NCBI GenBank assembly: GCA_036172245.1 | Contig: JAYWIR010000001.1 | Coordinates: forward strand, 11,966,001 to 12,030,000 | From: Raillietiella orientalis | Lineage: Eukaryota | Reading direction: 5' to 3' | DNA length: 64,000 nt | Shown here: positions 1 to 64,000 of the stretch, piece after piece | How the letters are laid out: each line of letters begins with the position of its first letter | How positions within the stretch are numbered: position 1 is the stretch's first letter | The notes under the pieces: generated by a model | Told to the model about the DNA's origin: nothing | The model's database searches: none | The model's input: the letters and a program-made list of their open reading frames with translations, nothing else | Translations under genes and position numbers: made by a program

Positions 1-1009
1 CTCTCAACCGCCAACGGACCTCCTGGTCCATGGCTTGAGCCTGAGGCAGGACGAGGATGGTCTCGGGGTCGTAAACGTCGTCCACGCGGACAGCCCGGGC
101 GAACCCGCTCGGGGACGGCAGGCTGAGGGGTCGATGATGCAAGCGAACTACCAGGACATCAACCGGATGGGGGTGGAGAGCAGATCATCGATCTGCTGAG
201 AAAGACCAGGGTCAGCACCAGAAGGCGCGCCCACTGCCGTGAGCCGGCCCGACCTCACTCCATCCCGGGAGGCTCCTCGCCCCTACCCTTCCCGCTCTTC
301 CCGGAAGCGAGGACGGGATGCAAGATTAGCGGCTGTTTTCCCACGGACCGCAGCACCGAAGAGTTCCGAGCCGATTTCGCGGTTCTGCGGAGAAGTAGAG
401 CCCTGGGGCTCCGGTCGCAGCTGCGAGCGCCGCCACCAGGGCGCACTCCCTCCACGACGCGCATGAGGCCGAGTTTGCCGGAAGTAGACGGATGACTTCC
501 TCCTCCGCCTTCCTCACAGTGGTTTAGCTACGGACGCGGACCGCATCCGATTGGTCCGTTCTTGCGTGGAGCGGCGGCGCCCTGCCCTCGATCTGGTCCT
601 TCAGAACCCGCCGAGGGGATCTCGCAGGTCAGCCCGCAGCATGGCCCCCTGCTCAGCGCAACCGTAGCCTCCACCTGGCTCTTCGCCATGTGCGTTTGCG
701 CAGCTCTTCCTCAAAGGCGCAGGCGGGTGACCCTGACGAAGGGAGCTTACGCGGCTTGCATCATTTGTGTGCCTTGGAGACATGTGGACCCCCCTGGTTT
801 CCGCTCCCCGCAGCTGAGGTATCCCAAACGGCCAGCTGCCTGGTTGATTCTGCACGCCGGTCGGCGCTCGTTCCTCCGCAACCATCGTTCGGAGGGAAGG
901 GAAACTTTTCTGCAACTGCCCCAACTTGTCTGGCGGTGCTCTCCAGCATATGTGCAACACAAACACCCCCGGTGTGCTGACCGAAGCGACCTCATCCCGC
1001 TGACCAACA

Positions 1010-1765
1010 GGAAAAACACTCGTCTTCTTTTTGGTTCGCCAAGTTCTGAAGAACCGCTCGCCTCCTTGGGGGGGGGGCACTCACGACGCTCCTTGACCCC
1101 GTCCACGCCGCCCGAGGGCGCGTGCCACTCTTCCAGCTATGGGGAGGAAGAACCCCGGAGGGGCCTCATCCTGTGGATCCAGGTAAGGCTCGGAGTCCGT
1201 TCCTCTCGCGATTGGGAGGGGAACCATCGCCCTGGTTGTCTCTGAAGGGAACCTCGGTGAGAACCTCTTCCTTATTCTCATCAGAGGGATCCCCCGGAAG
1301 GGATCCGCTCCTGAATTTCTTTCTCGGAGGACACCTGCAAGGGTGCCTCTCCCTGTTTCCTCCTCTACAGAGAACCCCGAAGGGACTCTTTCCAATTTTC
1401 TCTGGAGGGCTCTCCCGGAAGGGAGCAGCGCGCTTACGCTCTGGGAAGGCGACTCCCAAGTGGGGTATCAACCAGCCCCATGGGGTACGGCTCCATCTTC
1501 ACCACTGGAGGGATAACCCCGGCACTCCTTGGTTTCTGGAAGCACCTCGGAGGGTCCACTTCCAATCCTGGACACTCATCGGGGGCACCCGGTCTCCTGC
1601 TTGCTCCAGAGTTGCATCCAAATAGACCTTCCAGCGTCATCATGCGGGGAGCACTGGAAATCCACGACGCACCCCCATTTCTCGGCGTCGATCCTCCACG
1701 TGGGGGTTCGAATCCGCAACGCTTGGTGCCACATACGCCATTTTGCAATCTTTTCAATGTCTTCC
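1010..1765 (-). mobile_element. tRNA-headed SINE-like element, copy 1 (diverged)
   Basis: Shares blocks with 19164-20249 (TTTTGGTTCGCCAAG..., ATCCAGG.A.GGCTCGGAGTCCGTTCCTCTC, hairpin array, GGTGCCAC). B-box-like GCGGATTCGAACCCC on the minus strand near 1703-1717. Confidence 0.7.
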
Positions 1766-1789
1766 CATAACTGGAGTGTGTTCAGTAAC

Positions 1790-2450
1790 TATCAGAAAGA
1801 ACGCTTCTTCAACGGGGGAGATGCCCATGGTCTCCTCCATCGGTCAGCTTCTGCGGAGACGCTACCATTCAGAGGCTGCTCAGCCGTGCCCACCTCGCGC
1901 GGATTGGGTGACCAGGCGCAGATGCCGCCAGGCAGTCGTCCCGAGCGGTGGATCCAGCAAACCTCGCGGCTATGGTGGGCAATCGATGCGACCATCAGAG
2001 GTACTTCGGTTCTTCAGCACGCGATGGGGAGAGCGGACTTCGACATCCTTCCGGAGCGCATCATTCTGGGAACGAGCCAACGATGAAGGCATGTACCTTC
2101 TCCACCCTTTTGACATGGTCGGTAGGCAACGTGTCCGTTCCATCCCGGTGCAGGTAGCTCCACGTGGCTCTTCCTCCCTCCCCCCTCCTGCGGGCAGGAA
2201 ACGTCCAGCTCTGCTGCCCTGCTGCCTTTTGGCAATGGAAGATTGGGACTCAGGAAAGAATCTACAACCAAGACATTCTGGTTTGCCGACAGCTATTCTT
2301 TTTGCTCCGACTGTCGAAGCTGCATCCTTCGTCCGGTTCTCAGCTGCTTCTCGCTGCAATGTGTGCAGGCGAGAATGCTCCACGTAGCGAAGAGCAGGAT
2401 CTCTCCTTGTGCAGCTCATCTCCCGCAAGAGCGGTCTTCTGTTCTTCGGG
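1790..2450 (-). mobile_element. Degenerate non-LTR retrotransposon ORF2 fragment (post-RT region)
   Basis: Broken frames read YL....LP...VKRVEK...F and ...LPTIAARFA, loosely like the L1 post-RT region. Contains stops and frameshifts. Confidence 0.3.
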
Positions 2451-2559
2451 TCTTCATTCCTCGTGTCGGTAGTGGTAAATCAAGGCTGGCAGTGTGAACG
2501 GACCTGCGGGTGCCAAATCTCGGGATCTCCTGGAGTGAGGAGTTTTCGCCTGGGTTCGG

Positions 2560-3950
2560 CGGGGCGTTTACTCAAAACAAAATTAACATTTACAATTTTT
2601 GTGGTTGGACTGGTGGTCCAGCCACGTCCTTTCTGTAGATACCCTGCCGTGTTACCGGTTCGCGGACCGGTTAGCTTCAGCAAGGCAGCGGAGGGGAGGG
2701 TCCAAACAAAAGGAAAGAGAAACAAAACAAAAATGGAGCAATTTTGGGGGAATCACAAAATCACAACCTGCTGGGGTGGTCCCCTGCATCTTTTGGAGGA
2801 CACCGGCAAGGTCTTTTTTCATGGAGATATGCAGGTGGGGCCATCTGGTCGCTATCCGCAGAAAGCGAAGAGCGAAGTGGATGGCGTTCCTATCGTTGGC
2901 CCGTCGGCTGGCGTCGTTCCACGCCGCCACGATCCCACGGAGGCAGCACAGTGCCGCTAGGGAGGCGGCCGGTGTGAGACGTTGTTGCGCAGGAAGAGGA
3001 GCTGTACAACGTCTCTGAAGATGCCACAGGGGGTTTCAGGGGTCTAGACAAAGCGTCCCCAAAGGCGCCGGAGGGCAGCAGAGTCCACTAGGAGGTGCGG
3101 GAGAGATTCCCGCTCCACGCACCTTCGGATCCACCTCTCGCCCCCGTGACCAATGATGGGAGCGGATGTTGCACGGGAGACCCCAGTGCAACAGCATCGA
3201 CGCCGACTCCCGCCACTTTAAGGGAAGAATGCGGGTGTTCGTGAGCACCAAGGGTCGCTGCGGATCTTCCTCCGGAATACCCAGTAGCACGCCCGGGCGC
3301 TAAGGTCCACGAGGTCGAGCATTCGGGGTCACAGAGTCGGGGAACTGGCCTGTCGTCCACTCGCTCAGTCATTTTCTGCTTCCGCGGATTTCCACAGTAA
3401 GCTCCCATCTAGCCTCAAGTCTTCTGCCCATGGGTTCCCTCGAGGAGAGCAGCGCTGCAGCGAGAGAAGTGCTTCCTGCCCACGCCCTTTTTCCCGGATC
3501 CTCCAGGATCTCTCGGAGCTGCATCGGTTGTTGCGCACGAACAGGAGCCGGAGTACCTTTTCCGTGCGTTGCTCCTGGCTCCTCGCCCACGTGAGAACGG
3601 TTTCCTGCAACCAAGCACTACCTGGCGCGAGGAGGAAACCTGGTGCGCGACTTACCCCTTTCGAAAAGGCTTCGCTAGCGCCAGCTCGAAGAACGGCGGA
3701 CAACTCATTTTGCATCTTCCGAACGAGATCGCACATCCACACGGACGGCGGGGAGCCTCATCCGTCGAAAAGCCCTCGCGTGAAACAGTTGCTGCGGTTG
3801 GGCGGTCAAGTGTCGAATGCGCCCTACCGAGGTGGTCAGTGGCGAAGTGGGTGGGAGTCACCTGGAACGTGTGGCGTAAAAAGACGATCCCTTTCCCGGA
3901 GACCTGCAGGCGGGTGCGTGGCGGTGGTGTGACTGAAGGATGCGGGATCG
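2560..3950 (-). mobile_element. L1/Tx1-like retrotransposon 3' portion, copy A (decayed ORF2 C-terminus plus 3' UTR)
   Basis: Minus frames give LPLKWRESASMLLHWGLPCN and MAAWNDASRRANDRNAIHFALRF, homologous to copies at 13.0-14.9, 16.2-16.8 and 17.8-19.0 kb. The 13.0-14.9 kb copy carries an RT domain. Confidence 0.75.
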
Positions 3951-6040
3951 CCCTCTTTCTGCCCGGAACGTGGCTGGCCACTCTCGTGGCCAAACCAACT
4001 TCATGGAAAGCTTCGTTCCATTGTTATGTCTCGGGGATCAATCATCCTGGCTGGGGTCCTTTGGAGACGCTTCGGGAGTCGACCACAGGAGACCACCTGC
4101 TAACGAGGAAGCCTTGGGAAATTCCAGAGGGGAAACGATTCGAAAGTTCCACCTTTCTATTGTCCAGGTGCATTGCTGATTGTGTCGGTCGAATTGCAAA
4201 AAATCAAACGGATCAACAGGGCGAAGAGTCGCGTAGAATCCTGGATGAGCTGGCAAGCAGCCAGCTCTGCCTTTCCAGAGAGGTCTCTGTCAGAGGAGGG
4301 GCAGGGTTGCCAAATGAGGAAAAAGAAAAAATATACGCCTGTCTTTGTGTGGCGGGAGGAGATCAAGGGAGCACCGGGGTCACATCGGTGTTCCTCCGAG
4401 GTCTTCTGCATCCCGTGACGAGTGCTGGGGCGAGCTCCATCTTCAAATCCACAAGCTGGGATCATCTCGCTGCACACCCTCAGGGAAACCGCCGCTCCCA
4501 TCTCGTTGCGTCCTATTCCGGTCGAGCTTCGTGCCGGGAATTCCTCGTCGTGGGCAGACGCAAAGAGCACGTTCCAGAGAAACGACGTCTGGCATTCGCG
4601 CGTTCCCCGTTATCCGACAAACAAGACCTCCCTTCCTCGAAAGGAAGGACTTCCCTTCTTCCTCCCGCGCACCGCAGTCCGCTGAAACGGCCCGCCTCGT
4701 ATTCCTCCTCCTCACGCGCACGTCACGTGAGTGCTCAGCAAGGCTGCTGGATCGGCACACCTTTCAGGCAGAGGTCTCCACATTTGCAAAGAGAACGAGA
4801 CCTTCGTCCACAGTGAAGCCAAATCCCCGTGAGTGGACCACCACGTGCCTCCCCCCTCGTGGATTCCGAATCTTCGAAGGTTCTCCCTAGGTACCACGCC
4901 CGTATCTGTTCTGTCGAAGAATTCTCTTTTTTCTCTTTGTGTCTGCGCGTTCCTTGCACCTCACCGCGTTCATGAGAAATGCACCTGGAGGAGGACTTCA
5001 GCATCTTTTCGTGGAAACGTGGACTCAGGAGAGCCCCATGAGAACTGAAGGTCTCCTCACAGAAAGAATATCCGAAGAGGCCCCGGGGACACATTTTAGA
5101 GCTCTTGTGCTCATGCTCTCATTTCTGCTTGTCCTACGGTCAAACAGCACTGGTCATCGGATAACAGATACAGGAGGGTGCTTCAGGGAGCGACGAAGCG
5201 TACTGGGGGCTGCCTCACCGAGAAAATGGTGCCATGACGAACGTTTAAGGATCACCAACCGGTGCTCCTGTTGGCAGCTGAGATACAGACAGACTCGAAA
5301 AGAGCTCCAGCTTGCGGAAGTCGCCAAGCATCACATGTCGCGCTGCACGAGGGGTGCTTGAGATCGGACGGCAGAGCTCTGAACACCACAGACGAAGAAC
5401 GCCCTGCTTCTGTTCCACCGCACGGAAGCTGCCGAATGGCCGGCCCTCTCGCTCGGCATCCTCTCCCCAGAGATTCTGAAACAAAGAAGTGGGCGCCCTG
5501 GCGTGCTTGCGAATCGATCGTCTGTTCCACGAAGGAAGAGGGAGGGCGGTTCGTCTGCTCGAATCCGATCCGAAAGGAGGAGGGCCAACGGTATGCTCTC
5601 ACGAATGCGGAAGAGAGGAAAACGGAAGCTGCGACCGGGTGGAGAAAAGCCCTTTTCTTCTTGGTGGTTAGACGACGGAAGATGGGGAGAACAATGCATT
5701 CGACAGGAAGGACGCACGGATTTTCGGTTTTCACGATGAGAGGTCAAGTCAGTCGGCGAACGCGAGGAGACGGAACAGCGGCGAACCTCACTGGATGTCC
5801 TCGCTAACCTGTGCAACTCTTCCAAGGCCACGTTTCGATTTCCTTCTGTTGAACGAATCTGAGTTTTTGAGCGCGTCCATCCTCTCATAACCGCGGGTCC
5901 TTCGTCTCTTGCGACGTTTCCTGAGCCATCCATTCGAAAGTGAACCGCAGGACAGGACGCAGCGATCCCGTGTGGTTGCCTCCCCCCTTGCTGCCGCAGA
6001 GCTGTCTGCCCGCCTCTCAGCAAGGGAGAGATATCAGACG

Positions 6041-7436
6041 ACCCTGTTGACGGTAGAGCCTGCGGCTAGACAAAGAGTTTTTCCGGGACACATCATCGAC
6101 CCCGCACCCTTTCGGGAGAGACGAAGGCACGTTTCGCTTTCGAACCCCTTGACCTAGGGGTGCACGGGAGCGCCTAACGGCCGATCACGAAGACGGCAGC
6201 TGTCAGTCCTGCGGGCACCGAGAAGTGGCAATAAGAACCGGCCAGGAAAATCGACCTTTCGTGCGGAGGAAAGCGCTCGGAGCGGCAACGGGAACGATCA
6301 GGCGCAAGGCGGACCGATCCCACGTTCCAGAGAGTAGAAAGCTGCACCCTGGAGTCGTTGGAGTCACCCGAAGATAAATCGCTTTTTAGTTGTCGCTCGT
6401 CGTTCTGTTTGCTTTGTTCCTCTCAAGAAAGAAAGAAAAACAGGTCCATTCATCATCTTTTCTACCACTCCAGCCTCCACGCGTATTAAGTCATTTGCTC
6501 AGCCAAAGATTTACGGTGACAGGTGTTGCCACTCTTACGGCATTGCCTCCCATGAACGCCGCGATTTCGAGATTCGGATGGAGGCGCTGCGAGCATTTTG
6601 TGTGCGCAGCACGGCGACGAGCGACTGCTCTTCCTGGAGCACACTTGACAGCTCCTGGTCGGAGAACAGGTGCAGGCGCCTGTGCCGCGGAATGTCGCAG
6701 GAGTCTGGATGCTCGTGGGAGGCTTCGAAAGGTGGCTTCTCTCGAGGGCGGCCCGCGCGCCACTCGCGCCACTTGAAAGTCGCGCGATCAGGGTCTCCCG
6801 TTGGCGTCCCTGAGCGCGTATAGGCTGACTGGAAAAAGACGCGACGGAGGGGTCCGAGAGGAGTTGCCGATGTGTGTCGTTCAAGGAGTACTGGGTGTGG
6901 TCAGTGAAGGAGATTCCGGGAAGGAGCTGGTGCGGCTTATGCAGTGGGATGCTGTTTTTCTCGGTTCGCTCCTGCGAAGGCTTCTGTGTGTCCCGTAGCG
7001 TGTTGCTAGGCGGAATCTCTGGAGAGGGAATGCCGAGCGAGAGGGTCGGCAATTGGGCCCTGCCGCAGTCCAAAACCAGGTGCGGGATCGATTCGGTCGT
7101 CTCGCAACTGGTACGGCTCGTGCATGAAGCTGCCTCGGAAACGAGGTGGTTGTTCTGGAAACCCCAGTGCAGAAATAGCAGCACTTTGTGTTTGCAACAT
7201 AGCGAGGACACGGAAGTGGGGCGTCCACTTCCGTGTCGCCCGTCTTCCAGCCGCACAGGAGTTCGGCGGCTCCTGCGATTGCCCAACCGTTGATCGGTCT
7301 TCAGCGCTCCCGTGCACCTCTAGGTCACGGAGTTCGAAAGCGAAACGTCCCTCCGTCTCTTCCGAAAGGGTGCGGAGCCGATGATCCGTCCCGGAAAAAC
7401 TCTTTGTCTAGCCTAAGGCAGTACCGCCAACAGGGG
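6041..7436. repeat. Diverged ~146-bp inverted repeat pair (6041-6187 and 7291-7436)
   Basis: GGCTAGACAAAGAGTTTTTCCGGGAC...CCGCACCCTTTCGG...CGTTTCGCTTTCGAAC...TGACCTAG.GGTGCACGGGAGCGC on plus at 6041-6187 recurs as the reverse complement at 7291-7436, about 80% identical by eye. Confidence 0.85.
6900..7240 (-). mobile_element. L1-like ORF2 C-terminal CCHC (zf-RVT-like) fragment
   Basis: VLLFLHWGFQNN...CTSRTSCETTESIPHLVLDC matches the LLHWG...CxxC...ES..HLL.DC motif of the other copies. Confidence 0.6.
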
Positions 7437-9693
7437 TTTGCCGGTGCTTGCACGGGACAACCGGGCATTGATGCCATCCTTGACACCTGTTCGCTGGTCG
7501 CCGGCCGAAGGAGTACGGAGACCACCAGCGTGGGCTTTGCCAATTCCCTGGATCATCTAGGATGCGTGAGCAGAATGCCCGAAACAGGGAGGGATCGCTA
7601 CAGGGGACACTCGTTTCCAGGTCGGCTTCTAAAAGGCTCCCAATCTCCATGCGGTCTCTCCGCAGGGTTTGTTGCGAGGAGGACTGCTGAGGAGAAGGAA
7701 GATTTTAGAGAAAGAAAAAGATGGCGCCGACTGCGCTGCGCTGCTGATATTCCGTCTTTTTGTGTGCGTGTCTCCCAGGCAACCAGCGTGCGGATGTGTC
7801 GCGTCATGCGAGCGAATCTCGTGGTGATTCGAGGGGTGATGGGTCGCATACCGGATGGCCAGAGTGACGACGTCCATGCCCTTGCTTGCCCGAGTTCCAC
7901 GGAAGGGACGTCGAGGATTCGAGCGTCTCACGCAGCGCACGCGTAAGCGGAGGACGTCCAGCAGTTTGGGTGCAACCGTTCCTGAGTTTCCAGCTTCCAT
8001 CGCAAGCGCAGACTCCTCGGAATCCACCCTCGCCTCTTGCGGCTCCCTCTTTTCCCTGTCTTCCACGGGAGAATCTTTCCCTGGTTGGTTGCGGACTGCG
8101 GATACGTCTTCCTCTGCGCTGCTTGCAGGTTTCCCAGCAGGCGTGTTGCCGCGAAGCCTTGTCCTTGCACCGGGGGTTTCCTGTGCAACCAGCGCCGACA
8201 CTTCGCTTCCATGAGCTGGGCAGTTGCGTGCTCGGGGTGCTCCAGGTGCGGAACGATTGATTCGATGCCGAACGTCTTGATGGGCTGCGGCGGCCACCAA
8301 GAACTGTGACGGAGGCTGTCTTCAACAGTCCTGCACCCCGAGGACGCCGTCAAGGACCTGCTGCGGCGATTCTTCTCGCGAGGAGGACTCTTTGCTGGAG
8401 CGGCGATGTCGACGGTGGACGGCTGCATCCCGCCAGGCGTTGGACACTCGGGAGGGGATGGGAGATCAGATGCCGCCTGCAGGAGGACCGTCTTCATCTG
8501 GAGGAGGAAGTCGTACCGGAAATGGGAGGGACCGGGCGCCGATGATGAGCAAGAAGGAACAGTTCCTTCCAAGGACCCACTGTCCCCATGATCTCTTCAT
8601 TTCTTTCTTTGCCTCTTCCCCTTCCCTTCTCGTTTGGCAACCGCCCCTAGTGTTGATGAAGTCCCCTCGCGGACGTCTCCTCGCTGCTTTTGTCTCGGGA
8701 GTTGCGTTCTCGGTGACCTCGTTTGCCTTCGATTTTACTTGTTTCCCGAAGGAACGCCCGGAGTGACCACGTGATAAACGAAATCTTTGAGAGGCTTCGC
8801 CGTGCTCCTGGAGTTGTCTGGAAGGACAGTACAGCTGCTTTGTCGACGGGTGGCAGTTTGAGGTTTGAGCCGCTGTTCCCAGCCGTGCGGAAATGTTCTG
8901 AAGGAGTCGATTTCTTTTCGTGGGGAGAAACAGCTCTGTAATGTGTGACATGCAGATGGTGGAATGCTCGGTCACGACGAGTCGTTTATTTAATAAATAA
9001 ACCACAAGTCGGAGGGGAATAGCGTCCCCCGAATACAAGAGATGCCAGAAAAGAAGAAGAAAAAAGAGCTTTGTGGATGACCACCGGCGTGCAGGCAAGC
9101 CAGTGCTGATTACCAGACCTCGAATTGTTGCAGTTCCATTTCTTTTACGGAATTCGTCGTATTGGCATGCTTGCCCCCCTACCCCCCATCCCTAACGATT
9201 CTAGGAGGGCCTCCCTTGGCAGCCTAGGCACTCTGCCGCTGTTCTTTAGAGGCAACCTCTTTTGGTGGTTGTCCTTTGGCCGCTACTGCACACGCCGAAC
9301 TCTGATAACCACACGGAGGCTTCCGGATGCCTCTCGGCCAATCTTTCGAAGCGCGTAGTTGGTTTCAATGTTCTCCCTTACGCTGGCTCCAGGCTGCCAA
9401 AAGCTGCTTGCGCTTTCCTTGCATTGCTCTGCGCGTGGCGCTTACCCCAAAGCCATTAAAAAGTAATATTCCGAATTTTACTGCAAAAAGACGGCTGCCG
9501 TAATCGATGTTACATAACAACTTTTTTTTCTTCCTTCGACGGAGACCGTGCAGTTGCGTCGGAGATAAAAGGGCAGCCTCCGGGGGTCCTCTGCACCATT
9601 CCTTGTCTCTCAGACTGAAGGAAACGGTTTGTAAGAGACCTCCGCCCTCCAGGATCGAGAAAATCCCCCAATCGGGAAGCCTGTGGTTGACAG

Positions 9694-12133
9694 ATGCCGA
9701 CTTCGAGGACGTTTCTGTTCCCCCTGCTCGCAGCGGGACTTCTTTGCCTTCACCGGTAGGATGTGCGGGGCGATCCCGCAGATTCCCTAATTTGTTTGCT
9801 CTGTGCAGAACTGAAGCGGACCCCAACGATGCTGGAAAATTGTCCGGGCAAGAGAAGCTGAGTCTGAGTTTGAACGGCAAGGTAGGTCACTGCTCCAGGC
9901 CTTCCTCACGCTATGGATTCAGGGCTTCTACGTGATGGATGTGACCGCGGGCACTCCGCCCCAGACCCTGCAGCTGACCCTGGACACTCACGAAAACGCG
10001 ACGATTGTGGCGGACTCGCAATGCAAGCAGGAACTCTGCCGTGGGTTTTCCCGGACCGCGGCTCCTTGCCTTCTCGAACGTTCCTCTCTCTACCAGGGGC
10101 CGTTCAGAGATTCAGCAGCTTCCGTTCAACCAGCTGGAGTGGAAAGACGAGAATTTCGAGGAATCTTTTTTCAACGGTGGCAGTAGTCGATCAGGCGTAC
10201 GACCTTGCGGTAGGTGAATCTTTTACGAAAGGTGCGACGCAGTGCTGCCATCTTCTTGGAATTCGCGCACCGCCTCCAGGATGAACCAAAGAACAAATCT
10301 TCTAACATCAGCTAACCCAAAGGACCCTCCGTGGCATTCACGAAAGTGTATCGCAGCGGTTGCTATGCCGCCGAGGACGTTTGCCGCGTTTCTGTCGAGA
10401 TGGTCCTTCCGTTTGCGCGATGTCCCACAAGCCAACCTTAGCTCGCGTTCTCGCCGCTTCCCTCCTTGTTTCCAGAAAGAACGTCACGAAGGTCTTTCGA
10501 AAAGCTTTGTCTTCCTCCTTTCCTACTTCGGTCTGACCGAATGCAAGGAGCCATTCGAGAACGCTTTTCTTTCGCCTTGAGGCTTGCAAAATGAAAGCAA
10601 AGGGAGGGGGACGAGGACAACACAGGCTGCGAGCTGCAAATTTCCAGACGCCCAAACAAGAGGGAAGGCTCATCTATATCGGACCCAACAACCGAACGAT
10701 GCAGAGCATCTTTTCGCTGAGACGCTCTAGCTCTTTCTTGATACACGTTGTGCACCTCGGCAGCTACTCCATATCGAGAACGAACCTGGAAGACTTTGCC
10801 AAACACGTGAGACTGGGCGCATTTCGGATGAGGTTCTCTTTCGACGGGTAAGGCGATGGACGGTTGGGCACATGCGCACCCCTTTGGGCGCTCAGGAAAT
10901 CCGGAGGGACTCTGGACGTGGACTTCGACAAGATGACGGGCAGCGGAAGCGCCCCCGAGAACGGCATTGACATCGGGCTGGAGACGGGACCCGATTACGC
11001 CATCGAGTTGTACAGGTAGGAGCGCTTCCCAGGTTTTGCCTCCCCCTCCCTGCAACACACTGCGAGGGTGAGCTCTGGGCCTCGTTCTCTAAATATTTCC
11101 GAGAGCTCCCTCCAGCATGCGAGGTTTCTGCTTCCTTCGCTTTCGATCCAAAAAGCGCGGAGGCCTATCTCCGGCAGCGTAAGCAGAATCCAAACCTCCG
11201 GCGGTCGAAACGCTTGAAGATGCTTTCTGAGTCGCCTTTGGTAGGCTGCGGATCCTCCAGAGCGGCAACGAAATTTTGAAGGAGAGGAATCTGTACGCAC
11301 CCTTGCGTATGAACAAATTCCTCAGCACCGCTCCTAAGTCTTTCACCGAGAGGCTGGCGAAGCTGGTTGACGCTTCTCCCAGTGGGGGATTTTACAAGGT
11401 CGGTTTCCTCACGAGCAATAGAGGACAAGCGAAGGACGTCTTTCCAGTTCAAGTGCAACGCGAATTCCGGGTACAAGCCCACCGTAGAAATCTCGTTCAG
11501 CCTGATGAAAAGCTTCACCCTTCATTATGACGACTACCACTTCAAGGTAGGTGAACAGCCTGACCCTCCGCTTGCGACCTCCTCGTGGGAAAATTTCAAT
11601 GCCGAATCGCTTAGGCTGTGGCGGGATCTTTCCGAAGAACCCCTCGTGTCTCACGCTTCTTCCATCGCCTTGCGCTGCAGCCATGGTAGCGTACTCAACT
11701 GCCATCTTGAGAGGTTGAGAAGCAGAGCATGGATGACTAGGCTGGTCTCATTTCTTCGTAAATGTCGCTTTCGAGTTCACCTCGTCCTCCGAACTTCACG
11801 TGTCTCTCAGCTGAGCTTCTCAAGGTCGCATTTTCCTCGGGGCGAACCGAAGCTATGGGAGCTTTTGCATCTTCATGCTCGCCTTCAGTCTCCGTCTTCT
11901 TGGGTCAAATCTGCCAGAAACCCCTGTCCCTTCCAAGAATTCTTCTGCCTGCAGAGAGTGCCGGTCACGTTCGTATCTTTTTGCAGATAAACAACGATTG
12001 CTACCTCATATTCGTCTCCTCATCCATGAATACTCTCGAGCTGTCTACGAGGATGTTGGAAAAAGTGATCACAACAATTGACGTCTTGAAAGGAGAGATA
12101 CGTTTCGAGATCAAGGAGCAAACAAAGGCATGA
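9694..12133 (+). CDS. Secreted pepsin-family (peptidase A1 fold) protein, predicted catalytically inactive; 9 exons, 361 aa
   Basis: Exons 9694-9755, 9809-9881, 9923-10040, 10097-10209, 10648-10847, 10896-11015, 11245-11398, 11448-11546, 11987-12133. All introns GT-AG, total 1086 nt open. Signal peptide MPTSRTFLFPLLAAGLLCLHRTEA. Segments GFYVMDVTAGTPPQTLQLTLDT, CKQELC, FSSFRSTSW, SGGTL, FKC...KPTVEISF...FTLHYDDY and NDCYL...VITTIDVLKGEIRF are collinear with pepsin/BACE. Confidence 0.85.
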
Positions 12134-12680
12134 GAAGGATGGGAAATCGAGAGGAAACTTTACGTGGCGGTTGGACCGGGGTATCCATGGGAATTGCTGG
12201 CGTGAAGTTTTCCGTTTCTGAAGATTTGAGGTTGCAACGTGTGCTAAAAGCTTTCTTTGAGTAGTGTGACCTTGGCAACAGTTTCCTTCTCCTACTAATT
12301 CCGACTGAAAATAAACCTATAATTCTGAGGCACACAAGAGTCATCATTTCGAACTTGAGCCCTGTGGAGCTACAGCTGACGTGCCACTTAGTCGGTGACG
12401 ATTAGGGCTTCATCGGTCGACTTTGAGAAAGAGACTTTCCTTGGTAAACGGCGGTCTCTGAAAGTCACGTGGAGAATCAGAACAGTCACTTACGTTTGGT
12501 ACTCAGACGTGGAGGTCATCTTGCTGGTATGGCTTGCCTAGGTTTTCGAAAAACGCTGTCGTTGCTTATCTCGTGGACAACAAGGCTGAGCATCAGCTGA
12601 GAGCATCCATTGGGAGTGCTCTCTTCCTTAAGAACGACGAGCGTTGCAGTTTTGCAATGCCCTCCCACTGCTCTTGCAAA

Positions 12681-13000
12681 GGACGATGGAAATCCTTTCG
12701 GATTTGTCTGTTTCGTTTCTTCCCTCTCAGTTTTCTTTTTTTCGCATTGTCTTCTTTTTGGTTCGCCAAGTGCTGAAGAACCGTTCGGCCCCTCAGGGAA
12801 GGCCTACGAAACTATTCAACACTGTGCACGTCAGCCGAATTGCGTGTAACTCTTCAATTTATGGGGTATAATCCCGGACTGGGTTCGTAGGGAAGGACTA
12901 CGGATCCAGGAAGGACTCTGGAGAAAAAGAGTTTGTTCCTCTTACGCTTGGTGGGAGGTCCCGAAGGAAACCCTCCTCCCTCGTTACCTCCGATTTCCTC
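12681..13000 (-). mobile_element. SINE-like element, copy 2 (3' part only)
   Basis: GGACGATGGAAATCC, then a pyrimidine tract, then TTTTTGGTTCGCCAAGTGCTGAAGAACCG and GGATCCAGGAAGG...GTTCCTCTTACGCTTG, shared with the other copies. Confidence 0.7.
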
Positions 13001-13029
13001 ACGGACACGATGCCAGGGCCTTTCTTAAC

Positions 13030-14910
13030 ATTTCAATCAATCTCACAATTTGTGGTAGGACACGTGGTCCTACCACGCTCAATTTGTCCGTGGACCTGCC
13101 GGGTCACTGGCACGCAGACCGGCGAGGTTCGCCTCGGCAGCGGAGGGCAGGGAGAAACAAAAGAAAAAAAAAATAAATAAAAGTCCTTTGGAGGGCCGGT
13201 AAGGGATCGCAGTCCTCTGGAGTCCTCTGCATCCTTCCTGGAATGCCGGCTGGATCGGTCCTGATTGTACCCAGGTGGGGTCATCTTGCTGTTATCCGCA
13301 GAAAGCGAAGTGCATGCTGGACGGCGTCTCTTTCGTTTCGCTCCTGCTTCAGCGACGCTCCAGATCGTCACAATCCCGCGGATGCAGCAAAGTGCTGCTA
13401 GGGATGCAGCCAGAGTGAGGGTGTCGCTCAGGAAGAGGCGCTTTACAACATATCTGGAATTGCCATCCGGGGTTTCAAGGGTCGTGGTCAAGCGTCCCCA
13501 AAGGTGCAGGAGGGCAGCAGAGGAGGTGCGGGAAGGATTCCCGCTCCACGCACCTTGCACAGTTCGGGTCCACCCCTCCCCCGTGTCCAGTGATGCCAGC
13601 GGGTGTTGCACGGGAGGTCCCAGTGCAGCAGCATCAACGCTGACTCCTGCTATTCCAAGAGAAGAGTGCTGCTGCCTTCGAACTCTGAGGGTCACTTGAG
13701 GTCTTGGCTGGGAATCTCGAGCGGCTCGCTCCAGCGTTGCAGTCCTCGTGAAAGGGCGTTCGGGGTCGCAGCGTCCGCTAGCTGCCCGCCCACTCATGAA
13801 CTTCCTCCTTCCTGCGATCTCACAGGAAACTAACCACTCCGACGGTTGGCTGCCGCCAAGTGCCTTCGTCAGAAAAGACATCACTGCAGCGAGGAGGTCC
13901 GCTCCGATCACGCGCTCATTCTGGAACTCTCCAGAATCTTCCTCAGTGAGCAGCGCGCGTGGCTGCCGAGTCGCAGGCAGTTTCCACACTTATGAGATGG
14001 GCTCGTTTACCTTCGCCCGCGTGCCAACTGTTTCCTCTAGATAGGCGCTACAGTTGGCGGGGCAACAGGCCATTCAGCCGTTCTCATTCGCCAATATGGC
14101 CATGAGTCCAAAGAGGTGACCGCAGCTTCTCAACTTTTGACCGGGGCACGGAAGGTAGGAGGCGAGTCCTTCCATGAAGAGCAGGCGTTTAAGAACGTAC
14201 CAGGGAGAGCTCCAGTACGTCACTTTGATGGCCAACATTCTCCATCGCGGCTGGATTTCTGTCCCCTCCAGCGTGAGGAGGCCGAGGTCCGCTGTCTCCC
14301 ACAGAGCACACGAGTCCATCGGCGAGATTCGGGACCCCACAAGACTATTCTCAATAGGGACCGTGTCCACTTTTTTTCCTCTTTGGGGACGGAGGAAACA
14401 AAAAGTAGGGGGCGGAGGAGGGGAGCCGCGAACGCGTTCCAAACAGCGGTCCGTCCCGGCAAGTAGAACTCGCCATCCAAGAACGAAACGATCGCCAACC
14501 CTACCTTCTAAAGACGGTGAGAATAGACTTCTGCTGGGGCAGAAGTCCCACAACGGAACGCCAAGGTTCTTGATGTACCCGTCCGTGGGGATCCCCAGGA
14601 GGATCCAGTCCGGCCGTCCAGACCACGCCGAGCCGACATAAACGATGGACGACTTCGCCCTGTTCACCACCAGGCCCGTCTCGCGGCGTAGCAACTCGAA
14701 GAAGTCCTCGAGCGCACTCGCCGGGGTGGACCCGGGAAGCAGCAGCAGAAGATCGTCTGCATAGGCCGACACGGCAGGCGTGCCTGGACACGAGCTCGGC
14801 AGGGTTGCCAAAGTCTCCTTGTATGCTCTCAGCACCAACTCGAAGTGGATGCTGAAGAGCAAGGGGCTCAGACTGCCTCCCTGCCGGATGCCGCGGAGGA
14901 CGGGCACGCG
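13030..14910 (-). mobile_element. 5'-truncated L1/Tx1-like non-LTR retrotransposon, copy C (RT C-terminal half, CCHC region, 3' UTR; decayed)
   Basis: ORF 14074-14907: RGIRQGGSLSPLLF...SAYADDLLL...TGLVVNRAKS...IKNLGV, the conserved C-terminal RT motifs. Downstream frames are broken but homologous to copies A, D and E. Confidence 0.9.
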
Positions 14911-15009
14911 GTCTCCGAAAAACTAGTGGTTTCCCCGCTTGTTTAGGCACCCCGGTGTTTACTTTAGGATGAAAACAGTACTTGCTGCTGCTTTAACACT
15001 GGGAGTTCC

Positions 15010-15880
15010 CGTGTAATCAGCGCTAAAGCCTCGTTTCCAGGGAAGTTGTTTCCCGGAACTGCTCGAGGTGTTGGGAGATCGAGACGCTCGGGCACCTTTT
15101 GCTCGACTGTGGTGCCCTCCGCGGACTGTGGCGGTGGCTGGCTTTAGGCGCCCCGTTCCAGGAGGACTCTGAGAAGGATCTGCGGTGGCGTTTTTTCAGG
15201 AGCAACGGATTTTCAGTGGCGCCGTAGTTCCAACAGCTTTTTAATTCGCGACATTGCTGAGACCCGCTACGCCATGGGGACGAGAGCGCAGTGAAGGGAG
15301 GTCCACAGTCTGGCAGCCGCGTACATGAGAATGGCTGTAAGGTGATCTCACCTGGAAGAACAAACAAAGGAGGAGATCGTCGACATCCACCGTCGGTTGA
15401 TGGACAGTTAAGAACGGTGGAACCCGGTGGACCTTTCCCTTTACCAACATCTTTTTTTTTTTTTCCTCATCTCCCATCCCCTTTTGCTTCGCAACTTCCC
15501 CGGCGTTTTTGTTTTGACCCCAGTACCTCCCGGCGCTATCTTAAAGACCCCTGTCCCATCCCACCACATTTAATTTTTTTTGGCTGTCTCCCACCTCCTG
15601 TCCGGTTCCAAACTTCCGTTATGCCAGCCTGCGTGCCAGCAGACCCTCCCCATTGCTTGTTTTGTCGTCGGTTGGGAACTCTGCTCCCAGCTGGTTTATT
15701 TTCTCTAAAATAAACGCCCCGGCGTGACGGGGTGAGAAATCCCTTGGGCATTCTCTGCGGAGATAACGTTATCTCCCTCAGGGGCACTAGGTCGGCAGGG
15801 TGACGGCCACATCTCGCCTTCTGCCGTCGCCGCGCAGCCCGTTGACGTTCCAACAGGCCACACGGATTCGGCGGCGGGAG
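15010..15880 (-). mobile_element. Small L1-like fragments (post-RT piece ~15.0-15.35 kb; APE endonuclease start ~15.73-15.88 kb)
   Basis: RIRVACWNVNGLRGDGRRRDV is the APE N-terminal WNVNGL motif. LRSRPHGVAGLSNV resembles the L1 P...GGLGL motif. Confidence 0.55.
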
Positions 15881-16184
15881 GCGGGCCCAGGAGTAACTCC
15901 TGGGAAGTTGATGCTGCAGCTCCCGCCACTTATTCGGGCGGGGGCGCAAGCAGAATGTCCCTTCCATGGTGCACCTGCTGGCCCACTCCATGGGGGTTGC
16001 TTGCTCGGCGTCGGGATGTGGGTGATTCCCACCGCAGGAGTCCTGTGTTTCCAAGCTGCCGGCTTCCCTTTCGGATGCCGGCTCGTTTCCCTCTTGGGGC
16101 AGGATGTGCCTCCTCGTAGTCTTGGTTTTACGTTTTCACTTCCGGGGGGAGGCTCAACGGAGGATGCGCTTGCAGCCTCGGGTT

Positions 16185-16810
16185 GACTTACGTCACTAGG
16201 GTTGCTAGGGTCGCAGCAAAGCGTTCCCATAGGGGCCGGAGGGCAACACAATCTACAAGCAGGTATAGGAAGGATTCCCGTTCCCTACACCTGCTACAGT
16301 TCGGGCTTGTGCCCCTCAAGTCCAAGGATGTCGGTGGGCGTTGCATTGGAGGCCCCCAATGTAGCAGTAGTATCGCTGACTCCTGCCAACTGAGTGGGAG
16401 GGTGAGAGTGTTCCGGAGTACTGAGAGCCACTCGAGGTCTTCCAGGGAAATTCCCAACAGCTCATTCCAGAGCAAAAGTCCTTTAGGTGGGACACTCGGG
16501 ATCACAGCGTCAGTCAGCTGTCCCGTGGTTCGCGCACTTAACGTTTTTTCTTCGACATCCCATCTCGCAGACGACCTTCCATGTTTCCAACTTCTGAAGA
16601 TCTGCTCCCTGAAGGAGGGCAGCTCTACGGCGAGAGAGGTTCGCTCTGCCCACGCCCTTCTTCCGAGATGAACGAAGATTTCCTGGATCGAGTACTTGCT
16701 GAAGGATAAACAGCGCAGGCGCTGCGATAACATAGGACTCGGCTCCCGGATCTTCGCTCACGTGCGAACGGTTTCCTGCAGTCAGGCACTACCGTTCACG
16801 TGGCAGCAGA
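16185..16810 (-). mobile_element. L1/Tx1-like ORF2 C-terminal fragment, copy D
   Basis: ORF 16188-16733: SAILLLHWG...NCSRCRERESFLYLLVDCVALRPLWERF (zf-RVT-like region). Confidence 0.8.
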
Positions 16811-16859
16811 AAATCCAGCTGTTCTTCCTCGTCAGAGTGTTTCAAAAGATCCCACTCTA

Positions 16860-17720
16860 CCTTGTGTCCCGACCCATCGACACAGGTCATGGTCAAAAAA
16901 CTGATGATCGACGCTATCCTCCATTCCTGGTTGTCCTTCCAGCAAGTTGTGTGCGCGCATTGCCGCGCAGAGCTCGTCGGCCGCGTGCTCCCGTGCTCAG
17001 GGCGCGTTGGGAAGCAGGTGGAAGAGGTTGAAGTCTCCGCCTTCCAGGTGCTTCCTGCGCACGCCTGCTTCGGACAACCATTCGAGTTCCAGGTCGTTCA
17101 AGAACGTGGTGATTCTCTCCGCGTACCCGTTTTTGTTGCTGGGAGCTCACACGTTGGTCAAGACGAGGTCGATGGAGCCGGTCCAACTGAGGACCATCTG
17201 GCCGACCCGATCTTCCTTGTCGAAGCGCACGTCCCTCACGGCAGCAACTCTTTTTGATGAGCAGACGGAATACGAACGCGGTCTCAACAAGTTCCTCACG
17301 ACCCTTGCCACCAACATCGATCACAGCCAGTAGAGCGTCGGCGGGGAGCTTTTGGGGTGCTGAACACAGCGGCGAGGTTGCCGCCAGCGGTCGGCTGCGG
17401 CGGGGCCGACTTCTGGCACCCTCACGCTCCCACGAGCTTCCTTCCTCAAATCAAAAAGAGTTGCTCTTCCTTCATGGCTGTGTGGACGGTGGGCTCCAGA
17501 AGGTAGGAGACCCCAAAGGATTTGTGGGAACCGCAACGTCCCAACTTTCGCAGCAGCAGTCCCTCCGCGACTCTTTCGATCTCCTGAGCTTCTCCTGCGG
17601 AGATCATGTGGATCTCCTGCAGTAGAGCCAGACCGAAGTTTTGTAGGGTGGCGGGCACGTCTCATCTTCTGCCGTCCTCGTTCAGCCCGTTTACGTTCCA
17701 GCGGACCACACGGAATCTGC
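16860..17720 (-). mobile_element. Decayed APE-type endonuclease domain of an L1/Tx1-like element
   Basis: RFRVVRWNVNGLNEDGRR*DVPATLQNFGLALLQEIH contains the WNVNGL and LQE.H motifs of non-LTR endonucleases, with stops and frameshifts. Confidence 0.75.
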
Positions 17721-17769
17721 GGCAGGAGGCGAGCTCATTTGCTATTGCTGGGAAATTTTACACCCGATG

Positions 17770-19020
17770 CATTTATTTATATAAAAATAAACTGATAAGT
17801 CAGCGACAGAGAGCTTAGTTCTGCCACGTTACAATTGTATCGATGGCAACTTGCCTAGAAACGGAACGCAGGCCTGCGAGGTTCCCCTGGTCAGAAGAGG
17901 AGAGGGCTGGTGAACGAACAGACATAAAAATAAAACAAAAAAATGTATACAAAAAATTTGGAGGTTCGGGATGGGATCACTGCCTGCTGGGGGAGCGTCC
18001 TCTGCATCCTTTCCAGAATGCCTGCAGGTTTCTGTTTCACACTTCCCAGATGGGATAACATAGGACGCCATCCTCATGAAGAGGACAGCAAAATTGATGG
18101 CATTCCTGTCGTTCTGGTCTCCTCTTGCGCTGTTCCATGCAGCCATGATCCCGCGGCACAGTGCTGTTAGGGATGCGACCGGCGTGAGGGATTCGCGCAG
18201 GAAGATGCACTTTAAAAACGCCCCTGGGGTTGTTGCTTTCGGGAATCCTCAGGAACGCAGCAAAGCGTTCCCACAGGGAGCGGAAGGCAACGCAATCCAT
18301 GAGCAGGTGCAGTAGAGACTCTCTCCTTCGCCGCACCTGCCGCAGTTGCTATCACCTCTTCCCCCGGGTCCAATGATGTCGGCGGGCATTGCACGGGAGG
18401 TCCCAATGCAATAGAAGGATCGCCGACAACTGCCACTTAAGGGAGTGGGTTGCACTGTTTCGACACACTGGGGGCCACTTTACCACCTCCGGAGGAGTTC
18501 TTAGCAGCCCTCCCCAGCATAGCAGCCCTTTTAAAGGGACACTCGTGGTAGCAGCGTCCGCTAGCTCCCGCATATTTAGATGTTTTCTTCTATTTTCGAT
18601 AGTGCACGTCACCTCCTATCTTATCGATGGTCGCTCGCTGTCCCTTGTTCCTTTCAGGGAGAGCAGCACTAAGGCAAGGGGATGAACGACGCCCCAAGCA
18701 GATTCCTGTTGTCCAGGATCTCCCTCAACAGCATACGAGCGCATCTGCTGGTGTGCAGGCAGATGAACTCCGCTCCCTCGCTCGTGCCGTTGATTTTTGC
18801 GCCACGCCGAAACGGACTCCTGCAGGCAGGCAGTCTCGTTCTCGGGAAGGCAGAAGATCCAGGGTTTCCATCGGACCAGGACAACCATTTGTCGGAGCTG
18901 GGAGCCAAGATGTATCCGACTTCGCTCGGTGGCCACAACGACCGTAGTCAGTCCCTCGCAACCGGTCGCTCGCTAGGCAACGATTGGTGCCGGAGTGCAC
19001 CAAGGTGTGGCCCGCAGCTT
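17770..19020 (-). mobile_element. L1/Tx1-like 3' portion, copy E
   Basis: SAILLLHWDLPCN, NCGRC..RESLLHLLMDCVAFRSLWERF and MAAWNSARGDQNDRNAINFAVLF, followed by a 3' UTR homologous to copies A and C. Confidence 0.8.
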
Positions 19021-19163
19021 GGACTCAAAGGGAGAGTCTTTTGAGCTGGAGCAGACGCGTCATGCTCTCCAGCGTAAGGAGGCCCAGTCTATCATCCCCT
19101 GGCGGAGCACAGAAGTCTTTGAGTCGGACTCTGGCCATCTCCCTGTCCCCATAGAGCTTTTTT

Positions 19164-20249
19164 CTTTTTTTTCTTTTTGTTTTTATTTTTATTTTAAGGC
19201 CAGTAGCGACTCTACGAGGAGATCGTTACTATTGGCCTAGGACGATGGAAATCCTTGGGTTCTTCTTTTTCTACTGTCTTCACTGTTTTCCTTCCAGATT
19301 TTTTTTCTTTAAGGTTTCTTTTTTTTTTGGTTCGCTAAGTACCTCAGAGCCGGTCGCGTGCCTCGCGGCGCACGTGGCTCTTTTTAAACATTAACACACT
19401 GTTTTATTTCCACGTCTCTCCGCCCGCGGCAACTCTCAGGGGGGGCGTGTAATTCTTCAGTGTAATTCTTCAGGATAGGGGGCACTCCGGAATAGGGGCC
19501 CACCCTATGAATCCAGGAAGGGCTCGGAGTCCGTTCCTCTCACGCTTGAGGAGGGATCCCCCCGGACAGGGGGGATCGCACCTCCCACCCTGGTTGTCTC
19601 CGAAGGAGAACCCCGAAGGGAATTTCCTTCCTCATTCTCTCCGGAGGGACATCCCCTAATGGGGGGTGGTCCTCTCCATTTCAACTTCTCCGAAGGGAAC
19701 CCGGAAAGGATCCACTTGTAGGAATTTCTTCTCCGGAGGGAACCCGCAAGGGAACCGCTCCTGTTCACTCCTCTGAAGAGAACCCCGAAGGGACACTTCC
19801 GAAACGCAGAAGGGGCGCTGCAGCTTCCCGCAGGGAATCGCTCTCTCTTGCTTCCTTGTGCACACTCTGTGAAGAGGCGACGACTCGGAGGGACCCCCCC
19901 AAAAGGGCAGTTCCGCTCCTTTGAACAACTGGAGAGGTGCTCGTGAGGGCCCCTGCTCCATCTTGAAACCGGAGGCGGTCCCCCGGTGACGGGGGTCCAC
20001 TCTCCGTTGCACGACCGGAGGGGGAGTTCCCCAATCCTTTATTCCTGGGAGGACCCGAAGGTCGACTCCCATGGTTCTGACCTTCATCGGGAGGCCTCCG
20101 GCTTTATCCACTGCCGGGCCCACGCCCGAATGTCTCGGCCAACCAGCGCCGTTGCAGGAGAAACTCTGAACCCAAACGACGCAGTCTCGTCAGTTATCTG
20201 CCGAAGTATTCGAACCCGCGACGCATGGTGCCACGCGTGGAAACCTTAA
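19164..20249 (-). mobile_element. tRNA-headed SINE-like element, copy 3 (near full length, A-rich tail, ~15-bp TSD)
   Basis: Minus strand starts TTAAGG...GTGGCACCATGCGTCGCGGGTTCGAATAC (B box) and ends in an A-rich tail. Flanked by CCA(T/C)AGAGCTTTTTT at 19149-19163 and 20250-20264. Confidence 0.8.
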
Positions 20250-20394
20250 CCACAGAGCTTTTTTTAGGAGGTCCTCGGTCTTTCTCTTGATGATGACAGG
20301 AGATCCAGGTGTTCTCCTTCACCAAGGCAACCATTTGTCTTACTTGAAGGCCACAATGCCTAAAACTGGCACGAGACGCTTCCCGGTTTCTCTG

Positions 20395-20775
20395 AAGAGC
20401 GCTCCCCGTAGAAAGCAGAGCACTTATTAAGACTCCGGGAAACAACGCTCCCAGAGCTGGAATCAACCAGCCCCGTATACGGCTCCATCTTTGCAACCGG
20501 AGGAGAAAAACCCCGAAGGGCACCTTGAACTCCTGGAAAGACTCCGAAGAGTCAGCTTCCAATCCCAGAGCCAATCAGCGGGGACATCCAGGGGCTTCTG
20601 GTTTCCAACCAGCACCCCCCACCTGAAGTCTGAATACCAGCTTCATCCCGCGGGAGAGACTCCAAACATTCACGACGCACCCCCATTTCTAGGCGTTGGT
20701 CCTTCTCTGGGTGGAATTTGAACCCGCGACCCTCGGTGCCACGTGGGGATGCCTCAACCTTGCGGCCGCCAACGC
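20395..20775 (-). mobile_element. SINE-like element, copy 4 (5' head and part of body)
   Basis: Minus strand TGGCGGCCGCAAGGTTGAGGCAT (A-box-like)...CCGAGGGTCGCGGGTTCAAATTCC (B box). Body matches copy 1 (CACGACGCACCCC.ATTTCT, TCAACCAGCCCC...TACGGCTCCATCTT). Confidence 0.75.
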
Positions 20776-21034
20776 GGATCATAGAGTTTTTCTTTTTCTT
20801 TGGCGACTGCTTTCGATGCAACCGAAGTGTGCATAATCTTCCATTTTTTCTCCAAGACCGCAGACTGAAGAGCTTGAGGTCTCCGTCTTCTTAGCGGACC
20901 GTCGGGAGAAGACTGCTCCCCTCTCTGTCTCGACTAGGTTGCACAGAGAACGCCTCCACTCCCATGCTAGCTGCCTGGCAACACTGCGCACGGTGCCTGG
21001 TCTCCTGGCGGATCCGATGCCTGCAAACCATCGT

Positions 21035-21620
21035 AACGGTGGAGCATTGAGCATTCCCGGACACGGGCTGATTTATTTGGGTGTGGCGCCGATAGAGGCT
21101 GGCAACTCTCGGATGCCTCCGTCGACCGAACGGAATCGGAAGTCTACCCTCCCGGGGTCCTCCCAGGAACCAAGAAGCCGGTTTCCTTCGGAGTTTACCC
21201 CCCTGGGATGGACCATCTATCTCGTACCATGGGGCTGGTGGATTGGTGCCTCTCCAAAGTGCGAAGAAGCGCGCTGCTCCCTTCGAGTTCTCTTCGGAAG
21301 AGGAAACGGAGCGGTTCCCTTGAAAACCCACTCCGGAGAAGAAATTTCAGGAGTTCCCCTCTTCAGGGTGTTCCCATCGGAGGAAGTTCTCCGGAATCTT
21401 TCCTAAATTCATGGGGTGGTCCTCTATTCCGGGGCATTCCCTCACTTGAAGTGTTGCTACATGCACCCTCGGGAAACGTGGAACGTGTGCAAGGGCTTCG
21501 TGAGTCTCCAGGCGGGCGGTTTCTTCAGCACTTTGCGAACCAAAATGAAGAACAAGAAGAAGAAAGATAGAAAGGAAGGAAGCGAAAACGGAAGAAACAC
21601 CCCAAAGGGTTCCCATCATT
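21035..21620 (+). mobile_element. SINE-like element, copy 5 (opposite orientation; head missing or degenerate)
   Basis: Reverse complement of the body, hairpin array, CTTCAGCACTTTGCGAACCAAAA block, A-rich linker and terminal GGGTTCCCATC seen in the other copies. Confidence 0.75.
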
Positions 21621-22723
21621 TGTGTGAAGGATTTCACCCCTACACTGGTCGGGCTATGGTCAAGCACGAACCTGCGATGGAATTCTCTGGTCATGTGGTC
21701 TCAGGAAACCCTCGTGCAGCCCGCTGAACTTTTGCAAGCCAAAGCATGGAGCAGAACCAGACTGCCATCGCCGTAGAGGAGCGCTTCTTTCGGTTCCATC
21801 GTTTGCGTAGTCTTCTCGGTGGCGCGCGCTCACCAGGGTTTCAATCTCGCTTTCTCCGCAATCTGCTCAGATGCAGAGCACCATTCCATCAGACCTCTGG
21901 ACCGGTTTTGGATTGATCTGCATTCGATTTTAGTCGCGGTTCCGAAGAGGGAAGAGCATTCACATTTTAATACTGTCAATCTGCTGCATTTGTGCCCACG
22001 GCGCAGAAGCGGCAGCAACGACAGGTCGCGAAGGTGGATGAGAATCTGCCAAATTAGCGAGAGTCGGAATGGATATTCCTTTTGGATGAGGTGAGGAATC
22101 GTGCTTCTTGGTACGTGTCACGTGAACGATGAACGCCGATGAATTCATGAATGCTGCCACGTTGTGCACATTCGACATGCCGTTTGCAGCTCTGTACTTT
22201 GTGTTTCTTTGTGGGTTTTCTTGTAAGCGCACCACAGAAATGAGAAGCCACTTTGAGCTCATCCCTGTTTGGAAACTGCGATGCCTTGAGGTTGAGATCA
22301 ATGAATCACATGTATGGCATTGGTATCGGTTGGAACGTTGATGAAAGCATTAAGAGATTATTTGAAAAGTACTTTCTGTGGGAATAATATTTTGTTGGTG
22401 ATTTCATGAATTCAAACTGGTGCAAATCATTGCCGGTGCGCCTGCCAATGTACCTAAGAGAGAGTTCCAGTGCAACTAAAAAAGATCATGCTGAAACAAA
22501 AAGGTCATCAACTTTTCAGTCAGTTTCCGGTCTAGTTAGTTACACCACCCATTGGTGGATGGGGAAATTGTGTGAGGCATGCTCACGCTGAGAGGGATCA
22601 GTTTGTTCGGGAAGGCTCGCTGCAGCTCTGGAGGCGTATCTTAAGCACTGAGTCTCCTTGAAGACGCGCTTCTCCAGAAAAGACAAATACGGACCTGTCT
22701 GCCTAAAGAACTGGAACAATTGA

Positions 22724-23374
22724 AGAAGATTTCGATACATTTCGACGTACATAAAAGTCTTTCAACGGGCAAGTTGGAAAGAAAGCGCGTTTCCGAGGCA
22801 ACCGTTTACTTTCCCGTCTTACTACTTTCGAGGTCTTCTGTGCTCACTCCTTGGAATTCTGTCCAGACTTTCACGGAGCGCTGAGTCTTCGTTTGAAAGA
22901 GTTCTGCGAATCGAAAGTTTCTGCATTCTTCCTCAACCTCTTGTGATGTCTGTGGTTCGACCTGAAAATTTTCCACGTCCAGTGCTACTTTTTGACGAGG
23001 AGCGGCAACTTATGCTAACAAAACGTTTCTGGAACGTACTGAATGAAATCAACAATCTATACAATTCCACAATGATGACTCACAGGAATGACATCATCTT
23101 CAGTTCTCAGCAGTTTTGGGATTTCGTTAGTACGGGACATTTTTTCGCTGACGTCGGGAGCATACCGGGAGTGACCAGGACCAAACACTTGCTGCTGTAT
23201 GCTGGAAACTTCAGAATAGTCAAAGATTTGTATTCCAAATTCTTTGAACTGGGGTTGTCAGTAAGCAGATTCGTGACATGGTTCACTGAGTACACAGAAG
23301 ACGAGAGCAACGAAAACCGAGAAAACGCTTTGGTGATTGCAATCGCAATGCTTTGTTGGATCATACTGGGCTGA
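22724..23374 (+). other. Open frame of ~215 codons, unrecognised (possible exon, pseudogene or viral remnant)
   Basis: Stop-free frame in moderately AT-rich DNA with a globular-looking composition. No motif recognised. Confidence 0.25.
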
Positions 23375-23563
23375 GATGAAACTGAAGAGTATGAGAATGA
23401 CTGGTAACTCGATAGTAAAGCTCAGATGCCATGGACCGGACAGAGAGATTGTTGATTTCCTTAAACGTAGTTTCTCTATCTCTGAGATTTTTCTATCTGA
23501 GTGGATGCGGTCGCATGCCTCTCGGATCCACTTGTCCTACTCATTCCGGTCATGGGGAGAGGA

Positions 23564-23602
23564 GGAGCAGGTAGCATGGTGAAAAACCATGCTACCTGCT
23601 CC
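23564..23602. repeat. Perfect 17-bp inverted repeat with 5-nt loop
   Basis: GGAGCAGGTAGCATGGT-GAAAA-ACCATGCTACCTGCTCC. Confidence 0.95.
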
Positions 23603-25606
23603 CACGAATTTTCAGCAACGGACTGTGCTTGAAAACAAGGAGACGTCTGCAACACCGACTGCAGTGCAGTGCCTACGGCATCCCATCCTCCGTGGGATTA
23701 CGCAGTTACCCATTCCCGACTGTGAATAAGGGATCGAATCGGCATGGAAGTGCCCTCGTGCTTGGACTGCGGTCCAACACCCAAGGAGTGTGCTGATGCT
23801 TAAGGTGGAGCGAGCATGGCGTGTTGTTCCCTGGTTGGCAGGAGGGGAAGAAGCATAGGTGATGTTTGAGGAGGACCTGGGAAGGGGAAGGGAAATAAAG
23901 GGGAGGGACTTCCAGAACAGCGCATGGTTTCAGTCGCTTCGCTTCTCCCACCTTTTTTTGCATGTCTGTCTCCTTCTGAGACGTTGGACCGCGGGCAAAG
24001 CACGACGATTTCGGCGCGCTTCTGGGATCCCAGCCTCCTCCTGGTGGTGCAAACGGGCTAGACGGCAGTAGAGGAATCTCTGAGGCTACGCGGAACCATG
24101 AACGCGCTCGTCCGTGACTGCGCGGTGCGCCGCGCTGACGGCGTTCCGCCGTTACGGAGCGGCGCTCCGGAGAGGCGGCGATGCACGGGAGCGCTCGTCA
24201 ACAGAAATCTCCCTCTTCTCCCCCCTTCCTTCCTCGGAGAAGAAGCCACGCCCACTCAACGAGGAGACACTGGAATGCCCTCCGGGAGGTCGGGATGCAG
24301 AGGAGTTGTATCCTGGACATCCTTCCTGGCCAATACGGATCGATAGAGGACGAGAGGGAGACCTGTGGAAGCTTCCCGCATTCTCGAAAAGGGGTGAGGG
24401 AGCGCCCCCGGATCCTCAACGCCCTCCCTCGACCCCTTTCTCCTTCCCTGGCCGGAGGCAACGCACCCCACCGACCTTGCGCCCTTTCCCTTCGTTCACG
24501 GCCCGGTTCGTCTGCGCCTGCGCCGCCTCCTCTCCGGACGCGGCAGCGCCTCCCGGAGCGTCCTTCGGGTCCTGTCGGGAGGGAAAGTCGGCGGGATGGC
24601 TGTTCCTCGGAGACGGAGCAGAGCGGAAGGGATGCTGCCCATTGTGAACTTGCACTCGGCTTTGTTGAATATAGGTAGTCATTGCTAACGCACCAGCCGA
24701 GGGAAAGGGAGCGTTCTCGTGGAAACTAGTCGTTGCCATGTACGCAATCCGCAATCCCTTATGGCCACAACCTTGTCTAGTGTGTGTTTGCTGGACTCCG
24801 ATGTGAACGAGCCCATGCGAAATCGTTTGCGTAAATCTTACTATGCTTCACTGTAGCAGAGTGCCAGGTGACTGCCTTCGGTCTGAAAGCACGTTTTCCA
24901 TATCGCCCTTGAATGGGACGCTGTGAAATGTAATAGCGTAATAATTTTTCAGGAGCACTGAATCCAGCAGTGGTGACTGCTATCTAAGAACGAAGCGTTT
25001 CAAGTTCGCAAAGTTTGCTTCGAAGTAAGGCATTACGGAGAGAGCACTAGGGTGCAATCCGAAGATGTGTGCTGGTAGCATAACAAAAGTATTTAGTAGA
25101 AGATCTGGGATCCCAGGGGGTACAAGCTTTCAAGGGGTCAAGAACTGCTTTCTTCTGGTGAAATAAAATTCCTACGAGGAGCAGAAAACGAGAAGTGTGC
25201 TTGCGTGAAATCGAATGAATGCTTTTCCGGAGTCCGAAACTCCCGCCAAGAGAATGAAAGGATCACCAGGTGGAGAGGTGCGTTTCGATAACGCAAATGC
25301 TTTCCAGGGAAATCCGTGTAATCAGCTTGTTTTTGCAGCAGCCACAACCAGCGGAAAGACATTGGAATGCAGTCTTACATGCGCGCGCTCACGAGCACGC
25401 AGCAAAAGTTCAGGCGGTCTCACCATAAACATGGGAATCATCTGAACTCCCTCTTCATGTTCTCCAGGCTCGCGAGAACACGCTTCACGAAAGCAAACTG
25501 TCATCGTCAAGGCTATCAAGTGTAAAAATCGTTGCAGGCGAAGTGTATGACCAGAGTTGTGTCACAAAAGACAAAGATTCATATGCACCGGAAAAATTGA
25601 GTTTTC

Positions 25607-26956
25607 TCAATGTCGCGTCACCCGATTCATGCTAGAAAAGCGAGGCGGAGGAGCCAGAATTTTCGGGATACAGGGAATCACAAGAGCAGCCTCTTGAATT
25701 TGCTTCTGCAGTTGAGAATCCAAATTCCACCAATGAGCACAGCTCATGACATGATGAATGTTTTTAACTAGATGACCTTTTACAGCTTCTTTCAGGTTCC
25801 TTAGGAAAGCCAACGTCCTCTTTTTACATAATAAAATGTAATGATTCATTTTCAGTGAACGTACCGGATCATCATGTGAGGCATGGCACACCAAATGATC
25901 CAGTGCAGCATAAGACTGGCAAGACTGTCGTGGGGAAAGCTTCTTGCAAATAGAGGTTAAGGTCTGTTCCATAGAATATACGTGCCAATCTTGACACTCC
26001 AGCAATCTCCGGAAACTGATCCCACAAATCTGCTTTATAACCCAGTTCTTTTGTACCTCTGACTTTGCAGAGAATCTGCAAAATTTTCTCCCAGGAAATG
26101 ATCAACTTGCAAAGCAAGTTCATTTATTAGTGTATGCACTCTCTCAGCCCACTTGACACATGGGAGAGTAGTAGATATGCGTTCACAATTCAGTAGCACA
26201 ACCAGGACTGATTCTGAATTCTAACAAGAACTATTGATGCCCACCATAATGAAAGAAAGGAGCTTACGAGTCTTTCTCCTGCTACCTGTAGACAACTATT
26301 CTGCAATTCCTGCCTTAACTGAGCAAAATTCCTAGTTGGCCATACTTTGTCCATGTGGCGTACTGACCAGTGTAAACATGCAGCAGATAGATCTTCTATT
26401 TCATAGGAGCTCGCCAATTCCCAACATGACAATGCTCCCTTAATACAATGCTTGCAAGGCTGAAAGGAATGAATAGAGGAAGCAGAAATCACATGTTGCT
26501 ACTTCATGGAATTGATGACAGTATTGATTCTTGAGATGTTTTGCCAACACCTGGTTCAGAGTAGCCACTTTTAGGTAATCAAAAACCATGGCGCACTCTC
26601 TGATATTTACATCCGATGGTAAATTAGCAGCAGTATTATCATAAAGATGTTTCAAGATGAACTCGCACAAGGATGCTGAACAACTGCAAAAAAAAAAAAA
26701 AAAAAGGTGCAAATTGAATTCCATATCATGCTAGAACACAATACAGTGGCAAGAAAATTGGAATGAAAATTAATAACCTGGTAAGGGAAATAGTCTGAAT
26801 AGTTTGCTCAGATGGGCTGTCTTGTAGAAGAGCACCAAAGAAAGGTGATCTGGAACATAACACTTTACTGTGCGCTTTGAAGATCTTCCCTCCTGCTTCT
26901 ATATGAACATCTTCCAAAGTCTGATCATGATGCTGAAATTCCAAATCCAAATCCAT
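25607..26956 (-). CDS. BTB/POZ-domain protein, BTBD8-like (~360-375 aa as modelled)
   Basis: Exons 26956-26778, 26683-26503, 26459-26268, 26220-26057, 26015-25607 (probable extra 45-nt intron 25820-25864). BTB motif DVHIEAGGKIFKAHSKVLCSRSPFF. YCHQFHEPCKHCIKG...CLHW..RH..KVWPTRNFAQL resembles BTBD8-family proteins. Gene ends uncertain. Confidence 0.8.
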
Positions 26957-28479
26957 GGGAACTGTGCTTCACATGGGAAGATACTAGTGCTCTGATGGAA
27001 TGTCAATGAAAAATATAAATGCAATCACAAGATAAGCTGCAATATTTCTATGTACCAGCTTCTTTTGAGTGTGCATTTCAGTTTACCTAAACATGAATCT
27101 CAAACTACGGATGTGAATCATTGGCATTTTTTTTTTTTAAAAAAAAAAAACAGCTTCATTAACATAGTAGAAATGCCAACAATTTTTCAAGGCTGCTCCA
27201 TTTTGCGTTCCCCCTTGATTCGGAAAACTGATGCACCCAAAATAAAACTTCCCTTCTGTGAAGTTTACTCAAGAAACCAATGCAGCGAACGGATGTCCTG
27301 AATGCATCCTACTCTTCAGCGCTGAGAACCACACTTTTTCCATAAACCATCACACTTGGGAATGCATAACCTCCACGATTTACAGTACTCGTCTTTTCCA
27401 ACGATTTTAATCGTCGCTATTCAGGATCATCCCTACGCAGATCGATGAACTCGGCAGCAAACTGCTTTCGGTCCAGTTGAGGTCCTACAAGGGTATCTCC
27501 ACTGTACCTAAAACCTCACCGTGATCATGGGATTTTATCAGTTTGATTTTCAGCACTAACACATTACTGGGCTGTCTTACAAAATGAGTAACAAAAGGAA
27601 AGAATTAATAGTCGTCCCTAAAGGGAAATTAGATAGTACTTCCAGGATAGCATTGTACATGTGTATCTGCTTTTGATATCATAATATATCGACTAATCTC
27701 GGAATGTAACTCGAAACAGCATGTCTTGAATAATACGATATTGCTATGTGATTATTTTTTGATCTATAAAGTCCATTTCATTCTGCTTTCCCTTTTAAAG
27801 CCATGCAGTCCATTTAGAAAACTGTTCTTTCACTTTGGAAGTTCGTCTCTGAGGGGTACATGAACCCTTTATTTTTGTTTTTTCTTTGATCCCAATTGTT
27901 AGGCTCAGAAAAATGGGACTTGCTTGGACGAGTCAGAGCCTGGACCGGGGATGGGAACGATCGAAGAAAATCACCGCCATTGTATCTTCACTATGTGTGT
28001 GTGTCGCATCTGTGGGACTGCACTATTTTAAACTGGCAAATTTCGAGTTCCGCGTTAGGTAAAATGTGGATGCTTGTTTATTACTGGAAAGCTAAATAGA
28101 CAAACGGTTCTTCACCGGAACATGGTATCTTGTCTTGTTGCTTCCCAGCTTATGCCGCTCTTATCTTTGCCAATCCAACCAATCGAAAACCGAGCAGCCG
28201 AAGATTTTCTCATAAGAGTGTTTAAAAATGACGATACTCCTTAGAAAGTACGGAGTTTTACAGCAAACGTTCTGTTCTTTTTATTGTTCCCATCCTCTCT
28301 AGTAATACATACTTCGTGAACAGTGCCGTTGTTTAATCTCAGAAATCTTAGTCTGATTTTATTCTTGCAAGGCCTGATATCTGAAAAATGAAGACTTTCT
28401 TGGATTAGTCGGATCGTTCCACGAAAATTTAAGAAAGCATCCTTTTCGGTCCCTTTTGTTGATAAGAATATCCGCTCTC

Positions 28480-29533
28480 CTATTCAAATTGATGGTGAGC
28501 TTCTGAAAGGCCCCCTTCATCTAATTCGGCAACTGGGTTTTGGGATTGGTTTGAGTTTCCCCGCGATGAGTTAGCATTCAGACCGACATCCACTGAAATT
28601 TTGTCATTGCGAGGCGTAGACTCATGACCTTGCTCCGATGCTGGCTGCATATTCTGTTTGATGAAAACGTTGCTCATGTTTCCATTGAGAGGAATATTTG
28701 TTGGTTCAGTAGGAGTTCCTGGTGCAGGCGAGCTTTCTGACTTCTCCTTCAAGGGTGCCAGGTTCAAGCCATCTGGCTTCTCCGTGGGTATCCATACAGC
28801 CCAAAACTTGGTTGCGTTGCCAGAAATGGAATGTGAAGCATTGTGAGGTGCTTCCTGGAGAGCTCCCAAGTCTTCAAAGTCCACATTTCCGCCAGCAGGC
28901 GACGGATGTGAACCCTGGAAAGCATCTCCGGATTTGACTGGGTCCGCGCGGAGATCCTGAAATACAAGAACGTTTATTGGAATGCTTCGAATTCATGTCT
29001 TCCTGAAATACATGATTACTGTCGGAGTTGTTTTCCAGCAGAGGCTTCCACCATACGCCTGAGACCCCAATCAAGAGTAAAGGATGAATCGTATTCTCCA
29101 GAATCGTCGTTCCTGCGGTCTCAGTGCAGACAAAGTCAGAAAAGGAGCAAACTTGATTACTTGTTTCAAGCAGGCTGCTTCCGAGGAAGTCCGGTGCAAA
29201 ATGCGTTCCGTGGTAATCCTCGATCCTCTCTGCAAGCTCAATATGGTGTCCGATAATGTCGATCACCTCCCAGGTGAACGCTTTCACTTTATCGAGGTGA
29301 AGGAGAAGTCGTTTTTCGTACGACTTCAAATGTGCCACAATGTCACAGGACTTCTTATGAGCCTGTGGGTGGGGCACATTCTGGGTGAGAACGAATGGAT
29401 CCGTCACATTTTGTCAGTGGGACGTCCAGCAGAAGAGGGAAAGGCGCAGTTTCCGACAGCAAACTTCTCCCAGTCTTACTGTGCTGATGAACCGCTCCGT
29501 GGCAAGGATTACTGCACGGAAGAAGCTCTCGTG
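28480..29533 (-). CDS. Putative spliced gene, start not located; helical (possibly BAR-like) segment followed by an S/N/P-rich tail
   Basis: Candidate exons 29533-29480, 29362-29057 and 28956-28480 join in frame through GT-AG introns. Amphipathic helical stretch IVAHLKSYEKRLLLHLDKVKAF...LAERIEDYHG...ILENTIHPL. Confidence 0.45.
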
Positions 29534-29897
29534 CTGCGTTCAAGAACGGAAAGAACGGGAGCGAAGATGCCAAAGCGTCGGCAGATCGGAAAGCAGGAAA
29601 TGCGTGTGTCGAGAGTTCGAAGGGAGAAAGGAAAGACCACCCAGTCCCCGTTTGCCGGTCGAGCCAATGCCTAAGCTGCAGCAGGAAAAGCAAAAGAAAA
29701 AAACAAGTAGAGATCGTTTCGAGGAAAGGCTCATTGCTGGGTGTTCAGCTGATCATATGAGCGATTTCGCTGAAGATTCCCGTTGATCGCGCCTAAAGGT
29801 GAAGTAGCGACAAAGGACTGCGGTGATCATCGCTTCTTACGAACACCCGCCCCCATTTTCGACGAGCGTTTGACGAACGCACGGGTCAGTATACTGG

Positions 29898-30710
29898 ATG
29901 TACAAACCAGCAGCAGTTCCTTTTTCTCAGTCGGTGATGGAGGCACGTGAGCAGCAACTGCAAGGAACCAACATGGAGTTTCATTCACAAGGAGACGCAG
30001 CGGCCAGCGTCGAGGCAGATCCGTCATCCCCCCCTCCCCTCCCCCGTCCCTCCTCAAACAAAGGCGGTTTGGGAGCTGCGAAAACCCGCGTGTTCGCGCC
30101 TCGACCGGAATTTGGCGGAAGCGTGCACTTTCCGCGGTGTCCTGGTGATCATGCGCTGGAGCGGGGCGGAAAAGCAGCGAGCGATCAAGGAGGACCGCGT
30201 CGTCCGGCGCGCGCGAATCTTATTCCTGGCGGGAGTTGCGCGATCGGCGCAGCGACCCTATCCGTGCTTCTCATCTTCTTCGGAATTTTCTTGAAGCACG
30301 AGCTGCATCCCCAGGGCAACTCCTCGGAGGTAGCCAGGCGCGCTCTCGCCTCCCATCCCACGCGCGTTTCCCGGCGCTCGACAGCGAGTCGACGGAATGT
30401 GGCATTCCTGCGCCCAAGCCAAACCTCGAGCAGGTTGGAAGCGTCCGGGTGCTCAGCCCTAGGTCCTGGTTCGCGGCTTACCGAGGGTGACTGCCACGCA
30501 CGAGACCACAGCCGCGAGCGGCACCATTTCCGACGGTTCCTTGAGAACAATGCCGGAATTTTTCCTCGGAAGCCCACGGGGATTGTTGCGCGCTGTCGAA
30601 GAAAGAATTCCTTTGTTGGACGGCCACGCAATTCCTCCGAAGAGCGCCGAACCGGAACCGGAAGCCATTCGAATTTCGCGCCGCCCTCTCCGAGTTCGCG
30701 GCCCTCCTAA
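29898..30710 (+). CDS. Hypothetical ORF (270 aa) with one hydrophobic segment
   Basis: ATG start and a TM-like segment AIGAATLSVLLIFFGIFL. The GC-rich context makes a chance ORF possible. Confidence 0.3.
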   Translation: MYKPAAVPFSQSVMEAREQQLQGTNMEFHSQGDAAASVEADPSSPPPLPRPSSNKGGLGAAKTRVFAPRPEFGGSVHFPRCPGDHALERGGKAASDQGGPRRPARANLIPGGSCAIGAATLSVLLIFFGIFLKHELHPQGNSSEVARRALASHPTRVSRRSTASRRNVAFLRPSQTSSRLEASGCSALGPGSRLTEGDCHARDHSRERHHFRRFLENNAGIFPRKPTGIVARCRRKNSFVGRPRNSSEERRTGTGSHSNFAPPSPSSRPS

Positions 30711-31217
30711 GCGGGGGGCCGCTTTCCAGCCAGGAGGTGCGAAGATTCCGCCTGCAAGCAAAGTCGGAGCAGGGGGGGGGGAGAAACCTTCCCGGAAAAG
30801 TCTTTGGCAAACGCACTCCATTCTTAAGATGTTAGCACACCTGAGGTGTTTCCTTCACCCTTCCTTTCTCTTTCCCGTGTTTACAAGGGAGAATCGGATT
30901 GGATGCTTTTCCCATTCTCTGCTTCGCTAGGTACTTGCGATCAATCGGCCTCGGGGCTTCAGGAGGAGGCGCAGCGCGTCGGGATGCCGGAACGGGTTTG
31001 TTGACCACTCGAGGGGCGCGCATAGCATGCGCGAAATCGGAATGCCCCCTTGAGCACGCGGGGGGACGTTCGCTTCCGTCGGTTGCTAGGATCGCGGGGA
31101 TTGTTCGGAACATCCCAAAATCTCGAGCTTCTTGGGTTCGCTTCTCCTCCCCCCGCCTCAGTCCCAGGTGCCCACTTTCCGACTGCCTCTTGACTCCCTT
31201 CGTTTTTTGCTGACATC

Positions 31218-33071
31218 ATGAGAAGGCACATCCAGGTTTTCAAAGCTCCCAAGCAGGAGCAGGTGATCAGGCCTGTCCTGCGAATGCTCCAAAGGGGACC
31301 GGCGGATGGCAAGGCCGGTCCGAAGCAGGGCAGAGGGACCTGCGAGGAAGTCGCGTGCGGCGGTGGCAGGTCGCCAAGAAGCGTGGGCTCCGTCCGCACG
31401 AGAAGACACGGAAGGAAATGCTGCGCTCCCCCTTTCTTCCTGGGTTCGCGGACCACTTCTGCGTACTTGGAAGAGCTGGAAGCTCTCTCCTCCGCCCTTG
31501 ATCCTTCCGACTGCGCAGACCCTGCGGGGAAGCTGAAGATCTGCTACCGCAAGCGGAAGCCCGCAGCGAATATGAGCAGAGAAAGGTCGCCTGCATCCTC
31601 CCCGCGCCGACAGATGAGCTGCCCCCTTCCTTCGTCGCTCGACCACAAGCCGCCGACGCACACGGCCATCATCCAGATCCAAGGGAGGAGAGGTGCTTCT
31701 TGCAAGATGGCCGACCGACAGAGCGTCTCCATAGACCTCGACAGCCCCAGCAAATCCGCGAGCAGCGCAGAAAGCGTGGCGCTGAGCCGGAGGTCGGCGC
31801 GCCCGAGCTGCGCCGGCAGGAAATGCCCTACACTGCAAGAATGTCTCCAGAGCAAAGAAGAGAACCACAAAAGCGAGGGCAAGAAATGCAAGAAGGGGAG
31901 GCAGAGCTCGGGTCTGGACTTCCAAAGGTCTTCGAATCGAGTCGACCTTTGCGGACCCAGCGCCTCCGCCGCGCCAAGGTCCCCGCAAACCCTGGGGAGC
32001 CTTTTCTACTGTTGCGGCAGTGACCCGCCGCTGGGGACGGCGGAAAGAGAGGACGCCAAGGTCCCCAAGAGCTTGGGCAGCATTGCCGACATGTGCACAA
32101 CCCCGACCACCTCGGACGTGTCTTCCGAACGCCCTCTGGAGATCCGCATCAGCCGGGGAGCGAATCGCCCGCCTCAAGGAGGGCGAATGAGGCGCGAGAA
32201 GTCACTCTGCGAGAGTTGCTCCTTAGGCATTTCCGAAGGAGAGGTGGCTCCCCTTGCCGTTGCGGCGGACAGAGCCAGCAAGGCGCACAGAGGGACTCGG
32301 CGGGTCTACAAACGGCGACTCCTCTGCCCCCCTTACCGAGGACTCCTCCCCACCATAGAGGGCGAGGTGCTGCTCCTGTCGGCTGGAGGAGCCGTCGGTA
32401 AAGGGGACGGAGGTTGCTGCTGCTGCCTGGCGAAAGCTCCAGAGTGCCCCATGTGCGGCTACTCCCCGTGGGATCTGAGAGTGAAGCAACGCCCCTTCCG
32501 CTACCAGAATCGGAGCTGCAAGAAGAGATGCCTTCACTACCTCGGAGTCCCCGAAGAGCTGGCCATCTGCGTGCAGAAAGAGCGCCCCGGAACTGCGTCG
32601 CAGCTCTCCGAGTACGCTTACGAGGTCCCGGACTTCGGGATCCCCCCTGGCCGTACGGGGAAGAAGGTGGCGCACCGGAAAGGAGCGGGCAGCAGGAGCG
32701 CAGAGCCCGTCGACCAGAGCATCTGGCTGCTGCGCGAGGAGGAACAGCCTCTCTTCGTGCCACCCCGGCGCGCGCCCTTCAAGAGGACAGGATCAAACCG
32801 CGAGAGGAGCGTCACCCCTGGCTGCGCGCGCACGTCGCCCCACCAGATCCGTGGCGGCCACAGGGGCCGGAAGAAGAGCTCCAGGGTGCTGCCCCCCGTC
32901 ATCTACGAGGCGAACGAGCCGGACACGCCCACGGATTTCTCCTCCGACGAGGGCTCTTTGTACCTGAGCTCCCAGTACCTCGCCTCAGCACCGGCGAAGG
33001 CAGCAGGCTGCGCCAACCTGGGGACCCTGAGGCTCGTTGACGTCAGCAGCGGTAACTATGATTTTTTCTAG
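31218..33071 (+). CDS. Hypothetical intronless basic, Ser/Arg/Cys-rich protein (617 aa)
   Basis: Longest ORF in the window, ATG to TAG, G/C-biased third codon positions. A decayed paralogous copy lies just downstream. No known domain recognised. Confidence 0.6.
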   Translation: MRRHIQVFKAPKQEQVIRPVLRMLQRGPADGKAGPKQGRGTCEEVACGGGRSPRSVGSVRTRRHGRKCCAPPFFLGSRTTSAYLEELEALSSALDPSDCADPAGKLKICYRKRKPAANMSRERSPASSPRRQMSCPLPSSLDHKPPTHTAIIQIQGRRGASCKMADRQSVSIDLDSPSKSASSAESVALSRRSARPSCAGRKCPTLQECLQSKEENHKSEGKKCKKGRQSSGLDFQRSSNRVDLCGPSASAAPRSPQTLGSLFYCCGSDPPLGTAEREDAKVPKSLGSIADMCTTPTTSDVSSERPLEIRISRGANRPPQGGRMRREKSLCESCSLGISEGEVAPLAVAADRASKAHRGTRRVYKRRLLCPPYRGLLPTIEGEVLLLSAGGAVGKGDGGCCCCLAKAPECPMCGYSPWDLRVKQRPFRYQNRSCKKRCLHYLGVPEELAICVQKERPGTASQLSEYAYEVPDFGIPPGRTGKKVAHRKGAGSRSAEPVDQSIWLLREEEQPLFVPPRRAPFKRTGSNRERSVTPGCARTSPHQIRGGHRGRKKSSRVLPPVIYEANEPDTPTDFSSDEGSLYLSSQYLASAPAKAAGCANLGTLRLVDVSSGNYDFF

Positions 33072-33894
33072 CATCACGAGAGGAGATCGTAAGAAAGACC
33101 GTGAGTGCCCTTTGCGCGTGCGCGCTAGCCCACGACCCCCTTCCCCCTTCCCCCGGAGAACTCGTTCCCGCCTAAGACATCCAAAAGAAACGAAGGGTCT
33201 TCCCCCCCCTCCTTCCTCGGGCGTCGGCTGCCATCAAGGAAGAGTTGCCAAAGGCAGGGATGGACCTCCAAGAGGATACGGCGCTCTTGTTTCCCGACAT
33301 GGGGTATTTGGGTAGGAGGGAGGGGAGGGATAGCGGTGGGAAACCCGGCATGCACAGCTGCCGCCTTCGCTTCCCGTTTCCCGCTCGAAAGAGACTTTCC
33401 GACGGTCCACTCGCTGTTCCCGGCTTAGGCTGCTCCGCTCTTCCCGCGACCCAGAGCGAAATGAGAGCGTTTTAGGTTGCGCAATGACGTCATCCCCTTC
33501 GCCCTCCCGTTCCCAGAAGCGTGGTCCGTCTCCCTTTCGTCATTTCAACCTTCGCGCTACCAGCACGTGATTCATCCTCCCCCCCCGGATCCCTCGGTCG
33601 GGTCTCTCCGGGCTGGGCTGGCTCCAGGCTGTGGCGACTACTCCCGCGACTTGTCCACTACGCTTCTTCTGTGCGAGGAGGGGACGCAGAGGTGGTGCTC
33701 TGGTGACTCGGATGACAATGACTCCTCGTAAAGAGCGCGGCACTCGGGAGGGAGAGAGGCCGCCACCTGTTTTACCGATGCGCTCCTTCCCTTGACACTC
33801 CAGCAAACGCACTCAAACCTCCCTTCCCTTGCCTCCGCTTCGCCTGACAAGCGCGGAGCGGGTTCCCGGGGTCCCTTGGCGCCTCCACAGCTGG

Positions 33895-34130
33895 GCATCC
33901 CAACCGGAGCCGAAGCTGCAAGAAGAGGCGTCTCCACTACCTCGGAGGCGCCGAAGAGCTGACCATACACGTGCAAGCAGAGCGCCCGGGAACCGCGTCG
34001 TAGCTCTCCAAGCGCTCTCATTAAGCCCCAGGCTTGGGGATCTCCCAGTCGCTGCACGGGACAGAAGGCCGCATCCCGGAAAGGAGCAGGCCGCAGGAGA
34101 GCGCAGGGCCAGTCGGCCGTGGGGGAGGGG
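33895..34130 (+). pseudogene. Decayed partial duplicate of the 617-aa ORF (matches ~32500-32720)
   Basis: AGCTGCAAGAAGAGGCGTCTCCACTACCTCGGAGGCGCCGAAGAGCTGACCAT...GAGCGCCCGGGAACCGCGTCG aligns with AGCTGCAAGAAGAGATGCCTTCACTACCTCGGAGTCCCCGAAGAGCTGGCCAT... The copy has in-frame stops. Confidence 0.8.
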
Positions 34131-36717
34131 ACATGTCTGGCCGCCACCCACCGAAAGCGAGTGCCCATCCTTTACTCCCGGAAAAATCTGCCCGCGCGGC
34201 TGCTTGAGTTCCTGCCGGCGGCGACGACGCGGCTCGCCTGGTCACCAGCAAGCGAAGCGGTTCGTGGCGGCCGTCGTTCCAGTCGACTGCGCTCCTTGCC
34301 AAACGGAAGGAACGGGAGCGCGCGGGGGAACTCGACGGGCACGCCCCTTCCGGAGAGAGGAAAGACCGGCCGTTCCGTGTGGCAGGGTGACGGAAAAGAG
34401 CCGCTCTCGGTCGCGAGGTGCTCCCGCTCCGGGCCGAGCGGTGCAACCAGCGACGCGGAACAAGATGCTCCGTCACACTCCCAGCCCTCCACAGAGGACG
34501 CGCGCGATGCAGCCGCCTCTGCTCGATGCCACCACCAGAGGAGGTGCTGCTGCTTTCCGTCGCACGGTTGCACCTCAGGACGCACGCAAGCGGTGGACGG
34601 CTGCGAGGAATCGCTCGCTGCTCGCGGCTCTCCTTCCGATGGGTTCCCATTGCTGCGTATCGGGCGAATGCGCGGCTATATGCGGTTACACTTGAAAAAC
34701 AAGTGATGACGTAACGGAGCCAAGTTTGCAATGATGCGTCCAAGGGCTTGCGGGGCCGTGTGGTGGTACGAGCGTTGTGCCTTCTGGAAGGGACTGACGG
34801 CAAGGAGGCCTTTGCCCGTTCCTGTGGAATCACTGGAAGGGTGGGTTGCGAAGCCAGCCGAAGAGCATGCCAGGTCCCGCTCGCTGTAATGTCGAATGAG
34901 CATTTTGAGGATCCACGTTTCCGGTGAGCAATGTCACTCTGGAGAGAGGAGTGTCAAAAGGAAAACCCGCTCGCAGGAAGATGCAGGATTAGAGCAGGGA
35001 GTCTATTGGTAACACTATCTCCTGCATTTGAGCCGCCAGAGACGGACGCAAGTGAGACCACTATTGGAGCATGCGCACACTCCATCCATCCATTCCTATC
35101 AGGTATTGCCTCGTGAAGGCAATACCTGATAGGGATGGACGGGGGTGTTTCTCGCACATTTAGAAGAGGGGAGCGGTGCCTGAAGTGTTCTTTCATATTA
35201 GATGGGTAGTCCGTAGAAAACGAACGGGACGTGTGCGTCTCCTGAACGCGCCACATGCAAAGTCGCATTTGTCAGATCGCCTGGTCCTGAGCCTGGGAGA
35301 CCCCTTATCAAAACAGTTGAGCCCTAAGAGCCCATGCGTGCTGGGAAAAACTTCGACAGGGGAACACACATTGGAAATCCCGGTGCGTCACCTCCTCTGA
35401 ACCTACTAAGAGTGAAAGGGAAAAGAGGCGAGCTTTGGAGGAAGTAGAACGCCCGTCTTAACGGAGATGACATGGTTTCATCCCGGCTCGTGCCACGGAG
35501 ATTCAGCTGCAGATTTTCAGAGTGAGCTTCGGAAAGTAGGGGGGAGGGGGAGGGAGCAAGTTTCTAGCTCCGAAAAGACGCCTTTCGATCGGCAAGACAT
35601 TTAGGGTTGGGTAGTTGGTGTCTTCGAGGGTGCCTCAGAATTGACTCTTCCCTCACTTGGAAATTCATTCGTCAACAGTTTGTCAATCTGTCAGGACGCC
35701 ATTCTGGTTGCGTTCCATCATGTAAGTAGTGACGCATTAGGGCTATACCGCGAGGGCTTAAATAGTTCGAGGAGATTTCATGAATACACAAGGTCTTTAT
35801 TGGTTTGCTGTCCATAAGGTTTGATAGGAGTGTTCGGTGCTTCTTTATTAGAAATTTGCATAAAAGTTGCTCACAAAGGATGAATCTCACAAAGGATATG
35901 CTTAGTTTCCAGGAAAAGAATCAGTAGTAAGATTGAAAAGAATGGAGCAAGCTGCCGTGAAGATCACATGGTTCAGACCAAATCTGTAGTGAAGGTCAGA
36001 GAAAGCATTAAAGGTTGTCCCATAACAGGTCAGTGAGGCAACAGCTGATTAAAAATCTCCATTCATTCCTCCCGTCAACGCGAATTTTTCATATTTTTAT
36101 CTCAAGCATTTGAACCGAAGGGTTAACATTGACTGTTTGTCTATGCTAAGCGTGTCTGTTTCCAGAAAAAATATGCAAGGATTTGAAAAATGGAGTTAGA
36201 GTTATAACATCCACGATGGTAAACATTTTTTCTGTCTGTCCTCCCAAGTTCGATGCTCTTTTACCCTTCTTATACCGGAAAGCATGCAACTGAGACCCCT
36301 GTTCCGAAGACAGTGGTAAGTTTTTTCATTCCTATATCCCCCTCAGCTGCAGAAATCAGGTCTGGTTCTATGAGAAACAGGCCTGCTAATTTTCAGCGAA
36401 CCTGTTCGTGTGCAAAGTTCTTACCTTTCAACTACTTCCTGGAAATTTCGCCTTTAATTGGACGCTCACAGTTCTCAGAAGTAAGGAAACTTTTATCGCT
36501 GACTTCCTCCGGCCCAACGTCCCTTACACCTTTATGGTACCTACGTAGGAACACACACCGTTTCATGTACTATGAAAAAAAAAAAGAAAAAAAAGCAGAA
36601 TGCAAAATCAGACTCTCCAGTTTTGATTTCTTACGCTTGCACTCGCGCTATGGGGCAGCAAACCATTTTCATGACTGTTTACGCTAGGGAAGACCGCCAG
36701 CGCTGACACTGTAAATC

Positions 36718-36781
36718 AGCATCGGGTAGGATGAGGTGGTTCACTTTAAAATGAAGTGAGCCATCTCATCTTACCTATGTT
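36718..36781 (+). ncRNA. Candidate pre-miRNA-like hairpin
   Basis: 24 contiguous pairs (36724-36747 with 36753-36776). All five non-Watson-Crick positions are G.U on the plus strand. Five more pairs follow a 1-nt bulge. Confidence 0.4.
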
Positions 36782-37559
36782 CATATTAGAAAATGAAGGC
36801 TCCTACTATCAACATGGCTTTGGAATTTATGCAGTCGTCCCTGTAGAAAAAAAAAAAAAGCCAATAACGAGCAACGTCCATGGAGCCGTAAGCTAAAATG
36901 GAAGTGGGTTGATCTAGTAGGGAGCAGAGCTCAGATTGCTGTTTTTATGGCTACAGTTCCTTCCGAAAGCTACGACAAAGTCTTGGGTGGAGAGGCATGC
37001 CCGTTTGCATTTACTACACGTTCTTCTGCCTCCATCCTTGAGTCTCAACAACATTGCCCTCCGACTGGAACATGCTCTGCCTAGTGCACGCTTCTGGATG
37101 CATAGTTCGGCATGTTGATCATATGATGTTCGGCTAAAAACAGCCAAACGACCAGCTGAAGAGGAAAAGAGAGCCGAAAGTGCAAACGGTAATCTTAAGC
37201 TGGATGAAAGATCGGCGCGATTCACGACATGCCATCGAATTTATCCTACAGAAATCGCGTCTTGGGAAGCACCTTAGTTCGAATCTCGTACGAAATCGTT
37301 GTACAGTGCACATTCGACATGGTCAACTTTGCTGGAATCGAAATTTTAAAAAAGGTGTTGCCTTTACAGAACGTTGTTGATTGTATCGAGATGGGTAGTC
37401 GAGATGAAAAAAAAAAATAATTTTGGATAATGAAATGAAAGAAACCAAATTGTTGAACAGCAGCATGGATTCCCATAATCAAATGAACAAATCGAGTAAC
37501 ATTACAAAAGCAAAAATAATGGTAAATGATGATGATGGTAAAAGATGATAAAATCTAAT

Positions 37560-39500
37560 TCAACCTTCCTCACGATTGCTTTTCTCCCGTATTCTTCTCG
37601 GGAGAAGAACATCAAGAACAGGGAGACAGGCGCTTTCTGACCACTCCATAGCTAAACTGAATGAGTGGTCAATGACTTTGTCAACATCCGATTTTTGAAC
37701 TTTGTTACTCCCATCTACATTTTCTTCTGCGTGCTCCATGGCAGCGTTCCTGATGGCATCCAGATCATGAACACGATTTCCTTCGTTTCCTACTTCCGCC
37801 CACTCCGCAGTCTCACAGTCACTTGCTACATTTTCCTCTTATTGTGGATCATTAAATGATCGTGCATAGTGTTGCAATGGGTGTACCGTCTTCACCAGTA
37901 AAATGGCCGATCGGTGAATCCAACTCAATTTCTTCAGCCGATGCATCCCAATGCTGAAAAGCATTTACACAGCGACGCTCTTTGGCATTCCGTTCCACGA
38001 CTCTACTGCCATAGAAGCCACATCTTTCAGTGTAGTGCTATTGAAAGCTCCGGGAGTGTCCTCGTCTCGGGATGCCAGTGCCGTCAACAAGTGCTTGCGG
38101 TAGCAGACTTGGAAAGATTTGGATCATGTGCTAGTCGAGTGGTTGTAGGTGATGGGTCACATTCGAGGGCAAAAACACGATTTCGACGCTTTCATTTCCA
38201 ATTGCCTCGTGGCAAGCTGCGTTGTCAACGATTAGCAACGCTTTGACGGGTAGTTTTTTTTCATGTCAGGTACGATGTCCCTTCGGGAATGAATGGTTCC
38301 GAAAACCATTCCTCAAACAAATTTGTCGTGATTTCACGTAAAATATCAGAATTTTGTGGAATAGTTAAGGAATTTCTCTTATCTTTTCCCATCTGCAAAG
38401 AGGTTGAAAAAAGAGTTTCTCCTATCGAATAGCCGAAAAAATGCTGGAAAACTTAAAATGTTGACTATATCAAGGGTTGCTTATGTCAAAAGTTTCTTTT
38501 ATCAAAGATAACTATATCGAATGTGCACTGCACTTATCATTCCGTTCTGCGCCGAACTTGTCACACCCTTATGTATCCTCTGCAGCTTACCAACCAAAGA
38601 TCACACGCTTTTGACTTTGGGTTCAGCTTCTCGCGGTTCGCCGATAATGTTAGGTGCATCAGGCCATTTGAAGACTGTCCAAATTCCTTTCGAAACCCGC
38701 GTATGAAATGCAAGCATTGCATGAAGTGATTTCTGCTGTGAAGCAATCGGTATGTGGAGAGAATGGCATAAACCTCCCGCAGGCAAAGAACAGGCATGTT
38801 GGGATACCCAGTTATCCAGCAATGCTCTCCTATAACGTGCTCCTATAATTTATAACAATTTTTATGCGGGCCATTTCTGAGAAAGGGAGGAAACATCCTC
38901 CCCCTCTTTGGGTTTGATCACTTAACTCTTACATTAGAAGCCGATTCAAACGTGGCAGTCAACTCGTGTCTAATGAGGGCTGCAAATTTTGTATCTGAAC
39001 AGATACGAACTCGAAGATGCCTCTTCCACAGGTCCATCCTCAGAAAGCAAATGTACCCAAGAGATTTGCAAGTAACAGGGAATTTTAAATGATATCTTCT
39101 TGCTGTCATCTTCTGAGGAATGCTTTAGTTGTCTCTGGAAATCCAGTGTTTCTTCGGAATTGCTCCTGTACAATACACAAAGGGAATAGTGCTGACATTT
39201 GCATCGAAAAAACACACAGAAAAAAACTGTCACTCGAAACTTACTTCCCTATGCTCAACGCTTGGGCACTCGCCTTCTGGAAGTTTTCCAAGACTCCCTA
39301 CTAGACTCCAAGCAGAAATTTCCAAAAAAAATCTGGGAGGCCGCAAAAGGCCGGTCAGGCATCTTCGGATCAGCCCATCACCAGACAGATGTCGCAAAGC
39401 AGTTCGCGATGAGGTCACGCATTCAAACCGGCAAAGTGCGTCACCCGAGGCAGTTGAGCTTCCGGAAACGTGTGCGCACAGTCTCTTGCTTCGGACGCCA
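37560..39500 (-). mobile_element. Decayed pogo/Tigger-like (DDE_1) DNA transposase, interrupted by ~0.75 kb of unrelated sequence
   Basis: Minus frames in order: TASGDALCRF...LSGD (CENP-B-like HTH end), RVTVFFC, ITTNLFEEWF...FIPE, KALLIVDNAACH, VEIVFLPSNVTHHLQPLD*, YRKHLL, TLKDVASMAVESW and an acidic C-terminus. Contains stops and frameshifts. Confidence 0.85.
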
Positions 39501-40225
39501 ACGGTCCAACTCTCTAATGCCGGCCGGCTGGGCGGCATTAGAAAACGAAGCGTCCAAGCCGACTTTGGACTTACTAACGTAGGGGTAGACAACAGACAAC
39601 CATGCACGAATTGTAAACAAATGTTTAGATTGCTGCACGAATAACTTAATCGTTGCAACCATCATGATTAAACGTCTTTTGGTTAGCCTCTCGTTTCCAA
39701 AAACACAAAAACAGATGCTTTGCTCCATGGATTTACGCGTCACTTCACGCTGCGATTGAATCACTGCTGCCTACGCAAATGGTTACAATAAAAAGCTGGG
39801 GGAAGCGTCAACTTTTAAGCGAATTCTGCAAATAATGCTTACTACGCTGCAGTATTCATCCCCTACGAGCTGCCGGATGTGCACTACTCGAGCAAATCTT
39901 TTAAACATCCAAAACATTTGTTTCTTTATCGTAAGCACTTGGCATATGGACCACAAATGTGCTGCAGCACATTAAAAACATGCTGTACCCATAACCAAGG
40001 CTCCCTGAATAAAATACCTGATTTTAAAGCAAAGTCCACTTCCATTAATGAAGTGGAAGCACCAAAACTGTATTGGTGTGGTGAACAAAATGTGTAATGG
40101 AAACTGTCTGTGCAACAGAAATTAAACTTTACAAAAATCGTAAAAATTGTTCTTCATCTAAATAAAGTGAATATCCAACCTAACAATACAGAGCTTAAGA
40201 GATTCCTCATTTGGTACCATGTTAC

Positions 40226-43200
40226 TTATTGCTCTGCAAGTGAGAGTCGCAAGGCTTCTTCTAATTCCTGCTGTTCATGGCGTTCGAGTTCTTCATTTTC
40301 ACTCTGTTCTTTTTTAGATAGTGCAAGGACCAGTTGAAATTCAAAGTCAGAATCACATGGAGAAGGAGAAACACGATGTTCCTTTTGCATGAGGCTTTCT
40401 TCTAACGCTCTATAATGAAATCAAACAAGAATTTTTCTAAATCCAACACTTACTTTTGGAACAACGTATCCTCATTCTTGAAAGCAGGAGAGAATGGTGA
40501 AGGTATAGGTCGGGAACCTTTTAAGGCTTCCCAAATATCAACCTTATTTCAAATCTATGTACAGGATGCTATAATGAACAGTGACCAACCTGATCCCTTT
40601 CAGTTCCTGCTTCCAATAAGGACTGCTGAATTGCAAACTGCAGCAAGTCATCTTCCTCATCAACAGCCAAACCAAGTGGTAATCCGTTACCAACATGTTG
40701 ATAGCCTGCTGGAGGATCAAAACAGCTTTCATCTATACTGCAGATCACTGCATCATTGCTTTTGTGACAAGTAATTCCAGGTACTGGTTCATCCATTCCA
40801 AAAATGTTGCTAAAGGTGATTTGGGCAGTGAGTACATGAAATAAAGGAATCTCTAAAGTGGCATAATAAACCTCATCAATTAAACACCAACCAATTTTTA
40901 CAGGAAAACCAGCAGGAAGTTGCAAATGAATAAAGTCCTTCAAGCGGGCAAAATGAGAACTGGATGTGGACATAATCTCTACAATTGGAAGGACTTGATC
41001 TGCTAGGCACAATGGGAAACTATCACAAAGCCAAAGGGTGGCCTACAGCTTGAGCTTGAATCTTAATGTCAGCATTTTGGCTGACCTTGAATTTTTGAAT
41101 TTTGGAGCTGACAATTTCGGGTTTGCCAATGTCATGATCTTTCGCTTCAAAACTAGAGTCAAAGTATTCTTCTAATGTAACACTCCCATGCTGGTTTGTC
41201 TACAACAAGACTAAATAAACCTCCAGTTCCCTTTCAAATCATTTACCTCATTGCTATCCATATTGCTCATGCTGCTTCCTGGATCCAAAACTGGATCAGT
41301 AGGATTCTGCATGTCTGCTCTAGGTAACTGCTCTGATTTCCTATCAGTGAGATGCTCAGTCCGAGTTTTAGTGACCAGCTGAACATTGCTAGCACTAAAT
41401 ACCTTACATACATAACCATTCACTTCCTCTTCTTTGTTTGAAAGCCAGCCCCAAAACCCACTTTTCACCCTTTAAATGACATTCACAATATAATGTGTTC
41501 TTTGTCATATTTGTACCTTTCAAATGCGATATTCTTGGTCTCTAGATATGTAGTAGTAATAGGCGCTATCAATTTGGCAGCTATAACTTCTTCTTGACAT
41601 TGCAATGGAGGAATCTCTTCTGAGATTTGCATACATTCTGAATACACTTCCTTGCTGTTATGATCAACTTCCAACAGCAGTGCTTTCCCCATCTCTGTAA
41701 GCAAAATGTTCATATTATTTTCATATTTTCAATATAAAAGCTGGATGATTGATTATTTTGAACGAAAACTGAGAATACTGCTAATGCTATAGAATGTTAA
41801 AGAGATGAAAAAATTATTTCCAGATGTACCAACCACTTAAGAGAGAAATGACTGAGAAAAAAGGCACACAACTTCAAACACAAAAAATAAATTGCACATT
41901 AGTTTTTCCTCAATGTATTATTCCTATGCTAAAAAATACTTTAAAAAAACATTTGAAATTTCATCACAACTGCTAAGAAAATCTAATGAACAATCATATA
42001 CAGAAATGGCTAATGTAAAGGCAACACCAGTTTTTCATATGATGCTTTTCACATCCACATGTACAACATGTGGGTGTGAAAAGATGTTGTACAACAGGAT
42101 CCTATTAAAAGTTGGATCCTACTCTTTGTTACTGTTCACGGTAATATAAGAAAAAGCTAATGCAACCATGTATCCAAATAAATATAGATGCCTGGGTAGA
42201 AATACTCCTTTGCTGATTAAAAAACCATTTTGTTGTTATTAGTTTTGAAACGAATTCTGCTTCTCAGATAGAAAACCACTAGCCACTATATTTTTGATTT
42301 TCCTTTTGCTACATTATGTTTTCTGATTGCCAGAAACTTGCAATGTCTACTATTCAAGTTGGAATTTTGAAATACCTACCTTTACTATTGAAGATGTAGC
42401 TCTTCTTGCCTCTCTGCCAAGTATTTTGCTCCAATCCCAAAAGTGTTGTATCAATTCGTACCTGACTACCTTTTTTATAAACACGATAAACATCACTTGG
42501 AAAAACATGAGAAACAAGAGGCACTGAATCATTTTCCAATACCACTGGGACTTTAAAAACTCTTACCCCAACTTGTAAACTCCCACTTCATCTCAACATA
42601 AAAGTCTGGTGCCTGCTGAAGTTTCTCAAGCAGCTTTGGAATACTAGCAGATCGGCAACGATACTTTTGATAATCTCTTTCTTCAAGGACAGCTTGAAGC
42701 AACTCAGGATCTCCTGTTGCTATTGCTTCTTGAGTTACTGGAAAAATAGAACTTTGGAGCATTTAAAAAACTCCAAAGACTACTGAGATGTATATAACTC
42801 ATATTACATGAGTAGTATAAAGCACACACAAAAACATAAGAGACTGATTAGAAGTTTATGAACTGAATTCCTGAGTTTGCAAATATTGTGATCCGATGGA
42901 AAAAAAATACTACATGCACACATTATTAATTATGAGTCCTCTGAAGGATATCTAATTGCAATTAAGAAGAGCAATGATAAAAAAGATGGATAAAATTGTA
43001 ATGAGGAGAAAAACAAGGTTAGTTAGATATGAATAGTGAGGATTTCTTTTTAAATTGTCTCGCTGAAATTTTTTTATACATAAAAGGAGACTTAGAAATT
43101 CCCTCATAATCTTAACTTCCTTGATTCCATAACTAGCTATATCATAAAAGTAACTGCATGCATTTAAGAAATACAACTTGAATAAATACGCTTCATTGCA

Positions 43201-44523
43201 AAATAAAGCAATGAAGTAGTTTAAAAACCTGGGATTATCAAAAAAAACACCTTCAGCATAAGAACGTATAAAATGCCAAACATGTGTAAGAAATACATTT
43301 AGATTTGCATCTAAAAAATGTTTAGATTTACATATCATAAATTTGTAAATTTAAACTTGATTTTTATAGGTTTAATGCCAAGACTTTTCCAATAGAGCTA
43401 TCTCTTCAAGTAATTCCCAAAGGATCAGGAGTAAATAATTCTTATGAACTCAGGATGAAAAGAATTAGCATGTTTTGTGTGTAGCGAACAGGAAATATGA
43501 TTCAAAATAACTGCATAACTTTTAAAAATTTTGGGATAAATCAGAAGGAAATAACAAACCAGTTTTTTTTTTTAAATCAAAATAATTGAGGTTTACAATT
43601 TTGTCTGATGCCAAAATATTTATTGTTCTTCATAAGTCTTCTCCTGCATATGATGCATGATGCTCATTTCTTTTCAGTCCCACTAAGCATTTACTTATAA
43701 TGTTTTTAACAGAATTATGTATATCCCATCATAAATGCAAAGAATCTTTACAGAAATCATGAAATCCACTTTGGTCACCACCCTACTACATACTTATTTT
43801 GCCTTTTTGTTAAACTCCATGGGTGGGAATATGAAAATGAAAATTTTACTGTCACTACCCACTCTTACGTATACAGCTTTAAATTATCACAACTTAAAGC
43901 CATCACATTGTTTTCAAATTGCGTACTAGTATTATAATGCAAACCCCTTGGATAACGGATAATTAACAAAATGGTTGAATATCTTTTCCACATGGCCTTA
44001 TATTTTGGAATGTTTTGGAGCATCATAATTTTTAACATTACGATAAGATATGCTAATGGAAAATGAACTTTATTTATTTGAAATATAAATCTTTTAAATG
44101 GGAGCACGAAATAATTTCACTTCATTCCGAAACCGTTTGCCATACAAATCAAAATTTGAATAATTGCTTAAACCACGTGCACAATGATGTACACTTTGAA
44201 CTTACATTTAATTGTGAAAAAATCAAGTATTTTACCTGTCCAACCCCCGACGCTTTCAATATTTACATTAACATTGTATCTCAAAAGTATTTTTGTTGAT
44301 TCTAAGTGACCGAGCTTCACAGCCAACATTAAAGGACTTCTACCCCTTGGATCTAGTTTTTCTTTGGCCCACTACAATAAAATCAATGATTTCATTTTAC
44401 CGAAGAAAGAAAGGATTCTACTTCATCTGAGTTTTTTAAGACTGTTTCTAATTCCTTCGTGTTATTGTACCAAACATAATAGTGAATTGGGTACTCTTTT
44501 CTTACAAAGTCTTCTGAAACCAT
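40226..44523 (-). CDS. ANKRD13: Ankyrin repeat domain-containing protein 13 (ANKRD13A/B/D-like, with C-terminal UIMs); 11 exons, 584 aa
   Basis: Exons 44523-44422, 44371-44236, 42737-42567, 42523-42380, 41694-41517, 41469-41247, 41199-41086, 41042-40892, 40852-40590, 40542-40454, 40409-40226 (1755 nt open). Motifs EYPIH, [50 protein letters not shown], and UIMs LLQFAIQQSL and LEEALRLSL. Confidence 0.93.
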
Positions 44524-47500
44524 GTTTTCATTGATGACTGGTTTGCTAGAATAATCTTTGTATGTAATTCATAACAGTCAATTAGTTTTCACCAAATCTC
44601 TACAATAAACATACCAACAAACGGGACCGATGACTTGCTTGAATCAGCCTTCCTAAAGAGCAATGGTCTACAATTTCATTGTTGCCAAGAAACTTGATAC
44701 CTTTATACTTTTAACATCAATAATAATTTTCTTGTAAACATCAACATGATTGCTTACAGGAAAGTTCAGTGGAATTTTTGAAATAAATGCTTCTGTTTGC
44801 TATTCTGTCATAGTGTTTTAATTAGCCTCTCATCATAGTCATCATTAGCTTTGATCATCAGTTTTGTATTGTTTATAACGATTTTATAAAAAGAACACCT
44901 GTCTGCATTGTACACTTTTGATAACTGATATTATTCGCGAAAAGAATACCTTTCAATATAAATTCTTCAAGTTATAAAAAAAAACTTTGAACTCATCTAA
45001 AAAATTTCAATTAAAGACTTTAAAAAAAAAAAAGGAATTCGGTCATCAAGCCTGTTTTCTTGTTGGCATTGCTTAATCTTGTGTTAATTAACCACAAAAA
45101 TTTTTAAATTTGAAAAATTTCCATTGTTTGTTTTTTTTCTAGAGAAAAAATACTATAAATGACTATTTTAAAAAAACGCAGGTACAAAATATTCTTGAGT
45201 GATGAGGATAGCTTTCAAAGTTTTATATCAGTAGATGTTTAAAGAATGTCGACATCAAAAAGCATTGAAACAGCAAATAATCTTTAGAAAACTCAATTCT
45301 CTGAAGTTTTAAAGTTTCAGAGAATGAGAACATAACACATCTGAATCGTAAGCTGCATACCATAATGTAAAAATAATTTACGTAGGACAATCTGAAAAAA
45401 AAAGTCTACATACGTACAAAGTAACTCACTAACAACGTGAAGGCAAACTGCTGACAAATCTAATAATGAAAGGAGGAAGAAATGAAACTTTATAAACGAA
45501 AATTCTTTTAAAACAGCATTGGGAATAACTTTGATTATTCCCAATGATGTTTGAAAAGAATAAGACACTTCAAGATTTACTGAGAACTATGGCAAATATT
45601 TATGATTGAAATGAGTCATGCACCCAAATTATAAAATATTTTGATATTTTTAGGAATAGTTTACACATGGCATGTTTGTATAAAAATTCTAAGGAAAAAA
45701 AAGCAGCAGTTCTAAACTTTATTTTCCGATGATCCGATCTTCCACAACCTTTATACAACTTGAATGGTTAATGAATGTCAGTTAAAGCAACTATTCAGAA
45801 ACTGCATGTGACTAAAAAGGGAAAGACCGAAAATGCCATAGAAAAATAATTTTAAAACTTTCGACCTGATGGACGAATTCGAAATTGAACAATAGAATTG
45901 AACTGAATTTGTCTGTTAGCTTAGTGCTTCTAAACTTCCAAAACATACAATTTCATATCATGTAATTGGAGTTTTATATTTTAATGGAATAATTGCGACT
46001 TTCAAGAACATTTATAGACCTGATAATTTTGGGATCTGGAATTGAGATCTCAGTATTGGCATCAACATTGGAGAAATGCAAGGATACAAAAGAGGTTGTC
46101 GCAGATATGATTGCGAGAAAGAAAACAGTAAAAATTCAGTGTTTATTAAGAATGAATGTTTTCAATGATTTGTCTATCATCTTATTGAGGGGAGTTCATA
46201 TAAAATTGGAGTGGGGTACCGATGAGCAGTATGATCTACAATTCGAATACAAGCGTCAACTTTTTGTTGCTGATACAAAAATAATGGAATAAAGAACGAA
46301 CATATTAGTTGTAAACAATTTCGCACTGGAAGGACTCTAAGAGAATTTAGAATATGTTTTTGACTTTTTAAAAGAGAAAGGTTTAAAGAGACAGAACTAA
46401 ACCAATAACCAAATTAAAAAGTATAACAGTAAAGTTGTTATTTTATATTAGAAATGCTATAAGTGGTAAATAAACAATATGGCGATTACGTCAATTTAGC
46501 TTGTTTCTACATCGGGATAATCTGTTTTGTTCCTTACATTCTAAGAAGCCTTCTACAAAATGATTTTTCTAGTGATCCTTAAATTTATTAAATCTGTAGT
46601 TCTCATGTGCATATGAAGATTCGCCTTTTGATACTATTCACGTGAAACATTTGAGCATATCTTCTGAATTTCCTAAGCAATTTGAATTATTTTTGATTTA
46701 TTATCATTTCATTAGGGTTGCTGCCGCACACATGGAAATCAAAGTCGGGTATATCAATTAAAAGTCCTATGTACTCTCAATTTCAAGGTCTGTCAGCTCT
46801 GGTTAAACAAGGAGCATCCGGAAAATTGTTACAAGAAAAACAGTGTACGAGTCCAAATTCTTATTTCCCTTTAATTAAGATAATATCGCGTTTTAAAAGA
46901 TCCCGAAGATGCATTTGCTTCAAATAACTGACAATTGAAGAAAAAAAGAAGAAGAAAAGAAATTGGAAAAATGAAGAATAATGCCGAATATTAAAACCAA
47001 TATCACGCATCAGTCAGCAATTTCTACACGAAGTATTTGCGAGAAGGGATAATTTACTGATGTTGGTACATGTTTGTGAGAATTTGTTTATCACTTGGAA
47101 ATGAAGACAGTCATCCTATTCTCAATTCTGCTTTTGTGCTTTGGGAAGGTTGTAGTTTATGAAGAGCAATCGGGTTAAGAACCTTAAGGTGCACGCCATG
47201 GCAGTGAGCAATGCTGATATTACAGCATGCAATGCACATTATAATCGAATATTGTAGTGGCTATCCTGCAACACGTAATTTCGCTAAACATTGGAAATCA
47301 ATTCCAAGTGATGCATAATAGAAGGGTTTGTTCAGTGCTTTGACAGTAATCAAGAAAAGCGTTATTTGAGTAGTGCTATAACCTCTCGTAAAATTATTTT
47401 TTCCCAGATTCTATTCCGTTTTGGTATGTGAGTTGACTTTCAGAAGCCTTTAACATATTTACAAGAAGTATTCTCAGTATCATATGTGTAGCACGAGAAA

Positions 47501-47832
47501 TTGCATAAATTGCACTTCATTAATAAGGTTTTGCATTTTTGTTACAGATCAAATGCCATACGTGAGCCAGTTATGTCAAACAATGTGCATTAAAATGAAA
47601 AAAAAAAAAAAATAAAAGTCAATTGAGTGTAAGCCACAAAACCTGAAAGGGTAATCGTTTTGATTAGTTTCATTAAGTAGCAGATGATTTTTATGGTCCT
47701 AAATCAGTCATTTCCACAGTAAGCATGTTGCTGATTACTGTCAAAATAAAAAGGTGCTTGAGCCTATTTAGAATAATATGCAGTCTTTCAAATATTCATC
47801 AACAGAGCTTTATCCACGCACATTGAAAGATT

Positions 47833-50800
47833 ATGTCACAAAATGGTAACTCTTCGATTATTCCCAATGGTGTTGAACCATCTGTGACCTCACAAGATAC
47901 CTTGAATGTAACAAACTATGCATATGTTTATTCTGCCCCCAATGTCCCCCACTCTTTTCCACAGTCAATGTATAATTACAGTGCACTTCCCCCATCAACA
48001 ATTTTTCAGATCCCTTATTCTCAGTCAAACCTTCTGTGTTATCAACCACCTATTGTAATTACCCAGGATAACCCAGCATACACTTCTTATGCAAGTCCTG
48101 TTCCCTCTAGCAATGGAACTGCATATTGTTCACAGAGTATGATGCCATATGTTAATTCTCCCACATATGTGAACTATAATTTTACTCAAGGTTCCCAAGT
48201 TGCAAATAGTGTTGGATCACCAGGCTTTGATAATTTGTATAATACTAATCCTAACTCTTATTCTGTATATCAATTGAATACAAATATGAGGATGTCTGCT
48301 GGAGGACATCCATCTGAATCCATCAGTAGATGTAACAAAAAACATGACGTTGATCAATGCCCATCTGCTCCACCTGTTTCCAGTCAGTACATTGGCAGCA
48401 ATCAGAGACTTGAGGTGTCCCATATAAGCAGTGAATTTGATAACTACTATATGAACATTAAGCCAGAATCTCATAAAGCCAGAAGATGTGATGAATTCAA
48501 AAGATCCCAGGACATGTCTTTGAATAATTTACCATTGTCAAGATCATTAAAATGCATGGAAAATGTATCTGATGTAAAAACAATAGAACCATCTTGTGGT
48601 GCTTATGTAAATTACACGAATCCAGAAGACAGTGATTTCTGTGGTTATGACAAGGAGGCATGCCTCAGGAAGATGGATAACCTTGCTGATGATCATGTTA
48701 ATTCGGGGGATCGGAAATATTCGTTACGTCCTGTAGATAAAAGTGATATATCATGTGTAAGGGTTGAATATGACCATCCTTCACAATATTCCAAAAAAAC
48801 AAAATTAGTTACAACTACAGCTAATAAATCAGGAATGACAGGAAAGCATAAAACAGTTAAAGACTTAAAACGAATTCAGAATAGATATGAGGAAGGATGC
48901 AGTCAATATGATAGTGATTTTGCATCTGGCAGCAGTGATAAGTAATGTGTGGATCATTAATGAGGAAGTATTAACACCCATTTATTAGTTGGGAGAAGCA
49001 GATCATGAATTGGTTGCATCAAACGGAAGAATCCGAGGTAAAAGAATCCTGGATACGAAGCTCACCTGCAGATTTGTATTATATTCGTGATGAAGAGTGA
49101 GTCACTTGAATCAGTGATCAAGTTTTACTTTTGTATTATTATATAGAAATCCAAAAATAATGAGAGCAGCACTGAAGTTAAAAAAGTTATGTGAAAACTT
49201 TACAAATATTTTGTTACAAAGAAGGCAATATCAAAATAATGCAGCCAATGAAGTAAGGTTAAATAATTCTGTGCAGCACAATTCAAATACCAATGGTAAA
49301 TGTGCATTGTTGTGCATGAATCACAAGGGATTTTCTTTCAGATGATCCAATAAAATCAGGTTCGTCTACTATTTGTAACTATACTATCGGAGGAAATTCT
49401 AAAAGTAACAGCAGTAGCACAAGCGATGAAGATGATGGAATCAGTTCAACCATGAAGGAGTTGGAAAGGAAAAAAGCCCATAAAGATAGACTCCATCCAG
49501 AGTTATGGTACAATGATCCAGGACAGGTAAGATCTGTCTGTAGTGACTACACAAGTATACAACAATTTGACTGCATGAGTACAAGTAAAATTTTGCAGTA
49601 GAAGTGTTGATAAAGATGCTCATAAAGATTTATGAGATAAATGCATAGAATTCAATCTTTCAAAAAAATTATCCTGAGAATAAAACCAACATTCAACAGA
49701 GAAAAAGACAGCTGCATTCAAGCATTTTGTGTGAAGACTTTCAACAATAATTTTGAAAATATTTTCATATTGGTTTAAATTTGTATTCATGATTGTTTGT
49801 TTGCTTCACGTTTGATCTTTTCACATAGTTAGAAAAATTACATTATAATTTGATTCGCATTTGGATTCTTGGTGTCATGAAGTTAAAAAAAATCAGCTTT
49901 CCTAATTATGATGCTTCACTGTTTCATTTACACAATTCCTTTGCTGCCAGTTTGGTTGGCTGCTCGATATTCAAGTTTTTTCCAAAACTTCAGCAGATGC
50001 TGGACATTTAATGTTTTCATGTTTTCATATTCTAATAATCAATGTAAAGAGCATAAATGTCCTGTTATAAAATTTAGAATTAAATCAATGTTGATCTCTT
50101 TTTGCCATTCCTTCCTTCTCATTCTCTGCAAATCATGTGATTTATTTCAGCAGCAGAAGATCAGTTGGTTATGTGAACCTTGTTCTATGATTCTGTGTTG
50201 TTGATTTTGCCTTGATTTTCGACTTTTTTGTGTTTTATGTTTAACTAATCTGCACTGTTTGGTTGATGTTTTATTTCAATTCTTGGAGATTAAAAAAATC
50301 ACAAACAAGAATTCTTGTGTGTAATTTTTTCAATACTGAAACTGATAGCTTAATGTTCATAAGCCTTGAGTCAAAAATGGTCAAATAATGTTATTTATAA
50401 GCTAAAAACATTACTTCAGTTGTTAGGTGCACTTCATCTCTGCCAGTCTTAAGTGATAAGCACTAATAGCTGTTATGGTATTAGTACTTTGCATCCATTA
50501 ACATCCTTTAGACATGTGAAATGTAGCACCTTTAAGCCATTGCTTTCCAAACCTTATTTGGTTTAGTGGAAGTAGCAACATGAATTTAGTAATTTATGGG
50601 CTTAATTACCTGATTGCTAAACTGTATAGTGTTAGAAAAAAAATTTCCTTTTTTCCGATGTTCTTAATGATCGTGGACTGCATGCAAGGAATACTGAAAT
50701 GTTCAATTTTAGATGAATGATGGTCCAGTATGTCGATGTAGTCTTAAAGCTCGTAAATCCGGAATTCGACATGGTTTTTATTCTGGAGAAAAACATCTAC

Positions 50801-53800
50801 CCCCATGTGATATGTACAGCAACAATGCTGATCGTCTTTACCATTATCGCATTACTATAAGCCCACCTACAAATTTTTTGGTATAAAAAAATTTCAGCAT
50901 TTAATATTTGGTTTATTTTTCCTTTTGTTCTCTTTTAGGTACGGACTCCCACTGTGATTAACTATGATGGACATGAATTTATTTTTGAAGGTTTTTCATT
51001 ACTTTCCCACTTCCCCTTAGAGAGATTTCCAACATGTTCTGTAATTCGTTTCAATATTCAGTATACAATTCTTTATTTGGAAGAAAAAATGCCAGAGAAC
51101 TTCACTATAATGGAACTGAATCTGTTCAGTAAGTGTATGTATTTGTGTGTTGCCATAGTACAATTTTCTACAGCCAAATACTTATTCACTGAACTATTGG
51201 AGATGGTAGATCTGAATTTAAAAGCAATGGATGAGACTGATGGCTGTGATAGGTTTCACATTCTTCCCAGATTTGTACGTCAGCTTGAAGGTAAGTTATT
51301 ATGTAGGTTTTAATTGAAATAAATTTCGTTTCCTGGAGGATGTGGATCGTTTAATGAAATAGTCATCTTAAAATGAATGGAACACACTATTGTAGTAGTC
51401 TTAAAACTTAAGAGTTTAGATTTATCTTCTTGAAGTTAAGCTAAAGTACTGCGATAGAGTTATATTAAGTATTAGGTGGACACAGTAATATTTGCCAACC
51501 ATGGAGGAGGCAATATGTAGAATTTTTGCATGTTACACTTTAGGTGTATTTTTGTTCAATTGTTGTTTCTGAAAAGCTGCATAAGGAAAGCATGCCAAAA
51601 GAGCACTTAAAGCTAAACTGCATCAGAACATAGTTTCCAAATTTCACAATAAGTTCTTCAAATAAACTTTCACACATGATAACTGAATGCATTCCATAAT
51701 CACATTAAAAGAGATGGAAAGAATCGATAAAGGTCTGGTTTTCATTGTCTTCAGGATGTATTTTTACATTCTGTCTGTGAATAAACAGTGCAAATATTGT
51801 AGCCCTGTCATTTGATAATTATGCAAGAAGTTGATTTTCGGTACTACTGTATTTGTCTGGCAAGTATAATGTACCTTGGAAGTACTGGAACTATAAATTT
51901 CCATAATTTTTTGTGCAGTTCCTTTATGAGGAAGTAGATAGACTGATTATGTGCCATTTTCTAAACACAATTCCAAGGATAGTATTGTAAGATATGGAGG
52001 AAGAATCAAAAGAAAAAGATCAACTTTATAACAAAATGTCTACTTGTGAATATTCCGTTTCGAACTTGGATTAAGTGATTTGTTCAAACTAAATATTTTG
52101 TCCAGAGTCAAAAAGTGCTTTTTTGCATCATCTATTTCACAGGAAACGTGAGTGAAACATGCCCAAGATGAAGTAAAGCATATGAAGAAACTGTGTTCAA
52201 ATTTAAGAGTGAGGAAGTTATAATTTTTAAATACCATGTCTTCTGCTTCAAATTATGTGCAGAATCTTGAAAGGAGTGGGAGTGAGAAGTGATTCATAAA
52301 ATGCTGTTTCAATGGTAGTGCAAATTGAAAACAGCCTTTGCTGTTTAATTTTTGTTCTTGTTGACTTAAAGTAAGAAACTTAGCTCATTGATTCATACGT
52401 AAAAATATGCTGAAAGGGAATGAATCTAGGCCCTGAGTTCGAATGTCTTAATTATTTTGTAAGTCAAAGGACGAGTCTTTTGTTATTATTTTCAAGACAT
52501 ATTCAAGTAGGTCATATTGCTGTGTGACATACGTGAAATTCTGTTTATCAGAGTTATTAAAACTGTTTTAGCTGTTCAAATGAAATGTTTTGTTGATTGA
52601 AGATTATTTTTAGTTATAATTACATATCAATGTAGGGTTAATCTCATTTTGAAAAAAACTAACACTTGAGGAAATTGTTTACTTTGCAAATATCAAGTTT
52701 TATTATTATTGCAGTGTTATGATTTTATCTATTCAGAGCTTTTATTTATTCCCCTATTGTGTTGGGCCCAATTCATGTATTTAAGATTTTACTTTTATGT
52801 GTTCAATATCAAGGTTTGTTGTGTTGTATTGAGTTGCACGTGGTTCATAATTTTTTCAATCTTTATAAAGTTTGATGGTTTCCATAGTTTTGTAAGTGAT
52901 TATAGATCATCAATAAATGCTATTTGAAGTTGGTTGCTGTCTTTTAAGATATCAATAGCTGCTGAAATTATCAGATCAACTCATTCAGTAATCTGATTAA
53001 AGTAATCACAGTTGAAAAAGGATCATTGACCACTCTAAAATTGGTTGATTTTTTACAAACTGTGTTTCTGGTATTTATGTACGTATTTACAAATGTACAT
53101 AATTTTTTTTATATTTTTATATCAGATTCATTGTCTAAGTTACCATTTAAATGCCCAATTCCTGCAACCTTTTTTGAAAGTTTAGAATCCAGCTTGGGTT
53201 TTTAGCTCATTAAATTAAGATAGTTTTGAAAACTTTCGAGAATGAAAAACTAAAAACTACATCCATTCTTTCATGTTTTTGTTATGAAATACTTAAAAAA
53301 AAAATTAAGAAATTGTATTTGAAAAAAATATGATTTGGGTGCTCAGATTTCCCGTATGTATGAAACGTTTCTAAGATTATGTTACGTTTTAGACAATGGA
53401 AAAGAAGTATTATCAATGCACAAAGTCCTGCTTCACTTATTGGAGAATAGTAAACCTCTTGTGGACAAAGCAGACCTCCAGAAGATTGCTTGGATGAGTC
53501 AGAGTGAATGGTACTCCTTTGCAGATAAAGTTAGAGGTAAAGTGCATCTTGTTACCCAGAGTAGCAAAGGTTCCATTTCAGGGATGCTAGTAACCTATCC
53601 AGGAAAAAAACCTGCTTGCATTCGTGTTGATCAGTTGGATAGAGAGGATCTGCTCAAAAATCTTAATGGTGCAAATTTTCCATTTCCTGAAGTCATACAT
53701 TTTGGCATCCGACCTCCTCAGCTGAGTTATGCAGGAAGTCCAGAGTAAAGTATTTTTAAACTCGTACGGGAAATAATGAAGTTGTAGGTACCAGAAGAAA

Positions 53801-56062
53801 TGGAGAGATTATGTGCGCTTACGTCATTTGTTAGCAAATAAGCCCAAACCAACTTTTGAAGACAAACGAAAATTGGAATCTCGAGAAGTGGAACTGCAGA
53901 AGATGAGACTCAAAGCAAGCTTGAAACGTGATGTGACAGTGGTGCTTTCTAGTGAGGGATTTTACCGCACAGGAATCATGTGTGACTTGGTCCAAGTATG
54001 TGCATATATGTTTAGTGTGATGTCTTGATGGTGTTTATTTTTTGTTTTTTTTTTTTTTTTTTTCTTTTTAGCATGCAATGCTTCTTCCAGTATTGATTTG
54101 TCACTTGCGCTTTCATTTATCTTTGTCCGTTCTGGAAGATAGTATCGGATATCATTTCCGTAATCGTGCCTTACTCCAATTAGCACTCACTCATCCATCA
54201 TATCGAGAAAATTTTGGTACAAACCCAGATCATGCCCGCAATTCCCTAACAAATTGTGGTATTCGGCATCCTGAATACGGAGACCGACGTGTGCATTACC
54301 AAAATACAAGAAAACGAGGTTAGCTTCGAACATTTTGGCCCCCTTTTTATGTTCCTCTATTACTCAGGGATCAATACACTTATCCAGATCATGTCCCGTT
54401 TTGGCAAGCACAAAGAGACTGCATCCAACATCAATCATAATGAGCGTCTAGAGTTTTTGGGAGATGCTGTTGTGGAATTTCTCACAACTATTCACTTGTT
54501 CTTCTTATTTCCATCCATTGAGGAAGGTGGATTGGCCACATATCGTGCAGCTATTGTCCAAAACCAGCATTTAGCTGTATTGGCACAAAAACTGAATCTG
54601 GAAAAATATTTGTTGTATGCTCATGGCTCTGATTTATGCCATGAGGTAGAGCTGCGACATGCAATGGCCAACTGTTTTGAAGCATTAATTGGTGCTTTGC
54701 TTCTAGATGCTGGGCTGAAGGTCAGTATTAGTCTCAACTAATCTCCAGGTCTCATTTTTACACATCTTAGAAGACAAATGAGATCTTCTCTAAGGCCCTA
54801 TTTGCTGATCAGCCAGAGTTGTTGGAGATTTGGCTAGGTTTGCCTCTTCATCCTTTACAAGAACAAGAACCAGAATGTGATCGGCACTGGATAGATAAAG
54901 TTCCTTTCTTGAAAAAGTTAACGCAGTTCGAAAAAGAAATTGGCATCGAATTCCATCACATTAGGATGTTAGCAAGAGCCTTCACAGACCGGAGTGTTGG
55001 TTACAATGACTTAACAATGTATGTGTGTGTTTTCAATTTGAAAGTGATTCGTGACCTTTTACAGGGGCTCCAATCAGCGACTTGAGTTTCTGGGAGATAC
55101 AGTTTTACAGCTCATTGCATCCGAACATTTGTATAAACATTTTCCTGAACATCATGAAGGTCATTTGTCGGTGAGTCTCAGGATCATGTGAAGCATCCTT
55201 TGCCTCGGTAGTTGCTCCGAAGTTCCCTTGTTAACAACTGCACACAATCTGTTGTCTGTGATGATCTTGGCATGACAAAGTATGCCATGTACCGGGCTCC
55301 GAAATTGGAGCTTAAAGTTAAAGACAGAGCTGATTTGCTGGAAGCATTTTTGGGTGCACTCTTCATTGACAAAGTGAGCATGGACTCTGATTAATCACTA
55401 TGGTGGTTGCAGGGATTACAGTATTGTTGGAAATTTTGTGAAGTTTGCTTCTTTCCAAGATTGCAGCAATTTATTTTGAATCAAGAATGGAATGATCCAA
55501 AGTCGAAATTGCAGCAGTGTTGCTTAACACTGAGGTCAGCAGATGGTGGTGAACCAGATATCCCTGTGTATAAGTATGCATGAATGCATTTTGATTTAGG
55601 TAACTGTGGAATTTGGCTAGAGTTTTAGAATGCAAAGGACCCACAAACATGCGGATTTATACTGTTGCAGTATATTTTCGCCACAAACGTCTTGCCAAAG
55701 CAATGGGTGCTAGTATTCAAACAGCTGAAATGAATGCTGCCAAAGCTGCATTGGAAACATGTAGAGGTAGATGTTATTCATTCGTGCACTAACCTGCAGC
55801 GTTGTTTTGCACTTCAGATTTGTTCCCTCAGTTGGTCTACCAACAGAAAGTTGTTCAAAAAATGATGAAAAAAAATACAATAGAAGAAAAACTAGATGCA
55901 GCAGCACAAGCACAAGAAAATCTACCTGATGAAGGCCTTCCATTAAGCTATCGCTCAGCGAATTCAATAACAGAAATTCAAAAATGCATTAAGAAATCTA
56001 GAAAAAAGAAAAAGAAAAAAGATGCACAAAAACAAAATCATATGGCTGATGATGGTAATTGA
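47833..56062 (+). CDS. drosha: Drosha, class 2 ribonuclease III (Microprocessor); 18 exons, ~1402 aa
   Basis: Exons 47833-48941, 48989-49096, 49147-49295, 49342-49526, 50713-50880, 50939-51128, 51174-51290, 53393-53536, 53582-53744, 53788-53995, 54072-54318, 54368-54720, 54771-55018, 55065-55170, 55212-55373, 55413-55573, 55621-55766, 55818-56062 (4209 nt open). Motifs [34 protein letters not shown], RNase IIIa [12 protein letters not shown], RNase IIIb [10 protein letters not shown] and ds[18 protein letters not shown]. Confidence 0.97.
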
Positions 56063-57286
56063 GTGGGCAGAGTGCAATTATGCCTCATCATGGTTTCTAT
56101 AGTTTTGGGTCTTTGACAGTCATTATGAAGATACTGGTGGAAAAATTTCGATATCTCATGAGGGGTGAATTTTTGTGCATGAGAAAGAAATCCATAGGCT
56201 TTAATTGCAGAAAATAAACTTCTAAGCATAGATTGTATGCAACAGTAAATTAATGTCATATTTATCTAATCACCATGTAAGAATTTTAACAAAATTGAGT
56301 ACTGATGATGGAACAGTGAAATAGTAGTAAAGGAAATTTGTGATGTTGAATGAACAGGATTCACTACAAATATTATACATTACCAAGTGGATTATATTGA
56401 GCTGAGAATATAATGAATTTTCAATTCAATTAGGTGTACAGTAGACGTGATTTTTGTAGTTTAGACCTATGATTAAACCAAGCGCATCAAGAGCAAAAGT
56501 TATTAGGATTTTCAGCTCAACTTTTCTTGGGATATTGTCTTTAATTAGAAAATTATTAAAACCAATTAATGGATTTGTTTACAAATAGAAAACAAATAAA
56601 CAAGAGTCAAGTAGGAAACAAAGAGGATGATGATTTCAAGCAATATTCTAGGATAAAAGTTTTAGAGAATATGATTTCAGAAAGGTCCAAACAGTGACAT
56701 TAACTGGCTTACTTCACAGAAACTATTAAATGCAGAGCAAGAAAATGCAATCCAGAAAAATTAGCCAGAACTTTATGGCATAATATTGATGAGTTTCAAA
56801 TTAGCTTGACAATGTAGATGTATAATTTGGCATATGGATACCTTGTCCATCAGTACTTTGCTACTGTCAGTTGCTGTGTATTTTGTGAGTTTTAAATAAG
56901 CTGATTTCTTATTGCATGCAGATTTGTTAACAAATATAAGCAAAAGGAAAAGAAATGATTAATGATAAAAAAAAGTGTTAGAGTGGAATTAAGTTTCAAT
57001 CCCTTAAATAGTACATTAAAAAATTAGGAAGTATTTGATAAATTATGGTTTATTTCATGAGTGGGTTGTTTTGAACTTTACTTCTAACTTTAACTTCTAA
57101 AGTTGTAGTAAGTTCTGAAGTGTTACTTCAAACATTACCATGTAAACAATACCTGGTTCCATTTTTCCATGTCACTGCTCAAGATTGCTTATGATGAACA
57201 AAAAAGCTAAGTTAGCAAACCAATTACTCTATTATCAAAATATCGTCAATTGCACGAGTCCATTTAATTGTTGCAAGTTTTCAATG

Positions 57287-58509
57287 CTATGTAAAAAAGT
57301 GAAGTAATTCAAAAACAACTTCCACCAAAATTAGTGCTATAATCATAAGTTCTAGGCGAACATGATGCTGGTCACTGAGATGGGAATCAAGCAGCTCCAT
57401 TATTTGGCAACAATGCTGAAGTTTCTCGTTAATGACTCTTGTTCTTTGGGGAATTGAAAGATAGTATCTCATCTGTGTATACAGTTTCTCCAGTTCTTCT
57501 CTATCCCAATAAAAGTCTGGTGTATCTAGCAAATCTGAACTCAGATTGATATGATGTCTCAAGGAAAAGAGTTCACCACATTTGCTGAGAATCTGAACTC
57601 TGCTTAAGTGCAGGAGTTTACCCTTCTTCAAGTCCTAGAGCAAGGTGAGCTAATTTGAGAAGCTTTCAAGAATAGCATAAGCCCACCTTATAAACAAATT
57701 CGATGCTATCAGCTAAAGCATCCAAGCTTGCTTCCCATATCCCAAGCTTAACAGAGAGAGCTAAAGCATTGGAAAAGGCATATCTTTCAGAAGAGTCAGT
57801 GTAATGAATGTTTCCTAGTCGAATAATACCATTGTCTAAACAAGTTTTGCTAAATATTCCAATTAGTTTGTGTCATAATTTCTAATAAATGCAAACAATA
57901 CCTGTCATTGGTTATACTGAATGGTAAAGTTTCACTCTCTATGGTAATTACAGAAGACTCATAACTACCAACTTCACAATCTTTAATTAATTCAAGAATT
58001 CTGCTTTGGTGTTCTTGTTTTACGTTCCAAAATACAACTGCACCTTCCTCAAAACAAAAGATATGCTCTTGTGCTTGTTGATTCTTTGCTAGCCCAATGA
58101 AATGCAAGACATTTTCACTTTCCGGAGTTAACAAGGAAATAGAAGGCTCTAAATCTACTTGATTGAGCTTTTTCTTCAAGTGCAATAAGCTGTAGCTTTC
58201 TGCAGTTGCATAAGCTGTTACTTCCATCATAGGATGGTCAGCAGAGTTTGTATCAGGACAGAACTTTTTTTTTTTATACTGCCTTTCATTGAACTGCAAG
58301 TGCCTTTGTGAAAAGCACTTTACTGATCTGGCATAGGCATATTTTTGAAAAAATTGAGCATTCTTTGGAATGTGTGAGGCAAAGCTGTGGAATAAGCTGC
58401 AATTGTTGGGGCACAAATCCACGGGGAACTTCATACATATGATCCATGACATGAGCCCTTTAGGTGGTGCTTTCGAAACAACGGAAGCGAACATAGAATA
58501 CCTGAACAT
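57287..58509 (-). CDS. RMND1: Required for meiotic nuclear division 1 homolog (RMND1/DUF155, mitochondrial); 3 exons, 372 aa
   Basis: Exons 58509-57902, 57849-57687, 57634-57287 with two 52-nt introns. Motifs VTAYATAESY, FCFEEGAVVFWNV, YAFSNALALSVKLGIWEASLD, INLSSDLLDTPDFYW and RLELMIIALILVEV. Basic presequence-like N-terminus. Confidence 0.93.
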
Positions 58510-61500
58510 GCGTTTCGAACCAGTTTGCGTATCACATGGTAAACAGATTCACAGATTCTTAAACTGTGATTGGTATTACTCTGTGCACCTTCCAATCACT
58601 ATGCCATTTAAAATCGAATGAGGCACTAGTTAGCTACGTACCGTACTTGGTTACATCACAATAATCAGGAACACTTATGCAGATCCATATGCGAGCACAG
58701 GTGAGCAGTACAATTTTGCGTATTTCAAAATAAAGGACAAGAATACAGGAAAAATGTTCAGGTTTGTAATGCGATTGCAAGAAACGTTACGACAGTTGAA
58801 AGACACCCAAAGGTAGCGCCACACTTCCAAGCAGTGGAGAGCATGACATTAAAAAAATGCCGGCGTACGTTGAGCCATTGAAAGGAACGTTCAAATGAAG
58901 CAACCTCCAAAGAGTAAACGGCGCCTAACTACTCCAACACGAGGTAAAAATGAAAAACAGGGAAAAAACTTATGACAAATACAGGTTTTCTAGAAAATGC
59001 TGAAACCAAGTTATCTAATCAAGTTCTTTAAAAACCATCTGAAATGCTTTCGGCAGCGGTGCTTTGCACACAACATTGTCCCATTAAATTATTAAAAAAG
59101 GCTACGAATTTCCCTTCCAATTTATACTCTATTCGATAAAGATGGAAAAATTTAGAAATGTGCAGGAAATTATTTGGAAACCTGTCCTAAGGTTTAGCAC
59201 TAGTCTGTCGCTGAGATGAATGAATGCAGCTGATAACTGGAATCTGCTTGAATCGGCTCCTTTGCAGGAGGATGATCATGAAAAGTGACAAAGGAAGAAT
59301 GAATTGGGAAATGACCTAAACTGAAGACAAACTAAAGTAGAAAAGACTAGAAGCTACTTTGTGTTTGACATTCAGATTAGTCTCAATAACAAAGTTTTAA
59401 CAAATCATGGCATGAGACGACCGGAAAACTAGGCAACTGCTATCAATTTAGAAACTATTTCTAATTAAAAGGTAGCTAACATCTGTGAGATCGATTAAAT
59501 GCAACTAGGTTATAGAGTGCGGAGAAAATTTTAGTATAAGCCTAAAGATATGGATTTTGCAATCCGAGTTCTGTTTCGATCGAGAAGTGGGGCACAGTAA
59601 GGCTTACTGTTAAGGAAATCAATCAATCGTATTGCAAAGCAACTAACTAGAAGAATAAGTCCAACACAGAATAAGTCCAACTTCTATGCAGCTGAAGCTA
59701 CACAGAAGAACAAGTCAATAAAGTCACCAGTGATGCCTACCTTTATTTGCTGTTTGTCTTGGTTCTCTTTTCCAGTTTTCACTGATTGCAGGAAGAAAAC
59801 TGGGAAGAAAAGAGACATCCCAGCTTCCAGATGAATAATCAGGACGCAGTCTAGGTCTTTGAATAACCTGCTTTAGGTCAAACTTGAAAAAAATTTCAAA
59901 TTTGATAATACGAGTAGGATTGATCTCTTGAAACATGATTCAGAGAACCAAAAAAAAAAAAAAGCAGGAATTTTGACATCAAGTAAACAAATACCAAAAG
60001 CAATTCTAAACGCTCTTAATTTCTTTTCGACCCTTTTTGACCATTCGAACATATGGTTTGGGAGTGAAATCCACACAGACAAGTCATGAGTGCATTCATA
60101 GATCAAATTAAAGTTTATCATGATTGATGTGCCAAAATCCATTATACTACTGGTTTAGCAAATAGCGCCAAGACAACAAGGCGTTGCCTTATTTTCTGGA
60201 GCTGCAGTATTAACCAGGAAGAAATTCGTGAAGTGCGTAGAGCTAAATATTCCAGTCACTGAGGTGTCTCCAATTCTTGCAATAACCGTGATGAATCTTA
60301 AACCGTCTAATGTTAAATCATGATGAGCACTTAACCACCTGATGCTCGAAATAAGCATAATAAACATACAGACACCAAGAATAATATTCTGTCATGCATT
60401 TATGCTCCTTCCTCTTGCTATACTCTTGGGACCTGGTCCAGATACTCTGGTACAGTAACCGTAAAAATTCTCAACTGAAATTTAAATTTATCGTAAACAT
60501 TTTCTGAAGTGTGGACGCATACGAAAATGAATCCATTTTGAACCTTGCTTCTCCAATTTTGAAAAATAGACATCTGACTCAACGAACTAATAAAATAAAG
60601 GTAATCAAATAGAAGTCCGAAACCATCATCTTCAAGGGGAAAAAGCCATTAGCTTTCTCATAGCTCGTTTCCTTTGTGGTCACCCCAATTGACTTTTCCT
60701 ACGAAAAGGTCTTTTGTGCTTAAATAGTGTTTTTTTTTTTAAAAAAAAAAAAAGTTTCTTCTCCCAAGCTACTTCCATAATTTAAAAAAATTAAAATGGA
60801 TCTTCAGCAACCATAAAATACAGACATCATAAAATCTTTATGCATTCGTATGCGATTCCAACATTCAGCTTATAGCCGTTTTGTAAATGAAAGACACATT
60901 TTCCTGTTGAGGAATGAGAAGCAACTGGTCAAAACATGGACAGATTGATGAAAACAAACTGATCCCTACTACAAGCACCTTGTGGAAAGAAAAAGACTTG
61001 GTCTTCGGCTCCTTGGGCGCAATATTTATGAAGTGGACCCCACAGTGCAGTCGAATATGAAATCAGGGAGCACCGAGTAGGAGAAGCTTTAAAAAGCTTT
61101 TACATCCTTTAGAGATAAACTACAGGAAGAAACTCGCAGTGAAAAAGCACAACACAATTAAAAACATGCTACATGTGATCTGCATAGGAAAATCGGATAT
61201 TGGTGAGGCCATGGGGTAATCTTCGGCCTTCGACTTCATTCCATGAGGTGATTGCCGAAAGAACAAAAACCCTTTCTACATCAGTTAGTAGTCACAAAAC
61301 ACAACAAACGATATCAATTACTATTTTTTACTCGATTGGAAAAACTTTGCAGATGACTGATCTCGTGGTACTTTCTTGTTATACGACGTCGAGATACCTG
61401 GTGAGTTTCTTGAAACAAAATATCCACAAATTTCATTGTTTTTTTTTTAAATATTGATCACAAGATACTTTACTATTTTCACAGTGAGTGTTGTCAGGCT

Positions 61501-64000
61501 TACATTAAGTTTTCAATTTGAAATTTTAATACTGCGCTTGCAATTCAATCTGCAATGAAACAAAGACCAACAGAGTTTCAAGAAACTATTACATCATTTG
61601 CCTGTACTAAGGCGTACAGCAAACGGAATATTCTCAAATTATAGGCTTCTGAACCACTGCTATGGCAAGGGCCGAAATTCGAACAGACAAATAATCAACT
61701 AAAAAAATGCATGCAGCAATTGTACGATAGAATTCAAAGGTTGTTGACAATTCTAAGATTACTTTTTATGTAACATAAAAATTAACATCAACTTCTATGA
61801 ATTTTGCATCGATGATACCGCAGTTGTAAAATGGCACTCCAAAAATATCCAATCTTCTTTCAATACTTAGGAAAATCCTATTAATACATGATGCCTTTGT
61901 AAACTTATTTATCAAACTTGGCAGACAAATATATGACCTATTTGAGTGTTTCTTGAATAACTTTAGAATTAGATTCCACTGAAATTTTCAGCTTAGTAAG
62001 CATTTATTGTACATCACGATAGATGGCTGCAGATATCAATGCAATTATCGTCTTTTACAAACTGATAAATATACCAGTTTCCAAAGAAAATTGGTGAATA
62101 ATTTCTTATGATAGCGCTAAAAATGAGAAAGCTTCAAAATGTTTGAAGAAATATTTGCTTGTTTTATTGCATTTGTTTTCACAGTACCTCAACTTAAGAT
62201 GAAAAGAACATTGGAAACCAATAAGACTTTCGCATAAGTAAATGAGCAATCCAACATAGTAAGATCCAACAACTAGCACGATCTCGATCTCTATACTTTC
62301 AATGCAATAATGAAATAATTAACTGTAAGATATACTGATTCAATAACTATTGCAAATAACTTCAAGATTTTAAACTAATAGCTACGCTGATTCTAAGAGG
62401 AGTACTTACTTTAAATTGTAGAATGGTAATTTCACAAGATGCAAAAAGACATGGAGAACACCTAATAACATATTGGATAGGTGCTCAGTATGCAATTACA
62501 TTTATTTACAACAAGTAATTCAGCACTTTGTTACAACAAAGGGCTTGAATGCAATATTTTGAAGTCACCAAGTGAAGACATTTGTCTTCCATTTGTGATG
62601 GTTTGAAAGACAGGATTCTACCAACATTCTTAAGTGTAATTGGTAGACAACTGGTTCAGGAATGGTGTAACAAAGTCACTCATGAGTGAATAAGCATGGT
62701 CCTCATTGCTGCTGTCAGCAGATGGAGTTTAGAATATCCTGAAATTTATATCTTGTTTGTCCTAAATGAAATGAAATGCACAATTATCTGAAAACAATGC
62801 TTGGGATAAGTAGTGGGCAGCATGTTTCACCTTTGTACCCAAATAGTATTCCAAAATATTTACAAATCTCTTCAAATACGTTATTAATGGAAATCCTATT
62901 AATACATGAAGTATTTGTAAATTTCTTCATCAAATCCACAAACTTATCAGTTTCATAATATATGCTCACAATAATATGGTTTAGGGTATTAAAATAACGT
63001 GCAACTATATACTCATTCCTAAGTACTCTAGGAATACATTCAACATTACAAAATTTCTTATTAAAGAATTTGAAAAATCTAACGTCGTGATTTCCAATTT
63101 TAAAAATTACCCAAAATTTGTCTCGGGTTTGAATGAAAATTATTACTATACATCCATGTATGAATTTAAATGTTCCAGAATTGGAAACTTATACAGATAT
63201 GCATAAGTACTATGATACTGAATTTTTATTGCCAAATTACTAACGTCTCCACAGTTGAACTGATTCGACAGCAGCAAAATCATTGGCGTTTCTCTGCTTT
63301 CCCTTTCCCTTTTTATTTTATAAAAAATACAGTTCACAGTCAAAATCCACCTACCTCTAAATCCTCCTTAATTCTTTACCAGTGTGCTACATCTGCATGT
63401 CTATTTATACTTAACAAAAGAGAAAACCTGAAAATAATACAAATGAAAACGGTGTTATACACCGAAACGATCATGCACTTTACCAATATACCGGTCGTTT
63501 GCTTCCAACTGACCTTTTCAGAAGTCTTCCTCAGCTTGCGGTACTACAAGGTTAACAGGGCCGATGACTGTTGGGACAAAAAACCATGGCTATTCCCATC
63601 CATTTCCATTTCCATTTTCCATTTTCATTTCCAAACATCAATCAGCGGCACACTCCATAAATTGTTGATGACATATGATCGAAACCATTATTCACAGGTC
63701 TGTTCTTGGTAATGAACATAAATACAAATCCAGACATTGCCTAGGCATTTCTTTTTTTTTTAATATATGAAGCGTGCAAAAGTTACATTTTCAGTTACAT
63801 TCAGTACTTGATACCTCAGCTGTTGCTGACAGGTCGATGTCCAGCATCGCTCTCCAAATTTTCGGGTTCCTTCACGTACTCTGACAGAGTTGCCGCCTTT
63901 TGAAGTGTATACGTACGTTCTTTGTTCGATTGAATTTTGGGTCTTTCAGCCTCGAAATTGCACCAGGAATATGAAAAGGATGTACCTTTCAGTGAACTCA

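Follow-up and report, generated by a model that had tools for sequence, protein, structure and literature searches.

The locus at positions 9694-12133 (+ strand) of the window, i.e., the whole 64-kb stretch of DNA analysed here, is best explained as an intact member of the animal pepsin/cathepsin D gene family (MEROPS A1) with the ancestral nine-exon layout, which would encode a secreted, two-lobed protein that lacks a propeptide and is not a protease; we give this reading a probability of roughly 0.68. The locus combines the three features that define an A1 pseudoprotease, namely homology to the A1 family, an intact gene and missing catalytic residues, and the gene is a real and probably functional one. 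A1 pseudoproteases are already known as a kind of "dead enzyme", and the gene described here adds a member to them without opening a long-standing question. Among the "dead" pepsin-fold proteins it would be an extreme case, in which the propeptide and the second catalytic Asp are gone, as is nearly all sequence similarity in the middle third, and the ancestral nine-exon architecture has nevertheless been kept phase by phase.

Gene model and coding signature

The splice model was recomputed, and its nine exons (Table 1) join into a frame of 361 amino acids plus the stop codon without internal stop, which reproduces the gene proposed in the initial annotation. The exons total 1086 nt with no stop or frameshift, and all eight introns are bordered by GT...AG, with the 16 splice dinucleotides intact. 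In order, the introns are 53, 41, 56, 438, 48, 229, 49, and 440 nt long, and therefore the previously given range of 41-56 nt applies to five of the eight, the other three being 229-440 nt. Since the longest ORF covering any part of the locus in the ORF list does not exceed 123 amino acids, the locus was missed by the ORF track, as had been noted, and the predicted gene is unannotated.

Overall GC content of the joined frame is 0.70 at the third codon position (GC3), compared with 0.47 at the first (GC1) and 0.42 at the second (GC2), and in every one of the nine exons GC3 is higher than the average of GC1 and GC2. The introns, in the same codon-position periodicity test, have no GC excess at a single position comparable to that of the exons. 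Therefore, the open frame is more than a product of chance. The start codon has a poor context (C at -3). The N-terminus of the predicted product is a signal-peptide-like segment, in agreement with the earlier claim of a signal peptide: MPTSR, with its basic residue, leads into a hydrophobic core (Kyte-Doolittle mean of 2.38 over the 11 residues from residue 7).

Table 1. Features of the predicted A1 gene and its surroundings (positions in the window; PAG lengths are those of four mammalian pregnancy-associated glycoprotein (PAG) genes of the pepsin family)
Feature	Position	Strand	Description
Exon 1	9694-9755	+	62 nt, followed by a phase 2 intron; has the start codon and the signal-peptide-like segment; PAG exon 1 is 53-59 nt, a difference of 3 or 9 nt, with the phase shared
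Exon 2	9809-9881	+	73 nt; end of leader and short linker; 78-93 nt below PAG exon 2
Exon 3	9923-10040	+	118 nt; first A1 strand, DTHENAT for D-T-G-S-S, Cys79-x4-Cys84 loop
Degenerate first catalytic motif, DTHENAT	9983-10003	+	Residues 66-72; Asp66 kept, Gly replaced by His, N-A-T sequon at residue 70
Exon 4	10097-10209	+	113 nt (PAG 119); R-F...S-T-S-W segment, then flap region without Tyr-Gly
Exon 5	10648-10847	+	200 nt; highly divergent N-lobe/linker segment, N-R-T sequon
Exon 6	10896-11015	+	120 nt (PAG 117-123)
Exon 7	11245-11398	+	154 nt (PAG 136-148); place of second catalytic motif
APLRMNKF in place of A-I-V-D-T-G-T-S	11297-11320	+	Residues 247-254; Arg250 at the expected catalytic Asp
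Exon 8	11448-11546	+	99 nt; Cys283 and following strands
Exon 9	11987-12133	+	147 nt; Cys318, C-terminal strands, TGA stop
AATAAA, possible polyadenylation signal	12310-12315	+	177 nt past the stop codon; weak, with 8 such + strand sites in the first 22 kb
Reverse-transcriptase fragment, non-LTR-like element	14077-14922	-	Pfam RVT_1, E 5.4e-9; 46% identical to a 619-aa RVT_1 protein

Similarity to A1 proteins

The N- and C-terminal thirds of the encoded protein are homologous to A1 proteins. The joined protein scored 25.0 bits (E 5.8e-10, single target) against a home-made A1 profile of 51 metagenomic A1 ORFs, whereas the best of 2000 shuffles reached 4.5, and an hhalign comparison with the A1 profile gave a probability of 92.3% (E 5.4e-7), in line with the earlier assignment to the pepsin family. 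The profile score comes from two collinear matches, one between residues 48-99 and profile positions 14-66, crossing junction 3, and the other between residues 257-353 and profile positions 224-327, spanning exons 7-9 and crossing junctions 7 and 8. When in-frame GT-AG alternatives were ranked by profile score, junction 3 was first of 15 and junction 2 joint first of 4 (one tie at 25.0 bits); among in-frame alternatives, junctions 7 and 8 were first of 16 and first of 44, respectively.

Taken singly, the exons gave much more uneven results. In a six-frame profile scan of 9300-12500, exon 3 was the only clear single-piece match, and the three long introns gave none. Likewise, six of seven contiguous pieces scanned against Pfam were without an Asp match, the exception being the piece with exon 3, the ORF of which scored 17.9 bits (E 0.0022; curated cut-off 19.9 bits). 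This ORF also matched TAXi_N weakly, over the same A1 strand as the Asp match (E 0.012, 16.3 bits; cut-off 30 bits), and no TAXi_C match was found in the Pfam scan. In searches of the PDB (E<=10), the best 60 of 91 matches to exon 3 were all A1 proteases, aligned at their residues 15-48; exons 4, 5, 6, 8, and 9 singly had no match at this threshold, and exon 7 had four (E 0.48-1.4), none of them A1. Against its sub-profile, however, exon 7 had a score matched by only 3 of 1000 shuffles, and the first 15 residues of exon 4 align to the profile across junction 3. The rest of exon 4 has no detectable similarity to its sub-profile (521/1000 shuffles equal or better), and exons 5 and 6 are not significant against theirs (120/1000 and 570/1000 shuffles score as high). 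Over exons 4-6 (~145 residues), A1 similarity is not above that of shuffles, since 16 of 150 sequences with a shuffled middle score as high. The hhalign layout, which assigns the flap to exon 5 and leaves out the region of the second motif, was rejected because of this result and because it conflicts with the conserved exon borders.

Searches for closer relatives were negative within their scope: exon 5 had no homologue among 1.84 billion representative proteins, its best value in the Atlas (0.80, DUF4367 clusters) was at chance level, the exon 3 ORF had no match at E<=1 in a word search against longer proteins, and no paralogue of the gene was found within the 64-kb window. The term "lineage-specific", applied to the protein in the initial annotation, has only the failed single-exon searches as its basis.

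The fact that exon 3 alone yields a match, while the other exons singly yield none, is what one would expect if the model were a chance construct, its splice sites chosen so that the frame on either side of a single short A1-like stretch stays open. Such a construct is scarcely credible, given the second collinear match over exons 7-9, a joined score of 25.0 bits against 4.5, the coding periodicity, and a set of exon lengths and eight phases that fit pepsin-family genes, as described below.

Conserved exon structure

The strongest new evidence for the predicted gene is its structure. In four PAG genes, exons 1-9 are 53-59, 151-166, 118, 119, 194-200, 117-123, 136-148, 99, and 147-156 nt long (Table 3 of PMC5561160), and our model differs from these genes in exon length by multiples of 3 throughout. 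Its intron phases (2,0,1,0,2,2,0,0) are, for all eight introns, those of all four PAG genes as derived from the exon lengths in PMC5561160; the phase columns in Table 2 of that paper do not agree internally at introns A, D, and G, and those three phases come from the exon lengths alone. Exons 3 (118 nt) and 8 (99 nt) are identical in length in the model and all four PAG genes, exon 5 (200 nt) equals that of beaver PAG-L and pig PAG2, and exon 9 (147 nt) equals that of beaver PAG-L. Further, the borders of exon 3 agree with those in beaver PAG-L, where, as in the model, the third codon of the exon encodes Tyr and the last base of the exon is the first after a Cys codon (Table 2 of PMC5561160). 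The catalytic Asp residues of PAG genes are encoded in exons 3 and 7 (PMC5561160), and the two motif sites of the model likewise lie in exons 3 and 7. Nine exons are also given for the cathepsin D gene of Bombyx in PMC1629011. The locus thus has an animal-type nine-exon structure with conserved intron phases, as judged from four PAG genes and, at the codon level, from the borders of exon 3. Metagenomic A1 genes added no independent support, since AG/GT at places equivalent to the exon 3 borders was seen in none of 67 loci that were partial or carried introns and in none of 51 full ORFs. Conservation of intron phase and exon length can validate a gene model without RNA data, a genome or homologues.

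These results also bear on the possibility that the locus is an unprocessed pseudogene, i.e., an unexpressed duplicate of an already divergent A1 gene in which a disabling mutation is yet to come. We consider this unlikely, though it deserves to be taken seriously: decayed retroelement copies lie around the gene, its start context is weak, no relatives were detected in searches with the exon 3 ORF and exon 5, the middle third is unrecognisable, and, with the freedom to choose GT-AG sites, an open frame over 2.4 kb of 54% GC DNA is not improbable in itself. However, neutral decay to such a distance from other A1 proteins would be expected to disrupt both frame and splice sites, and none is disrupted, with zero stops or frameshifts in 1086 nt and 16 of 16 splice dinucleotides intact. 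The intact frame and splice sites despite extreme divergence therefore argue against neutral decay, as do the eight ancestral phases, the GC3 periodicity in every exon, and the retention of the leader peptide and both Cys pairs.

Catalytic residues, propeptide and disulfides

The catalytic residues of active A1 peptidases are Asp32 and Asp215, with one D-[TS]-G motif per lobe. The protein encoded here has D-[TS]-G in neither lobe, the N-lobe having D-T-H and the C-lobe R-M-N. In the first motif, which reads DTHENAT and includes an N-glycosylation sequon as initially reported, Asp66 and Thr67 are kept and the Gly34 position is taken by His. The replacement of the second motif by APLRMNKF also stands; its register is set by a gapless profile alignment that begins three residues downstream, and no Asp is present between residues 222 and 271, the expected span of the second catalytic Asp. 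With D-T-H as the first motif and no Asp for the second, the predicted product cannot use the canonical two-Asp mechanism. A search of the + frames of 9600-12300 for an alternative exon that would restore the motif, a possibility raised in the initial annotation, found no D[TS]G with A1 context; the two D[TS]G strings in this region, either out of frame or not within an exon, are without such context.

The reported absence of the flap Tyr-Gly holds at the level of the string, as the Y-G dipeptide is absent from the entire 361-aa protein. However, the alignment of exon 4 in this region is without statistical support, and Phe109 may occupy the Tyr75 position of the flap. The hydrophobic core of the leader ends ~22 residues before the first A1 strand, consistent with the earlier observation of essentially no prosegment, and the model lacks room for a propeptide, the loss of which corresponds to the 78-93 nt by which its exon 2 falls short of that of PAG genes. 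Both Cys pairs said to be kept were recovered: Cys79, Cys84, Cys283, and Cys318 align to the four consensus Cys of the A1 profile, the first pair as C-x4-C, and correspond to the pepsin pairs 45-50 and 249-282.

Retroviral-type aspartic proteases are homodimers with one Asp per chain. It is conceivable by analogy that the protein is still a protease with unconventional catalysis, either pairing Asp66 with another acidic residue or forming a dimer of two N-lobes, and the retention of Asp66 and Thr67 would fit such a model. We regard it as very improbable, because Gly34 has become His, the stretch between residues 222 and 271 is free of Asp, the flap region has no Tyr-Gly, and an active enzyme would have no propeptide for its latency.

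Returning to the pseudoprotease reading, we hypothesize that the product is a 361-aa, two-lobed, secreted protein, probably N-glycosylated, whose middle third we infer to share the fold. If expressed, such a protein would need no activation and could not hydrolyse substrates, and would therefore most likely act by binding a peptide, protein or small ligand, with the binding site either on its surface or in the remains of the substrate cleft. The binding or inhibitory role proposed in the initial annotation is a putative one. Known A1 pseudoproteases have roles as allergens, as pregnancy markers or as inhibitors of enzymes, and the ligand of this protein, if it is expressed, would for this reason be worth finding.

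Comparison with known A1 proteins

Active cathepsin D and pepsin resemble the predicted protein in the homologous N- and C-terminal thirds, the two Cys pairs, the nine exons and a domain of ~316 residues, whereas it lacks the D-[TS]-G of both lobes, the propeptide and the Tyr-Gly of the flap. In plants, xylanase or glucanase inhibitors of the TAXI-I and EDGP type have the A1 fold, are non-catalytic and bind other proteins. The likeness to them is limited to the TAXi_N match of the exon 3 ORF, far below the cut-off, and the gene here differs in having an animal pepsin-type structure and no match to TAXi_C. In Bla g 2, both catalytic Asp are kept in altered triads, and the protein has extra disulfides and binds zinc. 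By contrast with this description, the second Asp is wholly absent in the gene here. By its description in PMC9541408, Bla g 2 of the German cockroach is an inactive aspartic protease, and in this respect it is similar, as an arthropod secreted A1-family protein without activity.

PAGs are secreted glycoproteins encoded by nine exons and eight introns with the same phases as here, and with catalytic sites in exons 3 and 7. Many "modern" PAGs have substitutions in the catalytic centre and are thought not to be enzymes, as stated by way of background in PMC2682831. However, PAGs keep a propeptide (exon 2 of 151-166 nt, compared with 73 nt here) and are easily recognised as pepsin relatives, whereas the middle third here is unrecognisable. 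PAGs also belong to placental mammals, while the gene here comes from an arthropod-like host with introns down to 41 nt.

Surrounding DNA

The flanks had been described as decayed transposable elements, a "retrotransposon graveyard". This description is borne out in part, by one reverse-transcriptase fragment and diverged repeats. The reverse-transcriptase match is unique among the 146 ORFs of the window scanned against Pfam, and the ORF adjoining the fragment had no significant match to P0123. The 3' region of this element is repeated at about 2598-3622, 13049-14052, 16199-16793, and 17863-18571, and one repeat is present in four to five copies, 64-91% identical, between 1.0 and 21.6 kb.

The DNA around the gene is GC-rich and carries old copies of non-LTR elements. 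One could imagine that the gene and the surrounding retroelements form a compositionally foreign block in an AT-rich, CpG-depleted arthropod genome, in which case the pseudoprotease would either have come from another animal together with the elements or be part of an "effector" compartment, rich in TEs and evolving fast, that makes secreted binders (salivary, venom or immune-evasion factors). This idea is speculative and improbable. Two other explanations were rejected, namely a chimeric assembly, because the GC-rich half includes a BTB-BACK gene that is itself AT-rich and CpG-depleted, and transfer from a fungus, because the exon structure is of the animal pepsin type. In composition, the block with the gene and the retroelements has a GC content of 53-61%, a GC3 of 0.70 and a CpG o/e of about 0.9, compared with a GC3 of 0.28-0.44 and a CpG o/e of 0.17-0.7 in the neighbouring genes.

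Structure of the Pepsin-Like Gene

The pepsin-like gene is most likely an intact, vertically inherited animal pepsin-family member that has turned into a non-enzyme. Joining its nine exons by coordinate exactly reproduced the model of the initial annotation, giving 1086 nt that encode 361 residues followed by a TGA stop. All eight introns start with GT and end with AG, and their lengths are 53, 41, 56, 438, 48, 229, 49, and 440 nt; they had been described as 41–56 nt long, which holds for five of the eight but not for introns 4, 6, and 8. As had been stated, an open reading frame track would miss the gene, the longest stop-to-stop frame covering it being at most 123 amino acids.

Features of the window, with exon lengths of four pregnancy-associated glycoprotein (PAG) genes from Table 3 of PMC5561160
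Feature	Position	Strand	Length or evidence	PAG genes
Exon 1	9694-9755	+	62 nt	53-59 nt
Exon 2	9809-9881	+	73 nt	151-166 nt
Exon 3	9923-10040	+	118 nt	118 nt
Exon 4	10097-10209	+	113 nt	119 nt
Exon 5	10648-10847	+	200 nt	194-200 nt
Exon 6	10896-11015	+	120 nt	117-123 nt
Exon 7	11245-11398	+	154 nt	136-148 nt
Exon 8	11448-11546	+	99 nt	99 nt
Exon 9	11987-12133	+	147 nt	147-156 nt
Reverse-transcriptase fragment	14077-14922	-	46% identical to 619-aa RVT_1 protein	
BTB-BACK (kelch-like) gene exons	25607-26968	-	BACK E 0.0005; BTB-like peptide seen	
Drosha-type RNase III gene	47827-56000	+	first large exon 372 aa	
RMND1/DUF155-like gene	57287-58548	-	Pfam E 3.8e-6	

The match in gene structure to other pepsin-family genes is the decisive evidence, and it is independent of sequence similarity. 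We compared the model with beaver PAG-L, bovine PAG1 and PAG2, and pig PAG2, which belong to the mammalian pepsin family. By the tabulated lengths, all differences from the model are multiples of 3, and the intron phases computed from cumulative lengths (2, 0, 1, 0, 2, 2, 0, 0) are common to the model and the four PAG genes. For introns B, C, E, F, and H, the phase columns in Table 2 of the same paper match the computed phases. Those columns are at odds with one another for introns A, D, and G, where the phases come from exon lengths alone. Both catalytic Asp residues of PAG genes are placed in exons 3 and 7 (PMC5561160), the same exons that hold the two motif sites of the model, and in both beaver PAG-L (Table 2) and the model, the third codon of exon 3 encodes Tyr and the last base of the exon is the one following a Cys codon. 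Nine exons are the stated rule for mammalian aspartic peptidase genes (PMC2682831), and the Bombyx cathepsin D gene is given nine exons as well (PMC1629011). The one large difference is in exon 2, which is 78–93 nt shorter than in the PAG genes of Table 3, a shortfall that corresponds to the missing propeptide. The structural match supports all eight junctions, including four beyond the reach of the profile described below, and speaks against a source in fungi or elsewhere outside the animals.

Around these exons, five of the eight donors (within 9755–11550) read GTAGG, with G replacing A at +4, a form absent from five donors examined in the host Drosha gene. Within 9564–9616, a TATA-like GATAAAAG lies ~125 nt 5' of the ATG, with an initiator-like TCAGAC ~45 nt 3' of the TATA-like string.

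Homology to the Pepsin Family

When pieces of the gene were searched singly, exon 3 was, by sequence similarity, the sole exon recognizable as A1 (the MEROPS pepsin/cathepsin D family). Pfam Asp matched the exon 3 piece at E 0.0022 and 17.9 bits, under the 19.9-bit cut-off, and had no match in the other six of seven contiguous pieces. Against the PDB, exon 3 gave 91 matches at E ≤ 10, of which the best 60 are all A1 proteases, headed by saccharopepsin (E 0.016); the A1 matches align at protease residues ~15–48. With one exon per search, exons 4, 5, 6, 8, and 9 had no PDB matches at E ≤ 10, and exon 7 had four weak ones, all unrelated. Relatives were not found for the exon 3 ORF among longer proteins (E ≤ 1), nor for exon 5 among 1.84 billion representatives.

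A home-made A1 profile was also built, starting from 120 loci picked out of metagenome contigs by motif; the 51 with an ORF of at least 330 amino acids and two D[TS]G motifs were used and form a biased set of cathepsin D-like sequences. Against this profile the joined protein scored 25.0 bits (E 5.8e-10, single target), the best of 2000 shuffles reached 4.5 bits, and the reversed sequence gave no score. Two collinear matches were found, residues 48–99 on profile positions 14–66, spanning the junction at intron 3, and residues 257–353 on positions 224–327, spanning those at introns 7 and 8, with all four of their cysteines on consensus cysteines. With hhalign, the probability was 92.3% (E 5.4e-7). 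Ranked by profile score against all in-frame, stop-free GT-AG alternatives, the annotated junction was best outright for introns 3, 7, and 8 (rank 1 of 15, 16, and 44) and tied at 25.0 bits with one of four alternatives for intron 2, the score being uninformative for introns 1, 4, 5, and 6.

In the middle of the protein (exons 4–6), A1 likeness was not detectable above shuffles. Of 150 sequences with residues 100–256 shuffled, 16 equalled or beat the real one in global score, and in sub-profile tests shuffles scored at least as high as the real sequence in 521, 120, and 570 of 1000 cases for exons 4, 5, and 6, and in 3 of 1000 for exon 7.

Loss of the Catalytic Motifs

Both motif changes reported initially are present. 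The first motif reads D-T-H-E-N-A-T (residues 66–72), keeping Asp and Thr, with Gly changed to His and an N-A-T sequon; the octapeptide at the second motif, A-P-L-R-M-N-K-F (residues 247–254), has no Asp, and none occurs between residues 222 and 271, a run of 48 residues without one in any register. The profile alignment begins at residue 257, three residues past this octapeptide, with Pro259 on a conserved Pro, which places Arg250-Met251-Asn252 on D-[TS]-G. An alternative exon restoring D[TS]G, named initially as a finding that would refute the reading, was looked for in the three forward frames of 9600–12300 and does not occur there: the only two such strings are out of frame with the model or outside its exons, and both lack A1 context.

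The Tyr-Gly dipeptide of the flap, said to be absent, indeed occurs nowhere in the protein, but the local alignment of the flap region is unsupported. By exon position the flap falls in exon 4, which lacks Tyr-Gly, and Phe109 may occupy the place of pepsin Tyr75. An hhalign layout with the flap in exon 5 and the second-motif region deleted is opposed by the exon borders, which favor a collinear alignment without large indels. Cysteines are at residues 18, 79, 84, 283, and 318, a second sequon is at Asn137, and a hydrophobic core (residues 7–17) follows MPTSR. The product is predicted to be secreted without a propeptide, is probably N-glycosylated, and would be incapable of two-Asp catalysis. 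The initial observation is confirmed, and its reading as a pseudoprotease is supported.

Probable Function Rather than Decay

GC at codon positions 1, 2, and 3 of the joined frame is 0.47, 0.42, and 0.70, and third-position GC (GC3) exceeds the mean of positions 1 and 2 in each of the nine exons, with no comparable single-position excess in the introns. This pattern is a coding signature, although by itself it would look the same in a functioning gene and in a pseudogene of recent date. The gene could be a recent dead copy of an already divergent A1 parent. We regard such a copy as rather unlikely and favor function over decay, since so divergent an A1 sequence would not be expected to stay intact under neutral drift, and here the frame is open, all sixteen splice dinucleotides and all eight phases are in place, and the leader peptide and both disulfide pairs are kept. 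If the product is functional, a role in binding or inhibition would be suggested only by analogy with PAGs, Bla g 2, and TAXI-type proteins of plants.

Genomic Surroundings

The window is animal genome, split sharply between 1–36000 (GC 53–64%, CpG o/e 0.75–1.05) and 40000–64000 (30–40%, 0.17–0.71), with a TpG excess in the latter, AT-rich part; the GC-rich stretches are 1–22, 23.5–25, and 28.5–35 kb. The best 120 listed matches to one Drosha exon, mostly at 75–84% identity with none closer, are from arthropods only, wherever a species is named. Introns of the Drosha gene are ~50–80 nt, so that short introns, as in the pepsin-like gene, are in keeping with the host. A mis-join of GC-rich and AT-rich DNA is argued against by the BTB-BACK gene: although it falls within the GC-rich half, the island that carries it is AT-rich and depleted in CpG, indicating that GC-rich DNA is interleaved with host genes. 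GC3 is 0.70 in the pepsin-like gene and the reverse-transcriptase fragment, compared with 0.28–0.44 in the Drosha, RMND1, and BTB genes.

No second copy of the pepsin-like gene was found within the 64-kb window. One repeat recurs at ~1.0–3.6, 12.7–14.1, 15.8–16.8, 17.6–18.6, and 19.5–21.6 kb (copies 64–91% identical), and the reverse-transcriptase fragment was the only transposable-element domain among 146 ORFs scanned. A 625-codon open frame at 31194–33068 (+) lacks a Pfam match and has GC of 0.58, 0.57, and 0.75 at codon positions 1, 2, and 3, and a 216-nt stretch of it recurs at 33903–34118 with 76% identity; either a genuine gene of high GC or a transposable-element ORF would fit. An inverted repeat at 6042–6187 and 7291–7435 (132–146 nt, 87–89% matched, arms 1.1 kb apart) is accompanied by a second pair at 5431–5476 and 7013–7058, and these may be the remnant of a foldback element or DNA transposon.

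Follow-up and report, generated by a model that had tools for sequence, protein, structure and literature searches.

The element at positions 19164-20254 of the window (the whole 64,000-nt stretch that was analysed, C1:11,966,001-12,030,000 in a 210-Mb genome of 491 contigs) very probably belongs to the non-autonomous retroposons and behaves as a tRNA-derived SINE. A sequence-only reading of this DNA had proposed an unusually long tRNA-headed retroelement, and this proposal stands: the copies are dispersed, have independent target site duplications (TSDs), poly(A) and a tRNA-Arg-like head, and the young form (1,076 nt) is longer than the 75-662 nt of the 175 families given in the accessible part of the SINEBase description (PMC3531059). 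The element is not a short SINE with unrelated flank, not an LTR or the UTR of a LINE, and not a product of local duplication. Set against SINEBase by the published definition, the family is an oversized variant of the tRNA-SINE, and no named family is assigned to it.

The first 22 kb of the window is a GC-rich (48-64%) repeat island and the genic part beyond 41 kb has a GC content of 29-40%; GC drops sharply from the one to the other. Exons in the AT-rich half are ANKRD13-like (40569-41042, minus strand), Drosha-like (54250-54741, plus strand) and RMND1-like (57850-58548, minus strand). The best match of the exon at 54250-54741 is Drosha (E 1e-68), which indicates an animal genome, perhaps an arthropod-like one from the look of the Drosha sequence. 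When the window was searched with a profile of the old subfamily of the element, five related copies were found near the positions that had been claimed, and the order of modules described for them (head, body, hairpin array, block, A-rich linker) was borne out. The length of about 1.1 kb that had been given for the family applies to the focal copy only: an older subfamily of about 0.87 kb is represented by the other four, all fragmentary and 69-78% identical to the old consensus. The copies, the parts of the focal copy and the sequences next to it are as follows.

1022-1737, minus strand: copy 1, old subfamily, 78% identical to the old consensus; head partly lost, stops right after the block
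12672-12993, minus strand: copy 2, old subfamily, 74%; 3' third only, the 5' 540 nt being absent; adjoins a LINE-A 3' UTR
19164-20254, minus strand: focal copy, young subfamily, near full length; 93.4% identical to the young consensus, covering consensus nt 18-1091
20373-20782, minus strand: copy 4, old subfamily, 75%; head and 5' half only
21060-21630, plus strand: copy 5, old subfamily, 69-73%; without head
20265-20372, minus strand: LINE ORF2 upstream of the focal insertion; the translated flank corresponds to ORF2 immediately ahead of the duplicated site
20250-20264, minus strand: 5' TSD copy of the focal element, 15 bp, overlapping the first element bases; 14 of 15 nt equal 19149-19163
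20197-20254, minus strand: tRNA-derived head, 5'-clipped in the focal copy; degenerate A box at about 20244-20254, B box at 20206-20216
20047-20196, minus strand: 5' body, non-repeated hairpins, common to both subfamilies in the old/young alignment
19473-20005, minus strand: hairpin array, about a dozen degenerate units of about 40-43 nt, expanded in the young form by internal duplication
19329-19380, minus strand: pre-linker hairpin (19347-19380) and block ending in GCGAACC (19329-19347)
19262-19328, minus strand: A-rich linker, predicted to be unpaired, internal priming site
19244-19261, minus strand: small stem-loop and CCATC of the sequence-only reading; sequence conserved, hairpin not stable in the focal copy
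19196-19238, minus strand: terminal hairpin, 43 nt, ending in a short T run
19164-19195, minus strand: degenerate poly(A) tail
19149-19163, minus strand: 3' TSD copy of the focal element; both flanks translate into one stretch of LINE ORF2
17862-19161, minus strand: 3' part of ORF2 of LINE family A, decayed, L1/Tx1-type, downstream of the focal insertion; found by tblastn and by blastn to intact copies

The old-subfamily profile places the focal copy at 19191-20261 (minus strand). The focal copy is without the first 17 nt of the family consensus; the 5' end of the family lies 17 nt further upstream. In translation, its two flanks join up as adjacent stretches of a LINE ORF2, and the duplicated codons appear at either side; the focal copy was therefore inserted into an older LINE. 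Several decayed LINE-A copies, nested or tandem, occupy 2598-3622, 13049-14912 and 15739-18570 of the window on its minus strand. A single inverted segmental duplication within the contig, of nearly 100% identity, has doubled both copy 1 and copy 2. Three probes place the inverted duplicate of window positions ~990-14919 at C1:11.516-11.531 Mb, with the duplicate of copy 1 at C1:11.53 Mb; the focal copy is outside the duplicated region. This duplication of copies 1 and 2 does not account for the family. Two pairs of inverted repeats in the window, 6042-6187/7291-7435 (146 bp) and 5431-5476/7013-7058 (46 bp), are each 87% identical and were absent from the fetched genomic loci; they are possibly a fold-back element or the remnant of a DNA transposon. 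A stop-free frame of 625 codons at 31194-33071 (plus strand), in a block of 61-65% GC, had no Pfam match, and a 216-bp direct repeat at 76% identity lies at 32503-32715 and 33903-34118.

A genome search with the focal copy gave 4,383 candidates, the best 40 of which were scored; apart from the focal copy itself, these are 86-92% identical, and they lie on many contigs. The 30 best loci yielded the young consensus of 1,076 nt, followed by poly(A); their identity to it is 91-97%. With copies 1, 2 and 5 as queries, 35 head-to-linker copies of the old subfamily were obtained, with a mean pairwise identity of 66.6% and a consensus of about 867 nt. The module order is common to both forms and extra units in the hairpin array lengthen the young one: the old form of about 0.87 kb gave rise to the form of about 1.08 kb through duplications within the array. 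The young set splits into diagnostic variants. Clustering of 92 heads gave one tight young cluster (31 heads) and no further usable subfamilies. The flanks differ at nearly all loci; a few genomic pairs, for example L205/L206, have common flanks. At C12:4.130-4.133 Mb (L013 and L025), the 3' flank of L013 repeats its 5' flank in inverted orientation. The pair L062/L063 (C46) and the two copies in L046 have near-identical bodies and different heads, which suggests conversion or template switching.

The number of copies was estimated in two ways. An exact 14-mer that spans the B box occurs 1,720 times in the genome, a count that includes a few true tRNA genes, and its reversed control does not occur. 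Because this 14-mer is exact in 23 of 31 young heads and in 13 of 61 older heads, the count suggests several thousand heads. For the second estimate, 20 of a planned 40 systematic 10-kb pieces (200 kb), all from contigs C1-C4, were searched: 10 elements, six of them with heads, were found in 8 of the 20 pieces and make up 2.9% of the bases. On reversed sequence the old profile had two matches and the young profile had none. Extrapolated to the genome, the two estimates agree on some 6,000 heads and some 10,000 pieces.

The head had been described as tRNA-like, with A and B boxes. The B box is indeed well kept, being among the best-preserved motifs of the old copies, and the head resembles tRNA-Arg(CCT); however, the A box is degenerate. 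When both consensus heads were aligned with a set of 30 of the 62 host tRNA matches, in which some tRNA types are not included, the best match to both was the host tRNA-Arg(CCT), with 50 of 78 positions (64%) for the old head and 46 of 77 (60%) for the young. The clipped focal head by itself aligned best with tRNA-Gly. Because of this alignment and the incomplete tRNA set, tRNA-Arg is the likely, not the certain, donor of the head. ARAGORN did not call a tRNA within the window; at a lowered threshold, some old heads were tRNA-like, with inconsistent anticodons. Therefore, the donor was judged by alignment. The first 41 nt are predicted to fold as one long hairpin in both subfamilies, with -25.8/-21.7 kcal/mol on the sense strand versus -17.1/-14.1 kcal/mol on the antisense strand. 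The promoter boxes are an indication that Pol III may transcribe the element. The lack of an internal T4 run in both consensuses was considered as a Pol III signature and rejected, because it does not reach significance (P(0) 0.05-0.92, depending on the null model); T4 runs do occur in individual copies.

The small stem-loop before CCATC had been taken as a conserved structure at the end of the element. It did not prove to be conserved as a structure: in the focal copy the predicted energy is -0.7 kcal/mol (z +0.78), and the z values of copies 2 and 5 are -1.9 and -0.25. Nor does the element end at CCATC, which is followed by the 43-nt terminal hairpin, 2-4 T and poly(A). Because the element continues to an ordinary poly(A) tail, it ends at an A tail like other SINEs. 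The terminal hairpin of the focal copy has z values of -3.0 on the sense strand and -5.2 on the opposite strand, where it folds better. It is present in 12 of 30 young copies and in 3 of 35 old head-to-linker copies, and T2-4 followed by an A-run stands at the end of 11 of the 12 full-length young copies. The eight best tail loci are all part of the element; three of these eight are 5'-truncated.

Young copies have a precise 5' end, 23 of 30 beginning at consensus nt 1. TSDs with a score of at least 9 were found for 13 of the 30 (12 with a narrower window), compared with 1.1-1.2% of 870 mismatched flank pairs; their lengths are 9-17 bp, and 17 of the 30 copies are without a TSD at this score. 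There are two main kinds of 3' end: 12 copies end with the terminal hairpin and poly(A), and 15 in the block or the A-rich linker, at consensus 935-1010 (five of these at 935-952, in the pre-linker hairpin or block); the other three end in mid-tail. Because the 30 young loci were the best matches to a full-length query, these end statistics are biased towards long copies. TSDs are present in 8 of the 15 linker-ended copies, which were thus inserted short and not shortened later by deletion. Moreover, each of the eight has a TSD whose first 2-5 nt match the bases with which the RNA would have continued (P 0.01-0.05 per copy versus random flank). These eight copies, with TSD and microhomology, arose by internal priming. 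In the accessible parts of two studies, tailless retropseudogenes are described as truncated at single-stranded A-rich internal sites with complementarity to the target (PMC5322556; also PMC5402677). Like these retropseudogenes and the internally primed Alu copies made by mammalian L1, the copies studied here have an A-rich internal truncation, complementarity of a few nt and TSDs. In mammals, as far as the same sources go, internal priming is a minority route; in contrast, 15 of 30 sampled young copies are so truncated here, in an invertebrate-type genome with an L1/Tx1-type LINE without poly(A).

The hairpin array has autocorrelation peaks at 43 and 83 nt in the young form and at 40 nt in the old, backed by unit motif matches and self-BLAST. 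The 19-nt block before the linker, which had been called conserved, is exact in one of the five copies (copy 2); the focal version differs and copy 4 has none. The hairpin content exceeds that of Markov controls, with 510 Watson-Crick-paired nt in the young consensus (controls 322-331 +/- 42-62) and 382 in the old (276-286 +/- 41-47). In this respect the earlier description of the element as highly structured is correct; however, 120-nt windows have z values of -3.3 to +1.3 against dinucleotide shuffles, so that "moderately structured" is the better wording. Given the array period of 40-43 nt, most of the hairpin content is explained by duplication of one hairpin unit.

Conservation of structure was checked by folding one consensus and testing the pairs in the other. 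Because head clustering gave no further usable subfamilies, this covariation check rests on the two consensuses, and because post-insertion decay dominates in individual copies, per-copy covariation was left out of the count. From young to old on the sense strand, pairing is retained at 21 of 36 changed pairs (P 0.003), and there are six double swaps versus 1.0 expected; from old to young, it is retained at 20 of 51 (P 0.044), with two double swaps versus 1.6 expected. The antisense strand keeps 8 of 31 and 7 of 27 changed pairs (P ~0.58). It also shows double swaps (four, P 0.009), because double swaps are strand-symmetric. In the head hairpin, 6 of 7 changes keep pairing, and when G-U pairs were barred from the fold, 4 of 5 Watson-Crick-to-Watson-Crick double swaps lay within the first 240 nt. 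In the hairpin array, 16 pairs are broken versus 10 kept, which is no structure-keeping signal. These results give modest support to conservation of the fold of the 5' domain (first 240 nt) and none to that of the array. By folding, changes to G-U exceeded those to A-C (22 versus 10, P 0.025; 22 versus 15, P 0.16, at a laxer cut-off). We rejected this excess as a sign of strand-specific RNA selection, because a C/T over A/G skew of the same size (15 versus 8) is present at unpaired sites; a gapless hairpin finder gave 20 G-U and 26 A-C, with no G-U excess.

As an alternative, the sequence-only reading had offered a retroposed structured ncRNA. This idea gained no support: Rfam gave no match, the bodies of the two subfamilies differ, and changes that keep the pairing are limited to certain parts of the sequence. 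Searches of Rfam at permissive E-values gave only chance-level matches in window positions 1-23000 (E 0.8-4.3) and in 10 loci (one at E 0.35), and 7SL, 7SK, HDV-like, hammerhead and other Rfam families did not match the element. A model for such an RNA is rodent BC1, which is the master gene for ID elements according to the available text of PMC1978531. In that text, BC1 has a tRNA-derived 5' long stem-loop, an A-rich centre and a unique 3' region, and many of its retroposed copies are without the 3' region. If the copies studied here were likewise retropseudogenes of one structured Pol III RNA maintained by the host, with host function driving conservation, the same three-part layout, the refolding of the head as one long sense-strand hairpin, the structure-keeping changes in the 5' domain and the many copies without the 3' stem-loop would be accounted for. 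However, we consider this improbable. Besides the Rfam result, the old and young bodies differ by insertions of whole units, and the young set has diagnostic variants, as would be expected if there were several sources. Among the 40 best matches that were scored, none is more than 94% identical to the most consensus-like copy, and no conserved master was seen there. There are thousands of copies, and SINEBase, in its accessible text (PMC3531059), parts SINEs from RNA pseudogenes by body sequence and number. BC1 as described in PMC1978531 is a single host gene of 152 nt with neuronal expression, whereas the family here is 6-7 times longer, has a hairpin array and often has its 3' module retroposed too; the likeness is one of layout.

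The family was also compared with the definition of the SINE class. In the accessible part of its description, SINEBase asks for a length below 1 kb, at least 100 copies and at least 60% identity to a tRNA, 5S or 7SL RNA over at least 60 nt, and counts an internal duplication as a subfamily change (PMC3531059). The young form without its tail exceeds the length limit by 8% and the old form is within it. The copies number far more than 100 and are not in tandem. The tRNA identity is 64% for the old head and 60%, which is borderline, for the young, as scored against host tRNAs and not against the SINEBase set. The longest ATG frames, 151 aa in the young consensus and 92 aa in the old, are too short for an RT, which indicates non-autonomy, and TSDs of variable length with an A tail indicate mobilisation by a LINE. 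Like the SINEBase tRNA-SINEs, the family has a tRNA head, more than 100 dispersed copies, a non-coding body, internal duplications that define subfamilies and an A tail; unlike them, it measures 0.87 and 1.08 kb and has an extra hairpin module 3' of a long A-rich linker. Canonical SINEs are typically up to 500 bp in the accessible text of PMC4994717. In the literature, mainly open papers without supplements, we found no description of the family or of a tRNA SINE longer than 1 kb.

LINE family A is abundant, with 8,014 candidates in a genome search. Its ORF1 carries a zf-CCHC domain and its ORF2 endonuclease, RT and zf-RVT domains, a layout which we take to be that of the L1/Tx1 group; an Atlas look-up of ORF2 gave nothing beyond these Pfam assignments. 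Sampling of RT hits gave three LINE families besides A; in the fourth RT family (L192, L197) the C-terminus may be of the restriction-like endonuclease type. Families A, B and D, which are unrelated, have AATAAA and a small GC-rich hairpin at the end and no poly(A) in the genome. The LINE-A 3' UTR carries a U-rich tract. No 3' homology between the SINE and the LINEs was found over the last 375 nt of 18 copies from four LINE families on both strands: in 72 local alignments with both consensuses the lowest P was 0.005 (antisense), and none survives 72 tests. An origin of the linker and CCATC from the LINE-B 3' end, seen by eye in three short, similarly spaced anchors, was rejected (best sense-strand shuffle P 0.08), as was pairing of the A-rich linker with the U-rich tract of the LINE-A 3' UTR, which is explained by composition (P 0.04-0.96 in 12 tests).

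Of the 30 young loci, 11 (37%) are situated within or next to LINE-A DNA, in both orientations, compared with 16 of 167 GC-matched control pairs (P 0.0004). The old copies show no such enrichment (4 of 35, P 0.76), and a fixed insertion site inside LINE-A was not found, the sites being scattered. Tolerated sites in repeat islands may explain the enrichment of the young copies equally well. Since a LINE that lacks poly(A) has to rely on short base pairing for priming, in line with the microhomology at the linker-ended copies, LINE-A is the likeliest helper, and we lean towards this L1/Tx1-type LINE as the one that mobilises the SINE. In the accessible part of PMC4494074, the SINEU elements and Tx1-Mar of crocodilians form a comparable pair, in which a poly(A)-tailed SINE is tied to a Tx1-type LINE via shared insertion targets. 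However, the SINEU heads are derived from U1/U2 snRNA and 90% of SINEU-3 insertions are in a single target element, as far as that source goes, whereas the family here has a tRNA head and a looser association (37%) with scattered LINE positions.

Several arrangements of the LINEs themselves were observed. RT matches recur every 5.2-5.7 kb on one strand at G000 C71:71454-94060 and also on C114, C53 and C33. At L200, a LINE-B 3' end is followed by the endonuclease domain of the next unit, and at L129 a second LINE-A 5' end comes directly after the first. These head-to-tail arrays (L194, L200, L129), many of them on small contigs or near contig ends, are possible centromere- or telomere-type arrays. 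Five of ten located LINE-A 3' ends (L127, L128, L132, L133, L135) adjoin one site, the antisense strand of the RT region of another LINE-A, either through target-specific self-insertion or because one composite was amplified. At L190 and L191, a LINE-B 3' end adjoins an antisense old SINE and a SINE fragment lies within another LINE-B 3' UTR; both SINE pieces break near positions 629-649 of the old profile.

The length of the element, its central duplicated GC-rich units and its degenerate A box could also be those of a non-autonomous LINE derivative or SVA-like composite that depends on Pol II and has a tRNA-like head only by accident, and the frequent sites inside LINE-A would allow read-through transcription. 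This is very unlikely: the common 5' end is precise and stands at the tRNA-like start, and the B box is among the best-kept motifs of the old copies. Moreover, neither profile matches the 12 LINE-A loci of 9.9 kb, other LINE loci match only at inserted SINEs, and there is no AATAAA before the tail, unlike in LINE families A, B and D. Elements of the LTR or solo LTR kind have a short TSD of fixed length and no poly(A), whereas the element studied here has TSDs of 9-17 bp, poly(A) tails and variable 3' ends. Origin as an LTR, from a DNA transposon or by segmental duplication can be dismissed almost entirely, because, although copies 1 and 2 occur twice by inverted duplication and a few pairs share flanks, nearly all flanks differ, the TSDs are independent and at unrelated sites, truncated copies occur at both the 5' and the 3' side, and terminal inverted repeats were not seen in either consensus.

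In the tRNA-SINE reading, Pol III would transcribe source copies from the internal A and B boxes. The head would have given up the cloverleaf for a single long hairpin, and the fold of the 5' domain would be mildly conserved in the source elements, the array having come mainly from unit duplication. The endonuclease and RT of a LINE would nick the target and prime cDNA where the free 3' end pairs with unpaired RNA; priming would occur at the tail or the linker because the remaining RNA would be folded. A wider proposal joins several claims: that the element is among the longest Pol III SINEs, that its BC1-like layout is independent, that all of the RNA except the A-rich linker is folded and this linker is a built-in priming pad for an L1/Tx1-type LINE without poly(A), that internal priming is a main route of amplification, and that the 5' domain is under RNA selection and possibly co-opted by the host. 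As a whole, we regard this joint proposal as speculative. The mechanism is of a known parasitic kind, with no new mechanism and no demonstrated host function.

If it is transcribed by Pol III, the 1.08-kb form would be about 1.6 times as long as the longest SINEBase family (662 nt). A pipeline with an upper SINE length of 700 nt, as in the accessible text of PMC11481361, would miss the young form, although the family makes up about 3% of the large contigs. With about half of the sampled young copies primed internally, the family may serve as a natural test of the choice of priming sites by a LINE RT.
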